A stretch of 64,000 nucleotides of DNA from an uncultured Eubacteriales bacterium. GTDB lineage: Bacteria > Bacillota > Clostridia > Tissierellales > Peptoniphilaceae. Numbering within the stretch: position 1 is the stretch's first letter; each line of letters starts with the position of its first letter. The position numbers and the translations under genes are program-made. The DNA lies in assembly GCA_900540185.1 (NCBI GenBank), contig UQFH01000002.1, positions 16,817 through 80,816 on the forward strand. The letters are read 5' to 3'. The notes beneath the pieces were generated by a model. The model was not told the origin of the DNA. It saw nothing but the letters and a program-made list of their open reading frames with translations, and ran no database searches. Shown here in pieces: positions 1 through 64,000 of this stretch.

Positions 1-283
1 TTTCTTCGACGCTGAAATTAAATGGTGTTTTTCCCGATTGATTCATCATGGCGATGATTTTTGCGCGTTCTTTTATTTTATATTCTTTTATACTCTTACC
101 TTTTAACAAAATCTCGCCTTTGGAAGGAGAGAGATAACCTGAAATCAGCCTCAAAAGTGTCGTTTTCCCACAACCGTTCGGACCGATTATAATAACTTTT
201 TCACCGGCGCTTACTTTCAAATTAATATTTTTAAGAATTTGTTTTTTTCCGAAACTGAAATATAAATCTCTAACTTCTATCAT
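1..283 (-). CDS. ABC transporter ATP-binding protein (FecE/BtuD-like), N-terminal fragment running off the window start
   Basis: Minus-strand translation from the ATG at 283-281 gives MIEVRDLYFSFGKKQILKNINLKVSAGEKVIIIGPNGCGKTTLL, which contains a Walker A motif. ATGA start/stop overlap with the upstream permease. Confidence 0.7.
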   Translation of the reverse strand, partial: MIEVRDLYFSFGKKQILKNINLKVSAGEKVIIIGPNGCGKTTLLRLISGYLSPSKGEILLKGKSIKEYKIKERAKIIAMMNQSGKTPFNFSVEE

Positions 284-1305
284 ATTTTTCGACTCCTTTT
301 GTGTTTTATAAGGAGCACCAGAAATAGAGGGCCGCCTATTAAAGACGTTATGATTCCGACGGGTATTTCAAATGTGCCCAAAATCGACCTTGCAATGGTG
401 TCGCAAAATAACATAAACATTCCACCGAAAATCATAGACGCCGGAAGCATAAATCTATGATCAGAGCCGAATATAAGCCTAATAAAGTGAGGAACAATGA
501 GTCCGACAAAACCTATGATGCCGCTTACAGAAACGGCGACAGAAGTTAATAGAGCACAAATGAGAAGCAAATTTCTCTTTAACTTTTTAACATCAAGCCC
601 CATACCGACTGCTTCCTCTTCACCCATAACAAGAACGTTCAAATCCTTTCCGTGGTAAAGAGTGAGGACGAAACCGATTACGGTAGGCACCAAAATCGTC
701 AGAACACGATCCCAACTTTTCGCATTAAAAGAACCCATAGTCCAAGTTATTATCTTCATGGCTTCGTCGTTGTGGATAAACATTATAAGAGAAATAAAAC
801 TTGACAAAACCGAGCTGATTACAATTCCCGAAAGCAATACCGAGAAAGTATCTACACCGTTTTTTGTTCGAGATAATAAAAAAACAATGGCGGTTATAAG
901 TATTGCGAAAAGAAAAGCTATAATATTTACAGCCGCATATCCTCCGAACATTGCGGTGGGTAAAAATACAATTGCCAAAGTTGCACCGAAAGCAGCGCCT
1001 GATGATACTCCCATCACATACGGATCTGCCATAGGATTTTGAAAAATTGCCTGATATGTTGCGCCCGCCATCGAAAGAAGTCCGCCCGTTAAAACCGAAA
1101 GAATTATTCTTGGCATTCGCACATTAAAAATAATAAAACGGATGGAGTCATCAGCACTGACCCCATCCATTCCCTTCTTTATCCATTCAATTATAGAGTT
1201 TACAATAATGGAAAATTCAATTTCAACCGAACCTTTGCTAATTGCAAAAATCATCAGCAAAAGTAAACAGATTGAAGAAATGGCTAAAAATGTTTTCCTT
1301 TTCAT
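280..1305 (-). CDS. FecCD-family (BtuC/FepD-like) iron-siderophore/cobalamin ABC permease
   Basis: 341-aa polytopic membrane ORF with typical FecCD sequence features. Sits in an operon with a binding protein and an ATPase. Confidence 0.85.
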   Translation of the reverse strand: MKRKTFLAISSICLLLLMIFAISKGSVEIEFSIIVNSIIEWIKKGMDGVSADDSIRFIIFNVRMPRIILSVLTGGLLSMAGATYQAIFQNPMADPYVMGVSSGAAFGATLAIVFLPTAMFGGYAAVNIIAFLFAILITAIVFLLSRTKNGVDTFSVLLSGIVISSVLSSFISLIMFIHNDEAMKIITWTMGSFNAKSWDRVLTILVPTVIGFVLTLYHGKDLNVLVMGEEEAVGMGLDVKKLKRNLLLICALLTSVAVSVSGIIGFVGLIVPHFIRLIFGSDHRFMLPASMIFGGMFMLFCDTIARSILGTFEIPVGIITSLIGGPLFLVLLIKHKRSRKI

Positions 1306-2507
1306 TAAAATTCCAAAGTTTTCAAAACTTCAGGGTGAGCAATTTTTAATAGTACCTTTAAACCATCATCAACAACTCTTCTTGAAGGTCTTGAGAAAAT
1401 ATCGGCGTCAATTTCAATAACGCGACCGTTTTTAACAGCACTTAAACCCTTGTATGCTTTTTCTGTCTTAAGAGCTTCTGTTGCAAAACTCGGAGTTAAA
1501 ATATAATACGGATCCTTTTGAATCAACTTTTCAAGAGTATAGCTGAAACCTTCGGCATCTGTAGGAGCATTTGTGTATCCTGCTACTGTTAAGATTCCGT
1601 TCATGAACGAATCTTTGCCGTGAGTATATTCACCGTATTGTCCCGTGCCGACAACAATATAAACTGATGGTTTTGAAAGCTTCTTTGTTTTCATTGCAAC
1701 AGTTTCAAGTTTTGCATTCATTGTTGAACAAAGAGCGCGGGCTTCGTAATTTTTGTCTAAAATTAAACCGATATTCTTAATTATCTCGTATGTTTCTTCC
1801 ATAGTTTTCGGAGTATCCATAGCGATAACTTCGATGTTTGCTTTTTTTAGTTCATTTAAAACTTCTTCTTTATAGTGAGTTTGTGCAATTACAGCTGTAG
1901 GTTTAAGGCTTACAATCTTTTCAAGGCTCGGCTCTTTAAGAGAACCCACGGATGGAAGACTTAGAGCAGCTTTAGGATAATTGCAATATTCACTTCTTCC
2001 AAGAAGCATCTTTTCAGCGCCTAGATCGAAAAATGTTTCTGTGACAGACGGAGCAAGTGAAACAACCTTGTTGTGATGCTTTGTGATCGTGTAATCATTT
2101 GCTTTTACAGGAAGCTTGTTTTCAGCAAGCTTTTCAACGGCGATCGACTTTGTATTTTTATTCCAACCGACCTTATAGTTAAGCGTTTCAAATAAAACTC
2201 TTAATGGAATTAAAAGCTCATTCTTTTTTTCAATCGTCTTTGTGTCCATTGTAAATGGAGTATTGTTGACAGTGAAAACACTTGAATTTTCTTTGAAAAC
2301 AAGTGTTGCATTTCCGTCGGAAATTGTGTAAGATGTTCCCTTTTTTTCAGTTTTAAGACCATAATCGGAAAGTTTTGAAAATTCAATATATGATCTTGAG
2401 TTTTGATTAATTACATCGCCCTTTTTGAAAGACAAATCTGCTGCATTAACACAGATTGAAAAAACAAACATAAGCGAAAGTAATAGTGCTAAAAATTTCT
2501 TCTTCAT
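1305..2507 (-). CDS. ABC substrate-binding lipoprotein/secreted protein (FecB/BtuF-type binding fold) with an N-terminal copper-amine-oxidase-like N-domain
   Basis: 400-aa ORF with a signal peptide. The C-terminal half resembles class III periplasmic binding proteins. Its stop overlaps the permease start. Confidence 0.75.
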   Translation of the reverse strand: MKKKFLALLLSLMFVFSICVNAADLSFKKGDVINQNSRSYIEFSKLSDYGLKTEKKGTSYTISDGNATLVFKENSSVFTVNNTPFTMDTKTIEKKNELLIPLRVLFETLNYKVGWNKNTKSIAVEKLAENKLPVKANDYTITKHHNKVVSLAPSVTETFFDLGAEKMLLGRSEYCNYPKAALSLPSVGSLKEPSLEKIVSLKPTAVIAQTHYKEEVLNELKKANIEVIAMDTPKTMEETYEIIKNIGLILDKNYEARALCSTMNAKLETVAMKTKKLSKPSVYIVVGTGQYGEYTHGKDSFMNGILTVAGYTNAPTDAEGFSYTLEKLIQKDPYYILTPSFATEALKTEKAYKGLSAVKNGRVIEIDADIFSRPSRRVVDDGLKVLLKIAHPEVLKTLEF

Positions 2508-2790
2508 AAATAACCTCCTCCGGACTTTAAAAATCCGATTTCATCATTATAATATCATATGAAAACTTAATATTCAACAAATATTTTACACATTTACATA
2601 AAATTAAATATTAGTTACAAATCTGTAATTAAAAAATAGAGTTTGTGATTTTAAACACTGTAAAAGAATAAAATAACATGCGTTTGTAAATAAGTAATAA
2701 CTAAAATGTAATAAAAATGTAAATATTGATTTTTTTGAAATATGAAAAATATATGATATAATAAAGTGGAAAGAATAGAGGTAATGCATT

Positions 2791-3378
2791 ATGGAAAAAA
2801 TTGATGAAATGAAAAACTCTCTCATGGCAATAAACTCGAAATTTGACGGATTGCGCGACGAACTGTTCAACATAATAATGGACGACCTTGAAAAACTTTT
2901 GGAAAAAAATGCGAGCGCCGAATTTAAAAAAGGAGTCGAAGAGGGAATAAATCTTATTGAATATATGTATGAAACGGACGAAGAGGATCGCGGACTTTTC
3001 AGATTTATCGGAGAAATTCCGGAAGAAATGAAGATTGTGCCGCTGAATGACGAAAATTTTCTCGAAATGATATTGAAAGAAGTTGTAACTCCAATAATAA
3101 CTATAAACGGCGACGAAGAAACGAGAAAAAACATCGAGGACTTGAACCGAAGAGAGGAAAAAAACACCGTCGACTTTATTAAGCGCGCGAATGTAGACTC
3201 GATTTTCAATTCGATTGACAGACTTCTTGACTACATCTACGAAGAATCGACCGAACTTCAGGAAATGCCGGAAAACGCAAATGACGAATTCCACCTCGGC
3301 ATAAACTATGTCTACGAATACGTCTACGCTGTCTATAAAGAACTCGAAAAAATAAGGGACAAATACATTTTAAACTAA
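2791..3378 (+). CDS. hypothetical acidic cytoplasmic protein
   Basis: 195-aa ORF with balanced, Glu/Asp-rich composition. The overlapping minus-strand ORFs are Phe/Ser/Ile-rich shadow frames in AT-rich DNA. Confidence 0.45.
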   Translation: MEKIDEMKNSLMAINSKFDGLRDELFNIIMDDLEKLLEKNASAEFKKGVEEGINLIEYMYETDEEDRGLFRFIGEIPEEMKIVPLNDENFLEMILKEVVTPIITINGDEETRKNIEDLNRREEKNTVDFIKRANVDSIFNSIDRLLDYIYEESTELQEMPENANDEFHLGINYVYEYVYAVYKELEKIRDKYILN

Positions 3379-3580
3379 GCTCTAGATGAGCTTTTTTTAT
3401 TACATAAATTATATAAAACAAAACGAAATACTTTTCGAAATGTAAATCATTGTTATGGAACTATTGAAAAAACAAATACAACTTGTGACTGCTATTGATT
3501 AAAATAATAGCACGCATTTAACCCTTTAAAAATGCACATTTAAAAAAATAAAAACTCTGAAAATGTGAGAAAATCGCCCT

Positions 3581-3615
3581 TGACTAAAAAAATCGGTAGC
3601 GGTATCATATAATTT
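3581..3615 (+). promoter_or_regulatory. putative sigma-A promoter upstream of the CMD gene
   Basis: TTGACT, about 17 nt spacer, then TATCATATAAT. Confidence 0.3.
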
Positions 3616-3644
3616 GTAATTTATTAAATATCAAGGAGGTCATT

Positions 3645-4490
3645 ATGACTAAAAGAATTTTATCATTAGCATTGGCAGTAGTTATGGCTGCAACAACTTT
3701 CTCATTCAGTGCATTTGCTGCTGACAAGAAAGAAGAAAAGAAAGCTGAAACAAAAAAAGTAAGTTTATTTGAAAAATACAACAAAAACGTTTCAGACGCT
3801 TTCTCAAATGCTGCAAAAGCAAACAAAGGCGACTCAGCTTTGACACAAAAACAAAAAGAATTCATCAGCCTTTCAGTCGGAATCGCTGTAAAATGCGACG
3901 CTTGCACAAAGACACACTCAAAACTCGCAGTTCAAGCAGGTGCTACAATGGAAGAACTTGCTGAAATGGTTGGCGTTTGCGTTATGATGGGTGGCGGACC
4001 TTCAACTGCTTTCGGAAGAGTTGCTCTTGAAACTGCAAAAGAAGCAGGCGCAAAAGAAGCTGAAAAGAAAATCGAATTAAAACCGATTACAGAATTTAAA
4101 GGCGAACTTGGCGACGACATCGTTAGCGTTAATAAACCTGAATTTGCTAAAAAATATTCATTAATCGGCAAAAACGTTATGAGAGACGGATATCTCACAG
4201 TTAAAGAAAAAGAACTTATCTCTTTAGCAATCGCTATCGCTGTAAGATGTGACGGATGCATGAAATACCACGGAGCACAATGTGCAAGAGTGGGTGTTAC
4301 AGAAGCTGAACTCGCTGACCTCGTAGCATGCTGCAAAATCATGGGTGGCGGACCTGCATCACCTGCATCAAGAACAGCTATTCAAGTTTACCAAGACGAA
4401 AAAGCTGTAATGGAAAAAGAAGCTAAAGAAGCAAAAGAAGCTAAAACAGAAAAGAAAGCTGAAACAAAAACAGAAAAGAAAACAAAATAA
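3645..4490 (+). CDS. secreted protein with two tandem carboxymuconolactone decarboxylase (AhpD-like) domains and Lys/Glu-rich linker and tail
   Basis: GGAGG RBS. Signal peptide MTKRILSLALAVVMAATTFSFSAFA. Two copies of the core motif (VKCDACTKTHS...CVMMGGGP and VRCDGCMKYHG...CKIMGGGP). KEEKK-type repeats at both ends. Confidence 0.8.
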   Translation: MTKRILSLALAVVMAATTFSFSAFAADKKEEKKAETKKVSLFEKYNKNVSDAFSNAAKANKGDSALTQKQKEFISLSVGIAVKCDACTKTHSKLAVQAGATMEELAEMVGVCVMMGGGPSTAFGRVALETAKEAGAKEAEKKIELKPITEFKGELGDDIVSVNKPEFAKKYSLIGKNVMRDGYLTVKEKELISLAIAIAVRCDGCMKYHGAQCARVGVTEAELADLVACCKIMGGGPASPASRTAIQVYQDEKAVMEKEAKEAKEAKTEKKAETKTEKKTK

Positions 4491-4507
4491 GAATTTGTTT
4501 TGAAAGG

Positions 4508-4533
4508 TGCCTGGAGAGAGGCGCCTTTTTTAT
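4508..4533 (+). terminator. rho-independent terminator of the CMD gene
   Basis: GGTGCC-TGGAGAGA-GGCGCC hairpin followed by TTTTTT. Confidence 0.6.
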
Positions 4534-5200
4534 TTGCGGTTATTTTATTTGCGGTTATTTTCGCTATAAATGCTTGATTCAATATTTTAGTCGCTGCGAC
4601 GTACTTACCAGTACGCCTCACTCCTAAAATATTTCATCTAAGCGTTTCTCATCGAAAATTCCTCGCAAATAACGGTGTATGTAGGGGAAAAATTTTTTGA
4701 TTTTTCAAAACTTACCGTTGTTAATATTTTTATATATTATATGTACACATAAATGGGCGGCGCAAACGTTATAGCCCTAACCCGTGCTTTTTGATTTGAC
4801 AAAATCAAAAACACGATGGTAGGACTTATACAAAGACGTCCGACGACATTTCGACGAACAGGAGAAATGAGTCGTTGACGTCGATTGTGCATGCGCCGTT
4901 ACGTTCTGGGAAGCACACAATGATGTGTAGAATCATATGTCGTAAAAGTTATACGCGAAGATAAAATTTTAAGGTTAGAATAAATTACTGTGAATGAATT
5001 ATTGTTGGATGTGATTACGTTATTTGTAGCGTCGGGCTACGTCTCGACGCATGAGATATAGATAAACACACGCGTATAAACAATTTAAAAATAGATTCAA
5101 ATAAACGCCGTCTGTAACGGCGACCAGTTTTTTTATCCATCGAGCAGAAATCTGTGATTTCGCCTGGAGATGAGATAAAAAGGTGTATCGCCGCCAATAA
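4531..5200. repeat. intergenic repeat cluster A (units R1, R4 with a nested insert, R3, R2a)
   Basis: R1 at 4531-4674, R4 at 4754-4940, R3 at 4985-5100 and R2 at 5104-5198. Each is matched by copies at other loci in the window (see findings). Confidence 0.85.
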
Positions 5201-5347
5201 GGAAAAGTTGTGGGGTTGTAATTTACATAAATGCCATAACCGGCGCCGGGAAATTTTTATTCCTAGCGTCGTAACATATGTCGGTCGCTATGTCGCGCAT
5301 TAGAATGTATAAAATATAAATAAATGTATTTTACATAAAAGCCCATG

Positions 5348-5376
5348 TTGACAAACAAAAAACATGGGCATATAAT
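5348..5376 (+). promoter_or_regulatory. canonical sigma-A promoter of tRNA-Val
   Basis: TTGACA, 17 nt, TATAAT. The -35 box lies inside a 9-bp inverted repeat GCCCATGTT...AACATGGGC. Confidence 0.65.
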
Positions 5377-5391
5377 ATGTTTATAAGATAT

Positions 5392-5468
5392 GGACTGTTA
5401 GCTCAGTTGGTTAGAGCATTGCATTCACATTGCAGGGGTCACAAGTTCGAGTCCTGTACAGTCCACCA
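5392..5468 (+). tRNA. tRNA-Val (anticodon CAC, read by eye)
   Basis: Cloverleaf: acceptor GGACTGT/ACAGTCC, D-arm GCTC...GAGC, anticodon loop TTCACAT, T-loop TTCGAGT, 3' CCA encoded. Confidence 0.8.
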
Positions 5469-5474
5469 ATTTGC

Positions 5475-5526
5475 GTTCCGGTTGGAGCGCTTTTTTTATG
5501 TACGGCGGAAGATCCGCCTTTTTATT
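5475..5526 (+). terminator. tandem hairpin terminators after the tRNA
   Basis: GCGTTCC-GGTT-GGAGCGC followed by T7, then GGCGG-AAGAT-CCGCC followed by T5. Confidence 0.55.
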
Positions 5527-5533
5527 TGTATAT

Positions 5534-6460
5534 TTATTTTATTTCGTTCATTATTTCTCTAAGTTTTTTTAAATTGTTTTCCTCATATGGGCTGTGGCCG
5601 GCGGCGTCAGTTATATACAGTTCGACGTTTTCAAGTTTTTGTGCGAGGCAATATGCGCCGATCGGGCGACAGTCGATGTCGTATCTTCCGTGCACAATAT
5701 ATGTTTTTATATTTTTTATTTTGTCGGCGTTTTCCAAGATGTAGTTATCCGTCGGGAAGAAGTTTTTGTTTTTAAAGTAAAAACATTCGTAAAATGCAAG
5801 GCTCATTTTTTGCGCGGTATATTCGTTGTTCACTTCTCCGGGAAGGAGTGTCACAAGTCCGTCTTCCCAATTTGCCCATTTTATTGCGGCGGCTTTCTTT
5901 TTTTCTTCGTCGTCGGACATAAATATTTCGTAGTATGAGTCCACGATTTTATCCCTTTTGTTTTCCGGAAGAAAGTTTTTGTATTCTTCGAAAAGCTCCG
6001 GGAAGTAGTAGCTTGCGCCTTCCTCATAGAGCCAATTAACATCTTCCTCTCTACCCAAAAATATTCCTCTTAAAACCAGATTTTCCACTCTTTCCGGGTG
6101 CGCGATTGCATAGAGAAGGGCGAGCGTTGAGCCGTAGCTTCCGCCGAAAACTGTCCATTTTTTTATGCCGAAATGCTCTCTAATTTTTTCCATGTCCTCA
6201 ACCGTTTGAAAAGGGGTGACATTTTTTGTTTCAAGAAACGGTGTAGATTCACCGGTTCCCCTTTGGTCGAAAAGTATGACGCGGTGATTATCGTTAAAAA
6301 ATTCGAGCGATTTTTCGCCGACCGATCCTCCCGGTCCACCGTGCAAAAAAATCACGGGTGCGCCGTTTTTGTTTCCGCAATCCAAAACGTTAAGGGTGTG
6401 CGTTTCATCAACTTTCAGTTTTATTTTTTCATTAATTTTCATTTCTCCCTCCGTCAACAA
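5534..6460 (-). CDS. pip: proline iminopeptidase (prolyl aminopeptidase, S33 alpha/beta hydrolase)
   Basis: 308 aa. Contains HGGPGG and the GGSYGSTLAL nucleophile elbow. Family-level match. Confidence 0.85.
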   Translation of the reverse strand: MLTEGEMKINEKIKLKVDETHTLNVLDCGNKNGAPVIFLHGGPGGSVGEKSLEFFNDNHRVILFDQRGTGESTPFLETKNVTPFQTVEDMEKIREHFGIKKWTVFGGSYGSTLALLYAIAHPERVENLVLRGIFLGREEDVNWLYEEGASYYFPELFEEYKNFLPENKRDKIVDSYYEIFMSDDEEKKKAAAIKWANWEDGLVTLLPGEVNNEYTAQKMSLAFYECFYFKNKNFFPTDNYILENADKIKNIKTYIVHGRYDIDCRPIGAYCLAQKLENVELYITDAAGHSPYEENNLKKLREIMNEIK

Positions 6461-7352
6461 AATCTATATTTCTTCTTTTGAGTTCTTTCTGAATTGAGCT
6501 TATGACTGCGCATTTGTGTTTTGTCCAGTCAGGCACGATGAGATTTTCCCGAACCGGGTCGCCGGTGATTCGGTGGTAAACTATGTCGCGCGGCAAAATT
6601 TCCATTCCGTCACAAACAAGATTTACATATTCCTCTTCGGTGAGTACTGGAAACGGTTTTTCGGTGTAGAGTTTTCCGAGTCTAGAGTGTTTGTCGACGT
6701 AAAGACTGTGAATTTTCACGCCGAACGGATGAAGCTCTTTTACATATTCAAATGTTTCAAGCATGTCCTCTCTCGTTTCGGTCGGAAGTCCCAAAATCAT
6801 GTGCACGATGATTTTAAATCCGTCGTCAATCAGCTCGCGCGCTTTTTTGTCAAAGTATTCGTGGCTGTATCCGCGATTTATAAAATCCAAAGTTTTTTCG
6901 TGGATGGATTGCATGCCGAGCTCAATCCAAGTTTCCGTTTTTTTATCATACTCTTTTAGAAGTTCGATTCTTTCAAGGTCCATACAGTCCGCTCTCGTCG
7001 CAATGTCGAGTCCCACGATGTCTTTGTCAGAAAGCGCTTCGTCGTAGATTTTTCGAAGCTTCGGCACAGGTTTATATGTGTTTGTAAAGTTTTGAAAATA
7101 CGCGATGTATTTTTCGACTTTCCACTTTCCGCCGTACATAGTTTTTTGGTGCGCGATTTGCTCAGAAATAGTTTTTGCGCCGATGCAACCTGCAAATTCA
7201 CCGCTTCCTCTTTCGGAGCAGTAGATGCATCCCAAGTTGCTCAAAGTTCCGTCTCTGTTTGGACATGTGAAGCCACCGTCAAGACAGACTTTTCCGACTT
7301 TAACTCCAAATTTATTTTTTAAATAGCTGCTTAGTGAATAATATCTTTCCAT
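6432..7352 (-). CDS. TIGR01212-family radical SAM protein
   Basis: 306 aa. N-terminal Cys cluster CPNRDGTLSNLGCIYCSE. Overlaps the pip start by 29 nt. Confidence 0.8.
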   Translation of the reverse strand: MERYYSLSSYLKNKFGVKVGKVCLDGGFTCPNRDGTLSNLGCIYCSERGSGEFAGCIGAKTISEQIAHQKTMYGGKWKVEKYIAYFQNFTNTYKPVPKLRKIYDEALSDKDIVGLDIATRADCMDLERIELLKEYDKKTETWIELGMQSIHEKTLDFINRGYSHEYFDKKARELIDDGFKIIVHMILGLPTETREDMLETFEYVKELHPFGVKIHSLYVDKHSRLGKLYTEKPFPVLTEEEYVNLVCDGMEILPRDIVYHRITGDPVRENLIVPDWTKHKCAVISSIQKELKRRNIDFVDGGRNEN

Positions 7353-7532
7353 ATTTAAATTATACTACAAAGTTTTAAATATTCATAATTCGAATAAATT
7401 TTTATAAATAGCTGTTATTTTTTAGAAAATGGGGGTATAATATAAATAGTTAGCACTCACCGATAGAGATTGCTAATAATGAAACTCTAATTACTGAAAT
7501 TAGAGTTTATCTATGATATGGAGGTAGTTATT

Positions 7533-9462
<1,930 letters not shown>

Positions 9463-9469
9463 TAAAATA

Positions 9470-9508
9470 AAATGTGTAGCATACCATGTGCTGCACTTTT
9501 TTATTGCA
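9470..9508 (+). terminator. groESL terminator
   Basis: GTGTAGCA-TACCATG-TGCTGCAC hairpin followed by TTTTTTATT. Confidence 0.5.
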
Positions 9509-9511
9509 ACA

Positions 9512-9545
9512 AAAAAACGTGCAGATTTTACAATTTGCACGTTTA
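9512..9545 (-). terminator. purC terminator
   Basis: Minus strand: AACGTGCA-AATTGTAAAATC-TGCACGTT followed by TTTTTTT. Confidence 0.6.
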
Positions 9546-9554
9546 TATTACATA

Positions 9555-10241
9555 CTATTTTACGTCTTCCAAAAGGATTTTTTCGAGTTTCAAAGGTTCG
9601 ATATATTCGTCGCCTTTGTATGCACGCATGTTTCCGCCTGAAATTTCGTCGATGAGTGCGACTTTACCGTCGATCATACCGAATTCGAATTTAATATCGT
9701 AAAGTTCGAGACCCTTTTTATCGAGTTCTTCTTTAACAAATTCGCCGATATGTTTTGCAAGATCAACAAGTTCTTCGTATTCGTCGCCTGTCATAATTCC
9801 GAGCATTTCAAGAGCGTCCTTTGTGATTAGAGGATCGTCTCTGTCGTCATCCTTTAGAGTGATTTCAACATATGAAGGAAGCTTCATTCCCGATTCGGCA
9901 TATTGTCCGTAACGTCTGATGAATGAGCCGACAGCTCTGTATCTTACAATAACTTCAACACCGTTTCCGAAAACTTTTGCCTTCTTTACAACAGCTTCAT
10001 TTTTTTCAGTGTCTGCTGAAACGAAGTGTGTGTTTAAGCCCTTTTCGTTAAGTTTTTCATAGAAGAATTTTGTAAGCATGCAAGCTGAGTGTCCTGCGCC
10101 TTCCATAGTGAGTCCGACATGATTTTGACCCGGGTCGAAAACTCCGTCCTTTCCGGTTACATCGTCTTTAAACTTGAGTAAAACTTCTTTGTCGTTTAAT
10201 TCATAAACGTCTTTTGTTTTTCCTTGGTATAATTTTTTCAA
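9555..10241 (-). CDS. purC: phosphoribosylaminoimidazole-succinocarboxamide synthase (SAICAR synthetase)
   Basis: 228 aa beginning MKKLYQGKTKDVYELND, which is PurC-typical. Confidence 0.9.
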   Translation of the reverse strand: MKKLYQGKTKDVYELNDKEVLLKFKDDVTGKDGVFDPGQNHVGLTMEGAGHSACMLTKFFYEKLNEKGLNTHFVSADTEKNEAVVKKAKVFGNGVEVIVRYRAVGSFIRRYGQYAESGMKLPSYVEITLKDDDRDDPLITKDALEMLGIMTGDEYEELVDLAKHIGEFVKEELDKKGLELYDIKFEFGMIDGKVALIDEISGGNMRAYKGDEYIEPLKLEKILLEDVK

Positions 10242-10363
10242 AGTAAACCCCCCAATCCACTCATTATTTTATACCTAAGCGGCGCGTGTTGTCAAGTGAT
10301 TCAAGATATATTTTCGAATATATGTAAAATTTGTGGTATAATTAAATTAAAAAGGAGAGAAAA

Positions 10364-11548
10364 ATGGATATAAAAGAATTGCGCCGCGAGTTTCACAAAA
10401 TCCCTGAAACAGGCTTTAAAGAATATAAAACTACAAGAAAAATTATTTCTTATTTAAAAAACTTTGAAAACGGAAAACTTATTTTCGGAAAAAGGCTTTA
10501 TGGCAAATCCGAAGTTTCAAGCGATGCGGATATCGACGAGGGTTACACCGGAGCTTTGATAGAGTTCGGACACGCACCGTTTTTTATGTTCCGCTCGGAC
10601 ATCGACGCCCTTCCGGTTTTGGAATCGACGAGCGATGAACATGTTCCGAAAAATTTAGGATTTCGCTCGGAAATCGACGGAAATATGCACGCCTGCGGTC
10701 ACGACGGACACATTTCAATCGCTTTAAAACTTGCGGAAATATTCAATAAAGAGCCAAATCTTTATTCGGGAAGGGGTGTAAGAATTTTATTTCAACCCGC
10801 GGAAGAAGGAGTGCAAGGCGCTGCAAAAATTCCGGAGTTTGTGACAAAAGACGTTGACAATATGATTGGATACCACATAGGACTCGGCGAGCCCGAAGGC
10901 TTTATAGGAGTCGGAAGCACGAATTTTCTTGGAGTCAAAAAACTTCTCGTAAAATTTTTCGGAAAAGCCGCACACGCCGCAAACAATCCGGAAAATGGAA
11001 TTTCAGCACTAAATATGGCGCTCGCATTTATAAATTTAAATCGAACTTTGATTGAAGATTCAAAGAAAAAGCGCGTGATGAATATCGGGATGATTCACGG
11101 AGGAAATGCGCTAAACATCATAATGGATGAAATAACTCTCGGCATCGACCTTCGCGCAATCGACAACGATGTGCTGGACGAAATGTACGAAACGATTTTG
11201 AAAACTTCGAGAAATATTTCCGAGGCGGTCGGTGGAAGTTCGACTGTTGAGATTATCGGGGAAGCTTGGGGGTATGTTGAGGAAGACGGAGAGCTCACCG
11301 AAAAATTGTCGAAAAATTTAAGAGATGCGGGATTTAAAACGACCATTAATCCGAATTTCGGCGCAAGCGAAGACGTGACGAAATATATTCTGGATGTTAA
11401 AGAAAACGGCGGAAAAGCAATTCACCTTCTTTTCGGCGCCGACCTTGCGGGGAGTCACCATAGCTCGACCTTTGACTTCGACGACGAGAATCTCGAAAAA
11501 TATTTCAATGCAACACTTTTAACATATGAATCCATGCTCAAAAATTAA
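10364..11548 (+). CDS. M20-family amidohydrolase (N-acyl-amino acid amidohydrolase-like)
   Basis: 394 aa. HACGHDGH metal-binding motif and M20D architecture. Confidence 0.8.
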   Translation: MDIKELRREFHKIPETGFKEYKTTRKIISYLKNFENGKLIFGKRLYGKSEVSSDADIDEGYTGALIEFGHAPFFMFRSDIDALPVLESTSDEHVPKNLGFRSEIDGNMHACGHDGHISIALKLAEIFNKEPNLYSGRGVRILFQPAEEGVQGAAKIPEFVTKDVDNMIGYHIGLGEPEGFIGVGSTNFLGVKKLLVKFFGKAAHAANNPENGISALNMALAFINLNRTLIEDSKKKRVMNIGMIHGGNALNIIMDEITLGIDLRAIDNDVLDEMYETILKTSRNISEAVGGSSTVEIIGEAWGYVEEDGELTEKLSKNLRDAGFKTTINPNFGASEDVTKYILDVKENGGKAIHLLFGADLAGSHHSSTFDFDDENLEKYFNATLLTYESMLKN

Positions 11549-11568
11549 GCGGTTATGCCGCTTTTTTG
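11549..11568 (+). terminator. terminator
   Basis: GCGGTTATGCCGC followed by TTTTTTG. Confidence 0.5.
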
Positions 11569-11660
11569 TGAGATTTTTTTCGACACTTATTTTTCAACTC
11601 GAGAGACCTGTGTTTGAAAAAAACACCGTTTTAATATAAAATAGAAGAGGAGGAATTTAT

Positions 11661-12641
11661 ATGATTTATGTTATAAATAAGAGCGTTGATCCTTCTTTTA
11701 ATCACGCGCTTGAAGAATATTTTTTAAAGGATACTAGCGAGTCGGTTTTTATGATTTGGCAAAATGAGCCGACGGTTTTGATCGGGAGAAATCAAAATTT
11801 GGAGCTTGAGATAAATACAGATTTTACAAAAGCACATGATATGCACGTTGTGAGAAGACTTTCGGGCGGCGGCACGGTTTATTGCGATTTGAACAACTGT
11901 CAATACACTTTTATCACCAATCGCGACGACAAGAATGAAAATCTTTTTAAAAGTTTTGCGCACCCCGTTGTTTTGGCTCTAAAAAAATTGGGGCTCGATG
12001 CGGATTTTACGGGTAGAAATGACATAATGATTGGCGACAAAAAAGTTTCCGGGAATGCTCAGTACCGCTACAAGGACAGAATCATTCACCACGGAACTCT
12101 TCTTTTTGATGCGGATATGGAGCTTTTGTCGGGTTCGATGAAGGCGCGAGAAATAAAATTTATAGATAAAAATGTTCATTCGCATCGTGCGCATGTGGGT
12201 CTTATAAAAAATTACGTGGACATGGATGTGCATGAATTTATAGATTATATTGCAAAAAATATTGTGGATTATCATAATATTTCTGAAATTCGCGAGCCGT
12301 CAAATGATGAGCTCGAGGGTTTGAAGAAGTATTTGTCGGACTTTCCGGATTTTAACAAAACGGGATATGACAAGGAGCATTCGAGAAAATATATGGCGAA
12401 GAAATATCCGTTCGGACTTGTTGAGTACGGGCTCGACGACGAGGACGGAAAGATAAAAAAACTGAAGATTATGGGAGACTTCTTTTTGAATAATGAATTG
12501 GAGCCGTTTTTGAGTTCGATTCGGGGTATAGATATAGAGTCGATTGAAGACGAGCTCAAATTTGATATCGGAGATTTTATAATCGGCATGACAAATGACG
12601 ATTTTATTTCCGATTTGAAGCATTTATATAGAGGAGAATAG
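11661..12641 (+). CDS. lplA: lipoate-protein ligase A
   Basis: 326 aa. RRLSGGGTVYCD... is typical of LplA/BPL_LplA_LipB. Confidence 0.85.
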   Translation: MIYVINKSVDPSFNHALEEYFLKDTSESVFMIWQNEPTVLIGRNQNLELEINTDFTKAHDMHVVRRLSGGGTVYCDLNNCQYTFITNRDDKNENLFKSFAHPVVLALKKLGLDADFTGRNDIMIGDKKVSGNAQYRYKDRIIHHGTLLFDADMELLSGSMKAREIKFIDKNVHSHRAHVGLIKNYVDMDVHEFIDYIAKNIVDYHNISEIREPSNDELEGLKKYLSDFPDFNKTGYDKEHSRKYMAKKYPFGLVEYGLDDEDGKIKKLKIMGDFFLNNELEPFLSSIRGIDIESIEDELKFDIGDFIIGMTNDDFISDLKHLYRGE

Positions 12642-12643
12642 TT

Positions 12644-13504
12644 ATGAGTGAGAAAAAAACTAAGCATTTAAAAAAGCCGGAGTGGATTAAGGTCAAACTT
12701 CAGGGCAACCAAAATTCCAACACGGTTGAACATACACTTTTAAATTATAATTTAAACACTGTTTGCTCGGAGGCGAATTGTCCGAACAAGATGGAGTGCT
12801 ACGCTGCGAGAACTGCGACATTTATGATTCTCGGGAAAAATTGTACGAGAAATTGCAGATTTTGCAATGTTACTACAAAGAAGCCGGAGCCTGTGAACAA
12901 GTTTGAACCGCAGGAAGTTGCTTTTGCGGTACAGAAACTCGGACTTAAACATGCGGTCGTGACGAGTGTCGACAGAGACGATTTGGAGGATTACGGCGCG
13001 GAGCATTTCAAGCGCGTGTGCGAGGAGATAAAAAAAGTAAATCCGGGCACGACAGTCGAGCTTTTGATTCCGGATATGCACGCAGTGCACGAACATTTGG
13101 ACACGATTTTCAGCGCAAAGCCGGACATCATAAACCACAATGTTGAAGTTGTGCCGGAGTTTTTTGAGGAAATTTGTCCGCAGTCAAATATGGACTGGAG
13201 TCTCGAGGTTTTGAGATATGCAAAGGAAAAGGGATTTATCACGAAGTCTGGCATGATGGTCGGATTCGGCGAAACCGAAGAGATGGTTGTAAATCTCATG
13301 AAAATGCTTCGAAGCGTTGACTGCGACATGCTCACAATCGGGCAATATCTCCAACCTTCGAGAAAACACGCCGACGTTGTGGAATATGTAACGCCGGAGC
13401 AATTTGAAAGATACAAAGAGCTCGGACTTGAACTCGGATTTAAGAGCGTTTCGAGCGGACCTTTCGTGCGAAGCAGCTACCACGCGCAAATGTTGGAAGG
13501 ATAG
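12644..13504 (+). CDS. lipA: lipoyl synthase
   Basis: CPNKMECY plus CTRNCRFCNV radical-SAM clusters. Confidence 0.92.
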   Translation: MSEKKTKHLKKPEWIKVKLQGNQNSNTVEHTLLNYNLNTVCSEANCPNKMECYAARTATFMILGKNCTRNCRFCNVTTKKPEPVNKFEPQEVAFAVQKLGLKHAVVTSVDRDDLEDYGAEHFKRVCEEIKKVNPGTTVELLIPDMHAVHEHLDTIFSAKPDIINHNVEVVPEFFEEICPQSNMDWSLEVLRYAKEKGFITKSGMMVGFGETEEMVVNLMKMLRSVDCDMLTIGQYLQPSRKHADVVEYVTPEQFERYKELGLELGFKSVSSGPFVRSSYHAQMLEG

Positions 13505-13505
13505 A

Positions 13506-14327
13506 ATGAAAAGAGTTAGAATTTTTTTGAATGAATACCCGTCGTCAATCGAAGTTGCAAACGAACTCGAGGAGCGCTTTCGCTCGCTCGGCGTTGAGGC
13601 GGAACAGGTCTATATAAAATCGCTCGACAACAAGGGCGGAGATTTTGACGTAAACATTGTTGTTGGGGGCGACGGTACATTTTTGCAATCGGTGAGACTG
13701 AGCGAATTTCATTCGGCGCCGTTTATCGGAATAAACACCGGCGGACTTGGATTTTTCCAGGAAATCGGCGTTGACGAAATTCCGACGCTTGTGCATATGC
13801 TGAAAAAAGAAGAATTTATTACCGACGAAATGAAACTCATAAAATCCGTCGCAACCACAAGTGACGGCAGCGAACTCTCGTTTTATGCGATAAACGAAAT
13901 TCTTATAAAGGGAATAAATTCGAAAGTCATCCACATGGACGTCTATGTCGAAAGAAATTTCCTGCAAAAATTTTCAGGAGACGGCATCATCATCTCGACA
14001 TCCGTCGGCTCGACCGCATACAACTTCTCGGTCGGCGGTGCGATTGTGCACCCGAGCATCGAAACAATGCAAATGAGTCCGCTCGCACCGATTTCAAGTG
14101 CGGCATATCGTTCGCTTCTAAATCCGATCGTCATGCCGGGAAATTACACCATCGACATCTACCCTGAAACGAAATACGAAAAATCCGTCTTGATAGTCGA
14201 AGACGGCGTTGAAAACTTTGTCAGAAACATTCGAAAAATCGAAACCACAATCAGCAACACTTTCGTGAACAGACTGCATTTGGATAAGGATATTTATTGG
14301 AAGAACTTAAAAGACAAATTCATTTAG
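13506..14327 (+). CDS. nadK: NAD(+) kinase
   Basis: GGDGTFL and NEI/DGxxxSTxxGSTAYS motifs. The real start is probably the ATG at 13506, directly after the lipA stop. The ORF-track start at 13404 overlaps lipA. Confidence 0.85.
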   Translation: MKRVRIFLNEYPSSIEVANELEERFRSLGVEAEQVYIKSLDNKGGDFDVNIVVGGDGTFLQSVRLSEFHSAPFIGINTGGLGFFQEIGVDEIPTLVHMLKKEEFITDEMKLIKSVATTSDGSELSFYAINEILIKGINSKVIHMDVYVERNFLQKFSGDGIIISTSVGSTAYNFSVGGAIVHPSIETMQMSPLAPISSAAYRSLLNPIVMPGNYTIDIYPETKYEKSVLIVEDGVENFVRNIRKIETTISNTFVNRLHLDKDIYWKNLKDKFI

Positions 14328-14332
14328 AAAAA

Positions 14333-14790
14333 TTTGCGGTCTATTTTGCGATAAACGACTGATCTCGTGTTTTAGTCGTTGCGGCATATTTACCAATATG
14401 CCTCACTCCAAAAACACTCAATCTAGCCGTTTCTCATCAAAATATCCTCGCAAATGGGTGGGGATTAATTGTAGAAAATGGAAAACACAGCACGTAACGG
14501 CGACCGGTTTTTTATCCATCGAGCAGAAATCTATGATTTCGTCGTGAAATGAGATAAAAAAGTGTATCGCCGCCAATATGGAGAATGAAATGGATAGATT
14601 TTGAAACCGCGAAAGGATGGTTGAAAATAAAAATCGTAAATATGTTATACGTCAACATTAGCTCCATGTGAAAATAAATTAATGTATATGGTATATTGTT
14701 GTATGGGATTACGCTCTTTGTAGCGTCGCATTACATTGCGACGCATGAGATATAGACAAACAGACGTGTATGTGCAATAAAATTTTGCAA
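14333..14790. repeat. intergenic repeat cluster B (diverged R1, R2a, R3)
   Basis: R1 at 14333-14455, R2a at 14490-14578 and R3 at 14672-14790 match cluster A units. Confidence 0.8.
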
Positions 14791-14876
14791 TTAAATAAAA
14801 GCAGCACGTGGGAGTATCGCCGCAAAAAATATTTACAATCAAAATTTATGTTTAATACAAATTTTCAGGAGGAATT

Positions 14877-16265
14877 ATGAAAGAAAAAGAATTGATTTAC
14901 AGAGACGAAGTTGACTCTTTAGGTGTTGTTAAGGTTCAAAGTGAGAATCTTTGGGGTGCTGTAACTGAAAGAGGAAGAAAGATGTATGCGGTGACGGACG
15001 AGACTGTCGATATGGAAATTGTAAGAGCGGTCGCAATGATAAAAAAAGCGGCGGCTATCGCAAACGAAAAGCTCGGCGTTTTGAGCACGGAAAAGCGTGA
15101 CAGAATAAGTCTTGCGGTTGACCAAATTCTCACGGGAAAATTTGACGACAATTTTCCGCTTTCCGTATATCAAACGGGTTCCGGAACTGCAACGAACATG
15201 AATGTGAATGAGGTTATAAAAAATATAAATAATTTGGGACTCATAGGCGACGACTCTGTTTCGCTTCATCCGAATGACGATGTGAACAAGTCGCAAAGCA
15301 CAAACTGTGTTTTTCCGACGGCGATAAATGTTGCGGTAATACTAAATTTGAAAAAGGGGCTTATTCCGGCGCTCGAAAATCTTGTGACAACTTTGGACAG
15401 AAAAATTGAAGAGTTTGACGGCGTGATAAAAATCGGAAGAACTCACCTTGAAGATGCAACGCCGATTTTGATTTCAGATGAATTTATAGCATATCGCGAC
15501 ACATTTATGAGAGACATCGAAAAAATCAAGGAGCAAATTGAATATTTGAGCCATGTGCCTCTTGGAGGTACCGCTGTGGGCACGGGACTAAATACGCCGC
15601 CGGGATATGACAAGCTTGCGGTGGAAGCTCTTGGCGAAATTGCCGGAATAGATCTGATTCCTATGAAAGACAAATTTATGGGGCTTTCAATGAAAAATGA
15701 CATTGCAACCGCATATGGCGCTATCGCGTCTCTGTCGATGAACTTGTTTAAATTTTTAAATGATATACGCCTGATGCAGTCGGGTCCAAGAGCCGGTTTT
15801 TCCGAAATTATTATCCCTGCAAATGAACCGGGAAGTTCGATAATGCCGGGAAAAGTAAATCCGACTCAAATTGAAATGCTCACACAAATCGCATTGAGAG
15901 TCTATGGTGCAAATGCGACAATTCTATTTGCCTCAGGTCAAGGAAACTTTGAGCTGAACGTCTACATGCCTCTCATTGCAAACCAATTTATAAAAACGGC
16001 TCGGGAACTCGCAAACGGAATTGAAAGTTTCAACGAAAATTGCCTCAAAGGTATAAAATTGAACAGAGAAAAGATAGAAAAATACCTTGAAGAAAGCTTG
16101 ATGCTCGTGACTGCGCTAAATCCACACATCGGCTACATCAACAGCGCGAAAATCGCAAAAAATGCATATGAAAAGGGAATAACACTCAAACAATCTGCAC
16201 TGGAGTTGGAACTGCTTACGGAAGAGGAGTTTGATATTATAGTCGATCCCACAAAAATGGTTTAA
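14877..16265 (+). CDS. class II fumarate hydratase / aspartate ammonia-lyase family enzyme
   Basis: 462 aa. GSSIMPGKVNPTQIE signature. A fumarase-versus-aspartase assignment is not secure from sequence alone. Confidence 0.8.
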   Translation: MKEKELIYRDEVDSLGVVKVQSENLWGAVTERGRKMYAVTDETVDMEIVRAVAMIKKAAAIANEKLGVLSTEKRDRISLAVDQILTGKFDDNFPLSVYQTGSGTATNMNVNEVIKNINNLGLIGDDSVSLHPNDDVNKSQSTNCVFPTAINVAVILNLKKGLIPALENLVTTLDRKIEEFDGVIKIGRTHLEDATPILISDEFIAYRDTFMRDIEKIKEQIEYLSHVPLGGTAVGTGLNTPPGYDKLAVEALGEIAGIDLIPMKDKFMGLSMKNDIATAYGAIASLSMNLFKFLNDIRLMQSGPRAGFSEIIIPANEPGSSIMPGKVNPTQIEMLTQIALRVYGANATILFASGQGNFELNVYMPLIANQFIKTARELANGIESFNENCLKGIKLNREKIEKYLEESLMLVTALNPHIGYINSAKIAKNAYEKGITLKQSALELELLTEEEFDIIVDPTKMV

Positions 16266-16270
16266 AATTA

Positions 16271-16905
16271 ATTTGCGCGCTATTTTGCGATAAACGGTTG
16301 ATTCAATATTTCAGTCGCTGCGACGTACTTGCCAGTACGCCTCACTCCTAAAATATTTCATCTAACCGTTTCTCATCAAAATATCATCGCAAATAACAGT
16401 GTGTTTTAATTGTATAAAATGGCAAACACAGCCGTAGCGGGACGGTTCTGCGAATCCTCCTGCCTAAACACCTGCGCAATCAAAAATTAAGTTTACGGCG
16501 CATGTCATCAAAATATCCTCGCAAATTATTGGATAGTATTTGCGGTTTGCAGTCAACGTCTGCGACTCATTTCTCCTATTCGTCGAAATGTCGCCGGACG
16601 TCTTTGCGGAAGACCTACCATCGTGTTTTTGATTTGAAAAATCAAAAAGCACGGGTTAGGGCTATCTTTTCGCGATAAACGCTTGATTCATATTTTAGTC
16701 GCTGCGACGTACCTATCAGTACGCCTCACTCCTAAAATATTTCATCTAAGCGTTTCTCATCGAAAATTCCACGCAAATAACAGTGTGTATAAATTGTATA
16801 AAATTACAAACGCCATCCGTAACGGCGACCGGTTTTTCGACGCACGAAATAGAAATCTTTGATTTTGTAATTGAGTGCAGAGAAAAGCGTATCGCCGCTA
16901 TAATG
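16271..16905. repeat. intergenic repeat cluster C (R1, R2c plus R1b tail, inverted R4 inner piece, 5'-truncated R1, R2b)
   Basis: R1 at 16271-16398 and 16664-16782. 16536-16665 is the reverse complement of 4770-4885. R2b at 16809-16903. Confidence 0.85.
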
Positions 16906-17200
16906 GAGAATTGTTTGGGGTTTTTTATTTCATCAAAAATCAAACGACAAAACCGGTGCAATGACACCGCTCTTCCTTACGTTGTAACGTATTTCGTCAC
17001 GCTACGCCGTGCTTGCGAATGAAGACAAGTCAATAATTTAAACTTTTCATTCATTTTTCAAAATATTTTCTCGATTTTTTTATTTTCAAATTATATCATT
17101 CGTTATTTTCGTTGTGTGTTGGGTAATAATATTTGTGAAGGGTTAAAAATGTTGTGCGAATAGTTTGCACAGTTTTTAATTTATTTAAGGAGGTATTAAT

Positions 17201-17710
17201 ATGGAAGAAAGAAAAGGTGCTATCACATTTATGAAGGATCCGATGACTTTGATTGGACCGGAAGTAAAGGTTGGCGATAAGGCTCAAGATTTTGAAGCAA
17301 CAAAGAAGGATTTAAGCGATTTTTGTCTATGTGAATTAAAGGGAAAGACTGTTGTTATCAGCGTTGTTCCTTCAATCGACACGCCGGTTTGTGAAGAACA
17401 AACCAAGATTTTCAACAAGGAAGCTTCTGATTTGAAGGATGTTGTTATTCTTACAATCAGCTGCGATTTGCCGTTTGCACAAGCAAATTTCTGCGCTGCA
17501 AAGGGTATTGACAATTTAATTATGTTGTCAGATTACAAGGCACACGATTTCGGAACGAAGTACGGCTTTTTGATTAAGGAACTCATGCTTCTTGCAAGAG
17601 GTGTCGTTATCATCGACAAGGAAGGCGTTGTGAAGTATGTAGAATATGTTCCTGAAGCAACGAATTTGCCTGATTTTGACAAGGCTCTTGAAGCTTTAAA
17701 GAGTTTATAG
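17201..17710 (+). CDS. tpx: thiol peroxidase (atypical 2-Cys peroxiredoxin)
   Basis: 169 aa. VPSIDTPVCEEQ active site. Confidence 0.9.
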   Translation: MEERKGAITFMKDPMTLIGPEVKVGDKAQDFEATKKDLSDFCLCELKGKTVVISVVPSIDTPVCEEQTKIFNKEASDLKDVVILTISCDLPFAQANFCAAKGIDNLIMLSDYKAHDFGTKYGFLIKELMLLARGVVIIDKEGVVKYVEYVPEATNLPDFDKALEALKSL

Positions 17711-17764
17711 TTTAATAGCCCGCCGTTTTTACGTGCGGGTTTTTCTGTACTTAAGGAGGTTTTT

Positions 17765-18916
17765 ATGGACGGTTTTATTTTTAGAAATCCGGTTAAGATT
17801 ATTTTCAAGGAAGGCGCAGTCGAACATTTGAAGGAAGAGATTAAACCATACAATCGCATTCTTCTCGTTTACGGCGGCGGCAGTATTAAAAAGACCGGAA
17901 TTTACGACAAGGTTATGAAGGGGCTCGAAGGAAAGTCTGTAACTGAACTTTCGGGGATTATTCCAAATCCTGAAACAACAAAGGTGTACGAAGGAATCGA
18001 GCTCTGTCGAAAAAATGACATAGATTTTATTTTAGCGGTCGGCGGAGGCTCGGTCATCGACTCCGCAAAAGCGATTGCCGCAGGGGCAAAGCTTGACGGC
18101 GATTTTTGGGATGAGCTTTTTATGAAGAAGAACGATATTACGGATGCGATTCCGCTTGGCTCTGTGCTTACAATGGTCGGCACGGGCTCCGAAATGAATT
18201 CGGGCGGCGTTATTACAAATCCGGATGTAAAGATTAAATGCTCATACGGAAATCCGCTTCTCTATCCGGTGTTTTCACTTCTCGACCCGACTTTCACATA
18301 TACTGTTCCGAAAATTCAAATGGTTTCGGGAATTGTGGATATGTTCAGCCACATTATGGAAGTTTATTTCAGTTTGCCGGACGACGACAATATTTCGGAC
18401 AATTTGAGCGAAAGTTTGATGGCGGCGGTTATAAGAAATGCGCGCGTTGCAATTAAAAATCAGGAGGACTACGGCGCAAGAAGCAATTTAATGTGGATTG
18501 CAAGCCTTGCAATAAACGGTCTATTGGCGCTCGGCAAGGGCGAAGATTGGCAAAGTCACACGCTTGAGCACACGCTGAGCGCATATTATCACATTCCGCA
18601 CGGTCTCGGTCTTGCGATTGTGCATCCGCATTATTTGAAATATGTTTACAAGGGTCACGGCGAAAAGTTCAAGAGATTTTTAAAGAGAGTTTTCGATGTT
18701 GATGCAAGTGGAATGAATGAAGATGAAGCAGCGGAACTTGCAATCGAAAAGATTCAGGAATTTTTCAAGGAACTCGGCGCTCCGACAAAGCTTCACGAGA
18801 TGGATATCGACGAGTCGAGACTCGAAGAGATGGCAATGAATACGGACGAGTTCAAGGTCGATTATTCGGATTTGAAGCACGAAGACATTTTAAAGATTTA
18901 TAAATCTGCTCTTTAG
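17765..18916 (+). CDS. iron-containing (class III) alcohol dehydrogenase
   Basis: 383 aa. GGGS...D glycine-rich NAD motif and His-rich Fe site (HTLEH, HGLGLAIVHPH). Confidence 0.85.
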   Translation: MDGFIFRNPVKIIFKEGAVEHLKEEIKPYNRILLVYGGGSIKKTGIYDKVMKGLEGKSVTELSGIIPNPETTKVYEGIELCRKNDIDFILAVGGGSVIDSAKAIAAGAKLDGDFWDELFMKKNDITDAIPLGSVLTMVGTGSEMNSGGVITNPDVKIKCSYGNPLLYPVFSLLDPTFTYTVPKIQMVSGIVDMFSHIMEVYFSLPDDDNISDNLSESLMAAVIRNARVAIKNQEDYGARSNLMWIASLAINGLLALGKGEDWQSHTLEHTLSAYYHIPHGLGLAIVHPHYLKYVYKGHGEKFKRFLKRVFDVDASGMNEDEAAELAIEKIQEFFKELGAPTKLHEMDIDESRLEEMAMNTDEFKVDYSDLKHEDILKIYKSAL

Positions 18917-18925
18917 AGGCGCGAC

Positions 18926-19816
18926 ATGACGATTATTTCAACTTGGGAGATAAGTTTTCAGGGCGTGAAGATTGCGCGCGACCTTTTGAAAGAAGGAAAG
19001 AGTGTTGAAGATGCGATTTGCGGGCTCATAAACGATATCGAGCTCAATCCAGATTTTCACAATGTGGGTTATTCGGGGTGGCCGAATGAAGAGGGCGACG
19101 TTGAGCTTGACGCAGCAATTATGGACGGCGATACTTTGAGCTTCGGAGCAGTTGCATCTATGAGAAATATAAAGACGCCGGTTTCCGTTGCGAGACTTCT
19201 TGTCGGTAGACCTTATGACAATTTCATTGTGGGCGACGGTGCGCTTCAATTTGCACTTGAAAACGGTTTTAAGAGCGAGGAACTTTTGACTGAACCTGCA
19301 AAGGCAAGATGGCTGCAAAAGATTCACGACATGACTGACCTTGACAAGGGACACGACACCGTCGGCTCGGTTATTGCAAGCGGCGGTAGAGTTGTAGCTG
19401 CAACTTCGACGTCGGGACTTTTCATGAAGAGAAAAGGAAGAGTCGGCGACTCACCGCTTGTTGGTCCGGGGCTTTATGCAGACAGCGAAATCGGAGGAGC
19501 AACTGCGACCGGAGTTGGCGAAGATATTATGAAGGGAACGCTTTCTTTTCAAATTGTGAATCTTATGAAGTCGGGAATGAGTCCGAGCGAAGCCGCGGGA
19601 AAGGCAGTTAAAGATTTGCACGAAAATCTCATAAGAAAAAATCAAAAGCCGAGAGATTTTTCCGTAGTTTGCGTGAACAAAGACGGAGAATGGGGCGCCG
19701 CTTCAAACAGAGATGAATTTCCATTTGTGGTTTGCACGGGCGATGAAGTCGAATATTATGTTTCGAAAGATTTCGGCAAAGTTTATGAAAAGAGAAAGAA
19801 TCAATATGACATTTAA
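18926..19816 (+). CDS. Ntn-hydrolase isoaspartyl peptidase / L-asparaginase (asparaginase 2 family)
   Basis: GHDTVGSV autoproteolysis and nucleophile motif. Confidence 0.8.
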   Translation: MTIISTWEISFQGVKIARDLLKEGKSVEDAICGLINDIELNPDFHNVGYSGWPNEEGDVELDAAIMDGDTLSFGAVASMRNIKTPVSVARLLVGRPYDNFIVGDGALQFALENGFKSEELLTEPAKARWLQKIHDMTDLDKGHDTVGSVIASGGRVVAATSTSGLFMKRKGRVGDSPLVGPGLYADSEIGGATATGVGEDIMKGTLSFQIVNLMKSGMSPSEAAGKAVKDLHENLIRKNQKPRDFSVVCVNKDGEWGAASNRDEFPFVVCTGDEVEYYVSKDFGKVYEKRKNQYDI

Positions 19817-20241
19817 AAAGTGGGGAAACCCACTTTTTTTATTTTATTTAAAAAAATTTTTTGAAAAAAATTGATAGAAAAATTTGCGTACATATTTTTG
19901 AAAAAAATCGCGTCGACTTATTTCATTTTTTTAATTGTGAGAAACTGCTTTGTCAAAACTAATTGTAGAAAATATTGAAATTAATTTTTGTATCAATTAT
20001 TTTTATTTGACTTTATAAGAAGTTGCATATTTATTTTCAGAGTTTTAAAAAGTTTGAGAAATATTTACGCAACACTTGTTTATTTAGCGTAACAATAAAT
20101 TATTTAATATTTTACACAGTTTACACAATTGAGAAAATGGAGATTGAATATTATCAAATCAAGTTTGACAAAGAAAATCATATATCGTATAATAATCGAC
20201 GGTAATGAAAATCATTATCAAATTATAAAAAGGAGAAAACT

Positions 20242-23200
20242 ATGAGACAAAGATTATTGAGTTTGTTCACTGCGGGCGCAATGATTTTCAGTTCAATGGT
20301 CGGACTGACGACGAATGTTCGTGCAAGTGAAAACGTGGAAACGGTCAACCTCTTTGAGGGCGAGACCGGTGTTGAGACACATGGAAACGGTCTAATGATG
20401 ATCGACAATGTGTCAGAGAAGTGGAGCGGGAATTCTGCTGATGCAGATGTTCAGCCGGTTAGCTATGTTTTAACCGAAAAGGATTTCGGAGAGAAAACAG
20501 TTTATATTGTGGAGCTCAGCTCTGAGGAGATGAGAGGTGCAGTTAAGGAAGCACTTTTAAAGCTACCGCAAACGGAAATTAAGTACGAGTATAATATTTT
20601 ATTTAATGGGCTTGCTATTGAGACCGGAGATGGATTTTTGGACTATATTCTTCACATTGATGGAGTAAAAAGTGTTGAAAGAGCCGAAAAAGTTATTCCA
20701 CTCATGGAAAATGCAAGAGAACTTACTCATGTAAATGAAGCAAGTGACTATTTAAAAGAAATCGGTGCGGATGAAAATTCAATCGGTAGAGCATTCGACG
20801 GAAGAGGAATGCTTATTGCAAATATCGACAGCGGAATGGATGCAAGACACAAGGATATGCGTCTTGATCCGGAAGCTGAAAAAGTTGCAAAGATAAAACA
20901 ACCGACCGAGTTCGGTATGTCGATGAAGATTCCGCACGGATTCAATTATATGGACGGCGGCAAGGATACTGTCGACAATTATCCTGACGGCAGTTTTTAT
21001 CATGACCCGCACGGAATGCACATCGGTGGGATTTTAGCGGCAAATGCTACAGCTGAAGATTTGAAAAATCACAGAGGTATAAGAGGCATTGCGCCTAATG
21101 CACAAGTGTTGTCATATAAGATTTACACATATACAAGCGACGCTTTTGCAGGAGACGAAACGATGTTCCATGCCTTTGAAGACTGTATCAAACATGATGT
21201 TGACGTTATTTCTATCAGCTCAGGTTTCCATGGAACCGGTTTAAAGGGCGAGAAGTATTGGGGTGCAATCAGAACGCTTCGTGAAAAAGGAATTCCGGTT
21301 TGCGTTGCAACAGGTAACTATGCGACTGCTTCATCGGACTCTTCATGGGACAGATATGCTAACAACGCTCTTAACATGACCGATACAGGTAATGTTACAA
21401 GAACAGCTGCACATGAAGACGCAATTGCAGTAGGTTCTGCAAGAAATACAAAAATCAGATTTAATGCTGTTAAGATTGGCGACGAGGAGTTTAAGTACTC
21501 ACAAATAGGGGCATTCTTTGATAAGAATAAATTTAAAGCCGGCGATTACAGTTTTGTTTATCTTGGAAAATGTCAAGACGAAGACATACTTGGTAAAGAC
21601 TTAGAGGGCAAAATCGTTGTTATGGATAGAATTTTCTCAACTGATATGAAGTATGCTTTTAAGAAAGTTCGCGATAAAGGTGCTGTCGGTGTAATTGTTG
21701 TAAACACAGTTTCATACTACAACCGAGACGACTGGGAAGCAATTCCGGCTATGGGCTATGAAGAAGATGAGAAGACTAAGGTACAAGTATTTTCTATTTC
21801 AGGAGAAGACGGGGTTAAGCTTTGGTCGATGATTAAATCATACGACGGGGATACAGATTATAAGTCTGACAGAGAATATCGTGTTGATATGAACAAGTAC
21901 AATAAATTAAAGCCGACTGTAGGACAAGAAAATAAACTTTTACTTGACTTCAATGTAGACGATATAATTCTTGATGAAAAAAGAAGCGTCCCGGCAGGTT
22001 CAACAAGCTGGGGACCGAGAAACGACCTTCTCTTGAAACCTGACGTTTCAGCTCCTGGTAAAAATATTTATTCAACGCTGAATGTCGTAGGAAATGATCC
22101 GACGAAGGATTCGAGATACGGAAATATGAGCGGAACATCGATGGCAACACCGGTTGTTTCGGCTTCGACGGTTCTTATAAGACCGAGACTTAAAGAGCTT
22201 GTGGAAACAAAAGTATTAAAAGATATGGGCATAGACTTGGTCTCACTTACTAAGATTATGCTACAAAACACAGCATCGCCGATGCTTGATGAAACGACAG
22301 AAAACGACGGAAAATATTTATTTGCCTCACCGAGACAACAAGGTGCGGGACTTATAAATGTTCTAAAAGCATCAAAGAACAATGTTATTGTTTCATCAAA
22401 AGCTTTGGGAAGCGATGGAGAAACGAACAGCTACGGCTCTGTAAGTTTGAGAGAAATAAAATCAGGTGAAAAAACATTTACTATTACACTGTCAAACACA
22501 TCTGACAAAGATATTAAATTCACAGTGAGCGCATCGCCTGTTACAACAGACGGCAATATGCCGAAACTTAAACTCGATGAATTAAACAGTACCGAAGATA
22601 AGGGTAAGACAGTTGCAGAAATTCACCCGGAAATTGTTAACGGAGCAGAGATAAAGTTTGATACTGAAGAAATTACAGTTCCTGCAAACTCAAACTTCAA
22701 TTTGTCCGCAACAATGAAGACGGGAGATGCACACAATCAATTCGTCGAAAGCTTTATTAAATTTGAATCAAAAGATGAAGAAGCAAATCCTAGCCTAAGC
22801 ATGCCGGTTATGGGCTTTGCAGGCGATTGGAACAACGAACCGATTATAGATAAGTGGGCATGGGAAGAAGGCTCGAAGTCGGCTGAAGTTGTCGGATATG
22901 ATGAGAATGGAAAACCGAAAAGACCTGGAACATTGAACTCAGGTGTAGGTGGAGATCACGACATAGATGACTTCCACCCGGCAGGAGTGATACAAAACAC
23001 TAAAGATGGAAATCCGAAACTAAAACAAGATCCGGAACTATTTAGTTTGAACAATAATATAAGCTTGAATAATTCCGTAAGTAGAAGTGATGTAGTAAAA
23101 GATTTTGAAGCAATTCCTAATGTTACGCCGAGCCCACTTATTTTGAGATCTGCAAGCAATGCAAAAATCTCAATTGTTGATGCAACGAAGACTAGAGATC

Positions 23201-26200
23201 TTAAAGTCATGAACGTTTCTCAATTTGTGCGCGGCATACTAAATTCTAAAAGAAATACAGCATCCGGACTTAAACCAAGTAGACTAAAGATACTAGGTGA
23301 TCTTAAGTGGGACGGTAGGATATATAATCCTCACCATGTAGAAAAGAAAGAATTTGGCGGAAAAGAATATGAAGAGATAATTGGCGGAGAATATCCGCTT
23401 GCTGAAGGACAATACTACTACGAGTTTATGTATAGACTTACACCTGACTACCCATGGCAAAAGTCATATATACCTGTTAAGATTGACAACACTAAACCAA
23501 CGATAGAGTCAGTCGATGTTACAAATCCTAATAAGATTAAGATTGTAGCTAAGGACACTTATCACAAGCAAAAAGAAGAATTTAAAGACAGAACTTTCTA
23601 CCTTACAGACCAAGTCGAAATGCCGGAAAAGTTTGAAGAAGTTGAAAGAAAAGTTTGGTTTGTTGGTGCAAACCTTGACAAAGACTATGATGATACTAAG
23701 AAATTAACTGTTTATAATGAAGATGACGGTAGCTATGTGATAGAAAATATTTCCAAAGATTTGATAGGAAGCAAAGTAACTATAGCAGCTCTTGATGGCG
23801 CAAGTAACGTTTCTGATGAATATGTTTTAAAATTTGTAAAACCTCAAGATGGAAAAGTTGAAGTTAAGCTATTTAGAATTGAAAGAAAAATGGTCGGCTT
23901 TAATGAAGAAAAGGAAGAAATTCTTATAACTGAAGTGGAAATTGATGAATCAAAATTTGGCAAAAAAGAAGAGTCAGTGCCGTCTGAAGATAATAAAGAT
24001 GACGATGATGAAACTACACAAGATATGCCTGACTTTGAAATTTACGAAGGCAGCACATATAGAGAACTTGAAGAAAAAGATTTAAGAAAAGATATAGTGA
24101 ACCCGCTTTTAAAAGAAGGAGAAAATCCATTTACACACGAAAAAATCACAGAAGAAATTTATGCTGTTTATGACGAAAACGGGCAACCGACTCAATATGA
24201 AAACGGAGAGCCACTGCAGTATCACGACGAGACATTGGAGGAACTTAAAAACGATGGATTCATCGGTATGATGACACCTAATGAAGACGGCGGCTTCAAC
24301 ATTCGCGGAAAGATTTTAAATGCTAATAAGAAGACTAAAGTGTATTTTGCGTCAAAAGGAATGGACAAGCTATCTAGAACAGCTAAAGTTAAAACTTTAA
24401 ACTATAATGATAAAGACAAAACACTTGAATTTGATTTCTATGCTAATGTAAATGATGGTGACTCCAAAAAAGATTACAATGATGAAGTTTATATAACCGC
24501 AAGCAATGCTTCTAAGGAGAAAACAATTAAGATTAGAATGCCAAAGAGAGAGGTTAAGAAGGAGAAAGGAACGGCTCCGGTTATACCTGGCTTACATTCT
24601 ATTGAAGACTCAGCAACAGGTGATTTCAACAACAAAGTTAAAGTTGTGGATGTGAACGGTAAAAAGAGATATTTTGTAAAAACATCATTTAAAATAGCAG
24701 AGGGATATACAATAAAGCTTGTTTGCTACAACCCGGGCAAGAATGGACTCGAAGCAATTCAAGAAGCAAAATATTATTCAAGCAATGTGTCGGATAAATA
24801 CATCGATATTGAAATACTTCCGGGATTCAATATGCTTAGGATGGAAGTGTTTAAGGCTGACAAACAAAATGAAGTAAATGAAAATAATATTTATGAATCA
24901 AAAGGTTTCTGTTTATACTATGATGATGACGGTCCGGAACTTGATATGAATACTGCAAGTTTTAATCCTGATACAGATGGAACTTTATATATAAAGAAGA
25001 GCCCGCTTGTTGTTGAAGGCGTTGTAGGCGACAAGGGCGGATTCAACTGGCACATGAGAATAAACGAAAGCATGGTTGATGAGTATCTTATTTATGGAGA
25101 TTTAACAAGTGACAACCACAGACCGTTCAGAGTTGAAATCCCATGTAAGGACAAAGATATTATGGACTGGAATGTAAAAGACTATGCGGGCAATTCTCCT
25201 GATAATTTTATGGCACAACATATAATAAGAATCGATAACAAAAAGCCGGAAATTAAAATTGAGCCTGAAGTTCGAGGTGATGACTACAATATAAGTGGTG
25301 AAAATTCAAGATTAGGCATAACGATAACGGACAAGGTCGACAACGACGACAATGGAAGCATAATGCTCAAAGAAGTTTTTGTAAACGGCGAAGCATATGA
25401 TGCAAACAAAAAGCTTGAAGATTACACTTCAAACGACGGCAAGTACACTATATATGTTCGTGCAGTTGACTATGCGTATAATGCGAGCGTAAAGACTTAT
25501 ATTTATGATCCGAATGCAACTGGGGACAAAATTGAAGAAGTAGCAAATGAAGAAGTTACTGTTATAGTTGACAGAGATAACGGAGACAGAGTACAAGAAT
25601 TCAAAGTGGAAAAAGGCGAGGATTTCACTTTGCCGGAAGTAGACTTTGAAATTCCTGAAGGAAAAGTTTTTGCGGGATGGGATATTGATGGCAAGGTTAG
25701 AAATGCAGGAGAAACCATTTTAGTTGACAAAGATACAACTGTTCGTGCAATATACAAAAATAAAGAGGAAAAGGTTTATGTAAATATTCACTTTGAAAGA
25801 AACGGCGGACGTGGCAACATGGAAGATATTAAAGCTGAAGTCGGAGCTAAGGCTAAACTTCCGCTAAACGGATTTGATGCACCGAGCGATAAAACTTTTG
25901 ACTGTTGGATGGTCAAGGGAGAAAAGAAAAATCCGGGAGATGCGGTTGTTGTTGACGGAGATTTGACGGTTACGGCGATTTGGAAAGCTGAAATGAAAAA
26001 ACCGGATAAAAAACCGGATGTTCCGTTCGTCCCGCACACTCCGGAGGAAGGACATGATTATTTCAAACCGCACAGAAGAATAAATAACAAAAAAGATATG
26101 GCTAAAGAAAAGAAAAACGAAAATAAAACAAAAACTGCTAAAGACGAAGGTAAAAAGACAACCACCGATGTGAACACGGATTACAATTCGCATTGGGCAA

Positions 26201-26721
26201 AAAATGCAATCGTCGAATGTTTCAACAAGGGTATCTTTAATGATTTTGCAAACAAGACTGTATTTATGCCGGAAAAACCGACAACAAGAGCGGAGTTTGT
26301 GACTGCACTTGGAAGGCTTATGAATATAAATACTGCGGAGTTTAACAAAAACATATTTGAAGATGTCGACAGCAATGAATTTTACACACCGTTTATTAAT
26401 TGGGCAGCATCGAAGAAGATTGTTTTAGGTGTTGATGCAAAGCATTTTGAGCCGAACAAGACTCTTACACGTGAACAAATGGCTACGATTATCGTAAGAC
26501 TATTTAGAACTTACGGCTATAATTTCGAGACAAATCTTATGAAGCCTATTTATAAAGATGATAAAGAAATTTCAGATTGGGCAAAAGAAGAAATTTATGA
26601 ACTTACAAATATCGGAATTGTTCAAGGAAATGCCGATTCAACTTTTAACCCTAAAGGATATTTAAAACGAGGAGAGCTTGCAGAGCTTGTTTTAAAACTT
26701 ACAAAAAAACTTGAGAAATAG
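20242..26721 (+). CDS. giant secreted S8 subtilase (cell-envelope proteinase, lactocepin/C5a-peptidase-like) with a PA domain, Flg_new (Listeria-Bacteroides) repeats and three C-terminal SLH domains
   Basis: 2159 aa. Signal peptide. Catalytic D (IDSGMD), H (HGMHIGG) and S (SGTSMATP). Three SLH repeats at the C-terminus. Confidence 0.9.
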   Translation: MRQRLLSLFTAGAMIFSSMVGLTTNVRASENVETVNLFEGETGVETHGNGLMMIDNVSEKWSGNSADADVQPVSYVLTEKDFGEKTVYIVELSSEEMRGAVKEALLKLPQTEIKYEYNILFNGLAIETGDGFLDYILHIDGVKSVERAEKVIPLMENARELTHVNEASDYLKEIGADENSIGRAFDGRGMLIANIDSGMDARHKDMRLDPEAEKVAKIKQPTEFGMSMKIPHGFNYMDGGKDTVDNYPDGSFYHDPHGMHIGGILAANATAEDLKNHRGIRGIAPNAQVLSYKIYTYTSDAFAGDETMFHAFEDCIKHDVDVISISSGFHGTGLKGEKYWGAIRTLREKGIPVCVATGNYATASSDSSWDRYANNALNMTDTGNVTRTAAHEDAIAVGSARNTKIRFNAVKIGDEEFKYSQIGAFFDKNKFKAGDYSFVYLGKCQDEDILGKDLEGKIVVMDRIFSTDMKYAFKKVRDKGAVGVIVVNTVSYYNRDDWEAIPAMGYEEDEKTKVQVFSISGEDGVKLWSMIKSYDGDTDYKSDREYRVDMNKYNKLKPTVGQENKLLLDFNVDDIILDEKRSVPAGSTSWGPRNDLLLKPDVSAPGKNIYSTLNVVGNDPTKDSRYGNMSGTSMATPVVSASTVLIRPRLKELVETKVLKDMGIDLVSLTKIMLQNTASPMLDETTENDGKYLFASPRQQGAGLINVLKASKNNVIVSSKALGSDGETNSYGSVSLREIKSGEKTFTITLSNTSDKDIKFTVSASPVTTDGNMPKLKLDELNSTEDKGKTVAEIHPEIVNGAEIKFDTEEITVPANSNFNLSATMKTGDAHNQFVESFIKFESKDEEANPSLSMPVMGFAGDWNNEPIIDKWAWEEGSKSAEVVGYDENGKPKRPGTLNSGVGGDHDIDDFHPAGVIQNTKDGNPKLKQDPELFSLNNNISLNNSVSRSDVVKDFEAIPNVTPSPLILRSASNAKISIVDATKTRDLKVMNVSQFVRGILNSKRNTASGLKPSRLKILGDLKWDGRIYNPHHVEKKEFGGKEYEEIIGGEYPLAEGQYYYEFMYRLTPDYPWQKSYIPVKIDNTKPTIESVDVTNPNKIKIVAKDTYHKQKEEFKDRTFYLTDQVEMPEKFEEVERKVWFVGANLDKDYDDTKKLTVYNEDDGSYVIENISKDLIGSKVTIAALDGASNVSDEYVLKFVKPQDGKVEVKLFRIERKMVGFNEEKEEILITEVEIDESKFGKKEESVPSEDNKDDDDETTQDMPDFEIYEGSTYRELEEKDLRKDIVNPLLKEGENPFTHEKITEEIYAVYDENGQPTQYENGEPLQYHDETLEELKNDGFIGMMTPNEDGGFNIRGKILNANKKTKVYFASKGMDKLSRTAKVKTLNYNDKDKTLEFDFYANVNDGDSKKDYNDEVYITASNASKEKTIKIRMPKREVKKEKGTAPVIPGLHSIEDSATGDFNNKVKVVDVNGKKRYFVKTSFKIAEGYTIKLVCYNPGKNGLEAIQEAKYYSSNVSDKYIDIEILPGFNMLRMEVFKADKQNEVNENNIYESKGFCLYYDDDGPELDMNTASFNPDTDGTLYIKKSPLVVEGVVGDKGGFNWHMRINESMVDEYLIYGDLTSDNHRPFRVEIPCKDKDIMDWNVKDYAGNSPDNFMAQHIIRIDNKKPEIKIEPEVRGDDYNISGENSRLGITITDKVDNDDNGSIMLKEVFVNGEAYDANKKLEDYTSNDGKYTIYVRAVDYAYNASVKTYIYDPNATGDKIEEVANEEVTVIVDRDNGDRVQEFKVEKGEDFTLPEVDFEIPEGKVFAGWDIDGKVRNAGETILVDKDTTVRAIYKNKEEKVYVNIHFERNGGRGNMEDIKAEVGAKAKLPLNGFDAPSDKTFDCWMVKGEKKNPGDAVVVDGDLTVTAIWKAEMKKPDKKPDVPFVPHTPEEGHDYFKPHRRINNKKDMAKEKKNENKTKTAKDEGKKTTTDVNTDYNSHWAKNAIVECFNKGIFNDFANKTVFMPEKPTTRAEFVTALGRLMNINTAEFNKNIFEDVDSNEFYTPFINWAASKKIVLGVDAKHFEPNKTLTREQMATIIVRLFRTYGYNFETNLMKPIYKDDKEISDWAKEEIYELTNIGIVQGNADSTFNPKGYLKRGELAELVLKLTKKLEK

Positions 26722-26762
26722 TTTTCCCCCTTGTGGGGGTACATAGATTGGTTGTCTTTGTG

Positions 26763-26791
26763 ATTGACACAAGGTGCGCCATGTGATATAA
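26763..26791 (+). promoter_or_regulatory. sigma-A promoter
   Basis: TTGACA, 17 nt, TATAAT. Confidence 0.55.
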
Positions 26792-26825
26792 TTATTATAA
26801 TCTTTTCGAAAGGAATGCGAATGTT

Positions 26826-27446
26826 ATGAAATTCACACCGAATGAAATTATGAAAAAAATGCTTCATGTGCTTGAGTATGTGATTTGTGTGATTATTTTG
26901 ATTGCAGTTGTCGCAGGTCTTCCCGATTTATTCAGATATATTTGGGATTTTGCGAAAAATCCGTCTTCAATCATAAGCTACAGAGCATTTTCGGATTTTC
27001 TTAAGCATGCGCTGATGTTGGTTGTTGGAATCGAGCTTATTTATATGATTATAAGCCACCAAAACGAAAATATTTTGACGCTTGTTTTATTTGTTATTGC
27101 GAGAAAGATGCTTGTTTTTGCGGACGGAATGGTCGACATTTTGATTGGAACTGTAAGTATTGTTTTGATTTTCATAACGCTCAAGTTCATCGTAATTAGA
27201 GAGTATTCGATAAAGAAGTTTGACGGAACTTTTTCTGCAAGCATTTCCTTGAGGGATTTGAAAAATAATCACAATATGAATATTGATTCTTCGGAAAACA
27301 CACTTGGTGGTCTTGTTGCAAGACTTGCCGGTGAAGCAGGAAAAAAGCCGAACGAAGGAGATATTTATTCGTACGGAGGTTATGATTTTTCAATTAAGAA
27401 GATGACCGACGGTGTCATTGATCGTATTTTAATTACAAAGAAATAG
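26826..27446 (+). CDS. membrane protein: 4-TM PsiE-like N-domain fused to a C-terminal CorC_HlyC (transporter-associated) domain
   Basis: 206 aa. TM helices through about residue 135. The C-terminus GGLVARLAGEAGKKPNEGD...YDFSI matches CorC_HlyC. Confidence 0.55.
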   Translation: MKFTPNEIMKKMLHVLEYVICVIILIAVVAGLPDLFRYIWDFAKNPSSIISYRAFSDFLKHALMLVVGIELIYMIISHQNENILTLVLFVIARKMLVFADGMVDILIGTVSIVLIFITLKFIVIREYSIKKFDGTFSASISLRDLKNNHNMNIDSSENTLGGLVARLAGEAGKKPNEGDIYSYGGYDFSIKKMTDGVIDRILITKK

Positions 27447-27463
27447 CTTCGGCATTTCGATTT

Positions 27464-27540
27464 GCACTTGTAGCTCAGTTGGATAGAGCAACGCCCTCCT
27501 AAGGCGGAGGCCGGAGGTTCGACTCCTCTCAGGTGCGCCA
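27464..27540 (+). tRNA. tRNA-Arg (anticodon CCT)
   Basis: Cloverleaf. Anticodon loop CTCCTAA. 3' CCA encoded. Confidence 0.8.
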
Positions 27541-27578
27541 AAATTCGGGAAGGGGTAAAACCTTTCCTTATTTTATTT

Positions 27579-27654
27579 GTATGTGTAGCTCAATGGATAG
27601 AGCGTTCCCCTCCGGAGGGAAAGGCTGGGGGTTCGATTCCTCTCACATACGCCA
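27579..27654 (+). tRNA. tRNA-Arg (anticodon CCG)
   Basis: Acceptor GTATGTG/CACATAC. Anticodon loop CTCCGGA. T-loop TTCGATT. 3' CCA. Confidence 0.8.
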
Positions 27655-27655
27655 T

Positions 27656-27684
27656 TTGCATATTTACAGATTTTAATATATAAT
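27656..27684 (+). promoter_or_regulatory. sigma-A promoter of the wal operon
   Basis: TTGCAT, 17 nt, TATAAT. Confidence 0.5.
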
Positions 27685-27745
27685 TGTAGTAGAACAGGTG
27701 ATGCCTGAGACTCGATTAAAAGTGTTTTAAAAAGGGAGGATACCT

Positions 27746-28426
27746 TTGAACGATTTAGTTTATGTAGTTGACGATGAAAAAACGATTACGGATATAGTAA
27801 AATTTAATCTCGTGCAGGAAGGATTTGAGGTAAAGACTTTTCCGGACGGAAAGGAAGCGCTTGAAGCGGTTTATGAAAAGCCGTGCGACCTTATGCTTCT
27901 TGACGTTATGATGCCGGGCATCGGTGGCTTTGAAGTGCTTAAAACTTTGAGAAAGACTTATACATTCCCGATTCTTATGCTCACAGCAAAGGAAGAGGAA
28001 GTGGACAAGGTTTTGGGTCTCGAACTTGGCGCGGACGATTATATCGTTAAGCCTTATTCGATGAGAGAATTAATCGCACGTGTCAAGGCAAATCTTAGAC
28101 GTGTGCAAACGCCGAACACTGCGGGCGATCTCACAAAATTTGGGGATCTCGTCATCGATTCGGGAAAATATGAAGCACAGATTGACGGAGAAAGTGTGAA
28201 CTTGACGACGAGAGAGTTTGAGCTTTTAAAGTTTTTGTCGGACAGCCAAGGACAAGTTTTTACGCGTGAGCAACTTCTTCAAGAAGTTTGGGGTTATGAG
28301 TATTTCGGCGACATTAGAACTGTCGACGTTACGATTAGACGTTTGCGTGAAAAGATTGAAAAACCGGGCGAAGATCCGAGATATATTATTACCAAGAGGG
28401 GAATTGGTTATTACTTTGGAGGATAG
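27746..28426 (+). CDS. walR: OmpR-family response regulator (WalR/YycF-like)
   Basis: TTG start with an AGGGAGGA RBS. Receiver plus winged-helix domains. Operon context with the HK, yycH, yycI and an MBL hydrolase. Confidence 0.85.
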   Translation: MNDLVYVVDDEKTITDIVKFNLVQEGFEVKTFPDGKEALEAVYEKPCDLMLLDVMMPGIGGFEVLKTLRKTYTFPILMLTAKEEEVDKVLGLELGADDYIVKPYSMRELIARVKANLRRVQTPNTAGDLTKFGDLVIDSGKYEAQIDGESVNLTTREFELLKFLSDSQGQVFTREQLLQEVWGYEYFGDIRTVDVTIRRLREKIEKPGEDPRYIITKRGIGYYFGG

Positions 28427-28428
28427 AG

Positions 28429-30228
28429 ATGCGTTCAATTAAGTGGAGATTTGTTTTAATTTATTTTCTACTTGTGCTTGCAGTTCTCCTCATCGTTTCG
28501 ACTTCCATCATCGGAAGGCTCGATTCGACGCTCACAAACGACAGAATTATGAGCGTGAAAAATCAAATAAATTCGCTCCTATCAAGCTCGAGTTATTTCT
28601 CGGGTGAGCTTTTAGATGAAAATATCAGAGGTATAAAGGCGTCTTTGAATGAAAGGCGATTTTCAGATACCGATGATATTTTTGTGCTTTCAAGCGAAGA
28701 TTTCGAAACGATTATCGCGTCAAAAACTGACGATATTTCCACATATGACGGGCAATATGCGTACAATATCGAGGAGCTGAACGTCGCATTAATAAAAGAG
28801 GGTTACGCCGGAATTGAAAAGAGCATTATTTTGGAGGACTACGAAACCGGCACTCGCACCGCACATTTGGTTGTGCCGATAACGGGCGTGGACAACAAGG
28901 TGAAGGGGCTTTGTTATGCGATTATAAATCTCGACGTTGTGACGACGACTCTTCAAAGTGCGAAGAGAATCATTTTCGACTCGGGGCTTATTGCGCTTTT
29001 AATAACAATTATTCTCAGCTATTTCATCGCTTCGGGCATCACGGGACCGATAAGACAGGTCACCGACGTTTCGAAGAGGATGAGTGAAGGGGACTTCAAT
29101 CAACGAGTTGAGGTCAAGAGCGACGACGAAATCGGACAACTTTCAAGTATGTTCAATCAGATGGCGGTCGAGCTCAAAAACAATATTCAAAGAACCGAGC
29201 TTGAGCGTGCAAAGCTGAATACGATCTTTAACCAAATGCTCGAAGGCGTAGTTGCGGTCGACAAGTTCGGAAATATTATTCATATAAATGAAAAGGGACG
29301 CGACCTTTTCGGAGTAAACGGAGATATGCCGCTTTCCGAAATCGAGCTCCCTCTAAAGACGCTCGGACTGAATTCGGTCAATTTCCAAAATCCGTTCACT
29401 CTTGCGGGCGAATCCGATTTTGTTTTAAATGATAAAAACTACAGGATTCTCTATGCGCCGTTTGAGGACAAGGACTTGAACGTTGGCGGAGTCATTGCGG
29501 TTTATCAGGACATGACGAAGGAGAGAAAACTCGAGGACATGAGGCGTGAATTCGTTGCAAACGTCAGCCACGAACTTAAAACGCCGATTACATCGATAAA
29601 GAGTTATGCGGAAACGCTTATGAAATATCCGGTCGACGACGAGACGGCAAAGAATTTTTTGACCGTCATCGACAACGAGTCGGACAGAATGGCGCACATT
29701 GTTCGCGATCTTTTAATTCTTACAACGCTTGACTACAAGACCGAAGAGAAGAAACTCTCGCCGGTTTCAATAAATGAGCTTTCGCACTCGGCGGTTGAGA
29801 GAATGAGGCTGATGGCGAAAGAAAAGAATATGTCGATTTATGAGCATTATGAGGACTCGCTCTCCGTGCTTGCGGACGAGGAGGATTTGCTTCAAGTGAT
29901 TATAAATCTTATTTCGAATGCCGTTAAATACACGCCGGAGGGCGGAGTGATTAATGTTTCGACGTCGACTGACGGGCGCTACAACTATGTTAGCGTTTCC
30001 GACAACGGCGTCGGCATAAAGCCTGAAGACCAAAAGAGAATTTTCGACAGATTCTATCGTGTGGAAAAGAGTCGCTCGAGGGCGCTCGGCGGTACGGGTC
30101 TTGGGCTCGCAATCGCGAAGGAAATGGTAAACAGCATGAACGGCGACATCAAAGTCGAAAGTGACGGCAGAAACGGCTCGACGTTCACACTGAAGTTCAA
30201 GGCGGTGGAAGACAATGGAGAGGCTTAA
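28429..30228 (+). CDS. walK: sensor histidine kinase (WalK/YycG-like: TM-extracellular-TM, HAMP, PAS, HisKA, HATPase)
   Basis: H-box SHELKTPITSI. The G-boxes are present. Confidence 0.85.
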   Translation: MRSIKWRFVLIYFLLVLAVLLIVSTSIIGRLDSTLTNDRIMSVKNQINSLLSSSSYFSGELLDENIRGIKASLNERRFSDTDDIFVLSSEDFETIIASKTDDISTYDGQYAYNIEELNVALIKEGYAGIEKSIILEDYETGTRTAHLVVPITGVDNKVKGLCYAIINLDVVTTTLQSAKRIIFDSGLIALLITIILSYFIASGITGPIRQVTDVSKRMSEGDFNQRVEVKSDDEIGQLSSMFNQMAVELKNNIQRTELERAKLNTIFNQMLEGVVAVDKFGNIIHINEKGRDLFGVNGDMPLSEIELPLKTLGLNSVNFQNPFTLAGESDFVLNDKNYRILYAPFEDKDLNVGGVIAVYQDMTKERKLEDMRREFVANVSHELKTPITSIKSYAETLMKYPVDDETAKNFLTVIDNESDRMAHIVRDLLILTTLDYKTEEKKLSPVSINELSHSAVERMRLMAKEKNMSIYEHYEDSLSVLADEEDLLQVIINLISNAVKYTPEGGVINVSTSTDGRYNYVSVSDNGVGIKPEDQKRIFDRFYRVEKSRSRALGGTGLGLAIAKEMVNSMNGDIKVESDGRNGSTFTLKFKAVEDNGEA

Positions 30229-31342
30229 AAGCATTGTACTAGGCGTGCTTGTTTTGTTGTCAATCTTTCTTTCGTATGAGCTTCTTTTCAAAGACCAGGT
30301 CAAGGAAAATGAAGCGATAAAAATTGATGACAAAAATGTCATAAGCTACAAGCGGTTTTACAGCACAAATCCGAACAAAGAGCTCTTGGATGAGATTCCG
30401 TCGGACGAATTGTCAAATTTTGTCGCACGCGTAATTTCAAATTCAAAGAGCTTTCGAAACGAGGATGGAGATGTTTTTGATTTTAAAAAGCTCGGAGAGT
30501 CAAAAGATAATACGCCGCTTTCGCACCGCGGATATCTTGCGATTTCGGGTTTTGAAATTCCGGTAAAACTTTTGAATCTTTCGGCGGACTCCCGAATCGG
30601 AGATGTGCCGTTTGAATCTTTTGATAAATTTTTTATAGACAACAGTGAAAAAAGACTCTATATTAACACGAATATCGGTGTGAAGTCGGCTGAATTTGAC
30701 GACGAATTTCACACGACGGAGTTTAAAAATGCAGTTCTTTTCGACGAGTTTTTTGTTCCCGAATCTACGAAAGGCGTGAACGCTTTTTCGGTTGTGCAAA
30801 ATCCGATTTCGTCTTTCAGCAAAAAGGACAGACAAAGTTTTGCTGAAAAATTTTTGGGCACAAAAAATATATATGAGATTAACGAAAGATATTCATATAT
30901 CTATTCGAGCGAAACTGCAAGCATCGAGATTAAGAAAAACGGGGACATAGTTTATCTTAGAAGCCCCGGACCGGAGAAGATGAACTCGAATCTCTTCGAT
31001 TCACTCGTCGCATTCAAAAACTTTATAAAGACTTCGCTTCTTTCGTTTTCGGATTACCGAATTCTCTCTCTCGAAAATATTGAAAACAACGGTTTTAAAA
31101 TTGTTTTTTGCCAAGGAAAACTGCCGCACTATTTAAAAGACGGCGAGTTTTATGAGGCGGAAATAAAGAATAATCGCATAACCTATTTCAAATACAATTC
31201 AGTCACGGTGAAAGCGTATATGGAAGTTTCGAGAAAGCCGGAAATAGGTACGTATAAAGCTGCATTTTTAAAGGATGAGGATGCATTTTTTATGTACAAC
31301 GGACAAAACACCGGCAATATAAATGTTGTGGAGTTGAGGTGA
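30215..31342 (+). CDS. yycH: YycH-like regulator of WalK activity
   Basis: 375 aa with an N-terminal TM anchor. Position directly after walK. Confidence 0.65.
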   Translation: MERLKSIVLGVLVLLSIFLSYELLFKDQVKENEAIKIDDKNVISYKRFYSTNPNKELLDEIPSDELSNFVARVISNSKSFRNEDGDVFDFKKLGESKDNTPLSHRGYLAISGFEIPVKLLNLSADSRIGDVPFESFDKFFIDNSEKRLYINTNIGVKSAEFDDEFHTTEFKNAVLFDEFFVPESTKGVNAFSVVQNPISSFSKKDRQSFAEKFLGTKNIYEINERYSYIYSSETASIEIKKNGDIVYLRSPGPEKMNSNLFDSLVAFKNFIKTSLLSFSDYRILSLENIENNGFKIVFCQGKLPHYLKDGEFYEAEIKNNRITYFKYNSVTVKAYMEVSRKPEIGTYKAAFLKDEDAFFMYNGQNTGNINVVELR

Positions 31343-31346
31343 TCTT

Positions 31347-32165
31347 ATGGACTGGAAAAAAGCTAAAACTCTGATGATCTATGTATTTATATTTATCAAT
31401 GTGTTTCTCGTGTCGCTTCTTTACATCAGAAACAAGGACAGGGTCGACAATTTCGACATCGTGCCGATTTTGGAAAACCACGACATAAAACTCGAAGCAA
31501 AGATTCCGCAAAGCGTCACAAAGGACGTTTTGGAGCTCAACTACAAAGTGTTTACGGACGATGAAATTATGGCCAAATTTTTCGACAGTCCGGTTGTGAA
31601 GTCGACTCCGGAATCTTCAACATTTAAAGAAGGCGACAAATCGCTCATTCTTTTAAACAACAAACAGATTATTTATACCGATGCGCCCGAAGCGTCGGAG
31701 ACAAAAATTGAAACGGGTGAAGATGCGGCGAAGTATGCTCAGGAATTTTTAAGAGAGCGTGACCTCGATTTCAATCTTCATGTGCAAAAATTTACGGAGA
31801 GCGCCAACAACAACTTTACAGTTGAGTTTGAAGAGGTCGAGCCGAACAGCGGATATTTTTTGGAAGATGCTTTTGCAATTGTTTATTTGAATGAAAACGG
31901 TGTGACGGGACTTAAATATCAGGCGTTTTCAGGAATAAATAAACTTGACGGAAAGGTTTCGATAAGGGACCCGAAGAGAAAACTTTTGAAAATTATAAAG
32001 GAGCCGATTGCAAAGGGACGCAGGATTGTTGACGTTTCGGTCAATTACTACTTCAACCCTTCGAATCTTCCGAGCGTTGAAAATATAGACAAAATTACAA
32101 GCGGCATTGCAAATCTCGCTCTTCGAGTGACTCTTGACAACGGCGCGATAATACAGATAGACTAG
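31347..32165 (+). CDS. yycI: YycI-like regulator of WalK activity
   Basis: Starts MDWKKAKTLMIYVFIFINVFL, as YycI proteins characteristically do. Confidence 0.7.
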   Translation: MDWKKAKTLMIYVFIFINVFLVSLLYIRNKDRVDNFDIVPILENHDIKLEAKIPQSVTKDVLELNYKVFTDDEIMAKFFDSPVVKSTPESSTFKEGDKSLILLNNKQIIYTDAPEASETKIETGEDAAKYAQEFLRERDLDFNLHVQKFTESANNNFTVEFEEVEPNSGYFLEDAFAIVYLNENGVTGLKYQAFSGINKLDGKVSIRDPKRKLLKIIKEPIAKGRRIVDVSVNYYFNPSNLPSVENIDKITSGIANLALRVTLDNGAIIQID

Positions 32166-32945
32166 GTGATTTATTTGAAGTTTTTTTCACTTCAAAGCGG
32201 TTCAAATGGAAATTCGCATTTGATACAATCGAATAACACGAGCATTCTTATAGATTCGGGGCTCTCCGGAGTGAGAACAAAAAATATTCTTGCCGAGGCG
32301 GGCTTTTCGATTGAGGATGTTTCGGGCGTTCTTATAACGCACGAGCACGACGACCACGTGAGCGGTGCGGGGATTCTTTCGAGAAAGTTCAAAACGCCCG
32401 TTTATATAAATCCGGAAACTTTTAAAATGGCTACTTTAAAGATGAAGCGAATCGACGAATCGCTTCTCCACTTTATAGATGGCCCTTTTTGCATTGGGGA
32501 CATTGAAGTGACACCGTTTCACACATATCACGATGCAATTGAGCCTTTGGGATATTTAATCGAGTGCGAGGGGAAGAAGATTTCCGTTATAACGGACACG
32601 GGCTTTATAAGCGACGAGGTTATGGCACTTACAAAAAATTCGGATTTTATTTATGTCGAGGCAAATTTCGACCCGATTATGCTGAAAAACGGTCCGTACA
32701 CTCCGGCTCTTCAGGAAAGAGTGCGAGGAGATTTTGGACATCTCTCGAATTTCGAATGTGCGGAGTATCTTATAAATGCGATCGGAGAAAGGACACAAGC
32801 CGTTATGATTGGGCACATCTCGCTTTTTAACAACGATGAAGTGCTTGCGAAACTTACGGTTGAAAATGCGATTGCGGAGGCGGGACTCGACGTTCCGATT
32901 TTTGTTTCGTCGCGATTTAGACCGAGTGTGGTGATAGAAATATGA
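32166..32945 (+). CDS. walJ: MBL-fold metallo-hydrolase WalJ/YycJ
   Basis: HEHDDHVSG motif. GTG start abutting the yycI stop. Confidence 0.8.
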   Translation: MIYLKFFSLQSGSNGNSHLIQSNNTSILIDSGLSGVRTKNILAEAGFSIEDVSGVLITHEHDDHVSGAGILSRKFKTPVYINPETFKMATLKMKRIDESLLHFIDGPFCIGDIEVTPFHTYHDAIEPLGYLIECEGKKISVITDTGFISDEVMALTKNSDFIYVEANFDPIMLKNGPYTPALQERVRGDFGHLSNFECAEYLINAIGERTQAVMIGHISLFNNDEVLAKLTVENAIAEAGLDVPIFVSSRFRPSVVIEI

Positions 32946-33397
32946 TAAAAATTATTGAAACGGGAAAAATTCCAAAAGAATATCAGACTTTGATTGACGA
33001 CTTTATAAAAAAGACGGGACCGTATGAGAAAGTGCAAATCGTGAGTTTAAAAGAAATTAAACTCAAAAAAGATGAGTCGAATTTGGGCGAGAAACTACGA
33101 GATGAAACACAAAAAGCGATTGAAGCTGCGAGCGGAAGGATTATTTTTTTGGATGCGAACGGAAAAAATCCCGATTCCGAAGAATTTAAAAATGAAATAT
33201 TAAAATCGAAAAATATTGGAGAAACAATATCATTTGTGATTGGCGGCAGCTACGGTTTCGACCACGATATGATAAAATCATATGAAAAGATAAGTTTTGG
33301 AAGGATGACACTCCTTCATCATATGACGACGCTCATTTTGACGGAGGCGATTTATCGCTCGTTCAAGATGGCGCAAAACAGCAATTATAATAAATAA
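32942..33397 (+). CDS. rlmH: 23S rRNA (pseudouridine1915-N3)-methyltransferase RlmH (SPOUT)
   Basis: 151 aa SPOUT fold. Conserved position after walJ, as in Bacillus yydA. Confidence 0.85.
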   Translation: MIKIIETGKIPKEYQTLIDDFIKKTGPYEKVQIVSLKEIKLKKDESNLGEKLRDETQKAIEAASGRIIFLDANGKNPDSEEFKNEILKSKNIGETISFVIGGSYGFDHDMIKSYEKISFGRMTLLHHMTTLILTEAIYRSFKMAQNSNYNK

Positions 33398-33409
33398 TCG
33401 GGGGTTTTT

Positions 33410-35050
33410 ATGGGAAAGGTATATATAACCGGACACAAAGTTCCGGACACGGATACAATTTGCTCCGCAATTTCATATGCGGAGTTTTTGAAAAAGTCGG
33501 GGAGAGCCGAGGCGGAGCCGATAAGACTCGGGGAAATAAACAATGAAACGAAGTTTGTTTTGGAGCGTTTTAATGTCAAGGCGCCGAGACTGAAGACGTC
33601 GATGCAACTGAAAGTGCACGATTTGGAGCTTGATGAACCGACAATAATTTACAGCGACACGCCGGTAAAAAGGGCGATTGAACTTTTACAGGAGAAAAAA
33701 ACACTTCTTCTTTCAATCACGGATGAATACCACAAGCTCCTAGGAGTTTTGAGTCTCTCCGACGTGACGAAGTCGTATATGAATGTTTGGGACGATATGA
33801 TTCTTCATCGCTCGAACACTCCGTTAAACAACATCGTTGACGTTTTGAGTGCGAAAGTTTTAAACGAAGCGAAGCGCGACCTCACGGGGAAGATGGTTGT
33901 CTATGCGATGGAGCCGGACGAACTCGGAGACAGAATAAAAAAAGGCGACGTCGTGATTGTGGGCGACAGAGACAATGCACAAATCGATGCAATCAAAAGG
34001 GATGTAAGCCTTATTATAGTTTCGGGCGGCTACAAAATGAAGGACGAAATTTTGGAGCTTGCGCGCGAAAAAAACATCAGTGTGCTTTCGACGGAGTTGA
34101 ACAGTTTTATGGCTGCGCGCCTTCTTCCGCTTTCGATTCCTGCGGAATTTGTCATGACAAGTGGCGAGCTTAACGCAGTTCATATAAACGACACGGTCGA
34201 CGAAGTGAAAGAAAAACTTGCGAAGACGAGATTTCGCTCATATCCGGTTTTGGATGACGAGGGGAAAATTGTCGGAAATCTTTCGAGATATCATTTGATT
34301 ACCGGAAAACCGAAAAAACTTATTTTGGTAGACCACAACGAAAAAGCGCAGTCGGTCGACAATATCGATGAAGCGGAAATAATTGAAATCATCGATCACC
34401 ACAGAATCGAGCCGGTTTCGACAAATGCGCCGGTGTTTTTTAGAAATGAACCGGTGGGCTCGACCGCGACGATTATAAGTAAAATGTTTTTCGAAGAGGG
34501 CATAAGACCGACAAAGGAAATTGCAGGGCTTCTTTCGTCCGCAATAATTTCGGACACGCTTTATTTCAGAAGTCCGACAACGACCGACGACGACAGAAGA
34601 ATGCTTGAAAGAATGGCGGTCTACGCTGAAATCGAACCTGAAGAATACGCAAATGAAATGTTTAAGGCGGGCACATCGGTCAAGGGAAAATCCATTTCGG
34701 AGCTTTTAAATATGGACGTGAAAGAATTTACAATCATCGACGAAAGCGTTCGCATTGCTCAAATTTTTACACTTGACAAAGAAAGCGTTCTGGAGCTCAA
34801 ATCCGAAATTCTTACGGAGATGAAAAAAATCAGAGAAGCGAAGGGCAACGACACATTTGTCTTTGTCGTTACGGACATTTTTGCGGAAAGCTCAATCGTG
34901 TTTGTTTGCGGGGAATATGGAGCCGAAATTGCGGGAGAATTTGGAGAAAAAATCGAGGACAGCGAATTTTTTGCGCCGGGACTTTTGAGCAGAAAGAAAC
35001 AAATGGTTCCGAAAGTCACGGATGCGATTAAAAAAGCGAAGGAAAACTAA
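33410..35050 (+). CDS. CBS/DRTGG-domain-containing family II (DHH/DHHA2) inorganic pyrophosphatase
   Basis: 546 aa. N-terminal DHH (HKVPDTD). CBS pair plus DRTGG insert. C-terminal DHHA2 (DHHR). Confidence 0.8.
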   Translation: MGKVYITGHKVPDTDTICSAISYAEFLKKSGRAEAEPIRLGEINNETKFVLERFNVKAPRLKTSMQLKVHDLELDEPTIIYSDTPVKRAIELLQEKKTLLLSITDEYHKLLGVLSLSDVTKSYMNVWDDMILHRSNTPLNNIVDVLSAKVLNEAKRDLTGKMVVYAMEPDELGDRIKKGDVVIVGDRDNAQIDAIKRDVSLIIVSGGYKMKDEILELAREKNISVLSTELNSFMAARLLPLSIPAEFVMTSGELNAVHINDTVDEVKEKLAKTRFRSYPVLDDEGKIVGNLSRYHLITGKPKKLILVDHNEKAQSVDNIDEAEIIEIIDHHRIEPVSTNAPVFFRNEPVGSTATIISKMFFEEGIRPTKEIAGLLSSAIISDTLYFRSPTTTDDDRRMLERMAVYAEIEPEEYANEMFKAGTSVKGKSISELLNMDVKEFTIIDESVRIAQIFTLDKESVLELKSEILTEMKKIREAKGNDTFVFVVTDIFAESSIVFVCGEYGAEIAGEFGEKIEDSEFFAPGLLSRKKQMVPKVTDAIKKAKEN

Positions 35051-35051
35051 A

Positions 35052-35825
35052 ATGAATCTTATTTTGGGAGCGATTGCGGGAGACATTGCGGGAGAACCGT
35101 ACGAGTTTGGAAACAACAGAAATCCCGAAGCACCGCTTTTTACACCGCAATCAACTTTTACGGACGACACAATTTTAACGGTTGCGGTTATGAAAATCTG
35201 TCTGTCGAACGACTTCTCAACTGAAAATATCGCGGACACGATGGCGGACTTTGCAAGGCGATACCCTTCGAGCTACGGTGCGAGATTTGGGAAGTGGATT
35301 CTCGATAAAACTCCATACGGCTCGCTTGGAAACGGTGCGGCGATGAGAATTTCGCCGGTCTATTATCTTAAAAAAACTCTCGCCGAAAAAATCGAAATCG
35401 CCGAGAGAATCACAAATGTGAGCCACAACCACGAAGAGAGCATAAAATGGGTGACGGCACTTGTGCGACTTGCGGAACATTTGAAAGCGGACAAAGATTT
35501 TGACATTTCGGGATTTATGAAAAATGAATACGGAATAAATCTTACAAATGTGAAATATTTGAGAGAGAATTATGAATATTCCGAAAAAATTCAAAACACC
35601 GTTCCCGAAAGCATTGCAATCTTAAATGACTCGAAAAACTTTTCGGAAGTTTTGAAAAACTCGATTTCAATCGGAGGCGACGCAGACACCATTGCAGCAA
35701 TCGCGGGCGGAGTTGCGGAAATCATTTATACGATTGACATTGAGACAAAAGAGAAAGTGTTTCGAAAATTGCCCGATGAGTTTAAGAAAATTGTAAGAAA
35801 ATTTTCCGAAGAGTTCGCAGAATGA
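35052..35825 (+). CDS. ADP-ribosylglycohydrolase family protein
   Basis: MNLILGAIAGDIAGEPYEF... The ATG at 35052 with an AAGGAAA RBS is preferred over the upstream ORF-track start. Confidence 0.75.
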   Translation: MNLILGAIAGDIAGEPYEFGNNRNPEAPLFTPQSTFTDDTILTVAVMKICLSNDFSTENIADTMADFARRYPSSYGARFGKWILDKTPYGSLGNGAAMRISPVYYLKKTLAEKIEIAERITNVSHNHEESIKWVTALVRLAEHLKADKDFDISGFMKNEYGINLTNVKYLRENYEYSEKIQNTVPESIAILNDSKNFSEVLKNSISIGGDADTIAAIAGGVAEIIYTIDIETKEKVFRKLPDEFKKIVRKFSEEFAE

Positions 35826-35900
35826 GTTTATAGAGCGAAATATAATTGATAAATTTAACGAAATATGTTAATATTTAGATAGAAAATAAGGAGGAGCGAT

Positions 35901-37103
35901 ATGTTTTTTTATCAACAACTTGAAAATGATTTGTACAGAATTGGAGTGAACGACAGACGCACGGCGAGATTTGAAAATATGTTCCCGATGCCGGACGGAG
36001 TAAGCTACAATTCATATCTCATAAAGGATGAAAAGAAAGTTCTTTTTGATACTGTTGACGCATCTTTTATTAATGATTTTTATTCAAATTTAAACCATGC
36101 GCTTGGCGAAGACAAGCTCGACTATCTTGTAATCACTCACATGGAGCCGGACCACAGCTCAGCAATAAATATGGTTTTAAAGGATCACCCGGATTGCAAA
36201 CTCGTGGGAAATAAAAAAACTTTCCAATTTATGGAACAATTCTTCGGCGATAAATTTACCGACAGATATTTGGAAGTTAAAAACGGCGAAACGCTTGAAA
36301 TAGGAAAGAGAACACTCGAATTTGTGTTTGCACCGATGGTCCATTGGCCGGAAGTAATGTTTGTTTTGTCGAGCGAAGGAGAACTCTTCAGCGCCGACGC
36401 TTTCGGAACATTCGGAGCGATTGAAGGACACTACTCAAGCGACTTGATTGACATGGACAGAGCTTTTATTGACGAAGCGAGAAGATATTACATCAACATC
36501 GTCGGAAAACAAGGTCGCTCAGTTTCGGCAGTTCTAAAGAAACTCGAAGGCAAAGAAGTCAAAATGATTTTACCTTTGCACGGACCGATTCACAGACAAA
36601 AAGAAAAAATCGAATACTTTATCGACAAATATAAAACTTGGGCGGGATTTGAAAGTGAAGAAGACGGAGTCTTGATTGCCTACTCTTCAATGTACGGAAA
36701 CACAGAAGAAGCGGCGGACATGCTCGCATATGAACTTTCGGAAAACGGCGTGAAAAACATTCACATCTACGACGTTTCCGAATACGACTACAGCTACATC
36801 ATCTCCGATGCGCACAAATTCTCAAACTTCGTATACACCGCAATCAACTACAACACCGACCTCTACCCGAGAATGGATGCATTCTTGAGAGAACTCGTCG
36901 GCACCGGCTTCCAAAATAGAAAAGTCTCAGTTATCACAAACATGAGCTGGGGCGGAAGAGCCGAAAAGATTGCCGAAGAAATTTTGGCAAACGCAAAACT
37001 TGAAAAAATCGGCGAAACAATCTCTCTAAAATCTTCACTCGATGAAGAAAAAGTGGGAGAGATTAAGGAGCTCGCCAAAGCTATTGCAGAATCAATGAAA
37101 TAG
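35901..37103 (+). CDS. fprA: flavodiiron protein (FprA; MBL-like diiron domain plus flavodoxin)
   Basis: HMEPDH diiron motif. C-terminal flavodoxin fold. AAGGAGG RBS. Confidence 0.85.
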   Translation: MFFYQQLENDLYRIGVNDRRTARFENMFPMPDGVSYNSYLIKDEKKVLFDTVDASFINDFYSNLNHALGEDKLDYLVITHMEPDHSSAINMVLKDHPDCKLVGNKKTFQFMEQFFGDKFTDRYLEVKNGETLEIGKRTLEFVFAPMVHWPEVMFVLSSEGELFSADAFGTFGAIEGHYSSDLIDMDRAFIDEARRYYINIVGKQGRSVSAVLKKLEGKEVKMILPLHGPIHRQKEKIEYFIDKYKTWAGFESEEDGVLIAYSSMYGNTEEAADMLAYELSENGVKNIHIYDVSEYDYSYIISDAHKFSNFVYTAINYNTDLYPRMDAFLRELVGTGFQNRKVSVITNMSWGGRAEKIAEEILANAKLEKIGETISLKSSLDEEKVGEIKELAKAIAESMK

Positions 37104-37114
37104 GATGTATAAAA

Positions 37115-37140
37115 AAGGCGTTTAATGCGCCTTTTTTATT
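37115..37140 (+). terminator. fprA terminator
   Basis: AAGGCG-TTTAATG-CGCCTT followed by TTTTT, immediately followed by an R1b repeat head. Confidence 0.6.
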
Positions 37141-37840
37141 TGCGGTCTATTTTGCGACCTGCTTGCAAACGTCAATTATTTGATTGCTCGGAGTGCACTT
37201 GAGCACACCTGCGCAATCAAAAATTGAGTATGCGGCGCATCTCATCAAAATATCCTCGCAAACTGATTTTATATCTGCGGTCTATATGTGAATTATTATA
37301 TAAAAGAAGAAAACGCCGCCGTAGCGGGACGGCACTGTGTGTCCTCCCGCAAAAAAACCTCACTCCTAAAATATTTCATCTAAGCGTTTCTCATCGAAAA
37401 TTCCTAGCAAATGGATTTTATAATTGCGCGTAATTAATTGTAGAAACTTGAAAACACTGCCGTAGCGGGACGGTTCTGCGAATCCTCCCGCCTAAACACC
37501 TGCGCGATCAAAAATTGAGTTTGCGGCGCATCTCATCAAAATATCCTCGCAAACTGATTTTATATTTACGGGATTTTCGCGATAAAGTTTTGAGGCTGTA
37601 TTATTTTTTGTACGCAGAACGTAGCGGCTGGCATACGTTACAACGTGAAAAAGAAATCTTTGATTTCGTTTTTGAGCGAGAAGTAACGACGTCCTGCCGC
37701 AAAAAGCCTCACTCCTAAAATATTTCATCTAAGCGTTTCTCATCGAAAATTCCTCGCAAATAACGGCGAAGATTAATTGTAGAAAATTGCAAACGCCGTC
37801 CGTAACGATGGCACTTTGTGTCCCGCTGCCAATAGGGAGA
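37137..37840. repeat. intergenic repeat cluster D (R1b, R2c plus R1 tail, R2c plus R1b tail, R1 tail, R2c)
   Basis: R1b at 37137-37265. R2c heads at 37301-37350, 37452-37494 and 37790-37838. R1 and R1b tails at 37358-37413, 37496-37555 and 37708-37764. Confidence 0.85.
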
Positions 37841-37980
37841 ATTGTTGACAAAGAGCCTTTTATTCATTAGAATGTCCCTTTATTTCCGTGCCCGGATTTA
37901 ATGGGGCATTATATTTTTTGCTACATATTTTATTGTTATCAAGATAAAGCAGGTGGGTATAAATTAGAAGGAGGGATATT

Positions 37981-39129
37981 ATGAATCAGAAAATTGTTAT
38001 TTCAGCTTTAGTATTTGCTTCGATTTTTATTTTCGGTTGCAAAAAAGATGTGGAACCTAAAAAGCCGGTTGCACTTATCGAGGGAGACGAAAACAAGGCG
38101 GCATATAACGAGTTTTTAAAGACAAATCTTGAGACGATTTTAAATGATGAAACCGCATTGGAAAACAATTTTGTTTATTCGCCGTTTTCGTACAGGAGGG
38201 CGCTTGAAAGTTTGACTCTTGTGACGGATGATTTTACCGACAGTCCTTATTTCGGAGCTAAGCTTTTAAAGGATGCCGACGGAAACAATTTCAAGTCGAA
38301 GACGGAAGTAATTTTGAACAAAGATATGTTTAATATTAAAAACAAGGTTGACGAGTTTGTATTAAAAGATTTTCCGGGCGGCGCAGAGGACGAGTCGAAA
38401 AAGATTCAAAAGGATGTTTTGGGAGAGGTTATTTTGACACCTTCATACAAACCTGAGAATGCACTCGTGGTTTTAAATGCGACGGCGTTTGAAGGAAAGT
38501 GGGCGGAGGCTTTCGAAAAAAGTCGAACCTACAAGGATAATTTCACGACAATTTCGGGAGATGTTGCCCGGAAGGATTTTATGCAAGGAAATATCGACAA
38601 TGTTGTTCTACAAAATGAGCTTGTAGACATCGGTAGAAAGAGTATGGAAACGCCGGGGGACTATGCATATTTTTTGGATGTGAAAAATCCGACATCGGAA
38701 AATATTTTGGAGGTTGCAAGAGAGCTTCCAGGATATATTGAGTCGATGGAAAATCTTTCGACAAGTCTCGGAGTGAGCGAAAGAGAAACTGTATTTCTCG
38801 CTGTGCCGAAGTGCGACATCAAAACGAATGTAGATATTTTGGAGCTTGAGAAAAAGGGCGAGAACAAAGAGATTTTTGAGAAAGTAATTGACACAAATGA
38901 CAATCTCGAAAGATTAAGCGACGAACCGCTTTTTATTTCGGACATAAAACAAGCTGCATCTTTTAAGATGGACGAAAATAAAATCGTGGCGAAAGCGGCG
39001 ACGGAAATTACGATGGAGACTATGATGGCTCCGGCGGACGAACCGTTTGAAATAATCCTCGACAGTCCGCATTTTATAGTCACGACAACAAACGGCGTGA
39101 TTACATTTGTTGCGCTTGTTGTGAAGTAG
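37981..39129 (+). CDS. serpin-family serine protease inhibitor, predicted lipoprotein
   Basis: Lipobox FGC. Serpin-like NFVYSPFSYRRALESL. Hinge AKAATEITME. C-terminal F..DSPHFIV motif. Confidence 0.7.
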   Translation: MNQKIVISALVFASIFIFGCKKDVEPKKPVALIEGDENKAAYNEFLKTNLETILNDETALENNFVYSPFSYRRALESLTLVTDDFTDSPYFGAKLLKDADGNNFKSKTEVILNKDMFNIKNKVDEFVLKDFPGGAEDESKKIQKDVLGEVILTPSYKPENALVVLNATAFEGKWAEAFEKSRTYKDNFTTISGDVARKDFMQGNIDNVVLQNELVDIGRKSMETPGDYAYFLDVKNPTSENILEVARELPGYIESMENLSTSLGVSERETVFLAVPKCDIKTNVDILELEKKGENKEIFEKVIDTNDNLERLSDEPLFISDIKQAASFKMDENKIVAKAATEITMETMMAPADEPFEIILDSPHFIVTTTNGVITFVALVVK

Positions 39130-39172
39130 ATATAAATTATTGCACGTGATGGGCGTGCAATTTTTTTGTATT
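39056..39172 (+). repeat. left copy of a ~117-bp direct repeat (serpin 3' end plus terminator)
   Basis: Near-identical to 40765-40883. Confidence 0.9.
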
Positions 39173-39239
39173 AATTATAAAATTTCAGACAATACTTTAA
39201 ATCTCATACTATATCATCGAATAAACAATATAAAAATAT

Positions 39240-39248
39240 GGTATAATT
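39240..39248 (+). promoter_or_regulatory. extended -10 (TGGTATAAT)
   Basis: TGnTATAAT about 30 nt upstream of the inserted gene's start. Confidence 0.4.
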
Positions 39249-39280
39249 AAGTATAATATTTGCCGGAGAGGAGGGATACT

Positions 39281-40699
39281 TTGAACTTAAAAGACTATCT
39301 TGGAGAAACAAATCTATATGATAAAAAAGAAAAATTAGAAATAAATAAGCCGAAGTCTTGGTTAAAATCTGTGTCAGCCTTTGCTAATATTAGAGGTGGG
39401 AAGCTAATATTTGGAGTAAAAGAAGATAACACAATTCTTGGACTTAGTGACTATCAAGAAGTTTCTGAAAATATTTCTGAAATCATCAAAACTAAAATGG
39501 ATCCGAATCCGGAATTTGATATGGAAATAAAGGAAATTGATGGAAAAGTTATATTGATTTTAAGTGTATTTGACGGAAAAAACACTCCATACTTTGTAGT
39601 AGATGGTGGAACGAGAACAGCCTACAAAAGAATAGGAAATCAAAGTGTCCCTGCCAATAGAATGGACTTATTTAATTTATCGCTAAAAGGAGAACATATG
39701 AGTTACGATTCTCTTCAGTCAAAGAAAAGATTAGAAGATGTAACTTTTAAAGAGCTTAGCATAGAATATAAAAATAGGACAGAGAAAGAATTTGAAGTTA
39801 AAGATTTGAAATCTTTTGGACTTGTAAATGAGGAGGGAAACCTAACCATAGCAGGAGCTTTATTTGCAGATAACTATCAAGTTTATCAGTCAAGGGTATT
39901 TTGTACTAGATGGAATGGGATTACTAAAGCGAATGGTCGAATAGATGCTTTAGATGATGCTGAATTTGAAGGAAATATAATTTATCTTTTAAAAGCGTCT
40001 TTGGACTTTGTGAAAAGAAATTCAAAAAAGATGTGGAAGAAAGGTCCGGTTTATAGAATAGAATATCCGGAATATCCGGAAAGGGCAGTCCAAGAAGCTA
40101 TAGTAAACGCATTAATCCACAGAGATTATTCTGTGATAGGTAGTGAAGTTCATGTAGATATATATGACGATAGGTTAGAAATATATTCTCCTGGAGGAAT
40201 GTATGACGGAACATTCGTGCAGGATCTCAATCCGTTGAATGTATCTTCCACAAGACGAAATCCAATCATAGCGGATGTATTTGCTAGAATGGATTTAATG
40301 GAAAGACGAGGATCCGGACTCAGAAAAATTATAGAAGCTTATGAAGCTGAAGAAAATTATAAAGAAGAATTAAAGCCGGAGTTTAAGTCGACAGAATCTT
40401 CTTTTATTACGATTCTAAAAAATCTAAATTATGACACCCAAAATGTCACCCAAAATGTCACTCAAAATGTCACCCAAAGTGAGGGACAAAATGACGGTCA
40501 AAAATTAAAGCCAAGTGATAGGCGTTATAAAATTCTTGAAATAATAAAAAATAATCCTAAAATAACTGCCTATGATTTATCTAAACAATTTAATGTAACT
40601 GACAGAACTATAAAAAGAGATTTAAAAATTCTCACAGATGAAAAAACCATCGGGTATATAGGAAGCGCTAAAAATGGATATTGGATAGTAAACGAATAA
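39281..40699 (+). CDS. AlbA_2 (Schlafen-like) / HATPase_c_4 / C-terminal HTH putative DNA-binding ATPase-type regulator
   Basis: TTG start at 39281 with a GGAGAGGAGGG RBS (ORF-track start 39260). Domain order is recognisable by eye. QNVT x3 repeat in the linker. Confidence 0.8.
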   Translation: MNLKDYLGETNLYDKKEKLEINKPKSWLKSVSAFANIRGGKLIFGVKEDNTILGLSDYQEVSENISEIIKTKMDPNPEFDMEIKEIDGKVILILSVFDGKNTPYFVVDGGTRTAYKRIGNQSVPANRMDLFNLSLKGEHMSYDSLQSKKRLEDVTFKELSIEYKNRTEKEFEVKDLKSFGLVNEEGNLTIAGALFADNYQVYQSRVFCTRWNGITKANGRIDALDDAEFEGNIIYLLKASLDFVKRNSKKMWKKGPVYRIEYPEYPERAVQEAIVNALIHRDYSVIGSEVHVDIYDDRLEIYSPGGMYDGTFVQDLNPLNVSSTRRNPIIADVFARMDLMERRGSGLRKIIEAYEAEENYKEELKPEFKSTESSFITILKNLNYDTQNVTQNVTQNVTQSEGQNDGQKLKPSDRRYKILEIIKNNPKITAYDLSKQFNVTDRTIKRDLKILTDEKTIGYIGSAKNGYWIVNE

Positions 40700-40764
40700 A
40701 GTTAATAAGAAAATCGACTTGTCGCATGAAAAACAAAATAGTCGGATAAAAGTAATGAACTCAT

Positions 40765-40883
40765 TCTCGACAGTCCACATTTTATAGTCACGACAACAAA
40801 CGGTGTGATTACATTTGTTGCGCTTGTTGTGTAGTAGATTTTTAAAATTATTGCACGCATATCGCGTGCAATTTTTTTATATT
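40765..40883 (+). repeat. right copy of the ~117-bp direct repeat
   Basis: Duplicates the serpin 3' end (with a premature TAG) and the terminator hairpin. Confidence 0.9.
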
Positions 40884-41053
40884 TTTTGGAAAGGAAATTT
40901 TAATTTTATCTTAATCTTTTTCTATTGACAAAGTCTTCTTAAGTATATATAATATTTATTGAGAATCAAGGGGCGAACCCCTTGACTTTTTGGTGTTTAT
41001 TATTGTATAATAAACTATATCTCAGATTTATAAAAGCTTGGGAGGTGAAGCGA

Positions 41054-41203
41054 ATGAGAGATAGTATCACCTTAGAATGCACTGAGTGCAAACAAAGAAA
41101 TTATGTGACAGACAAGAACAAGAAAAACACTACTGACAGAGTCGAACTCAAGAAGTATTGCAAGTTCTGTAAAAAGCACACAGTACACAAGGAAACAAAA
41201 TAG
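41054..41203 (+). CDS. rpmG: 50S ribosomal protein L33
   Basis: [17 protein letters not shown]...; GGGAGGTG RBS. Confidence 0.9.
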
Positions 41204-41217
41204 GAAAGGAAGAGAGC

Positions 41218-41427
41218 ATGGCTACAGAAACAAAAGTTGAGAAAAAGGGCAAATTGGCAACTTACATCAACGGCGTTAAAGTTGAAAGTAAGAAAGTTGT
41301 TTGGCCTTCATTCAAAACGGTAACGAACTATACCGCAGTGGTTATCGCAGTTAGTATCCTTATCAGTCTCATTATTTACGGACTCGATTTAGGTATTGGT
41401 TATCTTTATTCACTAATTTTAAAGTAA
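41218..41427 (+). CDS. secE: preprotein translocase subunit SecE
   Basis: 69 aa with a single C-terminal TM helix, between rpmG and nusG. Confidence 0.9.
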   Translation: MATETKVEKKGKLATYINGVKVESKKVVWPSFKTVTNYTAVVIAVSILISLIIYGLDLGIGYLYSLILK

Positions 41428-41428
41428 A

Positions 41429-41962
41429 ATGACCGACGACAGAAAAAAAGATGCCAAGTGGTATGTGGTTCACACATACAGCGGCCACGAAAACAAAGTC
41501 AAAGCAACCTTGGAAAAGATGGTTGAAAACAGGGGACATATTGACGATATTTATGATATTGTCGTGCCGATGGAAAACTACTACGACAAGGACAATCCGG
41601 GAAAGGTTAAACAAAGAAAGAGTTATCCGGGTTATGTTCTTATAAATATGGTGGTTGATGACGATTCATGGTATTTGGTCAGAAACACGAGAGGGGTTAC
41701 AGGTTTTGTTGGTCCCGGTGGAAAGCCGGTCGCACTGACGGACAGAGAGCTCAAAGGTCTCGGAATGGTTGATCAAATTGAAAAGAAGCCGGTTGATGTC
41801 AAAGCAGGAGATAGAGTTTTGATTATGAGCGGCGCTATGCGTGATCAAGTGGCAACAGTCCAATCTGTTGATGAAAAGACTAGAAGATTAACTGTATTTG
41901 TTGAAATGTTCGGAAGACAAACAGTCACCGAACTCGATTTCGATCAAATAGAAAAGATTTAA
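41429..41962 (+). CDS. nusG: transcription termination/antitermination factor NusG
   Basis: 177 aa with NGN plus KOW domains. Confidence 0.95.
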   Translation: MTDDRKKDAKWYVVHTYSGHENKVKATLEKMVENRGHIDDIYDIVVPMENYYDKDNPGKVKQRKSYPGYVLINMVVDDDSWYLVRNTRGVTGFVGPGGKPVALTDRELKGLGMVDQIEKKPVDVKAGDRVLIMSGAMRDQVATVQSVDEKTRRLTVFVEMFGRQTVTELDFDQIEKI

Positions 41963-42022
41963 TTTAATGAAGAGGTGGAAGAAGCGCTCCCTTCGTACCA
42001 CGATATATTTAAGGAGGAAATT

Positions 42023-42448
42023 ATGGCAAAAAAAGTTCAAGCAATTGTAAAGTTGCAAATCCCTGCAGGAAAGGCTACTCCTGCACCACCGGTCGGTACC
42101 GCTCTCGGACCTCACGGTGTTAATATTGTTCAATTTACAAAAGAATTTAACGCTAAAACAGCTGATAAGGCAGGACTTATTATTCCGGTTGTTTTAACGG
42201 TATATCAAGATAGGTCGTTTACCTTTATTACAAAGACTCCGCCGGCTGCTGTTTTAATTAAAAAAGCTTTAAAACTTGATTCAGCATCAGGAGAACCAAA
42301 CAAGAAAAAAGTTGGTAAGTTAACTAAGGCTCAATTAAAAGAAATAGCAGAAACAAAGATGCCGGACTTAAATGCAGCAGATATTGAAGCTGCAATGAGA
42401 CTCGTTGCAGGTACTGCTAGAAGCATGGGCGTAGAAGTAGAAAAGTAA
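42023..42448 (+). CDS. rplK: 50S ribosomal protein L11
   Basis: [25 protein letters not shown]...; AAGGAGG RBS. The ORF-track start at 41975 is too far upstream. Confidence 0.95.
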
Positions 42449-42485
42449 GTGGGAGAATTTTTCGTATAACCACAAGGAGGTAAAT

Positions 42486-43184
42486 ATGGCTAGAAGAGGC
42501 AAAAAATACCGTGAAGCGGTAAAAACTTATGATAGACAAGAGCTGTTCGATATGGAACCGGCTATAGATAAATGTTTGGAACTTGCAAAGGCAAATTTCG
42601 ACGAAACAATCGAACTCCACGTAAGACTTGGAGTTGACTCAAGACACGCAGACCAACAAGTTCGTGGTGCAATTGTATTGCCGCACGGAACAGGTAAAGA
42701 AGTAAGAGTGCTTGTAATTGCAAAGGGCGACAAAGAAAAAGAAGCTCGTGAAGCAGGCGCAGATTTCGTCGGTGCTGAAGATATGATCGAAAAGATTCAA
42801 AAGGAAAACTGGTTTGATTTCGATACACTTATTGCAACACCGGACATGATGGGTCTTGTAGGTCGTCTCGGTAAGGTTTTGGGACCTAAGGGACTCATGC
42901 CGAACCCTAAGAGTGGAACAGTTACAATGGAAGTTGAAAAAGCTGTTAAAGAAATTAAAGCTGGTAAAGTTGAATACAGACTTGACAAAGCAAATATCAT
43001 TCACACAGTGATTGGAAAGAAGAGCTTCGGCAAGCAAAAATTGGCTGAAAACATGCAAGCTCTCATGAGCGCAATTGTTAAAGCTAAACCGGCTGCAGCA
43101 AAGGGTAAATATTTAAAAAATGTTACTCTTACATCAACAATGGGTCCTGGAATCAAATTGAATCCGGCAAAATTTGGTGAATAG
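42486..43184 (+). CDS. rplA: 50S ribosomal protein L1
   Basis: 232 aa canonical L1. Confidence 0.95.
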
Positions 43185-43193
43185 ATTTTAAAG

Positions 43194-43232
43194 GGTTTTG
43201 GGAATTTTTTCCCGAGACCCTATTTTTTTAAG
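43194..43232 (+). terminator. terminator after rplA
   Basis: GGGTTTTGGGAATTTTTTCCCGAGACCC nested hairpin followed by TATTTTTTT. Confidence 0.55.
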
Positions 43233-43240
43233 GAGTTTTT

Positions 43241-44152
43241 ATGAATTGCAATATATGTCCGAAAAAATGTAATGTGGATAGAAAGACGACTCTCGGCTTT
43301 TGCAGAGCTCCGTATGATTATGCAGTTTCAAAGGCGATGCTTCACATGTGGGAAGAGCCGGCGATTTCCGGAGAAAATGGCTCGGGAACTATATTTTTTG
43401 CAGGCTGCAATATGAAATGCGTTTTTTGTCAAAATTTTGAAATCAGTCAGCTGCGTGAAAAAAACTACATAACGATGGACGATGAAAAACTCTCCGACGT
43501 GATGATTTCACTTATGGAAAAAAATGCGAACAATATAAATCTCGTGAGCCCGATGCACTATGCCGACCGACTTCCGCTAGCGATAAAGCTTGCAAAAGAA
43601 AAGGGGCTCGACATTCCGGTCGTTTATAACACAAATTCATACGAACTTGTGGAAACGCTTTCGATGCTTGACGGGCTTGTCGACGTTTATCTTGCGGATT
43701 TTAAATATGTTAGCGCCGAGCTTTCAAAAAAATATTCCGGCACGAAAGATTATTTCGAATATGCGGACAAGGCGGTCCGGGAAATGTTTAGGCAAGTCGG
43801 CGAGACGGTTTATGATGAGAACGGGCTCATAAAAAAAGGAGTCATTGTAAGGATTCTTCTTTTGCCGGGGCATGTCCTCGACGCAAAGGCTGTTTTTAAA
43901 AAGCTTTTTAATGAATACAAAAACAAAATCGCATACAGCCTCATGAATCAGTATTGTCCGTTTTTCGGCGCAAAGAATTTTCCGGAGATAAATCGAGACG
44001 TGACCGCAAAAGAGTACAACCGATTTGTAAACTATGCGCTCGATATGGGTTTTACAAACGGATTTATTCAAGGTGAGAAAATGCGTGAAAACGGAAAGAA
44101 AAGCATTTACACTCCGGATTTTGACTTGGGCGGACTTGACACCGGAAAATAA
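43241..44152 (+). CDS. radical SAM protein (PflA-like activase family)
   Basis: CNMKCVFCQN cluster (CxxxCxxC). Confidence 0.75.
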   Translation: MNCNICPKKCNVDRKTTLGFCRAPYDYAVSKAMLHMWEEPAISGENGSGTIFFAGCNMKCVFCQNFEISQLREKNYITMDDEKLSDVMISLMEKNANNINLVSPMHYADRLPLAIKLAKEKGLDIPVVYNTNSYELVETLSMLDGLVDVYLADFKYVSAELSKKYSGTKDYFEYADKAVREMFRQVGETVYDENGLIKKGVIVRILLLPGHVLDAKAVFKKLFNEYKNKIAYSLMNQYCPFFGAKNFPEINRDVTAKEYNRFVNYALDMGFTNGFIQGEKMRENGKKSIYTPDFDLGGLDTGK

Positions 44153-44214
44153 TTTAAGTATAATAGAGATAGTTTAATAGGGAATGAAGTTTCCCGTTAA
44201 TTGCAACTGCTGAT

Positions 44215-44253
44215 GACTTCTACAAATTTTTGTAGGGGGAGTCGGCTTTTTTT
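44215..44253 (+). terminator. hairpin plus T-run between the radical SAM gene and the antiporter
   Basis: GACTTCTACAAA-TTTTT-GTAGGGGGAGTC followed by GGCTTTTTTT. The T-run ends 3 nt before the GGAGG RBS of the antiporter. Confidence 0.45.
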
Positions 44254-44264
44254 ATGGAGGCATT

Positions 44265-45440
44265 ATGTTATTAAGTTTATCGATTATCTTTATTTTTGGA
44301 ATCATCATGAGCTATCTGTGCGGAAAAGTGAAACTTCCGGCGCTCTTCGGAATGATTCTTTTGGGAATTTTAATTGGACCGAGTGTTTTAAATTTGCTCG
44401 ACGAAAAAACACTTTTGATTTCAGGGGAGCTTCGAAAAATCGCACTCATAATAATACTCACTCGTGCAGGACTCGGGCTCAATCTCGAAGATTTAAAGAG
44501 AGCGGGACTAAGCGCAATTTTACTCTGCTTCGTGCCGGCGGTTTTTGAAGTGATAGGAATTGTTTTGATTGCACCGAGAATTTTTCCGATTACAACAAAG
44601 GAAGCATTTTTGATTGGAAGCGTTCTTGCAGCGGTGTCACCGGCGGTCGTTGTGCCGAAGATGATCGAGCTTATGGACAAGGGCTACGGCACCGACAAAT
44701 CGATTCCGCAAATGATACTTGCGGCGTCGAGTGTCGACGACGTGTTTGTAATTGTAATGTTTTCGGTTGCGCTCTCGATTGAAAAGGGCGGCGCTGTGAA
44801 CTATATGTCATTTTTAAACATACCGCTCTCGATTGCGCTCGGAATAATTCTCGGGATTCTTGCAGGTTTTATATACACGCTCATATTTAAAAAAGCAAAG
44901 ACAAATATGGTCATAAAATTGTTGGTGCTCATGAGCTTGTCTTTTTTGATGGTAACTTTGGAAGACGCAAAACTCTTTCCGATTTCGGGACTCATTGCGG
45001 TTATGGTGAGCGGAATGACCGTAGGATATTTTGAGCCGACTCTCGCCGAAAAACTCTCGGAAAAATACTCGGGGCTTTGGATCGCTGCACAAATCTTGCT
45101 TTTTGTTTTGGTCGGCTCCATCATCGACATAAAATATGCGACGAGCTACGGTGCATTGACTCTTCTTGTAGTTTTGGGCGGACTTCTATTTAGAGCGGTC
45201 GGGGTCTGCGTCTCAACATTAAAAAGTGAACTCGACAGAAAAGAAAAACTTTTCGCGGCGATTGCATATATGCCGAAAGCGACTGTACAAGCGGCAATCG
45301 GTGGCATCCCTCTTCAAGCGGGGCTTGAGTGCGGAAACCTTGTTCTTACAACTGCGGTCATTGCAATACTTTTTACCGCACCAGTCGGAGCGTTTTTGAT
45401 TGACATGACACATAAAAAGCTTCTTTCAAAAAGTAAGTAA
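44265..45440 (+). CDS. cation:proton antiporter (CPA family Na+/H+ exchanger)
   Basis: 391 aa with about 11-12 TM segments and CPA-typical motifs. Confidence 0.85.
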   Translation: MLLSLSIIFIFGIIMSYLCGKVKLPALFGMILLGILIGPSVLNLLDEKTLLISGELRKIALIIILTRAGLGLNLEDLKRAGLSAILLCFVPAVFEVIGIVLIAPRIFPITTKEAFLIGSVLAAVSPAVVVPKMIELMDKGYGTDKSIPQMILAASSVDDVFVIVMFSVALSIEKGGAVNYMSFLNIPLSIALGIILGILAGFIYTLIFKKAKTNMVIKLLVLMSLSFLMVTLEDAKLFPISGLIAVMVSGMTVGYFEPTLAEKLSEKYSGLWIAAQILLFVLVGSIIDIKYATSYGALTLLVVLGGLLFRAVGVCVSTLKSELDRKEKLFAAIAYMPKATVQAAIGGIPLQAGLECGNLVLTTAVIAILFTAPVGAFLIDMTHKKLLSKSK

Positions 45441-45502
45441 TAAGCGGATTTATGGGTATAAGTATGAATAGCAGATTTATATTTTAAAGGCGGGAGTTTC
45501 AG

Positions 45503-46030
45503 TTGGATATTAAAATTGAAAAACTTAAACAACAAATGAATGAAGAAGTGAGAGAACTCTATTTCGACACGGAGGATAATTTTTTTGAGAAACATTTTAA
45601 ATTTATCACGAATAAATTTAAAAATGCAAAGGAAAAAGCGCTTGAGGAAGTTCTTGATGAAGCATTTATATCAAAGGATGAATCATACGAAGAAAATCTT
45701 TTGAAAACAGTTGCAAACCTAAGTGTGAGTCTTGAATTTAAATATAAATTCATAAGAGTAGGGTCAGTCGTAGGACCGATGATGAGAATGCTCCTTCCGA
45801 TACTTCTCTCGTTCGGGGCACTTCTTCTTACGATAAATTCAATCGAAGATATAAATATAAAATATCTTTTTGGAATGTCCATTCCGACATTTTTAACCTA
45901 CTTTATGTCAATCGCAGTGATTGGCGTTGCGGTCGGAGTTTTTTATACGAAAATGCGGAACAAAAGAAAATTTGCGATATATATTAGGGAAAGATTGAAA
46001 TGCGAGATGATTAAAAACAAGGAAGTGTAA
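45503..46030 (+). CDS. hypothetical protein with two C-terminal TM helices
   Basis: 175-aa ORF with coding-like composition. No recognisable family. Confidence 0.5.
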   Translation: MDIKIEKLKQQMNEEVRELYFDTEDNFFEKHFKFITNKFKNAKEKALEEVLDEAFISKDESYEENLLKTVANLSVSLEFKYKFIRVGSVVGPMMRMLLPILLSFGALLLTINSIEDINIKYLFGMSIPTFLTYFMSIAVIGVAVGVFYTKMRNKRKFAIYIRERLKCEMIKNKEV

Positions 46031-46034
46031 TAGG

Positions 46035-46580
46035 GGCATTTGCGGTCTAATTTGCAAATTATAAATTGTATAACGTTGCACGTCGTCCGTAACGGCGACC
46101 GGGTTTTCGACGTACGAAATAGAAATCTATCATTTCGTAATTGAGTGCAGAGAAAAGTGTATTGCCGTAAAAGAAGGGAATATTGGGATAAGATTTTGGT
46201 GAGATATTGTATTGACACAGCGTTGTTGGTGGTGATACATATTCCAAAAACTCAAAAATTGGCGGCGCAACGTAGTGCGCCGTTACGTTCTGGGAAACTC
46301 ACAATGATGTGTGAATTAATATATTGTAAAAATTTTATAAGGATTAAATATTACAATGTGTGTTTGAATATATTAATGTGTTCTGTTTATGTATAAAATG
46401 ACAAAATTTGTAGCGGCGGCTACGTCCCGATGCATGAGATATGGATAAACACACGTGTATAAACAATATAAAATAGATTCAAATAAACGCTGTCCGTAGC
46501 GGCGACCGGGTTTTTTATCCATCGAGCAGAAATCTATGATTTCGTCGTGAGATGAGATAAAAAGGCGTATCGCCGCCAAG
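46035..46580. repeat. intergenic repeat cluster E (R1 head, R2b, R4 lacking the inner piece, R3, R2a)
   Basis: R2b at 46078-46170, R4 at 46255-46320, R3 at 46400-46485 and R2a at 46488-46580. Confidence 0.85.
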
Positions 46581-46792
46581 AGGGGAAATACATAATACAT
46601 AGAATAAAATTTAAAACACGTAATGGTGGGTGGGGTTGAATATGGAATTGTGGTTTTCGATTCGATATTTTATATACACAACGTTGTTGGTGGTATTCTT
46701 AAGAAAATTTATATATTATTTAAATTAAATTACATATTGACTTTAACTTTATTAAAGAGTATACTTAACATAATTAAAGTAGGAGGAGCAAG

Positions 46793-47092
46793 ATGACAAT
46801 TAAAATAGTTCCGGACTGGATGGAAAGCATGGATGATGAGGATGTTCAATTCATAAAACGATTTATTTTAGCTTCCGGCTCATTGAAAGATGTGGCAAAT
46901 CAATATGAGGTCACATATCCGACGATACGATTGAAGCTGGATCGACTTATTCAAAAGATAGAAATTAATGATGAAACGCAAAAAGAGCCTTATATTTCAC
47001 TTATAAAAAGACTTGCGGTGGATGAGAAAATAGATTTTGAGACTGCTAAAATATTAGTTTCGGAGTACCGAAGGATTAAAGGAGGGGTTTAG
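46793..47092 (+). CDS. DUF2089-like HTH protein (lacks the zinc-ribbon half)
   Basis: FIKRFILASGSLKDVANQYEVTYPTIRLKLDRL resembles the DUF2089 C-terminal HTH. Confidence 0.5.
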   Translation: MTIKIVPDWMESMDDEDVQFIKRFILASGSLKDVANQYEVTYPTIRLKLDRLIQKIEINDETQKEPYISLIKRLAVDEKIDFETAKILVSEYRRIKGGV

Positions 47093-47093
47093 A

Positions 47094-47414
47094 ATGGAAA
47101 ATACTCTTATTATTATTTTATTGTTTTTTATAGTTGTTGCGGGAGCGATTGCGCTTCAAGTGTTTCTGTCCAAGAAACAAAACAAGTTCATTGGATTGAT
47201 TTTGCCTACAATCGCTCTTTTGTTTTCATTGATTATGGTTTTAAATGTTGTGTTTGAGGAAACGATGACAAATTGGCAGGTTTTCTTCACTCTCTTTTCA
47301 ACATTTTTTATAGGGAATATACCTACAATTATTTTACTCGCGATATATTTTGGAATCAGAGAAAAATTGAAAATTGAATCAGAGCTCGACAAAACTAGAA
47401 TTAAGGATTTGTAA
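47094..47414 (+). CDS. small 3-TM membrane protein
   Basis: 106 aa, hydrophobic. Starts 1 nt after the upstream stop, so translationally coupled. Confidence 0.45.
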   Translation: MENTLIIILLFFIVVAGAIALQVFLSKKQNKFIGLILPTIALLFSLIMVLNVVFEETMTNWQVFFTLFSTFFIGNIPTIILLAIYFGIREKLKIESELDKTRIKDL

Positions 47415-47754
47415 CCAATAGCATCCGTTTTACGGGTGTTTTTTATTTGCTTACAAAAACCGAACCATATTAAAAAAATATTTATTTTAAAAATCATAAA
47501 AAAATTTTACTTTGGATTTTTCTAAACTAATTTTATTTGTGTTTTTCACGGAGAGATTTTATTTTTTATCACAAAGAATATCGTGGTAAATTGACAAAAC
47601 GTTTTATTAAGTTACAAAAAGTTAAAGAAAAATATGACACAAATCACACAACATTAGAAAAAAACCGATTATTTAAATATTTTCTATTAAAAAACCCTAT
47701 TTGTATATAATTATAATTATATACGAAAATAATTAAAAATTATATGAAAAAGAC

Positions 47755-47783
47755 TTGACATTTATGAAGAAAAATACTAGAAT
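47755..47783 (+). promoter_or_regulatory. sigma-A promoter of the C1 peptidase gene
   Basis: TTGACA, 17 nt, TAGAAT. Confidence 0.55.
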
Positions 47784-47873
47784 AGGAACAGTGGTATAAA
47801 TTTTTAGAGTGTATCACTATATCAAATTAAGGGGCAAGGTGGCATTGCCCCTAAAAATCTATAAGGAGGATTT

Positions 47874-50732
47874 ATGAAAAACAGAAAATTACTTGCAGCA
47901 TTTATAGTATTTTTCATGACAGTTGCGTTGTTTGTACCGGCAGTTGCTGAAGCATACGGTTACAGAACAACTTATGCACCGCGTCTTGGCGAAGCAAGAC
48001 AAAATGAAGAATTTATAAGATGGCAAAATCAACAAAACTATGGCAATTATGGCGTAGCAAGCGCCGATGGAGACGACTATGAAGGACTTGTTCCGGAACC
48101 TGCAAAGATTTATTTCGGCAGACCGCGTGCACAAAGATTTGAAAGATTGGGTTTCCCTGCAACTTACGATTTAAGAGATTATAATAAAGTAAGTGAAATC
48201 AGAGACCAAGGTCCTAACGGTTCATGTTGGACTTTCGCATGCTACAGTTCTCTCGAAAGTACTTTAAGACCGGGTGAAATTTATGATTTCTCAGAAGCAA
48301 ATATGAGAAATACTCACGGTTTCGACTGGGGTCCGGAAAAAGGCGGAAATAGATTTATCTCGACAGCATATTTAGCACGTTGGAGCGGTCCGATTTTGGA
48401 AGAAGACGATCCGTATGATCCTTACAAATTCTACTCACCAAAAGGTCTTGAAAGAGTAAAGGATATTAAAGAAGTTATGTACCTTCCTGATATGGATGTT
48501 GATTTTGACGGCGGAATGAATGCTATTAAAGATGCAATTATGAATTATGGCGCTGTTCAAACAGCAATGTATGCTTCAGACAGATATTTAAATCAAGCTG
48601 AATGGGCACACTATTGTCCGAAAAGAGTAAACGGTAACCACGCAGTTGCTATTATCGGTTGGGACGACAATTATCCGAAGGAAAACTTCCTACAAACTCC
48701 ACCGAAAGACGGTGCATGGCTCATCAGAAACAGCTGGGGCAAAGGCATGGGAATCGACGGATATTACTGGGCATCATATTACGACACAGTAATCGGAACA
48801 AATAATGCTGTTTACTTTGCAAAAGATAAGGGCGAAAGCGATTATGTTTATCAATATGACCCATATGGAATGACAAGAACTGTCGGTTACAATGGACAAG
48901 GATACGGTGCAAACGTTTTCGGACCTGTTAAGGAAAAACAATATGTAAACGGTGCAGGATTCTATGTACCTTCTGCAAATACAGATTACAAAGTTTATGT
49001 TGTTAAGGATTACAAGGGACTCGATTCACTTAAAAACGACAAAGTTGAAGTTGCATCGGGAACTGTTGAATATCCTGGATACACAACTGTAACTTTCGAC
49101 AAACAACCGGTCGAAAAAGACAGCAAGTTCGCAGTTGTTGTTTATTACACAACACTTGAAACATATTATCCTATTCCTATCGAAGCAAGAGAAAGAAAAT
49201 ATGCTTCAAGAGTAAATGCATATCCTGGACAAAGTTTCACAAGTTCAGACGGAGAATCATGGAGAGACCTTACTGTTTACAATAGCAGCGCAAATGTATG
49301 TATCAAAGGATTCACAACACTTGACGGAGAAGGTACACCTGATCCGAAGCCGGACGATCCGAAACCGGAAGTAAAGAAAGTAACAGGAATTGAACTCAGC
49401 GAACACAAGGCCGAACTCAAAAAATGGAACAGATTAAACTTAAAATACACCATCACTCCGGAAGATGCAGACAACAAAGAAGTTGTTTGGACATCGAGTG
49501 AATCAAGTGTTGCAAGAGTTGACAACTACGGCTCAGTTCTCGCACTTAAAGACGGCGTTGCAACAATTACAGTTACAACAAAAGACGGCGGATTCACAGA
49601 CACATGTGAAGTTAAGGTCGGAAACGGCGGAGTTCCTGAAACTGTTAAGGTCACATATCTTGACATTACAAACGGCTCAATCTTTACAGAACAAGGCGAA
49701 ACTGTTCAACTTAATGTATCTTTAAAACCGGACAACGCAACAAATAAAACAGTCACATACTCAACAACAAATGCAAATGTAGCAACAGTTGACGCAAACG
49801 GACTCGTTGAAGCAGTCGGTCAAGGAAGCGCATACATCTATGCAAAATCCGCTGACGGACCATATGATTCAGTTTATGTAAACGTAAAGAAAGCTACTAC
49901 TCCGGAACCACCGAAGGATGTTAAGGTAACAAGCGTTTCAGTTGACAGAAGATATTTGACACTTGAAGAAGGCGCAAACTACGCTTTGACAGCAACAGTT
50001 TCACCGGCTAACGCTACAAATAAAACAGTTAACTTCTCATCTTCAAACGAAAGTGTTGCAACAGTTGATGCAAACGGAAATATCACAGCTGTTAAAGCAG
50101 GTTCTGCATATATCTATGCAAAATCAGTTGACGGACCATATGCTTCAACATATGTTACTGTAAAACAAAAATCAACACCGAAGCCACCGGCTGAAGTTAA
50201 AGTAACAAATATTACTCTCGATACAAGATATCTAAGATTAAATGCAGGCGAAACACGTAAACTCGGATTCACAGTTTACCCATACAACGCAACTGACAAA
50301 ACATTAACATGGACATCTTCAAACCAAGACGTTGCAACAGTTGAAAACGGAGTAATCACTGCAATAGGCAGAGGCTCTGCATATATTACAGCAACAAGCA
50401 CAAACGGCGTTCAAACAACATGCTATGTTGACGTTTACGGAGATGCAAAACCTGTAAAAGTCACAGGACTTTATTTCGCAGACAGACAATTAAGCTTGAA
50501 TGTCGGCGAAACAAAAACTGCATCAGTTCTTTTCACACCGAACAACGCAACAGACAAAACCGTAACATATTCATCACTTAACAACTCGATTGCAACAGTT
50601 GATGCAGACGGAAATATCACAGCTGTAAGACCGGGAAGCGTATACATCTATGCAAGAAGCGTAGACGGACCATATGCTTATTTACAAGTAACTGTAAGAG
50701 GTTCATACAACTACTGGTATTACAGATATTAA
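47874..50732 (+). CDS. secreted C1A papain-like cysteine peptidase with six C-terminal Big_2 (bacterial Ig-like) repeats
   Basis: Signal peptide. QGPNGSCWTFA catalytic Cys motif. His/Asn region NGNHAVAIIGWD. About six ~90-aa Big_2 repeats (VTSVSVD..., ATVDANGN...). Confidence 0.85.
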   Translation: MKNRKLLAAFIVFFMTVALFVPAVAEAYGYRTTYAPRLGEARQNEEFIRWQNQQNYGNYGVASADGDDYEGLVPEPAKIYFGRPRAQRFERLGFPATYDLRDYNKVSEIRDQGPNGSCWTFACYSSLESTLRPGEIYDFSEANMRNTHGFDWGPEKGGNRFISTAYLARWSGPILEEDDPYDPYKFYSPKGLERVKDIKEVMYLPDMDVDFDGGMNAIKDAIMNYGAVQTAMYASDRYLNQAEWAHYCPKRVNGNHAVAIIGWDDNYPKENFLQTPPKDGAWLIRNSWGKGMGIDGYYWASYYDTVIGTNNAVYFAKDKGESDYVYQYDPYGMTRTVGYNGQGYGANVFGPVKEKQYVNGAGFYVPSANTDYKVYVVKDYKGLDSLKNDKVEVASGTVEYPGYTTVTFDKQPVEKDSKFAVVVYYTTLETYYPIPIEARERKYASRVNAYPGQSFTSSDGESWRDLTVYNSSANVCIKGFTTLDGEGTPDPKPDDPKPEVKKVTGIELSEHKAELKKWNRLNLKYTITPEDADNKEVVWTSSESSVARVDNYGSVLALKDGVATITVTTKDGGFTDTCEVKVGNGGVPETVKVTYLDITNGSIFTEQGETVQLNVSLKPDNATNKTVTYSTTNANVATVDANGLVEAVGQGSAYIYAKSADGPYDSVYVNVKKATTPEPPKDVKVTSVSVDRRYLTLEEGANYALTATVSPANATNKTVNFSSSNESVATVDANGNITAVKAGSAYIYAKSVDGPYASTYVTVKQKSTPKPPAEVKVTNITLDTRYLRLNAGETRKLGFTVYPYNATDKTLTWTSSNQDVATVENGVITAIGRGSAYITATSTNGVQTTCYVDVYGDAKPVKVTGLYFADRQLSLNVGETKTASVLFTPNNATDKTVTYSSLNNSIATVDADGNITAVRPGSVYIYARSVDGPYAYLQVTVRGSYNYWYYRY

Positions 50733-50739
50733 TCTTAAA

Positions 50740-50810
50740 AGAACACTCGAAAGGGTGTTCTTAATACATAAAAACACCTTTCTTCCGTTTGGTTGGAAAA
50801 AAGGTGTTTT
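50740..50810. terminator. bidirectional tandem hairpins between convergent genes
   Basis: AGAACAC-TCGAAAGG-GTGTTCT, and AAAAACACCTTT...AAAAGGTGTTTTT followed by ATTTT. Confidence 0.6.
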
Positions 50811-50822
50811 TATTTTATAAAT

Positions 50823-51578
50823 TTAATTTTTAAATGCGTTTTCGTATGCGGCGCCTATAATACATCCACCTATAATATTTCCTATTGTAACCGGGACAAA
50901 CGAATTTAGAATAGTGGTTAATATTGAAACGTTTCCGCCCGAGAGATATCCGGTCGTAATATAAAACATATTTGCCACAACGTGTTCGTAGCCCAAAAGC
51001 ACAAATGTAAAAACCGGAAATGCCGAAAGAAGAAACTTGCCCGGACCTTCGGACGTTGCAAAGGACATCCAAACGCTTAGACAAACTAAAATATTACAAA
51101 GAATGCCCGAAACCAACGCGTGGAAAAAACCGAGTGAAGTCTTCTTTACGAGAATATTTTGGAAAAACTCAATCTCTTTCGGGTCATTTTTTATAATGAC
51201 ATAAGTTAAGAGTGAGAAAAAAATCGCTCCGACAAAATTCCAAAACCAAACTCGAGCCCAATTTATAAGAAGCTGTTTTAAACTAATCCTCTTATTTAGA
51301 AAACCGACGGAAATCAAAATATTTCCCGTAAAAAGCTCCCCTCCGGCAATCAGAACCAAAATAATCCCAATTGTAAAAGAAAGAGCCGCGGCAATCGACT
51401 TCGAAGGCGAGTCCGCCATCAAAATATTTATCTTTGAACTTGCGGCGCCGCCGATTGCGATAAACATGCCGGCAAAACTTGCAAGAATACGTGTTGTCGC
51501 CGGCCTATAAGTTGCCTTCTTTACACTTAAATCTGAAACAAAATCAGTTATCTCAGCAGGTGTTCTTAAATCTTTCAT
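50823..51578 (-). CDS. formate/nitrite transporter family (FNT) channel
   Basis: 251 aa with FNT-typical TM pattern and motifs. Confidence 0.85.
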   Translation of the reverse strand: MKDLRTPAEITDFVSDLSVKKATYRPATTRILASFAGMFIAIGGAASSKINILMADSPSKSIAAALSFTIGIILVLIAGGELFTGNILISVGFLNKRISLKQLLINWARVWFWNFVGAIFFSLLTYVIIKNDPKEIEFFQNILVKKTSLGFFHALVSGILCNILVCLSVWMSFATSEGPGKFLLSAFPVFTFVLLGYEHVVANMFYITTGYLSGGNVSILTTILNSFVPVTIGNIIGGCIIGAAYENAFKN

Positions 51579-51901
51579 ACCTTACCTCCTAAAACAATTA
51601 TATTTTATTAAAACAAAAAAGTCAAAAAAGCAAAAAATGATTTTTTGGAGCAAATATTATATTTATATTACATTTATATAAAGAATATCGTCTGTTAAAA
51701 CTTAAATTAAAAAAACTTTTAATAAAAATAATATAAATTCTATTTAATTGTTGATTTCCTGATAAAAATAGGGTATAATATAAATAATAAATAAAAAACT
51801 AAATTAAAAATATATAATAACGTATTGCCGCGGATTATTTTAATTGACATATTACATTAAATAATAATTCTCGGCATTATAAATAAAAGGAGATCATTTT
51901 T

Positions 51902-52573
51902 ATGGCAGTAATAGATTTTAATAAAAAACATTTGACACCACATCGAAGAAATATTATAACATCATTTGTAGATTGTGCAAGAAGAATAATTGACGAAGAA
52001 GGAATTGAAGCGGTAACGATTAAAAAACTCGGAGAATGTACCGACCTTAACCCTGCTACAATTTATAACTACTTTGACAACGTCGACCACCTTCTCTATT
52101 TTGCGAAACTAAACATCTTCGACGGCTTCAACAACGACCTCGCAAACTGGGTAAAAGAAGGGGACGACCCTCTAATGGTATACAAAAAAGTTTGGAGAGC
52201 ATTTGCAAAACACGCATTCGACAACGCTGCAAAATATAGAGAAGCGCTATTCTCGCCGATTGCAAAAGAACACCCGGACTACCTATATCAATATCGTAAA
52301 ATATTCCCGATTGAAAACAACGGCTTCCCTGCATATCTCGAAAAAGTACTCTTGAGTAAAACCATGGAAGAAAAATTAAAAGTATTGATTGAAGTTGCGA
52401 AATACGTCGGATACTTTGACGAAAAATCCGCAAAACAAACAAATGCCATGTCACTCTACATCTTCGAAGGTCTTCTCGACCGAGTCGCTGACGAAAAAAT
52501 TGACAAATATGAAGCATATGATGACTTTTGCGATTATTTAGAGATTATTGTGGAGTCATTAAAACTTAGGTAA
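51902..52573 (+). CDS. TetR/AcrR-family transcriptional regulator
   Basis: N-terminal HTH with TIYNYF. Confidence 0.75.
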   Translation: MAVIDFNKKHLTPHRRNIITSFVDCARRIIDEEGIEAVTIKKLGECTDLNPATIYNYFDNVDHLLYFAKLNIFDGFNNDLANWVKEGDDPLMVYKKVWRAFAKHAFDNAAKYREALFSPIAKEHPDYLYQYRKIFPIENNGFPAYLEKVLLSKTMEEKLKVLIEVAKYVGYFDEKSAKQTNAMSLYIFEGLLDRVADEKIDKYEAYDDFCDYLEIIVESLKLR

Positions 52574-52580
52574 GATATTC

Positions 52581-52606
52581 AGGAACCGGCTTTCGCCGGT
52601 TCTTTT
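52581..52606 (+). terminator. terminator
   Basis: GAACCGGC-TTTC-GCCGGTTC followed by TTTTTT, then an R1 repeat. Confidence 0.65.
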
Positions 52607-52607
52607 T

Positions 52608-52945
52608 TATTTGCGGGCCTTTTCGCGATAAACGCTTGATTCAATATTTTAGTCGCTGCGACATATTTATCAATATGCCTCACTCCTAAAATATTTCATC
52701 GTAAGCGTTTCTCATCGAAAATTCCACGCAAATTACTTTTTTGCGTGTATTATATATGTAAAATATCTCAATGTGAAAATAAATTACTGTAAATGAATTA
52801 TTGTTGTATGCGGTTACGTTGTTTGTAGCGTCGGGCTACGTCCCGACGCATGAGATATAGATAAACATACGCGTATAAGCAATAAGGTAATACAAATTTT
52901 ACACGCCGTCTGTAACGGCGGGCACTGTGTGTCCCACCCCCCCTT
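52608..52945. repeat. intergenic repeat cluster F (R1, R3, R2c)
   Basis: R1 at 52608-52735, R3 at 52772-52890 and an R2c head at 52901-52945. Confidence 0.85.
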
Positions 52946-53271
52946 TTTGTGTACATATAATATGTATTATTACCAACAACGCTGTCCCCATAAAACATCG
53001 AACCAAAACTCCGTAAATATCTGTTAAAAACATATCCCCAAATATTTCCAATCGCCTATAACTATACAACATATTGATGAAATATTGCCTAAAAACAAAG
53101 TTCTTATATACCAAAACCTATCGCAATGCCGCAATTTTTCCCATAATATACATAAAACACTCAAAATCTTTAATCATATAAAAAACAATTCTACAATTTT
53201 CAAATGCCGAATTATTATTCTCATTATATTTTTATAAATTTTTTAAAAGCTGAAAAACTTTTGTAATACAA

Positions 53272-53300
53272 TTGAAATATATTTCATAATATGGTACAAT
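53272..53300 (+). promoter_or_regulatory. promoter of the second S8 protease (extended -10)
   Basis: TTGAAA, 17 nt, TG-n-TACAAT. The GTGACC-AA-GGTCAC palindrome lies at about +3 to +17. Confidence 0.5.
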
Positions 53301-53345
53301 ATATATGATGTGACCAAGGTCACAATTATAAATAGGGAGGATCAT

Positions 53346-56300
53346 ATGAATAGAAAATTACTTTCAATTTTATTAGCGGTTTTCATGGTGTTTGGAATGA
53401 TTCCATTCACGTCACAGGCAAGTGACAGCAAAGGTTATACCGAAGCTTATGAAACGCTTACAAAAGAAATGGACAATAAACTGGAGGATGGAAAAGAGTA
53501 CGAATTTATCGTTGAAATCTTTGAAAACAATCGTCCGGTTTCAAGCCAAACAAGAGATTTGACAGCGCAAACATTCAGTTCAGCTGTCAGAAGAGGAAGA
53601 GAACTAAGCTTGATTGAAAAGAGAATAAATGACCAAAATGAAGTTTTGGCAGATATTTTCGGCGAAAGACAACTAAGAAGAAACTCTGATGAAATTTCAT
53701 ACTCAACAATGAGCAAAGCTTCATCATTCAGAGCAAGAAACAATTCTCGCCCTATTATCAAAGACATGGAACAACTAAAGACAATGCCACGTTATAAAGC
53801 ATTGTTGAACGGTTTTGCATTGAAGATGACTTATGCAGAGGCAAAAGAAGTTGCAATGCTTCCTAATGTTAAGGCAGTTACAAAGGCTGTTGAATACAAG
53901 ATGCCTGAAAAGCCAAGCATGGGAACAAGTAAAAATATTATAAATGCTAACGTTTCTACTAAGAGAGGATATGATGGTAAAGGCAGAATTGTTGCTATAT
54001 TAGATACAGGGGCAGATGTTAATCATCCTGATTTTAGACTTTCAGAAGAAGGATTAAAAGCTGCAAAATATACTAAGCAATCAATTAATGATAAGATTAA
54101 TGAACTTCATTTATGGGGAGAATACAAAACAGAGAAAATTCCTTATGCATATAACTATGCAGATAGAAGTAATGATTTATTAGATAATGCTGATCATGGT
54201 CAACATATTGCTGGTACTATTGCAGGTAACGCTTTAGACCCAAACAATGGAGTTGTCGGAGTTGTTCCTGAAGCTCAGCTTATGGTTATGAGAGTTTTCT
54301 CTATCGGTCAACCAACAACAAATACAGCTATTTACGCTGAAGCTATTGATGACGCAGTATTACTAGGCGCAGACTCGATCAATATGAGTTTAGGAAGCTT
54401 TGCCGGTTCTGAAGATGCTGATAAAATTATGACTAAGGTTGTTAACAATGCTAATGAACATGGTACTATTGTTTGTATAGCTGGAGGTAATGATGGATAT
54501 CAATTTAGCAACTTTAACTATCAACCATCAGATATACTTGATTTTGCAACAGTTGGAAGCCCTGCTACAATGAAAGAATCATTAGCTGTTGCTTCTTATA
54601 ACAACAGTAAAATTTCTTATAAAAGAGGTTTATTTACTTTTGAAGGAAAAGAACTTAATACTGCCATAGGAGACTACACTAAAGCTCAGCCTAAAACAGG
54701 CTTAGAAGCTAAAGAATATGATTTAGTTTTTGTTGGCAAAGGCAACCTTGATACAGATTATGATGGTAAAGATGTAGAAGGTAAGATTGTTATAGCGGAA
54801 CGTGGTGCTGTTGGAATGGAACCTGCTACATTTGGAGTTAAATCAGCGATGGCATATGCCCATGGCGCGGCTGCATGTATCATTGGTTATACAATTAATC
54901 ATGATCAAAATTATGAACAATTATATTTTCTAACAGTTGAAAATGAGGCACCAGTTGTTCCGACATATTCTGTTTCAAACAAAGATTATGATGAAATCAA
55001 GAAACAACTAGTTAACGAAGAAGGAAAAATAACATTCGTAAAACATGATATGAGCGGTTATGATTCTCCGGTAAAAAATACTATGAGTGTTTTCAATAGC
55101 TGGGGACCAACTCCAGGTCTTGGAATCAAGCCTGAAATTACTGCTCCTGGTGGAGATATATGGTCAACTGCTAATAACAATGGTTACCAATCAATGAGCG
55201 GTACATCTATGGCAACACCACACGTTGCGGCAGGAATTGCAGCAGTACGTGGAAAGCTTGCTGAAATGAAGAATTTGGGATTAGAAGATGACCAAATTGC
55301 AATGTTCGTTAAGAAAGTTTTAATGAATACAGCAAATCCGGCTAAAACATTAACAGGAAATTCATATTTTTCTGTTAGAAGTCAGGGCGCCGGAATTATG
55401 GATTTAGACGATGCTACAAGTGGAAATTATGTTACAGTTGAAGATAACAGAGCTGGTGCAAGTTCGTTTGGAGAAGCTAAAGTTGAATTCAAGCAAATTG
55501 ACGAAGCAAAATTAAATGTTAATTTGAAGCTTACAAGTTATTTAGAACAAGATGTTAAGTATGATGTTTCATATGTTTTACAAACTGATAAAGTTGAAGA
55601 CGGCTCTGTTGTGTTGAACCCTGACAAATATGAAGCTATAACATTAGGAAGCGGCGATTTAGGGACGATTAATTTAAGTTCAAAAGGCAATTCGGAATTT
55701 GTCAATGAAATTACTTGGGAAGAAAACGAAACTTTAGCAAATGATTATCCAAAGGGATACTTCGTTGACGGATATATATTCTTTAAGCCTCAAATAGACG
55801 GAATACCTACATTATCAATTCCGATGCTCGCATTTAAGGGGGATTGGGATATTCTTCCTGTTATAGAAGATTTTATTCACGATTATGATTTGGATGCAGG
55901 GGAAAGACCGTTTTGGCTTGACGGTGCTGAAGTAGGAAAAATTTACAAAACTCCAGCTACAGGAATCGATGCCACAATGCTTATGTCAAACTTCTTCTAT
56001 ATAGACAATGGCGAATCGTTTAAAGATGCACTTGGTAGAACAGAAGATGGAAGATTTACGAACCATTTTGCAATAAGTCCCGGCGTTAAAGATAAATCTC
56101 AAGACTACTTGCAATTTAAAGGAGTATTTCTTAGAAACTGGGATGATTTTTATATGTTGGTTTCAAAGAATGGCGAAGAAATAAATAAAATTGAAAACCC
56201 ATATAGAAAGAGCGGTAGAAAATCAGGTTTTACTGTAAATGGAACAGAAATATACTCTATATCAGAAGCGCCATGGATGTGGGACGGAACTGATGCTGAT

Positions 56301-59300
56301 GGCAATCAACTTTCCGAAGGAGAGTATGATTTAACCATTCATGCAAAGATGCAAAATAATCCTAACGCTAAAGCAGATGAAAAGACTGTAAAAGTTATTG
56401 TAGATAATACAAAGCCGGAAATAGAGGAAGCTCCGCAATATGATGCGGATAATAAGACTATCACACTTAAAGCGAGCGACAGCTTGTCAGGAATAAAAGC
56501 AGTTTACTATATGTATGAAACAGATGATAAAGAAAATCCTATTAAAGTTGAGTGGACCGATAAAGAAACAGATGGATCTTACAAGATAGAAAACTGTGAA
56601 AAAGACGGAGGAATTGTTTTTGTATTAGACTGGGCCGGAAATCTTACTAAACTTGATTTAAGCGCAAAAGGTTCAAATGTTATCGAAATCGTTAGAGATT
56701 CTGAAGATTATGCAAATGTAGAAATAGCTGTATTTGACAAAGATCATAAGAAAATGACAAATCTTAATGCTCTAGAAGATGGAAAATATACAATTGAAGC
56801 TTTAAATGTTCCGGAAGGTGTTAATGTGGAAATAAATCCTACAGAAATAACTTTTGGAGAAGGTGGAGTTACATCGCCTGCGACTGTAAATGTTAAGTTT
56901 AGTGAAATTTCACAAGATGAAATTGATCAATACGGAACATTAAAAGTTAATGTAGTGGATAGCAACACAGTTTGGTCTGGCTTTACTATTTATGCCGTTG
57001 ATGAAAATGGTAAAAAATATGAATTGTATACAAAATTTGACTGGGGCGCCGAAACATACGGAGCAAAAATGCCGGCTGGTGAATATACAATTTTAGTTTT
57101 GAATTCAAATGGTGAAGAAATAAATTATTCAGGAGATAAAACTGTTGTAGTAAATAAACAAGATACTACATGGTCTAAGATTAGATTCTTACGTTCTGGA
57201 GATTTAGAAGTAAGCATCTGGTCAGAAGCGTCTGAAGTAATTAATAGTATCAAAGATTTAGGTGTTGAAACCCCATCTGAAAATGAATATTCTTTTAATG
57301 CAAAGGAAATATTCAGGGTAATTGACACCGAAACTGGTAAAGACTTATTTGAAGGTAAAGATTATTATGAAGCTTATTTTAAGCCTTGGGATAATGGAGA
57401 ACAAATAGATTTCTGGATTCCTGCAGATGGCAATTACACAGTTGAATTTATTAATGATAACAGAGAGTATTTAGTTGAGCCTACAAGAGTTGATGCAAAG
57501 CTTTACACATATCAAAAAGACGAAGAGCATAAATGGGTTTATATAGATGTGTACTATCCAAAAACGGATACAGCTAATCTTACAATAAAAGAAGAACTAG
57601 TTTCCGGCGAAACTTCAACAGAAAAAATCAATGCTAAATATCACTTATACGATGATTATGGCAATGAAATACCTTCAACAACATCAACTACTTGGGAAGG
57701 TCTTCAAGCTAAATTCTACACATTAGTAGTTGAAAATCTAAGTGATAAGTTGATTCCTGAAAGAAAAACTTACAAGATAGATGCGTTTAATAACTTAAAT
57801 GTTGAACAAGTTGTTAGATGGAAGGATGTTACTACTGATCCGGTTAAGAGATACACTTCATTAGTAGTTGGTATCTACGGAGAATATGATAGTACAAACA
57901 GAGACATTCAAGTTTTATTAAAGAATGTTTACACTCAAGAAGAGATTGTAATTAATGCTGAAGCGGGTAGTAAAGTTAGTGAAGAATTAGTACCTTTAGG
58001 AACTTATGAAGCAACATTGACACTACCTGATGGTATAATTATAGATGAAATCTTCTTGTCAGTAAATGAGTATGATGGGTCGAAAGACGAATTAGTTGCA
58101 CTTGGAACTAAGTTTAAAGCAACATTTACTACTGCATTTAATGAAATCGAAATCAACTTGAAAAAACAAAAGAGAGATTTCGGTGAGGTAGACGTTATAG
58201 CTAATGGCTTACAAGGTGAAACAGTTAATTACAGATTAACCGGACAAGATATTCAAATTGAAGCAATAGACGGAATTTTCAAAAATCTTGAACCTGGTAA
58301 ATACACATTAAGCTTTGATGTACCTGAAGGATACGAAGTAGATTCAAATGAAATTGAAGTTAATGTTGAAGAAGGAAAAGTAAATACGGTTTACGTTAAC
58401 TTTAACAAGAAGCTTGATGATACTGTCGCAACCCACAAAGCAAGTATTAAAACTACTGAAGTAAATGAAAAAGGCGAAGTGCTACGTGATTTAGACTTAA
58501 AATTCGTTGCAATAGCTGAAGATGGATCACAATATAGCATCGATAAGATTCCTGCAGATACAAAAGTTAAACTTGTAGAAGTTGGTTTGCCGGATGGCTT
58601 CGAAAGAAAAGATGCAAGTGATGAATTTATTACTTTTGATGCAGATAAAGAATTTAGCTTTGAATATGTAAATAAAAAAGTTATACCGGCAAATGAAAAT
58701 GATACAAAAGAAGGATATGTAAATATTACTTTTGACGCGGCTGACAATGGAGTTTTAAATGCTCCAGGATTTAACGATGTTAAAAAACTTTCTTATCTAG
58801 TTAAAGAAGCTTACCAAGTTAGTGACTTTAAATTCTATATACCGGAAGTAACACCGGATAAAGACTATGAATTTAAAGACTGGGACAAGCAATTACCTTC
58901 AAAGAGATTTGCAAAATCAGAAACATTAGTGGCTCAATACGAATATCATGAACCGATTGTTCCACCAACACCGGATGAACCAATCGTTCCTGAACCTGAT
59001 TATCCGATTATCCCGGACTACCCGGTAATTCCACACAGGCCACACAGACCGACGACACCTACAAAAGACATTGTAAAAGACACAACAAAACCGGTTGAAA
59101 AACCTGTCGAAGAAAAGAAAGACTACGGAATTGTTGAAACAATGCCTACAATTGCAGCAACATTCTCAGACCTACCTGAAAATGAAGCAGCAGGTTCGAT
59201 CATGAACATGGTTGCACGCGGAATCCTCAAGGGAATGGACAACGGAAAATTTGAAGGAGAACTCCCGATTACAAGAGCAATGGTTGCAACAGTATTAAAG

Positions 59301-59705
59301 AGACTTTCAAAAGACCAAACAATCAACAATGTAACGAACTTCAAAGACGTAAAAGATACAGACTGGTTTGCAGAAGCAGTTAAATGGGCACAATCACAAG
59401 GTCTCATCAAAGGCTACGAAGACGGCACATTTAAAGCAAACAACCTCGTAACACGTCAAGAACTCGCGGTTATTATTGAAAGATTCCTGAAAATCCATGG
59501 AATTATAATGGAAGAAATAAAAGAACTTTCATACAAAGACCTCGACACATTGCCTGCATGGAGCAAAGATGCTATCATCGCAATGGCAAAAATCGGACTT
59601 GTTGAAGGACAAACTGAAGAAATGTACAACCCTGCAAGCGAATTTACAAGAGAAGAACTCGCAGTAATGCTTGAAAAAATTATCATATGGGTTGAAAAAC
59701 ATTAG
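53346..59705 (+). CDS. second giant secreted S8 subtilase (cell-envelope proteinase-like) with a PA insert, Flg_new repeat, Pro-rich linker and three SLH domains
   Basis: Start at the ATG at 53346 with a GGGAGG RBS. Triad D (LDTGAD), H (HGQHIAG), S (SGTSMATP). SLH repeats at the C-terminus. Confidence 0.9.
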   Translation: MNRKLLSILLAVFMVFGMIPFTSQASDSKGYTEAYETLTKEMDNKLEDGKEYEFIVEIFENNRPVSSQTRDLTAQTFSSAVRRGRELSLIEKRINDQNEVLADIFGERQLRRNSDEISYSTMSKASSFRARNNSRPIIKDMEQLKTMPRYKALLNGFALKMTYAEAKEVAMLPNVKAVTKAVEYKMPEKPSMGTSKNIINANVSTKRGYDGKGRIVAILDTGADVNHPDFRLSEEGLKAAKYTKQSINDKINELHLWGEYKTEKIPYAYNYADRSNDLLDNADHGQHIAGTIAGNALDPNNGVVGVVPEAQLMVMRVFSIGQPTTNTAIYAEAIDDAVLLGADSINMSLGSFAGSEDADKIMTKVVNNANEHGTIVCIAGGNDGYQFSNFNYQPSDILDFATVGSPATMKESLAVASYNNSKISYKRGLFTFEGKELNTAIGDYTKAQPKTGLEAKEYDLVFVGKGNLDTDYDGKDVEGKIVIAERGAVGMEPATFGVKSAMAYAHGAAACIIGYTINHDQNYEQLYFLTVENEAPVVPTYSVSNKDYDEIKKQLVNEEGKITFVKHDMSGYDSPVKNTMSVFNSWGPTPGLGIKPEITAPGGDIWSTANNNGYQSMSGTSMATPHVAAGIAAVRGKLAEMKNLGLEDDQIAMFVKKVLMNTANPAKTLTGNSYFSVRSQGAGIMDLDDATSGNYVTVEDNRAGASSFGEAKVEFKQIDEAKLNVNLKLTSYLEQDVKYDVSYVLQTDKVEDGSVVLNPDKYEAITLGSGDLGTINLSSKGNSEFVNEITWEENETLANDYPKGYFVDGYIFFKPQIDGIPTLSIPMLAFKGDWDILPVIEDFIHDYDLDAGERPFWLDGAEVGKIYKTPATGIDATMLMSNFFYIDNGESFKDALGRTEDGRFTNHFAISPGVKDKSQDYLQFKGVFLRNWDDFYMLVSKNGEEINKIENPYRKSGRKSGFTVNGTEIYSISEAPWMWDGTDADGNQLSEGEYDLTIHAKMQNNPNAKADEKTVKVIVDNTKPEIEEAPQYDADNKTITLKASDSLSGIKAVYYMYETDDKENPIKVEWTDKETDGSYKIENCEKDGGIVFVLDWAGNLTKLDLSAKGSNVIEIVRDSEDYANVEIAVFDKDHKKMTNLNALEDGKYTIEALNVPEGVNVEINPTEITFGEGGVTSPATVNVKFSEISQDEIDQYGTLKVNVVDSNTVWSGFTIYAVDENGKKYELYTKFDWGAETYGAKMPAGEYTILVLNSNGEEINYSGDKTVVVNKQDTTWSKIRFLRSGDLEVSIWSEASEVINSIKDLGVETPSENEYSFNAKEIFRVIDTETGKDLFEGKDYYEAYFKPWDNGEQIDFWIPADGNYTVEFINDNREYLVEPTRVDAKLYTYQKDEEHKWVYIDVYYPKTDTANLTIKEELVSGETSTEKINAKYHLYDDYGNEIPSTTSTTWEGLQAKFYTLVVENLSDKLIPERKTYKIDAFNNLNVEQVVRWKDVTTDPVKRYTSLVVGIYGEYDSTNRDIQVLLKNVYTQEEIVINAEAGSKVSEELVPLGTYEATLTLPDGIIIDEIFLSVNEYDGSKDELVALGTKFKATFTTAFNEIEINLKKQKRDFGEVDVIANGLQGETVNYRLTGQDIQIEAIDGIFKNLEPGKYTLSFDVPEGYEVDSNEIEVNVEEGKVNTVYVNFNKKLDDTVATHKASIKTTEVNEKGEVLRDLDLKFVAIAEDGSQYSIDKIPADTKVKLVEVGLPDGFERKDASDEFITFDADKEFSFEYVNKKVIPANENDTKEGYVNITFDAADNGVLNAPGFNDVKKLSYLVKEAYQVSDFKFYIPEVTPDKDYEFKDWDKQLPSKRFAKSETLVAQYEYHEPIVPPTPDEPIVPEPDYPIIPDYPVIPHRPHRPTTPTKDIVKDTTKPVEKPVEEKKDYGIVETMPTIAATFSDLPENEAAGSIMNMVARGILKGMDNGKFEGELPITRAMVATVLKRLSKDQTINNVTNFKDVKDTDWFAEAVKWAQSQGLIKGYEDGTFKANNLVTRQELAVIIERFLKIHGIIMEEIKELSYKDLDTLPAWSKDAIIAMAKIGLVEGQTEEMYNPASEFTREELAVMLEKIIIWVEKH

Positions 59706-59717
59706 AGAGAAGATACA

Positions 59718-59750
59718 AAAGACGCCTGATTATGTAGGGCGTCTTTTTTT
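59718..59750 (+). terminator. terminator
   Basis: AGACGCC-TGATTATGTAG-GGCGTCT followed by TTTTTTT, then an R1b repeat. Confidence 0.65.
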
Positions 59751-59876
59751 ATTTGCGGTCTATTTTGCGACCTGCTTGCAAACTTCAATTGTTTGATTGC
59801 TCGGAGTGCACTTAGCACACCTGCGCAATCAAAAATTGAGTTTACGGCGCATCTCATCAAAATAGCCCGCAAATAA
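59750..59876 (+). repeat. R1b repeat copy
   Basis: Near-identical to 37137-37265. Confidence 0.9.
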
Positions 59877-59927
59877 AAAAGAACCCACAAAAAAACTCCA
59901 TAATACATAAGTATTACAGAGCATAAA

Positions 59928-60572
59928 CTATTTCGCATTTGTTTTCTTTTCGATTTTTGCGTTCACAAGGCGGCAAAGGGGCATCGGGATGTCTTCGACC
60001 GTATAGCTTTCGAGTGTTCCGGTCACGACGATTTCGTCGCCGTCGTCCGGGTATTTCTCGTCGCTGTTACTCGAGATGAATTCGAGCCCTTGCGCGCAAC
60101 ACGCGAGCGCATCTTTTATGAGACAGTAGTGTGTCATGCTTTTGCCTTCGGTGGTCGGGAAGGTGTACGAGTTTCCGTAAATTTTAAAAGTTTTCCCGGC
60201 GTAACTCTCCGGGTCCTGCACAACCATAAAGACGGTCGCATAAATCATGTCGGAGTTCATTTCGGTGAGGTCGTAGTCAATGTCTTTTTGATTTTCTCCG
60301 CCTACATTTTCCGCTTTTTGATTTTCTTTATTTTTATCTTCATTTATTTCCTTAACATCTTCTTCGGTCGCCTGAAAATCATTTTTAAGTGCTTTTTCAT
60401 TTTCGGCATTTTCCTTTTTCTCTTGTTCCTTTTTCATTTCTTCTTCAATCGTATCTTTCACACTTTTTGTCGTTGAAAACATCTGATTTTTGTTTTGTCT
60501 TTTTTTACCACATCCGGCAATTGCAACAAAAATTATAAATATAATAAAGAATTTTATAAATCTATTTTTCAT
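59928..60572 (-). CDS. lipoprotein of unknown function, translationally coupled to znuB
   Basis: Lipobox IAGC. KE-rich linker. Cys-containing C-terminal domain (ACCAQG, PLCRL). Start abuts the znuB stop. Confidence 0.6.
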   Translation of the reverse strand: MKNRFIKFFIIFIIFVAIAGCGKKRQNKNQMFSTTKSVKDTIEEEMKKEQEKKENAENEKALKNDFQATEEDVKEINEDKNKENQKAENVGGENQKDIDYDLTEMNSDMIYATVFMVVQDPESYAGKTFKIYGNSYTFPTTEGKSMTHYCLIKDALACCAQGLEFISSNSDEKYPDDGDEIVVTGTLESYTVEDIPMPLCRLVNAKIEKKTNAK

Positions 60573-61439
60573 TTATTCACCTCGCACGATGTTAAAAATT
60601 TTACAAATTGCAAAGATTAGAATATTTGCACCGACTATTGTGGAGCCGACGGGAGTGCCGACAAGAATTGCAAAGACGATTCCCAAAACTGCACAAAACA
60701 CCGAAAAGAGAACAGACAATATGCACACACTTTTAAATGAGTGAGTTATTTTCATTGCCGATATTGTCGGAAAGACGATGAGTGCGGAAACGAGAAGCGA
60801 ACCCACAAGTGTCATTGCAAGAGATATTACAATTGCAATGATTATTGATAACAAGAGATTTGTAAGTTCGATATTTACGCCGGTTGCCTTTGCGTATTCT
60901 CCGTCAAATGTGACGGCAAAGATGTTTTTATAGTTTGTGAGAAAAAATATTAAAACCAAAATCGAGAGCGCTATGCAGCTGTAAACGTCGGAGAGTTTCA
61001 GCGTCAAAATCGAGGTCGATCCGAAAAGAGTTGTGCAGACGTCGACTGCGACGTTCGGACCCGTTTTAAAGACGTTCATGACGAGATATCCGAGCGCAAG
61101 AGCGGACACTGCAATCATTGCAATTGCCGCGTCGGATGTAAGGCTCATTTTCTTTCCCGAGTTTAAGAGAAGAATCGCCGTCAAAATTGTGACGGGAAGA
61201 ATCAAATACATTTTGTTTGTAAGGCCCACGACTGTCGCAACGCTCATCGAGCCGAAGGCGACATTTGAAAGGCTGTTTCCAATATAGCTGTATCTTTTTA
61301 AAACGAGCACAACGCCCAAGATTGAAGAAGCGAGCGCAATCAAAACGCCTGTGATGAGAGCATATCTCACGAACGGGTAGTCCATATACATAAAAAATTT
61401 ATTAAAGAGTTCCATTTTCGTAGTCCTCCTTTTTACCAA
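60573..61439 (-). CDS. znuB: metal (Zn/Mn) ABC transporter permease
   Basis: ABC-3 (ZnuB/MntB/TroCD) family membrane protein. The likely true start is the internal Met (MELFNK) at about 61415. Confidence 0.85.
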   Translation of the reverse strand: MVKRRTTKMELFNKFFMYMDYPFVRYALITGVLIALASSILGVVLVLKRYSYIGNSLSNVAFGSMSVATVVGLTNKMYLILPVTILTAILLLNSGKKMSLTSDAAIAMIAVSALALGYLVMNVFKTGPNVAVDVCTTLFGSTSILTLKLSDVYSCIALSILVLIFFLTNYKNIFAVTFDGEYAKATGVNIELTNLLLSIIIAIVISLAMTLVGSLLVSALIVFPTISAMKITHSFKSVCILSVLFSVFCAVLGIVFAILVGTPVGSTIVGANILIFAICKIFNIVRGE

Positions 61440-62064
61440 AATAAAAATTCGCTCCGAGTTTTAAAACATGGCTTGCGTATTTTAGCGCATCCGTCGTGTC
61501 GTGGCTTATCATGATTATGGTTGTGCCGGATTTATTTAAATTGTTTATTAGTTTATACATATTTTCGCGCGCGGCGGCGTCGAGCCCCGTGACCGGTTCG
61601 TCCAATATCAAAACTTTTTTATTGCTTACAAAAGCGCGGGCGAGTAAAACTTTCTCCTGTTGTCCTCCCGAAAGTTTCGAAAATGCTCTCTCTTTTAAAT
61701 CGAGAATCCCGAAATTTTGAAGTGCCTCCAAGCATTTTTTCTTTTCGGATTTGGTATAGAAACATAAAAAGTTTGGGCGATTTCCCGAGATTACGACTTC
61801 ATAAACAGTGGCCGGAAAATCGGGAGCGAGCGAGAAAAGTTGTGGAAGATAGCCTATGTCCTCCTTTTTAAGACCATTAAGCACAACCTCGCCACCGAGC
61901 GGTTTTAAAAGTCCCAAAAGCGTTTTTATGAGTGTGGATTTTCCGGTGCCGTTTTCACCCAAAACGAGAAGATAGTCGCCGGAGTGGATTTTTAAATTTA
62001 AAGAATCGGAAAGGATTTGACGCTTGTAGCCAAACGCCAAATCCTTAACATCAATTGAGTACAT
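61402..62064 (-). CDS. znuC: metal ABC transporter ATP-binding protein
   Basis: Walker A GENGTGKST. LSGGQ signature. Walker B ILDEP. Confidence 0.85.
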   Translation of the reverse strand: MYSIDVKDLAFGYKRQILSDSLNLKIHSGDYLLVLGENGTGKSTLIKTLLGLLKPLGGEVVLNGLKKEDIGYLPQLFSLAPDFPATVYEVVISGNRPNFLCFYTKSEKKKCLEALQNFGILDLKERAFSKLSGGQQEKVLLARAFVSNKKVLILDEPVTGLDAAARENMYKLINNLNKSGTTIIMISHDTTDALKYASHVLKLGANFYFGKKEDYENGTL

Positions 62065-63188
62065 TAATTTAGACCCGCCTTGAGCGTGTCGAGATTTTCT
62101 TCCATAATTTCGAGATAGCTCGTGTTGTCGCTTGAAGAAACCGATTCGAGAGAGTTTAAAACACGGATTTCCTGTGTTTTAGTTTTTGTATTTTCTTTAA
62201 TCGTTTCGGCGATTTTATGGTCCGAGTCGGAAAGAGTGAAAATAGAATTTAAACCGAGCTCGTCGACTTTGTTTGCCAAAAATACAATTGTTTCAAAACT
62301 TGCTTCGGATTCTTGCGAACATCCCACAAATGCAGCATAGTATTTCAAATTGTAGTCGTCGACCAAATATCTGAACGGGAATCTGTCGCCGAAAAGTACG
62401 GTGTCGAACTTTTGATTCGAAAGTTCTTCAGAGTATTTTTTGTCCAAAGCGTCCAACTTTTCAACATATGCTTTTAAATTTTCGTCGAACTTGTCGGCGT
62501 ATTTCGGGCTTAACTTCTTTAGATTTTCACAGATTTCATTACAAACGAGTTTTGCGTTCTTTAGAGAAAGCCAAACATGTTCGTCCATTTCGACTTCGTC
62601 GTCGTGGTGGTGATGATGATGCTCATCATGTTCATCTTCATCTTCATCTTCATCTTCATCATGTTCGTCTTCATCGTGGTCGTCTTCATCGTGGTCGTCT
62701 TCATCGTGGTCATGGTCGTGGTCTTCGTCTTCCATGCCTTCGACAACTTCTTCCGGTTTGATATTGTCTTTTAAAACTTCCATCATATTTATCGCCGTCA
62801 CATTCGGACTTTCCTTGATTGCGTCCGGCGCCCATTCGTCGGACTCACCGCCGACATAAACAAAAAGATTTGCATTTTTTATGCTTGTAATATCTTCGGC
62901 GCTCGGCTCGAAATTGTGCAAATTGATTCCCTTGTCGGTCAAATTTTTCACAGTTACATTTGTGTCCTTTGCGATTTCTTTGACCCAGTCGTAGGACGGA
63001 TAAATATTTGTGACGACGCTTATTTCATCGTCTTTGTTTTCGTCTTTTTCAACATTTCTTTCAACATTTTTTGTGTTTTCTTTTTCTTCTTTAACGGCGC
63101 CGTCTTTTTTTGCGCAGCCGCCGACAAATAGCACTGCTACGAGTGCAAAAATAATTAATTTAATTTTACCTTTCATATTAACCTCCAA
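62064..63188 (-). CDS. znuA: metal ABC substrate-binding lipoprotein (ZnuA/AdcA-like) with a long His/Asp/Glu-rich loop
   Basis: Lipobox GGC. Cluster 9 SBP. DHDHDHDEDDHDED...HHHHHH loop. Confidence 0.85.
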   Translation of the reverse strand: MEVNMKGKIKLIIFALVAVLFVGGCAKKDGAVKEEKENTKNVERNVEKDENKDDEISVVTNIYPSYDWVKEIAKDTNVTVKNLTDKGINLHNFEPSAEDITSIKNANLFVYVGGESDEWAPDAIKESPNVTAINMMEVLKDNIKPEEVVEGMEDEDHDHDHDEDDHDEDDHDEDEHDEDEDEDEDEHDEHHHHHHDDEVEMDEHVWLSLKNAKLVCNEICENLKKLSPKYADKFDENLKAYVEKLDALDKKYSEELSNQKFDTVLFGDRFPFRYLVDDYNLKYYAAFVGCSQESEASFETIVFLANKVDELGLNSIFTLSDSDHKIAETIKENTKTKTQEIRVLNSLESVSSSDNTSYLEIMEENLDTLKAGLN

Positions 63189-63221
63189 TAATTAGAATAA
63201 ATTTTTGATGAGATATTAAAT

Positions 63222-63506
63222 CTAATCGTTTATTCTAACCTTGAGGTCAATTGGAGTTTCTTTTATTTTTATTTCATAATTATAATTTTTATAAATCGAA
63301 ATAAATGCTCTAAAAAACAGAGCGAAAAATAAAATAGAGACGGTGATTCTATTTCTTTCATTTACATTCACAGCTTCTATGTAGCTACAGATGGAGCAAT
63401 TGTGGTGTGTGCAAATATGGTTCGCACAAAAAAGCGCCGTGCATGTAAAGAGAATTGTGAGCACGAGAAATATAAGTGCAAAAGCAAAAACAATTTTTTT
63501 ATTCAT
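63222..63506 (-). CDS. small 2-TM membrane protein with a Cys/His cluster (CANHICTHHNCSICSY)
   Basis: GAGGAGG RBS plus ATG. Strong upstream promoter. Operon position ahead of znuA. Confidence 0.45.
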   Translation of the reverse strand: MNKKIVFAFALIFLVLTILFTCTALFCANHICTHHNCSICSYIEAVNVNERNRITVSILFFALFFRAFISIYKNYNYEIKIKETPIDLKVRIND

Positions 63507-63544
63507 AGAATCACCTCCTCAATATGAAATCTATTATCATTTTC

Positions 63545-63579
63545 ATTATAGGATTTTCGAATTCGGTTGTCAAATAAAT
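63545..63579 (-). promoter_or_regulatory. canonical sigma-A promoter (minus strand) for the Cys/His membrane protein-znuACB operon
   Basis: Reverse complement reads TTGACA, 17 nt, TATAAT. Confidence 0.6.
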
Positions 63580-63708
63580 GATAATAAAAAGAAAAATAAA
63601 AAATACAGTAATAACAAATTTACACAAATGTGTTTAAAACAGATTTAATGGGTATATATAAATGCACGATTATATAGGGAATATAAAATTTATTATGGAG
63701 GTATTATT

Positions 63709-64000
63709 ATGGAATTAAAAGGTTCAAAGACAGCAACCAATCTTATGACTGCATTTGCAGGCGAATGCCAAGCAGTTATGAGATACAAAATGTATGCAAG
63801 CCAAGCAAAAAAAGAAGGCTTGGAAGTAATTCAAGCGGTTTTTGAAGAGACTGCAGAAAATGAAAGAGCTCACGCAAACAGACTCTACAAATACTTAAAA
63901 GAAGAATTGAACGATGAAGGCATCACAATCAATGCCGAATATCCTGTTCACTTGGGAGACACTCTCACAAACTTAAGAGCAGCTGCTGAAGGTGAAGAAT
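63709..64000 (+). CDS. rbr: rubrerythrin, N-terminal part (runs off the window end)
   Basis: MELKGSKTATNLMTAFAGECQAVMRY... ferritin-like diiron motifs. TATGGAGG RBS. Confidence 0.85.
   Translation, partial: MELKGSKTATNLMTAFAGECQAVMRYKMYASQAKKEGLEVIQAVFEETAENERAHANRLYKYLKEELNDEGITINAEYPVHLGDTLTNLRAAAEGEE

Follow-up and report, generated by a model that had tools for sequence, protein, structure and literature searches.

Introduction

Several kinds of hairpin-forming intergenic repeats have been described in bacteria. The REP/BIME sequences of E. coli and Pseudomonas, and the SMAGs of Stenotrophomonas, are defined by a GTAG tetranucleotide followed by a GC-rich imperfect palindrome, and are placed at the 3′ ends of ORFs (Di Nocera et al. 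2013, PMC3733652). Their subfamilies show compensating stem changes, and their clusters are mosaics in which the linkers are conserved. They lie at distances below 20 bp from ORF 3′ ends, in unidirectional or convergent intergenic regions and hardly ever in divergent ones. Their copy content varies between strains, and REP dimers are usually arranged head to head or tail to tail, tandem pairs being rare. Nearly all work on REP/BIME-type repeats has been done in Proteobacteria. The 2013 survey of REPs in 8 phyla makes no mention of Firmicutes (PMC3733652).

The ERIC/IRU and YPAL elements of Enterobacteria and Yersinia are imperfect palindromes of ~125 nt that fold into one long hairpin, lie in transcribed intergenic regions and give rise to longer variants by internal insertion. 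Orientation-dependent effects on mRNA stability have been reported for them. Both the BOX elements of pneumococci (boxA-boxB(n)-boxC) and the NIMEs of Neisseria, in which RS units lie between dRS3 repeats, are assembled from a few unit types, with conserved terminal modules and variable middles; they form stable stem-loops, are intergenic and encode no transposase. Integron attC sites are imperfect palindromes of similar length placed directly after a co-oriented ORF, with conserved ends, a variable paired centre, conserved extrahelical bases and a more stable bottom strand. Among Firmicutes, the bcr1-bcr18 elements of the Bacillus cereus group are intergenic repeats of 100-400 nt that are predicted to form stable structures; some resemble MITEs and are co-transcribed.

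We report here on repeats found in a stretch of 64,000 nt (contig UQFH01000002.1, hereafter the window) from an Ezakiella-like gut bacterium of the Tissierellia. They belong to the same broad class as REP/BIME, ERIC and BOX elements, namely mosaic hairpin-forming intergenic repeats, and constitute an undescribed family of this known kind, none having been reported before in the host group.

Results

Seven intergenic regions share a family of recurring modules

An earlier note on this DNA had described four or more types of repeated unit, combined differently in seven long intergenic regions. All units were found at or near the positions given there (Table 1), and BLASTN matches among the copies were far beyond chance (E-values 1e-13 to 1e-70, identity 62-98%). 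The repeats had been estimated at about 5 kb, or 8% of the window: this is correct for the length of the seven regions (4,982 nt, 7.8%), not for their repeat content, as the shared modules inside them total 3,815 nt (6.0%). Four R1 frames are full and a fifth has its head interrupted by R5; R1b, with the R1 head and tail around a different body, has two frames; R3 is present in four copies, and the R4+R3 combination (~190 nt) in two. The isolated 3′ arms of R1 type (37358-37412 and 37707-37761) were also recovered, together with two of R1b type (16470-16526 and 37498-37554).

The family is not restricted to the window, since units were also found in E. coagulans, one Tissierellia MAG and more than 100 metagenome contigs. 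The genes flanking the repeats are unrelated between sites, so that the copies are not parts of one large duplicated segment. Searches of plasmid, phage and IMG/VR sequences gave no family match, Rfam covariance models gave nothing in the repeat regions even at E <= 1, and we found no literature on Ezakiella or Peptoniphilaceae repeats; the claim that these sequences correspond to no described element thus stands. The only Rfam matches at gathering score in the window were 3 tRNAs and one fluoride riboswitch. Fragments of group II introns were considered, as class C group II introns sit behind terminators, and were rejected for lack of an Rfam intron match even at E <= 1.

Three building blocks compose the arrays: a head/tail frame, GTAG-tagged GC-rich stem-loops (R2, R2h, R3, R5-long) and an intrinsic terminator (T module). 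The units follow one another head to tail, and each array is anchored at the 3′ end of a gene and co-oriented with it.

Table 1. Modules of the seven repeat-bearing regions and their immediate surroundings, in window coordinates.
Position	Strand	Module	Remarks
4502..4531	+	Intrinsic terminator of CMD-family gene (3645-4490)	Terminator scan; T-run runs into repeat head
4532..4546	+	Duplicated head fragment ATTTGCGGTTATTTT	Seen in sequence
4547..4670	+	R1 frame, one long hairpin	Head ATTTGCGG..GCTA, tail TCTCATC..CGCAAAT; order: head, 5′ arm, tip hairpin, unpaired CCTCACTCC (4616), 3′ arm, tail
4771..4887	+	R5	Opposite orientation to 16550-16665 copy
4892..4962	+	R4	Second copy 46276-46337
4963..5087	+	R3	GTAG 5026-5029, stem CGTCG/CGACG, conserved 3′ part
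5088..5206	+	R2	GTAA 5114; long imperfect palindrome CGGCGACC..T-run / A-run..TCGCCG
5207..5391	+	X2, weakly repeated (65-69% identity)	3′ end: tRNA-Val promoter 5348-5376
14332..14455	+	R1 frame	4 nt past TAG stop of NAD kinase gene; ortholog of E. coagulans L016:1791-1917 (87% identity)
14483..14585	+	R2	GTAA tag 14494
14668..14778	+	R3	GTAGCGTCGC at 14720
16271..16394	+	R1 frame	5 nt past TAA stop of fumarase gene
16424..16526	+	Composite: R2h, then R1b 3′ arm and tail	GTAG 16434, short GC stem
16538..16778	+	R1 frame	Head (ATTTGCGG / TCTTTTCGCGA) split by inverted R5 at 16546-16665; head uninterrupted in strains L021, L027
16805..16911	+	R2c	GTAA 16819; second covarying inner-stem version
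16912..17036	+	X2-like	Upstream of redoxin gene
37138..37263	+	R1b frame	Directly after flavodiiron gene terminator T-run; R1 head and tail, different body, still fully paired
37305..37412	+	Composite: R2h, then R1 3′ arm and tail	GTAG 37321
37450..37554	+	Composite: R2h, then R1b 3′ arm and tail	GTAG 37462
37564..37761	+	Full composite frame	Head ATTTACGGGATTTTCGCGA, linker, GTAG stem 37621 (GCGGCTGG type with R2-like apical hairpin), AAAAAG, R1 3′ arm, tail
37790..37840	+	Short R2-like stem closing array	CCGTAACGATGGCAC..GTCCCGCTGCCAAT; seen in sequence
46060..46180	+	R2c	GTAA tag 46089
46178..46286	+	E1	Related to E2 and X1
46276..46470	+	R4 + R3, ~190 nt	79% identical to 4892-5087
46470..46588	+	R2	GTAG tag 46496
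46589..46700	+	E2	
52583..52608	+	T module, canonical intrinsic terminator	GAACCGG-CTTTCG-CCGGTTC-T6; 33 contexts elsewhere
52609..52733	+	R1 frame	Directly after T; ortholog of E. coagulans L008:7152-7282 (93% identity)
52762..52883	+	R3	GTAG 52825; site without R3 in strains L029, L032, L033
52912..53008	-	E1, inverted	
59751..59874	+	R1b frame, nearly perfect palindrome	Between convergent genes: S8 peptidase 53310-59705 (+) and 59928-60572 (-)

The frame folds as one long hairpin around interchangeable bodies

The frame consists of a conserved head (ATTTGCGG-N-TTTTCGCGA) and a conserved tail (TCTCATC-N10-11-CGCAAAT) which pair as the base of a hairpin. In R1 and R1b, the head (ATTTGCGG…GCGA) and the tail (TCTCATC…CGCAAAT) enclose a variable, covarying body. 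Pairing of the head ATTTGCGG..TATTTTGCGAT with the tail ATC.AAAATA..CGCAAAT gives each unit terminal inverted repeats at a length of ~125 nt, which is within MITE size. The earlier note had stated that the units lack terminal inverted repeats, which is incorrect, since the head is an imperfect inverted repeat of the tail and every unit forms a single long hairpin. Folding of R1 and R1b as single hairpins was obtained with z-scores of -5.4 to -8, and compensatory double changes were found in 17 of 33 pairs among 29 copies. Relatives contain five further body types with the same head, tail and architecture, one of which shows a compensated change in the outermost stem (TTTGTG/CACAAA).

The content of the frame is variable but always paired, or alternatively a GC-rich stem. 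The hybrids between an R2 head and an R1 tail belong to this second category. They had been attributed to shuffling of units; the hybrids do exist, and are not the product of random shuffling, as they carry a different insert, the GC stem, within the same head/tail frame.

Two elements of the frame are invariant: a bulge at the hairpin base, and the unpaired 9-mer CCTCACTCC, which no truncated or hybrid unit has lost. In all 26 R1 copies compared, the antisense strand gives a more stable fold than the sense strand, by 6-23 kcal/mol (typically ~15), which is the reverse of what is expected for a selected sense-strand RNA hairpin. About three fixed columns account for this difference. Among recent one-sided changes, no strand bias is seen (10 G.U versus 14 A.C on the sense strand).

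GTAG-tagged stems carry the REP signature

R2, R2h, R3 and R5 begin with GTAG followed by a palindrome, which is the REP signature. Across the loci, R3 (GTAG-CGTCG-N10-CGACG) was found in 15 copies of distinct context, R2h (GTAG-CGGGACGG-N9-TCCTCCCG) in 39 and R2m (the GCGGCTGG type) in 20. These three are repeated short GC-rich stem-loops like REPs, whose stems measure 6-13 bp, and R2 is an extended version of the GTAG stem, of ~100 nt. The tag is present in 35 of 39 R2h copies (90%), 18 of 20 R2m (90%), and all R3 (15/15) and R5L (6/6). For R2, GTAG was counted in 55 of 76 copies (72%) and GTAA in 13 of 76, together 89%. Directly 5′ of GC stems, GTAG is enriched 13.7 fold. In REPs the tag is unpaired and shared by more than 90% of members; here its final G can pair with the C after the stem, so that only GTA qualifies as unpaired.

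The 88 GTAG modules classified by their flanking genes are found in unidirectional (61) and convergent (26) intergenic regions and only once in a divergent one, the distribution known from REPs at ORF 3′ ends. The inverted pairs (HH/TT) of REPs are not the rule here, since 83 of 99 GTAG modules point the same way as the frame next to them. The T-run inside R2 was considered as a possible terminator and rejected, because it is base-paired with the downstream A-run in the R2 stem. The two R5 copies of the window (4771-4887 and 16550-16665) are inverted relative to each other, with 89% identity.

Frames lie behind genes and share their orientation

Without exception, the 99 frames found no more than 60 nt from a gene 3′ end share the orientation of that gene, and for 59 of them the distance to the stop codon is at most 15 nt. 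They follow 43 distinct upstream genes (binomial p = 2e-13) and include both sides of convergent gene pairs. In the repeat regions of the window, the + strand carries 6/6 frames, 11/11 tails and 13/13 GTAG tags. An orientation set by replication was rejected: at convergent pairs, frames of opposite orientation stand no more than a few hundred bp apart.

Frames adjoin the terminator of the gene, either directly before or directly after it. The first frame starts 0-15 nt past the stop codon, often with a terminator next, or directly after the T-run of the gene's terminator. When frames are at most 15 nt from the stop codon, a terminator is found within 90 nt after them in 22 of 58 cases and before them in none; when they are 16-60 nt away, it is before them in 26 of 39 and after them in 2. 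About 40% of the first frames come after a terminator and not before it, so that many copies would be poorly transcribed.

The T module (GAACCGG-N6-7-CCGGTTC-T5-9) was found in 33 distinct contexts. In 27 of these it stands ~15 nt after a tail on the same strand, and it is never inverted relative to the adjacent tail. Its layout is that predicted for an intrinsic (Rho-independent) terminator: a GC-rich stem, a loop of 3-8 nt and a T-run, co-oriented with the upstream gene.

Hairpins placed so close to stop codons could also be SECIS- or PYLIS-like recoding signals; this was rejected, stop-codon usage before the frames being ordinary (TAA 15, TAG 6, TGA 2). The earlier note did not mention the strict rule of orientation and position, nor the T module, the tagging of stems by GTAG or the inversion of one R5 copy.

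Arrays change by recombination, and orthologous copies are conserved

Strains with identical flanking proteins differ in the unit content of their arrays, and the breakpoints fall inside shared heads and tails. We conclude that arrays gain, lose and swap units by homologous recombination in these shared sequences. Repeat regions also coincide with gene-order breakpoints between strains and species, and a 12.4-kb segment (4555-16995), with repeat regions at both bounds, is polymorphic among strains.

Presence and absence of units were compared at the TetR, NADK and fumC sites, and no target-site duplication was seen at any indel; a 2-bp TA duplication may have escaped detection, because it would extend the palindrome. 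No transposase, recombinase or integrase was found among the ~50 genes of the window. In 1.15 Mb of related loci, a search for Y1/RAYT enzymes with approximate IS608/IS200 queries and a regular expression for the HUH motif gave only sub-threshold matches with stop codons. No parent IS with the same terminal repeats was detected in the window or loci. Interrupted R1 copies (L052, L101, L133) were examined for an IS, and in each the insert was another nested frame.

Between species, identity is 87% and 93% for two pairs of orthologous R1 copies, against 65% and 60% at the four-fold synonymous sites of their neighbouring genes (Fisher p = 5e-5 and 2e-7, respectively). This high conservation could be due to concerted evolution instead of selection.

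Discussion

How the family compares with described repeats

The earlier note had proposed IS200/IS605-derived MITEs, REP/BIME-like elements or small structured RNAs. Its observation was confirmed, and the interpretation held in part: REP/BIME-likeness is the best supported of the three options, on account of the GTAG tag, the mosaic arrays and the ORF 3′-end position. All REP traits listed in the Introduction, except the arrangement of dimers, are found here, with tag and GC-rich imperfect palindrome in R2, R2h, R3 and R5-long. The family nevertheless differs from REPs in its Firmicute host (Tissierellia), in modules that are mostly tandem and co-oriented, in the possible pairing of the G of GTAG with the base after the stem, and in the extension of the R2 stem to ~100 nt. 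In its arrays, moreover, a second element without GTAG, the head/tail frame, predominates and predicted terminators are included, and no RAYT, the Y1 HUH transposase flanked by REPs in REP systems, was found in the window and the 1.15 Mb of loci with our approximate queries.

With ERIC/IRU and YPAL, the frames share size, single-hairpin structure, location and longer variants, without sequence relationship. ERICs are found in either orientation, whereas the frames are 100% co-oriented with the upstream gene, and an ERIC has one body type, compared to many unrelated bodies in one head/tail frame here. BOX and NIME elements resemble the family in the modular design set out above and differ in sequence and host; the order A-B-C is fixed in BOX, the dRS3 of NIMEs are phage integration targets, and both lack the stop-codon anchoring and the embedded terminator module. 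The bcr elements have no described mosaic head/tail frame, and bcr1 has a TTTAT target duplication, which was not seen here.

Proposed role at transcript 3′ ends

We favour the view that the arrays are probably a lineage-specific mosaic of the REP/BIME/ERIC type tied to transcript 3′ ends. Judging from their position, they would for the most part be transcribed together with the upstream gene, or border on the point where its transcription ends. They may act there as 3′-end structures, the hairpins blocking 3′ exonucleases or attracting RNases, and spare terminators in the arrays may insulate the next gene. Given a one-way terminator and an asymmetric hairpin base, only one orientation would survive.

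How new gene ends are colonised is a separate matter. Our best guess is an HUH/RAYT-type enzyme acting on single-stranded DNA at the GTAG stems or at the bulged hairpin base, and ectopic gene conversion would be an alternative. A bolder version holds that the bulged base, and possibly the GTAG stems, are sites of a putative single-strand-DNA recombinase or HUH enzyme, and that the arrays are an active 3′-end cassette exchange system. We regard this as a long shot. If true, gene ends would trade hairpin bodies, terminators and even segments of several genes by structure-specific exchange, and Firmicutes would have an equivalent of REP-RAYT or attC-IntI built on a novel site architecture.

Alternative explanations

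The strongest competitor, which we nonetheless find rather unlikely, is that the units are purely selfish non-autonomous transposons (MITE/REPIN-like) with no host function, persisting where they are harmless, just behind genes. Head and tail would then be transposase-binding inverted repeats, and the GTAG stems RAYT substrates. Terminal inverted repeats at ~125 nt, many subfamilies with shared ends and differing insides, the GTAG tag, the 43 distinct gene ends colonised, unit content that is polymorphic among close strains, and R5 as a discrete insert inside a head are all consistent with such elements. However, each indel event examined was explained by recombination in shared sequence, with no target-site duplication at any of them, and no transposase was found in the window or the 1.15 Mb of loci. 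Direct support for an IS200/IS605 origin is likewise missing, as no Y1 transposase was found in either. Orthologous copies have also stayed at their sites since the species diverged, with higher conservation than synonymous sites, and purifying removal alone cannot explain the co-orientation of 99 out of 99 copies of a near-palindromic element.

Tight anchoring at stop codons points to a placement in cis, and this argues against independent small RNA genes, possibly antisense, with their own promoters and acting in trans, perhaps via the anti-Shine-Dalgarno-like motif CCUCACUCC. Strong covariation, the invariant unpaired 9-mer CCTCACTCC of every truncated or hybrid unit and the better folding of the antisense strand would be expected of such genes, and a weak promoter-like sequence (ATAACA-16-TAAAAT) does span tail and linker at 16393-16420 and 16777-16804. 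Promoter-like matches inside modules are nevertheless not above shuffled expectation, no unit is consistently framed by a promoter and its own terminator, and Rfam gave no family match even at E <= 1. Since the units lie in or beside mRNA 3′ ends, the third option of the earlier note is unsupported, and we consider it very unlikely.

Highly improbable, in our opinion, is that the hairpins are attC-like sites at which a recombinase reads the bulged base as single-stranded DNA and moves or exchanges the upstream gene or segment. The resemblance is real: an imperfect ~125-nt palindrome at or a few nt from the stop codon, co-oriented with the ORF, with conserved ends, a variable but paired centre, an invariant bulge and a better-folding bottom strand, and sites that mark gene-order breakpoints and bound the 12.4-kb segment 4555-16995. 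Yet the RYYYAAC and GTTRRRY core sites are absent, GATAAAC and GTTTCTC standing at the corresponding positions, and the window has no integrase or recombinase gene. Nor is there a cassette array, the genes between sites being housekeeping genes in both orientations, with promoters of their own, and not promoterless cassettes. The breakpoints are equally well explained by homologous recombination between dispersed repeats.

Finally, the E. coli LDR and QUAD/SIB repeats proved to be type I toxin-antitoxin loci, a precedent for repeated loci of this type or other hidden small-protein genes, which we dismiss here: a scan of the seven regions for small ORFs gave no hydrophobic peptide, nor any ORF that follows a Shine-Dalgarno sequence and is conserved among the copies, and the modules are explained as hairpins.

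Significance

Arrays of this kind are likely to break or mis-join metagenome assemblies of the organisms that carry them. They mark gene-order breakpoints and, because they differ between strains with identical proteins, could serve as strain-typing markers. A GTAG-tagged mosaic with terminators in a gut anaerobe of the Tissierellia extends the known range of REP/BIME-type repeats. As E. coagulans DSM 20705 is culturable, the family is a compact test case, bearing on the placement of repeats at gene 3′ ends, on what sets their orientation, and on whether they spread by a dedicated enzyme or by recombination only.

A polar mosaic of modules in seven intergenic regions

When the intergenic regions were compared all-against-all with the window by BLASTN, dozens of matches were found (62-98% identity, E 1e-13 to 1e-70), and a repeat finder grouped them into the families named R1-R4 in the earlier note. 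Its claim that seven regions share one set of modules was thus borne out. Repeat-covered sequence amounts to 3,815 nt (6.0% of the window), in host intergenic regions that sum to 4,982 nt. The alternative of a single duplicated segment failed, since the flanks are unrelated housekeeping genes (CMD-family protein, NAD kinase, fumarase, redoxin, flavodiiron protein, serpin, TetR regulator, S8 peptidases). All module copies in the window are on the + strand, with R5 as the sole exception.

Separate from this family, the C1 peptidase surface protein gene (47874-50732) carries tandem, unrelated 276-nt coding repeats (Big_2 domains, 49719-50700). Its 5' region (47492-47779) resembles, with 63% identity over ~300 nt, that (19961-20256) of gene 20242-26721, one of two ~2,150-aa S8 peptidase/SLH genes; judging from this similarity, the two genes may share a regulatory leader.

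Features of the repeat family in the window and in related contigs
Feature	Location	Strand	Remark
CCTCACTCC 9-mer	4616, 14401, 16340, 16724, 37358, 37707, 52678		every R1 3' arm, truncated and hybrid units included
Hybrid frame, window example	37564-37761
R5, 117-nt module	4771-4887 and 16550-16665		two copies mutually inverted
T module, single window copy	52583-52608
Block between CMD and redoxin genes	4555-16995		12.4 kb, repeat regions A and C at its two ends
Frame with unrelated body	L046:76-198
Frame with unrelated body	L050:671-793	-
Frame with unrelated body	L110 ~1828	-	GTAG stem at tip
Frame with unrelated body	L117:103-224	-
Frame with unrelated body	L148:5723	+

A conserved frame around a variable body

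R1 and R1b each fold into one imperfect hairpin of ~125 nt (z-scores -5.4 to -8 compared to shuffles). They had been described as lacking terminal inverted repeats, wrongly, as the head ATTTGCGG-N-TATTTTGCGA pairs with the tail TCTCATC-AAAATA-NCCTCGCAAAT. Over 29 copies from three genomes, pairing was kept via changes on both sides at 17 of the 33 predicted pairs, and a 3-nt bulge in the tail was invariant. The outer stem is common to R1 and R1b, and their inner sequences, which differ, are both fully paired. This arrangement of conserved head and tail around a variable body is called the frame below. Five further body types were found in metagenome contigs of more distant low-GC relatives, where the frames of L046, L050, L110, L117 and L148 keep the head, tail, bulge and hairpin architecture around unrelated bodies. 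In one of these types the outermost stem shows a compensated change (TTTGTG/CACAAA). Since these contigs (GC 34-41%) have little or no coding-sequence similarity to Ezakiella loci, the frame design is older than this clade.

Next to the R1 tip hairpin lies an invariant 9-mer, CCTCACTCC, mostly unpaired; it is complementary to Shine-Dalgarno-like GGAG/GAGG. The units that the earlier note read as an R2 head joined to an R1 tail do exist, but are in fact this frame carrying another insert, ordered as head, linker, GC-rich stem, AAAAAG, CCTCACTCC with the 3' arm, and tail.

Frames follow the 3' ends of genes

Gene 3' ends were taken from a crude ORF caller run on all loci. Among the matches listed, 141 full frames had a gene on their 5' side, and for 99 of them the gene's 3' end was no more than 60 nt away. 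All of these 99, corresponding to 43 different upstream genes, were co-oriented with the upstream gene (binomial p = 2e-13), and 59 were at most 15 nt from the stop codon, with ordinary stop-codon usage. The rule also applies on either side of convergent gene pairs, meaning that orientation tracks transcription, not replication.

The T module is a canonical intrinsic terminator, (A/G)GAA(C/T)CGG-N6-7-CCGGTTC-T5-9, present in 33 distinct contexts among the matches listed. In 27 of the 33, a frame tail on the same strand precedes it by ~15 nt, and it was never inverted relative to an adjacent tail. Again among the matches listed, where a frame began at most 15 nt after the stop codon, a terminator never preceded the frame, and one followed it in 22 of 58 cases; for frames at 16-60 nt, a terminator was found between stop and frame in 26 of 39 cases and after the frame in 2. 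The first frame is therefore immediately next to the termination point, on one side or the other.

A direct repeat (39048-39181 and 40756-40892, 93% and 77% identity) brackets the Schlafen AlbA_2/HATPase_c_4/HTH gene 39260-40699. It duplicates the serpin gene 3' end together with the serpin terminator, and the bracketed gene looks like a single-gene insertion.

GTAG-tagged stems

GTAG, sometimes GTAA, opens R2, its short forms R2h and R2m, R3, and the long form of R5 (R5L), with a GC-rich imperfect palindrome directly after it. Among the matches listed, R2 carried GTAG in 55 and GTAA in 13 of 76 copies, and GTAG was present in 35 of 39 R2h, 18 of 20 R2m, 15 of 15 R3 and 6 of 6 R5L. In these contigs, GTAG was enriched 13.7 fold in the four bases 5' of GC stems. 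R2 folds as GTAG and one long palindrome, whose inner stem exists in three covarying versions, as judged by eye. An internal T-run of R2 was considered as a terminator tail and rejected, because it pairs with an A-run. The layout of all these modules matches the published REP definition, GTAG followed by a GC-rich imperfect palindrome (PMC3733652). Among the matches listed, 83 of 99 GTAG modules were oriented like the neighbouring frame, less strictly than frames themselves, and a single one of 88 lay between divergent genes, where REPs in the literature are likewise hardly ever found (PMC3733652).

Distribution of the family

A human-gut metagenome contig was identical to the window, which, at 84-95% nucleotide identity to both Ezakiella coagulans DSM 20705 and a Tissierellia MAG, comes from a relative. 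These two were the only matches to the R1 3' half in 185,579 species-representative genomes. A metagenome scan for the conserved head and tail, leaving the body free, returned at least 117 stretches, and at least about 130 distinct R1/R1b sequences. The earlier note had proposed to look for the units elsewhere; they recur in E. coagulans, the MAG and these stretches. The note recognised no described element in them, and this also stands: the repeats had no match in Rfam, even at E <= 1, nor in IMG/VR, phage and plasmid collections, and no description of the family was found in the searchable literature. Elsewhere in the window, Rfam reported a fluoride riboswitch (RF01734, 46 bits, 44171-44229, + strand) directly 5' of gene 44265-45440, which belongs to the Na+/H+ exchanger family and is not crcB or eriC.

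Turnover, breakpoints and conservation

Arrays differ among contigs of separate gut samples even where the encoded redoxin or TetR proteins are identical. The NADK-fumC spacer was found as R1-R2-R3, R1-R2h, R1b-R1-R2 and R1-R2, and the fumC-redoxin spacer in five versions; the TetR site had or lacked R3, and had or lacked an additional R1 between stop codon and terminator. At the nucleotide level, recombination within heads and tails that arrays have in common accounts for these differences, with a chimeric head in contig L027, a ~310-nt tandem duplication in L028, and exchange of the stretch between ATTTGCGG and CCTCACTCC. No target-site duplication was detected at any indel examined in these strain comparisons.

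Repeat regions coincide with gene-order breakpoints. Four strain contigs (L019, L020, L025, L026) and the MAG (L011) lack, between their CMD and redoxin genes, the block that separates repeat regions A and C (tRNA-Val, hydrolase, radical SAM, GroEL, SAICAR synthetase, M20 peptidase, lipoate ligase, LipA, NAD kinase, fumarase), and neighbours differ at several junctions in E. coagulans. In the CMD-family protein (3645-4490), the C-terminal tail is long, of low complexity and rich in lysine and glutamate, and it appears as short direct repeats (3729-3762, 4425-4476). The weakly repeated X2 module carries at its 3' end the tRNA-Val (5392-5468) promoter, a perfect sigma-70 consensus (TTGACA-17-TATAAT, 5348-5376).

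Between the window and E. coagulans, orthologous R1 copies are 87% identical behind NAD kinase and 93% behind the TetR gene, against 65% and 60% at four-fold synonymous sites of these genes (Fisher p = 5e-5 and 2e-7). Such conservation is a sign of purifying selection or else of gene conversion that homogenises the copies.

Interpretation

We conclude that these units form a dispersed, lineage-specific mosaic family of hairpins, anchored to gene 3' ends and strictly polar, which includes REP-like GTAG stems and terminator hairpins and evolves by recombination in its shared ends. Many units would be co-transcribed with the upstream gene and, as 3'-end structures, could act on mRNA stability and RNase access as well as on termination and insulation. 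A one-way terminator and an asymmetric hairpin base would leave a single tolerable orientation. Two observations count against a simple sense-RNA role: ~40% of first frames, among the matches listed, come after a terminator, and the antisense strand folds better in 26 of 26 copies, by 6-23 kcal/mol (typically ~15). This antisense advantage rests on about three fixed columns, and recent one-sided changes have no strand bias.

Among known systems, GTAG REPs agree with the GTAG modules in structure and position, but the modules do not follow the inverted-dimer arrangement usual for REPs. Firmicutes go unmentioned in the 2013 REP survey, which spans 8 phyla (PMC3733652). RAYTs linked to REPs (groups 2 and 3) were analysed in Proteobacteria, Escherichia and Pseudomonas among them, in a paper that found no strong overall link with host taxonomy. 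ERIC elements are like the frame in size and shape, the frame differing by its strict polarity. Sites of the attC type share its placement and the design of conserved ends around a variable paired centre, but core sites, integrase and cassettes are missing here. MITEs have similar inverted ends, but the frame showed no target duplication at the indels compared, and neither a parent IS nor a transposase turned up in the window and 1.15 Mb of related loci. The repeats are best filed as a real, undescribed family, a new member of the REP/BIME/ERIC-like intergenic palindromic mosaics, whose unusual features are worth an experimental look.

Follow-up and report, generated by a model that had tools for sequence, protein, structure and literature searches.

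A discrete non-coding unit of 118-120 nt with two hairpins, here called the cassette, sits within other repeats of the gut bacterial genus Ezakiella, where its boundaries are fixed, its hosts are REP-type hairpins and a second specific junction, and orthologous sites are found filled or empty. The window, by which we mean the whole 64,000-nt stretch of DNA analysed, carries two copies. A preliminary description had reported a repeat, R4, with and without an inner piece, together with a reverse-complement copy of that piece; the three strings that it quoted are all present where it placed them, and its view of the inner piece as a discrete unit nested in another repeat is borne out by fixed boundaries in two hosts and by filled and empty orthologues. 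The copies in the window and the hairpins of the first are as follows.

4770..4889, plus strand: cassette copy 1, subfamily 1, 120 nt, TATAGCCC...GATTGTG, nhmmer 138.7 bits
about 4776-4826, plus strand: hairpin A of copy 1, predicted fold, z about -5 to -6
about 4830-4888, plus strand: hairpin B of copy 1, predicted fold, z about -5 to -6
16548..16666, minus strand: cassette copy 2, subfamily 2, 119 nt, the minus strand reading GATAGCCC...GACTGCA

The two copies match on opposite strands (4771-4874 versus 16665-16563) at 91% over 104 nt (E = 3e-32), and a gapped alignment stretches the match to ~116 nt. The edges of the cassette were set from ~75 copies with distinct flanks and from filled/empty pairs. 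The edges given earlier were roughly right, with the bracket 2 nt late and with CATG (4 nt) belonging to the host loop and stem. Independent copies are plentiful, with ~90 of full length in Ezakiella coagulans and related metagenome contigs, at least 15 of which lie in the fetched genome parts of E. coagulans DSM 20705; all are 116-120 nt long and none is truncated or long. In R4-hosted copies the cassette is 96.9% identical, whereas R4 apart from the stem reaches 73.8%. A comparison of the window with E. coagulans DSM 20705 gives 99% identity for the cassette versus 78-88% for shared coding DNA. The cassette, with an identity far above that of its hosts and of coding DNA, is therefore younger, or much more constrained, than its hosts. 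By inspection it holds only ORFs of 3-6 codons, and a coding reading was rejected as the AGGAGAAATG motif opens a 3-5-codon ORF at most. A role as carrier of promoter or terminator cargo was likewise rejected, as no promoter- or terminator-like signal was found in or at the unit.

The core of R4 is a REP-type hairpin and the insertion lies in its loop, which goes beyond the preliminary description. This host has a GC-rich 7-9-bp stem, a hexaloop ATGTRA or ACGTAG, and a GTAG or GTAA head on the opposite strand. The cassette enters between hexaloop positions 4 and 5 (ATGT/RA, where the slash marks the entry point) and lies in a single orientation throughout. The host hairpins in the window are listed below.

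4716..4953, plus strand: whole R4 module (left body, REP, right body ACGTTCTGGGAAGCACACAATGATGTG; repeat entries I3 and D16)
4756..4902, minus strand: filled REP-type hairpin around cassette copy 1, its loop split by the cassette
4756-4764: 5′ arm of the filled REP, GGCGGCGCA
4765-4769: half-loop AACGT of the filled REP
4890-4891: half-loop CA of the filled REP
4892-4900: 3′ arm of the filled REP, TGCGCCGTT
4899-4902: TTAC of the filled REP, the minus strand reading the GTAA head
46261..46286, minus strand: empty REP-type hairpin of the short R4 copy, GGCGGCGCA-ACGTAG-TGCGCCGTT-AC
5026..5050, plus strand: empty REP, GTAG-CGTCGGG-CTACGT-CTCGACG-C
14720..14744, plus strand: empty REP, the plus strand reading GTA-GCGTCGCA-TTACAT-TGCGACGC
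52825..52849, plus strand: empty REP, the minus strand reading the hexaloop ACGTAG

The long and short R4 copies align at 94.6% (4892-4928 versus 46276-46312, E = 1e-11) and have the 5′ arm in common. The short copy, placed earlier at 46255, is genuine rather than a chance similarity, being one of many empty hairpins of the same type: REP-type hairpins in 584 kb comprise about 50 that are filled and at least 63 that are empty, the latter count including ~19 hairpins of other stem types with 10-nt loops. All REP copies in the window are intergenic. The TAC or TTAC ending (GTAG or GTAA on the other strand) was present in 7 of 7 hairpins in a search without a tail requirement, and stem positions 5 and 9 covary, such that the palindrome is kept through compensatory changes. 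In related contigs these palindromes form BIME-like mosaics and surround RAYT genes, one of which (L115) adjoins a unit identical to the empty hairpin at 46261..46286. REPs are defined as short GC-rich palindromes with the tetranucleotide GT[AG]G at their foot (PMC2817692, PMC3733652, PMC6006769), and the R4 host hairpins fit this definition in their GT[AG]G-type foot, their short GC-rich palindrome and their high-copy extragenic mosaics.

The second cassette copy also lies in a specific host site. The piece at 16536-16665 had been described as standing alone; in fact it lies within another conserved motif that serves as host, namely the junction J (TTTGCGGTT/TTTTCGCGATAAA), which forms the start of a repeat, D1.

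16537..16786, plus strand: D1-type repeat, its J start (TATTTGCGGTT/TTTTCGCGATAAACG) split by cassette copy 2
52598..52625, plus strand: empty J junction of the D1 copy after a TetR gene; the orthologous place in L051 bears a cassette

D1 copies free of the cassette occur in the window at 4544, 14329, 16268 and 52606, and 52 empty J sites were counted. The ends of the cassette hit identical alignment columns in the REP loop and in J, two unrelated hosts, and its orientation is fixed per host motif in all bracketed copies. The two orientations noted in the preliminary description are thus seen in the window but are not free, since copies 1 and 2 owe their opposite orientations to hosts of different kinds that are themselves oriented differently. 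The 5′ flank reads A[CT][GA]T in REP loops versus (G/A)AAA in J; a search for a conserved target at the junctions therefore yields two specific kinds of site but no common tetranucleotide (ANNT versus AAA(A) up to the entry point).

Filled and empty sites were compared between related strains. The clean case is L091 versus L092 and L045, with flanks 95-98% identical and unchanged and an empty site that reads GCGGTTAT/TTTCGCG. The insert in L091 is exactly 118 nt, with zero duplicated bases and at most 1 nt of ambiguity, and is bordered by about 11 nt of repeat on one side with unique sequence beyond. L062 and L033 differ in cassette occupancy after a 2.1-kb flank at 95.7% and have identical REP stems, L029 is filled where the window REP at 5026-5050 is empty, and in L051, at the place orthologous to 52598..52625, the D1 copy differs in addition to the cassette. 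In four of the five orthologous cases the difference in occupancy is accompanied by extra changes beside the cassette, be it in inner stem pairs, in the identity of the right-hand module, or through divergence of D1. Recombination or replacement fits these cases as well as insertion does, and a systematic synteny search showed that most pairs differ by whole modules and not by clean insertions. Part of the occupancy variation thus looks like recombination or replacement of repeat modules, an aspect that the preliminary description did not include.

For the site of copy 1 itself (4770-4889), no empty orthologue was found among contigs with the CMD gene and more divergent CMD homologues. The nearest of the other strains likewise carry the cassette there, the entire R4 module is missing from E. 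coagulans at the CMD-homologue locus, and same-strain contigs for the CMD gene are identical to the window and hence uninformative on this point. L020 was considered as an orthologue of the gap at 14327-14877 and dropped, as synteny breaks right after the NAD kinase gene. The presence or absence of the cassette is a DNA-level polymorphism, and the finding of the same cassette in two unrelated hosts, differing between near-identical strains, points to a DNA-level process.

Present in or precisely missing from REP loops and J, the cassette behaves as a small mobile element. We infer that Ezakiella carries it as a non-autonomous small mobile repeat, which spread by Y1/HUH single-strand movement followed by recombination, a reading that we regard as about equally likely to be right or wrong. 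In the primary movement, a Y1/HUH transposase supplied in trans, either a RAYT or an IS200/IS605-type TnpA, would cut or copy the cassette in single-stranded form and paste it elsewhere; the enzyme would recognise the near-terminal hairpins of the cassette and find its targets in single-stranded loops. Afterwards, homologous recombination or gene conversion between about 97%-identical copies would homogenise the cassettes, re-assort their flanks, and carry the cassette along with neighbouring repeat modules.

The near-terminal hairpins are strongly predicted with RNA as well as DNA parameters and show 5 doubly-changed pairs versus 1.2 ± 0.8 in shuffles. About 6-10 nt separate the 5′ end from the start of hairpin A, and 1-7 nt separate the end of hairpin B from the 3′ end. 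Terminal inverted repeats are absent (best local score of the first 40 nt versus the reverse complement of the last 40 nt, 5; shuffles, 5.9 ± 1.2), and the lengths of direct repeats flanking the cassettes equal those of a swapped-flank control, which indicates no target duplication. Y1 transposition (PMC6006769) and PATEs (PMC3119063) are both marked by subterminal hairpins without terminal inverted repeats or target-site duplications. Judged by sequence, hairpins A and B are unrelated to each other (similarity scores 6 and 5; shuffles, 6.5 ± 1.3) and neither resembles the REP. No GTAG-type guide was found at the foot of the cassette hairpins, and no convincing complementarity of the IS200/IS605 guide/cleavage-site kind was seen by inspection at the left end. 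The 3′ terminus TGY pairs and covaries with RCA immediately 5′ of hairpin B, although the counts for pair 61-119 (AU 24, GU 16, GC 15) track two lineages only. Orientation relative to the replication strand, considered as a sign of a lagging-strand mechanism, is weakly biased (27 versus 11) among non-independent copies.

As for the cognate transposase, neither the window nor the fetched loci of DSM 20705, which sample part of each genome, showed a RAYT gene, and a Pfam scan of 150 ORFs reports on the 25 commonest families, such that single-copy transposases may lie outside it. In four related contigs (L068, L071, L025, and L115), RAYT-like ORFs lie inside arrays of the same R4-type REPs. The REPs closest to the RAYT gene form an inverted pair in L068 and L071 but a direct one in L025 and L115, and the REP adjoining the gene in L071 is cassette-filled. 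These ORFs score above threshold for Pfam Y1_Tnp (27 bits; cut-off 23) and just under the 80-bit cut-off for NCBIfam REP_Tyr_transpos (77.1 bits), and their sole PDB match is the TnpA-REP structure 4ER8. RAYT is a plausible counterpart of the IS200/IS605-type TnpA suggested in the preliminary description and a candidate enzyme for the cassette. Scans of 185,579 genomes and of metagenome contigs found no autonomous or longer element with the cassette ends or hairpin A. Plasmid and phage collections gave no match, and a lone match to a viral contig was discarded as a chance 19-mer within coding sequence.

The same pattern could have arisen with no dedicated transposition, an explanation that we consider somewhat unlikely. 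The long forms of REP and D1 would then be variants of BIME-like mosaics, with a single ancient entry of the cassette per host, and long and short paralogues would have produced today's pattern by recombining homologously with one another, by ectopic gene conversion, or by deletion. Cassette sequences group by host type, with subfamilies following the host, and few truly independent insertions are therefore needed. Chimeric flanks in L017, L031, and L034, with left and right bodies re-assorted, indicate recombination between cassette copies. The changes in the adjacent repeat that coincide with most orthologous occupancy differences point the same way, as do the gain and loss between close strains of other modules (the D1 body, REP-B loops, and 450 nt of modules in L091), and concerted evolution could account for the contrast of 97% versus 74% identity. 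However, the L091 event, with its ~11 nt of repeat on one side, is a poor substrate for conversion, and entry into two unrelated motifs at exact boundaries would still be required. Intermediate copies, with subfamily-2-like cassettes in the REP loops of L019, L040, L052, and L074, further indicate more than two entries.

The closest analogue of the cassette in its features is SMR-A of Haloquadratum walsbyi, one of the “small mobile repeats” whose movement “remains enigmatic” and which nests in the palindromes of IS605-type elements and PATEs (Dyall-Smith et al. 2011, PMC3119063). SMR-A resembles the cassette in being about 110 bp long, non-coding, multi-copy and without target duplication, and it has a strong preference for near-terminal palindromes recognised by Y1 transposases (PMC3119063). 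The palindromes entered are those of PATEs and IS605-type elements for SMR-A and REP hairpins for the cassette. SMR-A is archaeal and has prominent terminal inverted repeats, whereas the cassette belongs to a Firmicute, has none, and uses an additional, non-palindromic class of site, J. By this analogy, the cassette might be a bacterial counterpart of SMR-A, a hyper-parasitic single-stranded-DNA element that homes to the hairpin loops recognised by Y1 enzymes and that is either moved by RAYT or interferes with RAYT-REP function; we think this proposal rather unlikely. If RAYT did move the cassette, it would be the first RAYT cargo other than REP/REPIN, and if the cassette were an SMR-A counterpart, the near-identity of its copies from different Ezakiella species would be due to selection acting on an active element and not to recent spread alone.

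PATEs are non-autonomous IS200/IS605 derivatives (PMC3119063; mechanism, PMC6006769). Like the cassette they lack terminal inverted repeats and target duplications, have palindromes near both termini, are too short for a transposase gene and show strain-specific insertions (PMC3119063). PATE palindromes are alike and resemble those of resident IS605-type transposons, whereas the cassette hairpins are unrelated and no parent IS was found; a conserved targeting oligonucleotide of 4-5 nt lies at the PATE 5′ end, whereas the 5′ flank of the cassette is not one oligonucleotide. The ends of IS200/IS605 elements are, like PATE palindromes, normally alike, which the cassette hairpins are not, and this speaks against the Y1 view.

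REPs and BIMEs associated with RAYTs, including REPtrons and REPINs, have been described in detail (Nunvar 2010, PMC2817692; Di Nocera 2013, PMC3733652; Bertels 2017, PMC5581495). The likeness here is a feature of the host hairpin of the cassette, with its head, 7-9-bp palindrome, mosaics, compensatory changes and embedded RAYT. REP loop length varies within families, with reported, family-specific loop variants of up to about 27 bp, whereas the loop here is filled by a 118-120-nt unit that also occupies a non-REP site.

Insertion sequences that target REPs include IS1397 and ISKpn1 (IS3 family) and the IS110/IS1111-family elements ISPpu9/10 and IS621. Their entry into REP hairpins is site- and orientation-specific, as is that of the cassette. 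These elements are, however, autonomous and protein-coding, the IS3-family members duplicate their target, and no such gene or non-coding end of bridge-RNA size lies beside the 120-nt cassette. REPs serve as IS targets in Pseudomonas, Neisseria, and Sinorhizobium (Di Nocera 2013, PMC3733652).

The conservation of the cassette could also reflect RNA function, with the unit being a structured-RNA domain (a small RNA or a cis-acting 3′- or 5′-UTR element) subject to modular RNA evolution. Conservation across species is very high, loop expansions are frequent in RNA families, and the hairpins are kept by compensatory and G·U changes, with G·U-type cells numbering 41 on one strand versus about 7 on the other. 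Against this, Rfam gave no match at the gathering score over the whole window and nothing of note at a permissive threshold (up to E = 5, positions 4400-5500), and promoter- and terminator-like signals are lacking in and at the unit. Copies face either way with respect to adjacent genes, 27 of 38 running antisense to the main coding strand. With the same cassette in two unrelated hosts and varying between near-identical strains, an RNA domain is very unlikely to be the explanation.

The preliminary description had called the mobility MITE-like, a label that the results do not support. A classical MITE moved by a DDE transposase would share with the cassette its small size, lack of coding capacity, high copy number, intergenic placement and nesting in other repeats, and some modular repeats have long and short forms differing by an internal block. 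The long forms of ERIC, for example, carry internal insertions at set positions. MITEs have terminal inverted repeats and usually target-site duplications, as opposed to the cassette, which has neither, and no related full-length IS was found, making this origin highly improbable. The bacterial MITEs and modular repeats compared here are RUP, Correia/NEMIS, ERIC, BOX, and bcr1 (PMC3733652). Chance similarity or an assembly artefact can practically be dismissed: assemblies often break in these repeats and L011 has N runs inside tandem R4 units, but E-values are 1e-32 or better, the structure recurs in dozens of independently assembled metagenomes as well as in the genome of an isolate, and long contigs identical to the window span it.

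Few bacterial repeat systems are as abundant, or as poorly understood, as REPs with their RAYT transposases, and the action of RAYT in vivo is unsettled. The present case is a Firmicute (Tissierellia) with GTAG- or GTAA-headed REP mosaics and RAYT genes, and Firmicutes are mentioned in neither Nunvar 2010 (PMC2817692) nor Di Nocera 2013 (PMC3733652). On top of this REP/RAYT system sits a second-order element, specifically in the REP loop. If a Y1 enzyme moves the cassette, it would provide a compact substrate (120 nt, two hairpins, defined junctions) for loop-targeted single-strand integration and would connect to the SMR-A elements of archaea, which are unexplained. If it spread by recombination only, it still illustrates how mosaic repeats are assembled and reshuffled. 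It would also help to explain the breaks that Ezakiella gut-metagenome assemblies have at these sites and the changes in gene order found there.

R4, a repeat built round a REP-type hairpin, occurs twice in the window, as the preliminary description had claimed: its right part at 4892–4928 matches 46276–46312 (94.6% identity, E = 1e-11), and both copies have the left arm GGCGGCGCA. The short copy contains a hairpin, GGCGGCGCA-ACGTAG-TGCGCCGTT; in the long copy the identical stem encloses an inner piece, here called the cassette, which folds as strong hairpins A and B. The cassette has two copies in the window, on opposite strands (4771–4874 versus 16665–16563; 91% identity, E = 3e-32), a match that lengthens to ~116 nt when aligned with gaps. 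All three quoted stretches lie where that description placed them, and its observation is confirmed with a sole correction: the inner piece is real, but its exact boundaries, from later evidence, are 4770–4889 and 16548–16666. The second copy, taken to stand alone, is also nested, in the junction (J) at the start of repeat D1, other copies of which are empty at that exact point. All repeat clusters in the window are intergenic.

Cassette copies, host sites and related repeats (window positions unless a contig is named; slashes mark cassette ends)
4770–4889, plus strand: cassette, in the long R4 copy (4716–4953)
16548–16666, minus strand: cassette, in J
46261–46286: hairpin of the short R4 copy, empty
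4544, 14329, 16268, 52606: D1 copies empty at the exact cassette point
16422–16473, 37309–37360, 37450–37501, and about 9190–9260 of contig L070: second REP family (D12), CCGTAGCGGGACGG-loop-TCCTCCCGCC
Context I (about 50 copies): ...CGNCG-NN-ATGT / TAWAGMCC...GAYTGTG / NA-NN-CGNCGYTAC
Context II (about 23 copies): ...TTATCGCRAAAA / GATAGCCC...GACTGCA / AACCGCAAAT

The host sites were analyzed in 75 copies with distinct flanks. In context I the cassette sits inside the hexaloop of a 7–9-bp GC-rich hairpin, always pointing the same way relative to the hairpin. Empty examples of this hairpin type are common, with the loops ATGTGA (14), ATGTAA (14), ATATAA (5) and ACGTAG (3). Context II is the start of D1 on the opposite strand, and 52 empty J junctions were counted. 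Because the cassette ends at identical alignment columns in both hosts, it is a discrete entity, a conserved, non-coding unit of 118–120 nt with two specific host sites and a fixed orientation. Mixed flanks, left of one context and right of the other, are seen in three loci (L017, L031, L034), and the bodies left and right of the host hairpin re-assort freely. The 69-nt repeat D14 (37132–37200 and 59745–59813, one after a flavoprotein gene and one after a 2131-aa ORF; 97% identical) shares its opening TATTTGCGGTCTATTTTGCGA junction with D1, a junction that the cassette fills in contig L097.

On the other strand, the host hairpin reads GTAG or GTAA followed by a palindrome, for example GTAG-CGTCGGG-CTACGT-CTCGACG at 5026–5050. 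By the published definition (PMC2817692, PMC3733652, PMC6006769), a REP is a short palindrome whose middle is non-complementary, with a stem mostly of 6–9 bp and GT[AG]G as the head at its foot; the host hairpin matches this definition. Its pairing is kept by compensatory changes (position 5, T-A in 15 and G-C in 15; position 9, G-C in 25 and A-T in 10). Clustering of long ORFs in the contigs collected reveals a 161-aa protein in six loci, with an HUH motif (MPDHVHLL), a tyrosine motif (YDYIxNNP) and two subfamilies about 50% identical. It scores 27 bits against Pfam Y1_Tnp (over the cut-off of 23) and 77 bits against the NCBIfam model "REP-associated tyrosine transposase" (RAYT; cut-off 80), and E. 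coli TnpA-REP (4ER8) is the one relative it has in the PDB.

The genes of RAYT subfamily A lie within arrays of cassette-hosting REPs. The nearest REPs are inverted in contigs L068 and L071, as in published REPtrons, and direct in L025 and L115, so that the "two inverted REPs" of REP/RAYT systems are found in two of the four contigs only. In L071 the REP adjoining the gene is filled, and L115, from a sample series in common with window-strain contigs, carries the exact unit GGCGGCGCAACGTAGTGCGCCGTTACG of window position 46261. Subfamily B genes are flanked by D12, which lies around the RAYT genes of L073, L069 and L023. D12 loops come in short (TTCTGTGAA or CACTGTGTG) and long (CATACGTTGTGACGWAAGGAACAACGATG) forms, which differ between the orthologous pair L070 and window 37309; loop insertions may thus be a general feature of these REPs. 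No RAYT gene is found in the window or in the sampled DSM 20705 loci, which represent part of each genome. The hosts shown are REP-type hairpins arranged as BIME-like mosaics, which in related contigs include RAYT genes, and the tested features other than the inverted-REP arrangement place the host hairpin among REP/BIME/RAYT systems. Group 1 RAYTs occur in Clostridia (PMC5581495); Firmicutes are unmentioned in Nunvar 2010 (PMC2817692) and Di Nocera 2013 (PMC3733652).

Among 185,579 species, each represented by one genome, a 20-mer of hairpin A matches only Ezakiella coagulans DSM 20705 (n = 12) and one Tissierellia MAG. The window comes from a related Ezakiella: coding DNA in common with DSM 20705 is 78–88% identical, and the nearest named relative of the carboxymuconolactone decarboxylase-family (CMD) protein is from E. 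coagulans (94%). A metagenome scan with a 19-mer gave 82 loci, and a profile search of the genome and metagenome sequences collected found about 90 cassette copies, all of 116–120 nt, with no autonomous or longer version among them; plasmid, phage and viral collections hold no cassette. A window copy is 99% identical to DSM 20705 copies. In R4-hosted copies the cassette is 96.9% identical versus 73.8% for R4 sequence outside the stem, which is not expected if the composite had been amplified as a single piece. Cassette sequences form two subfamilies that track host type, with a few intermediates.

Other features of the window and related contigs were noted. Only about 675 nt part the CMD gene of E. 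coagulans from the peroxiredoxin, Fe-ADH and asparaginase genes that come next; the window has 12.7 kb (4490–17201) in between, carrying tRNA-Val, groES/groEL, SAICAR synthetase (Pfam SAICAR_synt), NAD kinase, fumarase and other genes. The repeat clusters at both ends carry the two inverted cassette copies, and a repeat-mediated rearrangement is possible. These repeats break assemblies: many metagenome contigs (L003–L010, L110, L112, L114) stop 50–400 nt past the CMD gene, within the repeat cluster, and the DSM 20705 scaffold L011 has N runs between tandem R4-long units at about 7440–7535. Very large plus-strand ORFs lie at 20242–26721 (2159 aa) and 53310–59705 (2131 aa); the latter has repeat clusters on both sides, and L034 has a comparable 2233-aa ORF after a cassette copy. 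An 84-nt repeat (93% identical) with an adjacent 48-nt repeat (77%), the latter resembling a hairpin followed by a T-run terminator, occurs at 39048–39181 and 40756–40892, after the consecutive genes 37981–39129 (serpin-like) and 39260–40699. Tandem 258–276-nt repeats at 49719–50697 (four to five units, 62–73% identical) within the 952-aa ORF 47874–50732 suggest a repeated protein domain. At 44171–44229, just upstream of ORF 44265–45440, is a fluoride riboswitch (Rfam RF01734, 46 bits).

Empty and filled sites are both found in related strains, occupancy differing in five orthologous comparisons. That of L091 with L092 and L045 (kilobases of synteny, flanks 95–98% identical) is a clean event: where the empty site has GCGGTTAT/TTTCGCG, exactly 118 nt stand at the slash in the filled one, with zero duplicated bases. 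Between L062 and L033, a 2.1-kb flank (95.7% identical) leads into identical REP stems; the empty loop is ATGT-GA and the filled one ATGT-(120 nt)-CA, and the module on the right differs. L029 is filled where the window REP 5026–5050 is empty (surrounding DNA 95.8% identical), but divergence is above background in the innermost two pairs of the stem and in some 60 nt of the repeat next to it. At the window's J-like sites near 37281 and 52600, L070 and L051 have a cassette, with other differences nearby. The presence or absence of the cassette between strains is thus a DNA-level difference, with at least one perfectly clean junction. The search for an empty orthologue of the site at 4770–4889 gave none: the cassette is present in the closest strains too, and E. 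coagulans has no R4 module at this place. The host repeats themselves have been recently gained or lost, since the D1 body at 4562–4687 is missing from L110 and L111, strains about 99% identical in adjoining sequence, the break falling at the ...GCGGTTATTTT/ junction where the cassette inserts elsewhere. L091 also carries about 450 nt of other mosaic modules (13500–13953) inserted in one of its D1 copies, which are missing from the orthologous D1 of L092 and L045.

The cassette has neither a TIR (explicit test) nor a target duplication above the swapped-flank control, and no autonomous copy in the sequences searched. We favor a non-autonomous element that would be moved in trans by a Y1 transposase, with the hairpin loop as its natural single-stranded target; recombination between copies would afterwards homogenize and reshuffle the cassettes. 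This mode of movement is favored because Y1/HUH single-strand transposition (PMC6006769) and its non-autonomous derivatives, the PATEs (PMC3119063), are typified by precise junctions and near-terminal hairpins with neither TIR nor TSD, because the loop offers a single-stranded target, and because genes for a Y1 enzyme lie among the host REPs. Weighing against it, hairpins A and B are unlike each other (no similarity in an explicit test) and unlike the REP; no single conserved target tetranucleotide is common to both site classes; and the RAYT-like Y1 genes show no link to the cassette. Moreover, four of the five occupancy differences could be explained equally well by module replacement through recombination. 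The chief alternative, that modular repeats recombine and convert one another without dedicated transposition, draws on these four and is quite possible, if on the unlikely side. That the cassette is specifically a RAYT-dependent or RAYT-parasitising loop-targeting element is a tentative notion, and somewhat more doubtful.

An RNA domain would account for the conservation but leaves the DNA-level behavior unexplained. Folding gives z-scores near −6 with RNA and −5 with DNA parameters. Paired cells in the hairpins amount to 98.7% versus ≤54% with partners slid, and covariation is modest (five doubly changed pairs versus 1.2 ± 0.8 in shuffles), both figures being inflated by sequence relatedness. 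G·U-type cells number 41 on the top strand versus about 7 on the other, a difference that points to folding of the top strand. With respect to the inferred replication strand, cassette orientation has only a weak bias (27 versus 11). Rfam gives no match at gathering scores in the whole window, nor at E up to 5 in 4400–5500. No promoter- or terminator-like signal lies within the cassette, the CMD terminator (4502–4529) and a perfect tRNA-Val promoter (5348–5376) both being outside it. A classical MITE is contradicted by both defining tests, TIR and TSD; of the MITE-like mobility first proposed, the nesting and the DNA-level movement stand.

Our literature search found no description of Ezakiella repeats. 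The loop variation published for REPs stays inside single families and reaches no more than about 27 bp, and autonomous ISs target REPs (PMC3733652). PATEs are partly alike, but the cassette differs in its unrelated palindromes, and no parent IS was found. The closest functional analogue is SMR-A of Haloquadratum, about 110 bp, without target duplication, inserted within near-terminal palindromes of PATEs and IS605-type transposons by a mechanism termed "enigmatic" (PMC3119063); unlike SMR-A, the cassette lacks TIRs and occupies a second class of site. The cassette is thus placed with small mobile repeats that are non-autonomous and nested in palindromes of the Y1 type.

Follow-up and report, generated by a model that had tools for sequence, protein, structure and literature searches.

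Probable recombinase-free capture of a single conjugative-element gene between a serpin gene and the rpmG operon of Ezakiella

How does a single gene come to lie between two long direct copies of the 3′ end of its neighbour? The question is raised by the serpin/rpmG locus of the window, a 64,000-nt stretch of DNA from an uncultured Eubacteriales bacterium, an Ezakiella sp. of the gut. The upstream neighbour, which is the target of the duplication, is a serpin gene on the forward strand (37981-39129) encoding 382 residues with an N-terminal lipoprotein-like signal. A Pfam search places PF00079 across aa 152-381 (72 bits, E 6e-20), and a serpin fold with hinge and reactive-centre loop is predicted from the sequence, which carries the C-terminal motif AKAATEI...PF.I.LD.PF; all 36 close homologues are 382 aa long and share one C-terminus. 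Downstream on the same strand (40925-41203), a promoter-like site found by promoter scan (TTGACA-17-TATAAT, 40925-40953) precedes rpmG (41054-41203), assigned from Pfam labels at identical loci, which opens the rpmG-secE-nusG-rplK-rplA block. Within ~6 kb on either side the genes encode DHH, ADP-ribosylglycohydrolase, ODP/flavodoxin, serpin, L33, SecE, NusG, L11, L1, radical SAM and Na/H exchanger proteins, and Rfam and tRNA scans detected no non-coding RNA at the locus.

The near-identical flanking duplication described in a sequence-only reading of this DNA is borne out by repeat search and blastn. Copy A (39048-39177, forward strand) comprises the 3′ end of the functional serpin ORF, a spacer, the terminator hairpin, its T-run and a few bases past it, and copy B (40756-40888, forward strand), delimited also by alignment, comprises an orphan serpin 3′ fragment, hairpin and T-run, and runs into the rpmG upstream region as at empty sites. 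The two form direct repeats of ~130 bp which bracket an AT-rich leader and one ORF (39281-40699), with nothing else between them. By blastn the copies align over 128 nt at 86.7% identity (E ~1e-38 to 1e-41), far past chance, while the repeat search resolves 84 nt at 93% (39048-39131 against 40756-40839) and 48 nt at 77% (39134-39181 against 40845-40892); the alignment includes a 3-nt indel in the spacer 3′ of the stop codon. Each copy holds the final 72 nt of the serpin ORF, stop codon included (39058-39129 in copy A), and a 9-pair hairpin followed by a T-run, past which a weak similarity may extend for 15-30 nt more. The serpin fragment of copy B is also recovered by tblastn with serpin aa 352-381 (E 1e-9); in the window its final serpin codon is changed from AAG to TAG (40832), AAG being kept in the B copies of other strains. 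An apparent leftward extension of copy B, with 14 of 28 matches upstream of CTCGAC and SDKSNELIL against ADEPFEIIL in tblastn, is absent from every serpin allele and was set aside as chance or a microhomology patch.

Terminator A (39139-39167, forward strand; 9-pair hairpin at 39139-39161, T-run at 39161-39167; −16.4 kcal/mol, z −4.9) is predicted to end serpin transcription. Terminator B (40850-40878, forward strand; hairpin at 40850-40872, T-run at 40872-40878; −16.9 kcal/mol, z −5.5) is the sole predicted terminator of the inserted gene and would shield the rpmG operon. The two hairpins had been thought to differ by compensating stem changes, which does not hold: the 7-bp stem TTGCACG/CGTGCAA is the same in both, and the differences reside in the loop (TGATGGG in A, CATATCG in B) and in one closing position, T.G in A and C-G in B. 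As a separate observation on a very short sequence, the reverse complement of the A loop, CCCATCA, is nearer to other loops (GACATCA, CATATCA) than its forward form, as an inversion of the loop might produce.

The inserted DNA is foreign, in agreement with its GC content (~31%, against ~41% in the flanks) and with its origin, which is a segment of a widespread Firmicutes conjugative element (ICE). The ICE-homologous segment (39198-40745, forward strand) comprises an intergenic promoter region, the gene and ~46 nt of 3′ UTR, the ICE terminator being missing; nucleotide identity is 85-90% across 39198-40745, and the blastn boundaries, 39198 and 40745 or 40723, recur in more than 10 genomes. In the ICE copies the segment is flanked by the acidic tail of a CD1107-like gene on one side and the start of topB on the other, within the gene order TraG-like (P-loop), NlpC-P60, CD1107-like, Schlatpase-wHTH gene, Toprim topoisomerase (III), DNA methylase, SNF2-Eco57I. 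The homology includes non-coding flanks and the gene sits among conjugation genes, as an ICE accessory gene does, and proteins 87-95% identical to the captured one occur in Enterococcus, Streptococcus, Clostridium, Peptoniphilus and Anaerococcus. The ICE-borne copies have no flanking repeats, and in more than 12 genomes no serpin-like sequence lies beside the gene. A putative promoter of the cassette's own was read from an extended −10-like element, TGGTATAAT (39240-39248, forward strand), followed by a ribosome binding site, GGAGAGGAGGG (39266-39276), and a TTG start at 39281; this −10 region is common to chromosomal and ICE copies, and a consensus promoter scan did not flag it, its −35 being weak. 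The 3′ UTR does not fold in the window (z +0.9) and folds at −31.6 kcal/mol in the ICE. The captured piece appears to have kept its own promoter and lost its own terminator, which copy B would now provide.

The captured gene (39281-40699, forward strand) encodes a 472-aa protein with an SLFN_AlbA_2 domain (aa 9-126, Pfam E 3.4e-21), a GHKL-type HATPase_c_4 domain (aa 287-378, E 1.3e-26), a repeat linker and a C-terminal winged HTH (aa 414-454, E 5.4e-10). PF04326 and PF13749 are both above gathering thresholds in one polypeptide, and SLFN_AlbA_2 together with a GHKL ATPase defines the Schlatpase supradomain (bioRxiv 10.64898/2026.05.29.728809). Repeat search and allele comparison indicate that the linker, (Q-N-V/D-T), is coded by a 12-nt tandem repeat (CAAAATGTCACC-like, ~5 units; 40431-40490, forward strand), whose copy number differs between alleles (proteins of 468-484 aa). 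Residues E9, D14, K15 and K16 are invariant in 10/10 homologues and the ERRGSG motif is conserved; the dN/dS of 0.08-0.20 indicates purifying selection, i.e. that the gene is maintained. Compared with Schlatpases such as SLFN-pAgo (10.64898/2026.05.29.728809) and other prokaryotic Schlafen nucleases such as Cash (PMC13462974), the protein has the same N-terminal PF04326 and PF13749 module, and the catalytic E17/D22 of CbCash (PMC13462974) appear with the same 5-residue spacing as E9/D14 here. Unlike these proteins, the captured Schlatpase has no Argonaute, CARF/Csx15 or other sensor domain, ends in a winged HTH and stands alone in the chromosome, its native ICE neighbours being topoisomerase III, a DNA methylase and an SNF2/Eco57I-like protein. 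An architecture combining the ATPase with a DNA-binding domain is reported to be common and has been linked to restriction-modification, BREX and CRISPR loci (10.64898/2026.05.29.728809). PADLOC hits were confined to the SLFN-GHKL portion of its pAgo and Aga models and to the HTH in its models for WYL and CARF, with no full component of a known anti-phage defence system and no partner genes nearby. Searches of PADLOC, NCBIfam and PDB returned no specific function, the nearest solved structure being 3LMM, an uncharacterised protein, and no paper on the serpin/rpmG locus came up in literature searches on AlbA_2 combined with HATPase_c_4 or on serpins in Ezakiella. The protein probably acts as a tRNA/nucleic-acid nuclease in defence or in the service of the ICE, under the control of ATP and DNA binding.

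Across strains the serpin/rpmG locus is found in four states. The filled structure is present in at least 8 independent metagenome assemblies (loci L001-L003, L011-L013, L022, L090 and L091), whereas empty sites, with serpin followed by rpmG and one copy of the repeated sequence, occur in the same species (L015) and in a sister clade (L016-L020 and L098); their right flank is identical to that of copy B, and they are scarless. The comparison of filled and empty sites in relatives that had been proposed thus found both, the suspected ancestral order of serpin then rpmG is confirmed by the single-copy sites, and a scenario in which all relatives carry the gene without duplication is excluded by them. 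The third state consists of 5′-deleted remnants, with microhomology deletions at TTTAA (L096) and GGA (L099), and the fourth is a different insertion (L021), which starts a few bases past the same T-run and whose 301-aa protein has no Pfam match. One further contig with the gene and no upstream serpin (L092) was judged chimeric, as its first 520 nt are a Peptoniphilus repeat and the contig has 3x coverage. At both the left and the right junction, clade-1 strains have the same sequence as L099, a remnant of clade 2. This identity between the two serpin clades shows that the insertion arose once. It is also old, given a dS of 0.43-0.45 (~0.44) against the ICE copies; among chromosomal alleles dS is 0.14-0.18. 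In addition, the same hairpin loop types turn up in the A copies of some strains and the B copies of others, a sign of exchange.

Our preferred explanation, to which we assign a probability of about 0.62, is that a 1.55-kb ICE piece entered the chromosome of an Ezakiella ancestor through one recombinase-independent duplicative insertion, followed later by ordinary homologous recombination. The piece, comprising the promoter and the Schlatpase-wHTH ORF and cut just before its own terminator, would have been captured once, directly downstream of the serpin terminator. In an illegitimate joining, the rightward join would have been made ~130 bp upstream of the leftward join, so that each side of the insert received the end of the serpin gene with its terminator and T-run. 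If this took a single step, the simplest route would be a replication template switch, from the chromosome to ICE DNA and back to the chromosome behind the departure point; the same outcome is expected of two illegitimate joins between sister copies. Serpin would have been left intact by the duplication, the incoming gene given a terminator (copy B) and the rpmG operon guarded against read-through, effects that probably account for the survival of this product. Later homologous recombination would have spread the filled allele between lineages, replaced parts of copies A and B by the serpin alleles present locally, brought mosaic patches into the captured gene and, probably through precise A x B losses, produced empty sites again, while the truncated remnants would stem from microhomology-mediated deletions. 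Among the origins offered by the sequence-only reading, a duplicative gene-capture event is the one that fits.

At its own junctions the window has weak microhomology, 7/10 on the right and none convincing on the left, with 16-20 nt of filler on each side without assignable source. On the left (39178-39197), alignment with ICE copies and empty sites suggests that CAGACAATACTTTAA may derive, with divergence, from the end of the CD1107-like gene of the ICE, TAA stop included; on the right (40746-40765), TGAACTCATT resembles the serpin sequence TGAAATAATC just left of copy A at 7/10 positions and is possibly an imperfect microhomology patch. A resemblance of the right-junction sequence AATGAACTCATT to GATGAACTATTA, from the end of the CD1107-like ICE gene, would hint at a circularly permuted donor; it covers 7+3 nt, emerged after several looks and is taken as a lead only. 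Later overwriting of A and B has obscured how far the duplication first reached, and the event is old enough that the joining mechanism is not readable from it. The final structure would be no different had there been two steps, an insertion into the serpin 3′ end and its subsequent repair by homology-facilitated illegitimate recombination.

The absence of a recombinase, the variable duplication, filler, microhomology at some junctions (L104, see below) and later deletions (L096, L099) resemble the products of FoSTeS/MMBIR template switching and of homology-facilitated illegitimate recombination in transformable bacteria, with the difference that here the mechanism is deduced from products alone, the window microhomology is weak and the event is ancient and since overwritten by homologous recombination. 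Phage morons and ICE cargo modules likewise are one foreign gene of low GC with its own promoter, bracketed by terminators between two intact host units and without a mobility gene; unlike these, the gene in the window is chromosomal and lies beside a ribosomal-protein operon, its terminator was apparently copied from the host neighbour on insertion, and the target duplication is ~130 bp. Integron gene cassettes are also single-gene units beside an imperfect inverted repeat, but the window has no IntI, attI or attC architecture: neither intI nor attI was found within ~6 kb, the gene has its own putative promoter instead of being a promoterless cassette, and no attC site ends the cassette, the only inverted repeat being the 8-9-bp-stem hairpin of serpin type, i.e. 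the neighbour's intrinsic terminator with its T-run, while the gene's 3′ UTR is unstructured. A 130-bp target duplication is not integron-like either. That the locus is no classical transposon, as had been argued, is supported by the lack of a transposase domain and by a duplication that is long (~130 bp here, 36-140 bp in analogues) and not short or fixed. Among candidate terminal inverted repeats the closest pair, CAATACTTTAA (39190-39200) and, in reverse complement, TAAAAGTAATG (40747-40757), agrees at 9/11 positions and was dropped, its chance occurrence being estimated at ~0.2; overall, no integrase (~6 kb each side), transposase, attC site or significant terminal repeats were found at the locus. 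The earlier view of a single-gene unit with a long target duplication is supported.

A first alternative, which we consider unlikely, is a Campbell-type event in which a circle carrying the gene and one serpin 3′ end with terminator integrated by a single RecA-dependent crossover, A x B recombination being able to excise it again. The product would have exactly the X-cassette-X topology observed, and strain-to-strain movement, the scarless empty sites and the loop types shared by A and B between strains would all be explained. Against this, the origin of the circle is left unexplained, an earlier illegitimate ICE-serpin joining still being needed, no circular form or second location was seen, and a 130-bp stretch of homology serves RecA poorly, whereas ordinary allelic exchange can draw on kilobases of it in the flanks.

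Homologues elsewhere bear both on the preferred explanation and on a second, rather improbable alternative. Five clean cases of flanking duplication have unrelated targets (a serpin gene, a ComM-like gene, a membrane-protein gene, a terminator and an overlapping gene junction): the window, L066 (140 nt, 3′ end of the membrane-protein gene), L104 (109 nt, 3′ end of the ComM-like gene, with ~12 nt of near-identical microhomology, CAAAATATCACG, at the right junction), L044 (36 nt) and L065 (a duplicated 46-nt terminator). Upstream of the gene the insert ends lie at −16 to −360 nt and downstream of it at +1 to +99 nt, as expected of illegitimate capture and not of a defined element; indeed, undefined ends and differing targets in independent events are what characterizes such capture. 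Flanking direct repeats accompany 6/~50 homologues in genomes and 8/60 in metagenome contigs, against 7/221 and 2/59 neighbouring ORFs, i.e. 14/110 versus 9/280 (Fisher p ~0.001) with controls that are neighbouring ORFs and not matched accessory genes; this amounts to a suggestive enrichment of 36-140-bp target duplications. Were it a true one, something more specific than chance capture may act. In this alternative, Schlatpase-wHTH genes would be single-gene mobile cassettes without a recombinase: they would depart from conjugative elements and settle, by preference, immediately 3′ of genes or terminators, duplicating 36-140 bp of target sequence or perhaps more, and the Ezakiella locus would be one fossilised example. 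Insertion could rely on a replication template switch that starts from single-stranded ICE DNA entering the cell, on the gene's own nuclease, ATPase and DNA-binding activities, or on a dedicated host or ICE pathway. The repeat excess, the five clean cases and the many homologues on contigs of 1.6-2 kb speak for it. However, several positives are copies in dispersed repeat families (L029 and L040, left out of the clean cases) or belong to one family (L125, L126 and L131), so that ~5/110 remain after cleaning; insert ends are not conserved, ICE-borne copies lack flanking repeats, all Ezakiella copies come from one event and characterised SLFN domains are tRNA nucleases (PMC13462974; 10.64898/2026.05.29.728809). 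The serpin/rpmG locus is best read as a tidy recombinase-free gene capture and not as a new kind of mobile element.

Still less probable is the remnant of a larger integrase-bearing element (phage, ICE or island) which entered the serpin 3′ end, supplied a replacement 3′ end and was later cut to one gene. Duplication of a 3′ end is the classic signature of integrase-type integration into gene ends, as for phage 21 and e14 in icd and many ICEs and islands, where the repeat equals the target 3′ end, the target gene stays functional and an orphan fragment marks the far end. The serpin duplication fits this signature, the gene is of ICE origin and the L021 insertion begins a few bases past the same T-run. 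In contrast to such elements, the insert is 1.6 kb with one gene and no integrase, and in all filled alleles, more than 10 of them, a single ORF (SLFN, GHKL, HTH) and no tyrosine or serine recombinase lies between the repeats. Both copies are of Ezakiella type, including non-coding spacer and flank, with clade-specific host characters in A and B; neither resembles a surrogate (attP) 3′ end, and the ICE copies have no serpin-like sequence that could have served as one. Two separate internal deletions with gene-precise ends would also be needed. Around the homologues the duplicated targets are unrelated and the insert ends vary, which makes site-specific att integration unlikely; for the integron- or phage-like route once suggested, neither an integrase (~6 kb each side) nor an attC-like site or conserved core was found.

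A very improbable origin is a pair of tandem serpin paralogues in which the foreign gene replaced most of the second and left its 3′ end: the serpin frame of copy B is open to the stop codon in several strains, but similarity ends abruptly 72 nt before the stop, upstream of which B reads SDKSNEL where 35/35 full-length alleles have DEP[FL]EI, no locus with two serpins was found and the duplication takes in the non-coding terminator and flank. An assembly artefact from a collapsed or mis-joined repeat, raised earlier as a possible refutation and suggested by the many short contigs ending near serpin and by the chimeric-looking L092, is excluded for practical purposes, since the same structure recurs in independent assemblies from different studies and assemblers and A and B differ consistently in sequence, with strain-specific variants in both.

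Taken as recombinase-independent capture, the locus provides a well-resolved natural example of a bacterium domesticating one useful ICE gene without keeping the element, with all four stages, empty, filled, decaying and replaced, in one species. The target duplication would solve a regulatory problem, that of a terminator-less gene placed ahead of an essential ribosomal-protein operon. The locus also constitutes a natural knock-in/knock-out series for a stand-alone Schlatpase-wHTH protein, which is the commonest architecture among prokaryotic Schlafen proteins, and, should a matched survey bear out the family's tendency towards long duplications, this tendency would indicate that genes can move by a hitherto unrecognised route.

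The serpin gene (37981-39129, 382 aa, Pfam PF00079) ends within copy A (39048-39177), the first of two direct repeats, and the interval separating it from copy B (40756-40888) holds only an AT-rich leader and one ORF, the captured gene (39281-40699). Repeat search and alignment within the window gave 93% identity over 84 nt for the coding part of the two copies and 77% over 48 nt for the hairpin part, the spacer containing a 3-nt indel, and blastn aligned them at 86.7% over 128 nt (E about 1e-38), which bears out the sequence-only reading in its positions and its description of duplicated serpin 3' ends around one gene. Copy A is the genuine serpin 3' end followed by a 9-pair hairpin (39139-39161) and a T-run, and copy B comprises the orphan last 72 coding nucleotides of the serpin, a stop, a spacer, a hairpin (40850-40872) and a T-run. 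Both hairpins score as intrinsic terminators, with a predicted folding far better than that of shuffled sequence, and the GC content falls from ~41% in the flanks to ~31% over the insert. The compensating stem changes that had been described between the two hairpins are wrong, as 7 bp of the stem are identical in both and the differences reside in the loop and in one closing pair (T.G to C-G). Indeed, the loop (39147-39153 and 40858-40864, and the same position in the retrieved loci L011-L099) is hypervariable, with at least seven variants (TGATGGG, TTTAAG, CATATCG/A, GATATCA, TATATCA, GACATCA) found, depending on the strain, in copies A, copies B or single copies; the stem (7 bp) and T-run are invariant. 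The loop of copy A in the window resembles other loops better as its reverse complement, so that, on this comparison, an inversion of the loop at terminator A is possible.

We have retrieved the locus, using exact-protein look-ups and close serpin homologues, from many gut metagenome assemblies that are independent of one another, and the host could be assigned to Ezakiella sp. (Peptoniphilaceae) by NusG, which has an exact match, and by fragments of the serpin that are annotated as E. coagulans. The arrangement is not an assembly artefact and it is polymorphic. The same architecture is found in L001-L003, L011-L013, L022, L090 and L091, whereas empty sites, with serpin, a single copy and rpmG, are found in L015, of the same species and 99-100% identical to the window from rpmG through rplA, and in L016-L020 and L098, of the sister serpin clade. 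Past the T-run, the empty sites continue with exactly the sequence found to the right of copy B, and the ancestral order proposed from sequence, serpin then rpmG, stands as an inference. Two further states are 5'-deleted remnants, both retaining copy B and a 134-141-aa ORF with the C-terminal HTH only: L096/L097 have lost the stretch between a point within hairpin A and window position 40294, with a TTTAA microhomology at the break, and L099 that between the promoter and 40300, with GGA. These deletions (L096 5149-5600 and L099 5180-5670, equivalent to window 39147-40294 and 39245-40300) are independent events in separate clades of the serpin, cost the gene its SLFN and most of its ATPase part, and end no more than 6 nt apart; the remaining ORFs begin at, or fuse to, MERRGSG and retain the linker and winged HTH. 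C-terminal parts of captured-gene homologues also stand alone in L058, L063, L074, L080, L087 and L088, and such remnants may reflect counter-selection against the nuclease part or a function of the HTH fragment.

In L021 different DNA follows a few bases past the serpin T-run. This other foreign segment (L021 7180-8348) starts 2-4 nt past it and carries, on the minus strand, a 301-aa ORF without a match in Pfam; the contig stops before its other junction. The site next to the terminator may be a hot spot for insertion. In E. coagulans, the accession numbering would place two annotated genes in the interval from the serpin fragment to rpmG. We have discarded L092 as a further locus state, as it is probably a chimeric Peptoniphilus/Ezakiella contig caused by a GC-rich dispersed repeat with GGAGGGG...CCCCTCC motifs (L092 1-520; also in L029, L031, L032, L056, L058 and L088), which is common in Peptoniphilus intergenic regions adjoining homologues of the captured gene. 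Upstream of the serpin, the genes vary by strain (ODP/flavodoxin, metH-like or Cu_amine_oxidN1), and many metagenome contigs end ~240 nt before it. The 880-nt gap there is occupied by a dispersed modular intergenic repeat family, with units of ~50-160 nt that are 70-97% identical, found at window 4542-5206, 14329-14785, 16268-16897, 37132-37807, 46080-46694, 52605-53011 and 59745-59892; it has no match in Rfam and also flanks the E. coagulans homologue (L040).

The source of the insert is an integrative conjugative element (ICE) of Firmicutes. Proteins at 87-95% identity occur in Enterococcus faecalis, Streptococcus agalactiae, Clostridium perfringens, Peptoniphilus, Anaerococcus and Helcococcus, and in those genomes the homologue sits within an ICE with the order TraG-like ATPase, NlpC/P60 hydrolase, CD1107-like membrane protein, the Schlatpase-wHTH gene, topoisomerase III, DNA methylase and a giant SNF2/Eco57I-like protein. 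Nucleotide homology with more than 10 ICE copies always starts at ~39198, the stop codon of the CD1107-like gene, and ends at 40723-40745, just short of a strong ICE terminator, which is absent from the window, and the 3' UTR of the captured gene does not fold. The captured unit thus consists of promoter, ORF and short 3' UTR, and copy B would be the only terminator between the captured gene and the rpmG promoter-like site. The latter, a strong one (40925-40953), is followed before rpmG by a GC-rich hairpin with a T-rich tail (40966-41011, TCAAGGGGCGAACCCCTTGA CTTTTTGG), which overlaps a second promoter-like site (40982-41011), is conserved in every strain examined and may serve the rpmG-secE-nusG operon as leader or attenuator. 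Further downstream, a fluoride riboswitch (44171-44229; Rfam RF01734, 46 bits) immediately precedes a gene of the Na_H_Exchanger family (44265-45440), and not a crcB or eriC-type fluoride exporter.

As the ICE copies contain no serpin-like sequence and copies A and B are both of host type, the duplication was copied from the target at insertion. We infer that recombinase-independent duplicative insertion is the best explanation. The most economical route would be a replication template switch from the chromosome to ICE DNA and back, with re-entry ~130 bp behind the exit; the same product would also result from double illegitimate joining, or from insertion and subsequent homology-facilitated repair. 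Each junction carries ~16-20 nt of filler without assignable source, and the right junction matches the serpin sequence left of copy A at only 7/10 positions. The product would survive by selection, with the serpin intact, the incoming gene gaining a terminator and the rpmG operon insulated. Integrase-mediated insertion into a gene 3' end is structurally mimicked by the captured unit, which nevertheless fails its defining tests; no integrase, transposase or integron feature was found in or around the insert, whose terminal inverted repeats are not significant. It likewise fails those for integron cassettes and transposons.

The left and right junction sequences are identical in clade-1 strains and in the clade-2 remnant L099, so that there was a single insertion event. 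The insertion is old, dS between chromosomal and ICE copies being 0.43-0.45, with that between the two serpin clades slightly lower (0.37-0.39). Among chromosomal alleles of the captured gene dS is 0.14-0.18, similar to that of the adjoining serpin alleles, and a dN/dS of 0.08-0.20 indicates that the gene has been kept functional. Serpin and captured gene are both mosaic, with patches at 76-90% between strains that are 99-100% identical in their ribosomal genes; for the serpin (37981-39129 against L011, L015, L016 and L022) the patches are at 78-89%, for example 38081-38280. The reactive-centre loop of the serpin differs by clade (TMETMMAPADEP versus KKDTAMAPVDEP), which suggests a diversifying pressure on protease specificity. 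Both copies carry clade-specific characters, in L099 they differ by one base, and clade-1 B copies have B-specific substitutions in common. This pattern fits ordinary homologous recombination, with allelic replacement into A from the serpin side and into B from the rpmG side, plus exchange between A and B. Given such later recombination, the 7% divergence between the copies in the window does not date the duplication, and present empty sites may either never have been filled or have arisen by precise A x B loss. The captured unit is a real gene capture, old and polymorphic, whose target duplication is unusually long.

The 472-aa product comprises an SLFN_AlbA_2 domain (aa 9-126), a GHKL-type HATPase_c_4 (aa 287-378), a linker and a winged HTH (aa 414-454). 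The linker is encoded by a 12-nt tandem repeat (40431-40490) whose copy number varies among alleles, resulting in proteins of 464-484 aa, and pieces of the repeat are also present downstream of the homologues in L040 and L104. The SLFN and GHKL pair has been named the 'Schlatpase' supradomain, present in 58.6% of 103,533 prokaryotic Schlafen proteins (10.64898/2026.05.29.728809, preprint). Those prokaryotic Schlafen domains that have been studied to date act as tRNA nucleases in abortive infection, and architectures that combine an ATPase with DNA binding have been reported close to restriction-modification, BREX and CRISPR loci (PMC13462974). Residues E9, D14, K15 and K16 are invariant in an alignment of 10/10 homologues (47-73% identity), and E9/D14 have the same spacing as the catalytic E17/D22 of CbCash. 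PADLOC matched shared domains only, and the closest solved structure is an uncharacterised protein. Functionally, the unit is akin to a phage 'moron' or ICE cargo module, here domesticated in the chromosome.

We have analyzed the flanks of homologues for direct repeats. These were found at 6 of ~50 homologues in species-representative genomes (neighbouring ORFs, 7/221) and at 8/60 in JGI metagenome contigs (neighbouring ORFs, 2/59); the pooled enrichment, 14/110 versus 9/280 (Fisher p about 0.001), is suggestive, the controls being neighbouring ORFs and not matched accessory genes. Four clean, independent cases resemble the window: 140 nt at 96% from an upstream membrane-protein gene 3' end through its stop in Enterocloster lavalensis (L066), 109 nt at 94% from a ComM-like gene 3' end, with ~12-nt near-identity at the junction (L104), a perfect 36 nt spanning the stop/RBS/start overlap of two genes (L044) and a perfect 46 nt corresponding to a terminator hairpin (L065). 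The junction microhomology in L104 is formed by a fragment of the 12-nt linker repeat. The flanking repeats of L029 and L040 were rejected as target duplications, being copies of dispersed repeats, as were those of L125, L126 and L131, which are one family. On the basis of the enrichment, Schlatpase-wHTH genes could be regarded as a recombinase-less mobile cassette, which we consider improbable; the insert ends vary widely relative to the gene, which argues for capture events and not for an element with defined ends. Other accessory genes near the homologues are also flanked by direct repeats, of 50-90 nt (L029 5087-6016, L056 3697-4635, L088 5723-6652, L060 12810-13970 and L062 12899-14068), and their product is a secreted Cu_amine_oxidN1/glutaredoxin-like protein in Peptoniphilus and, in Lachnospiraceae, a 386-aa protein rich in Cys, so that the accessory genes of these Firmicutes may in general be subject to duplicative insertion.
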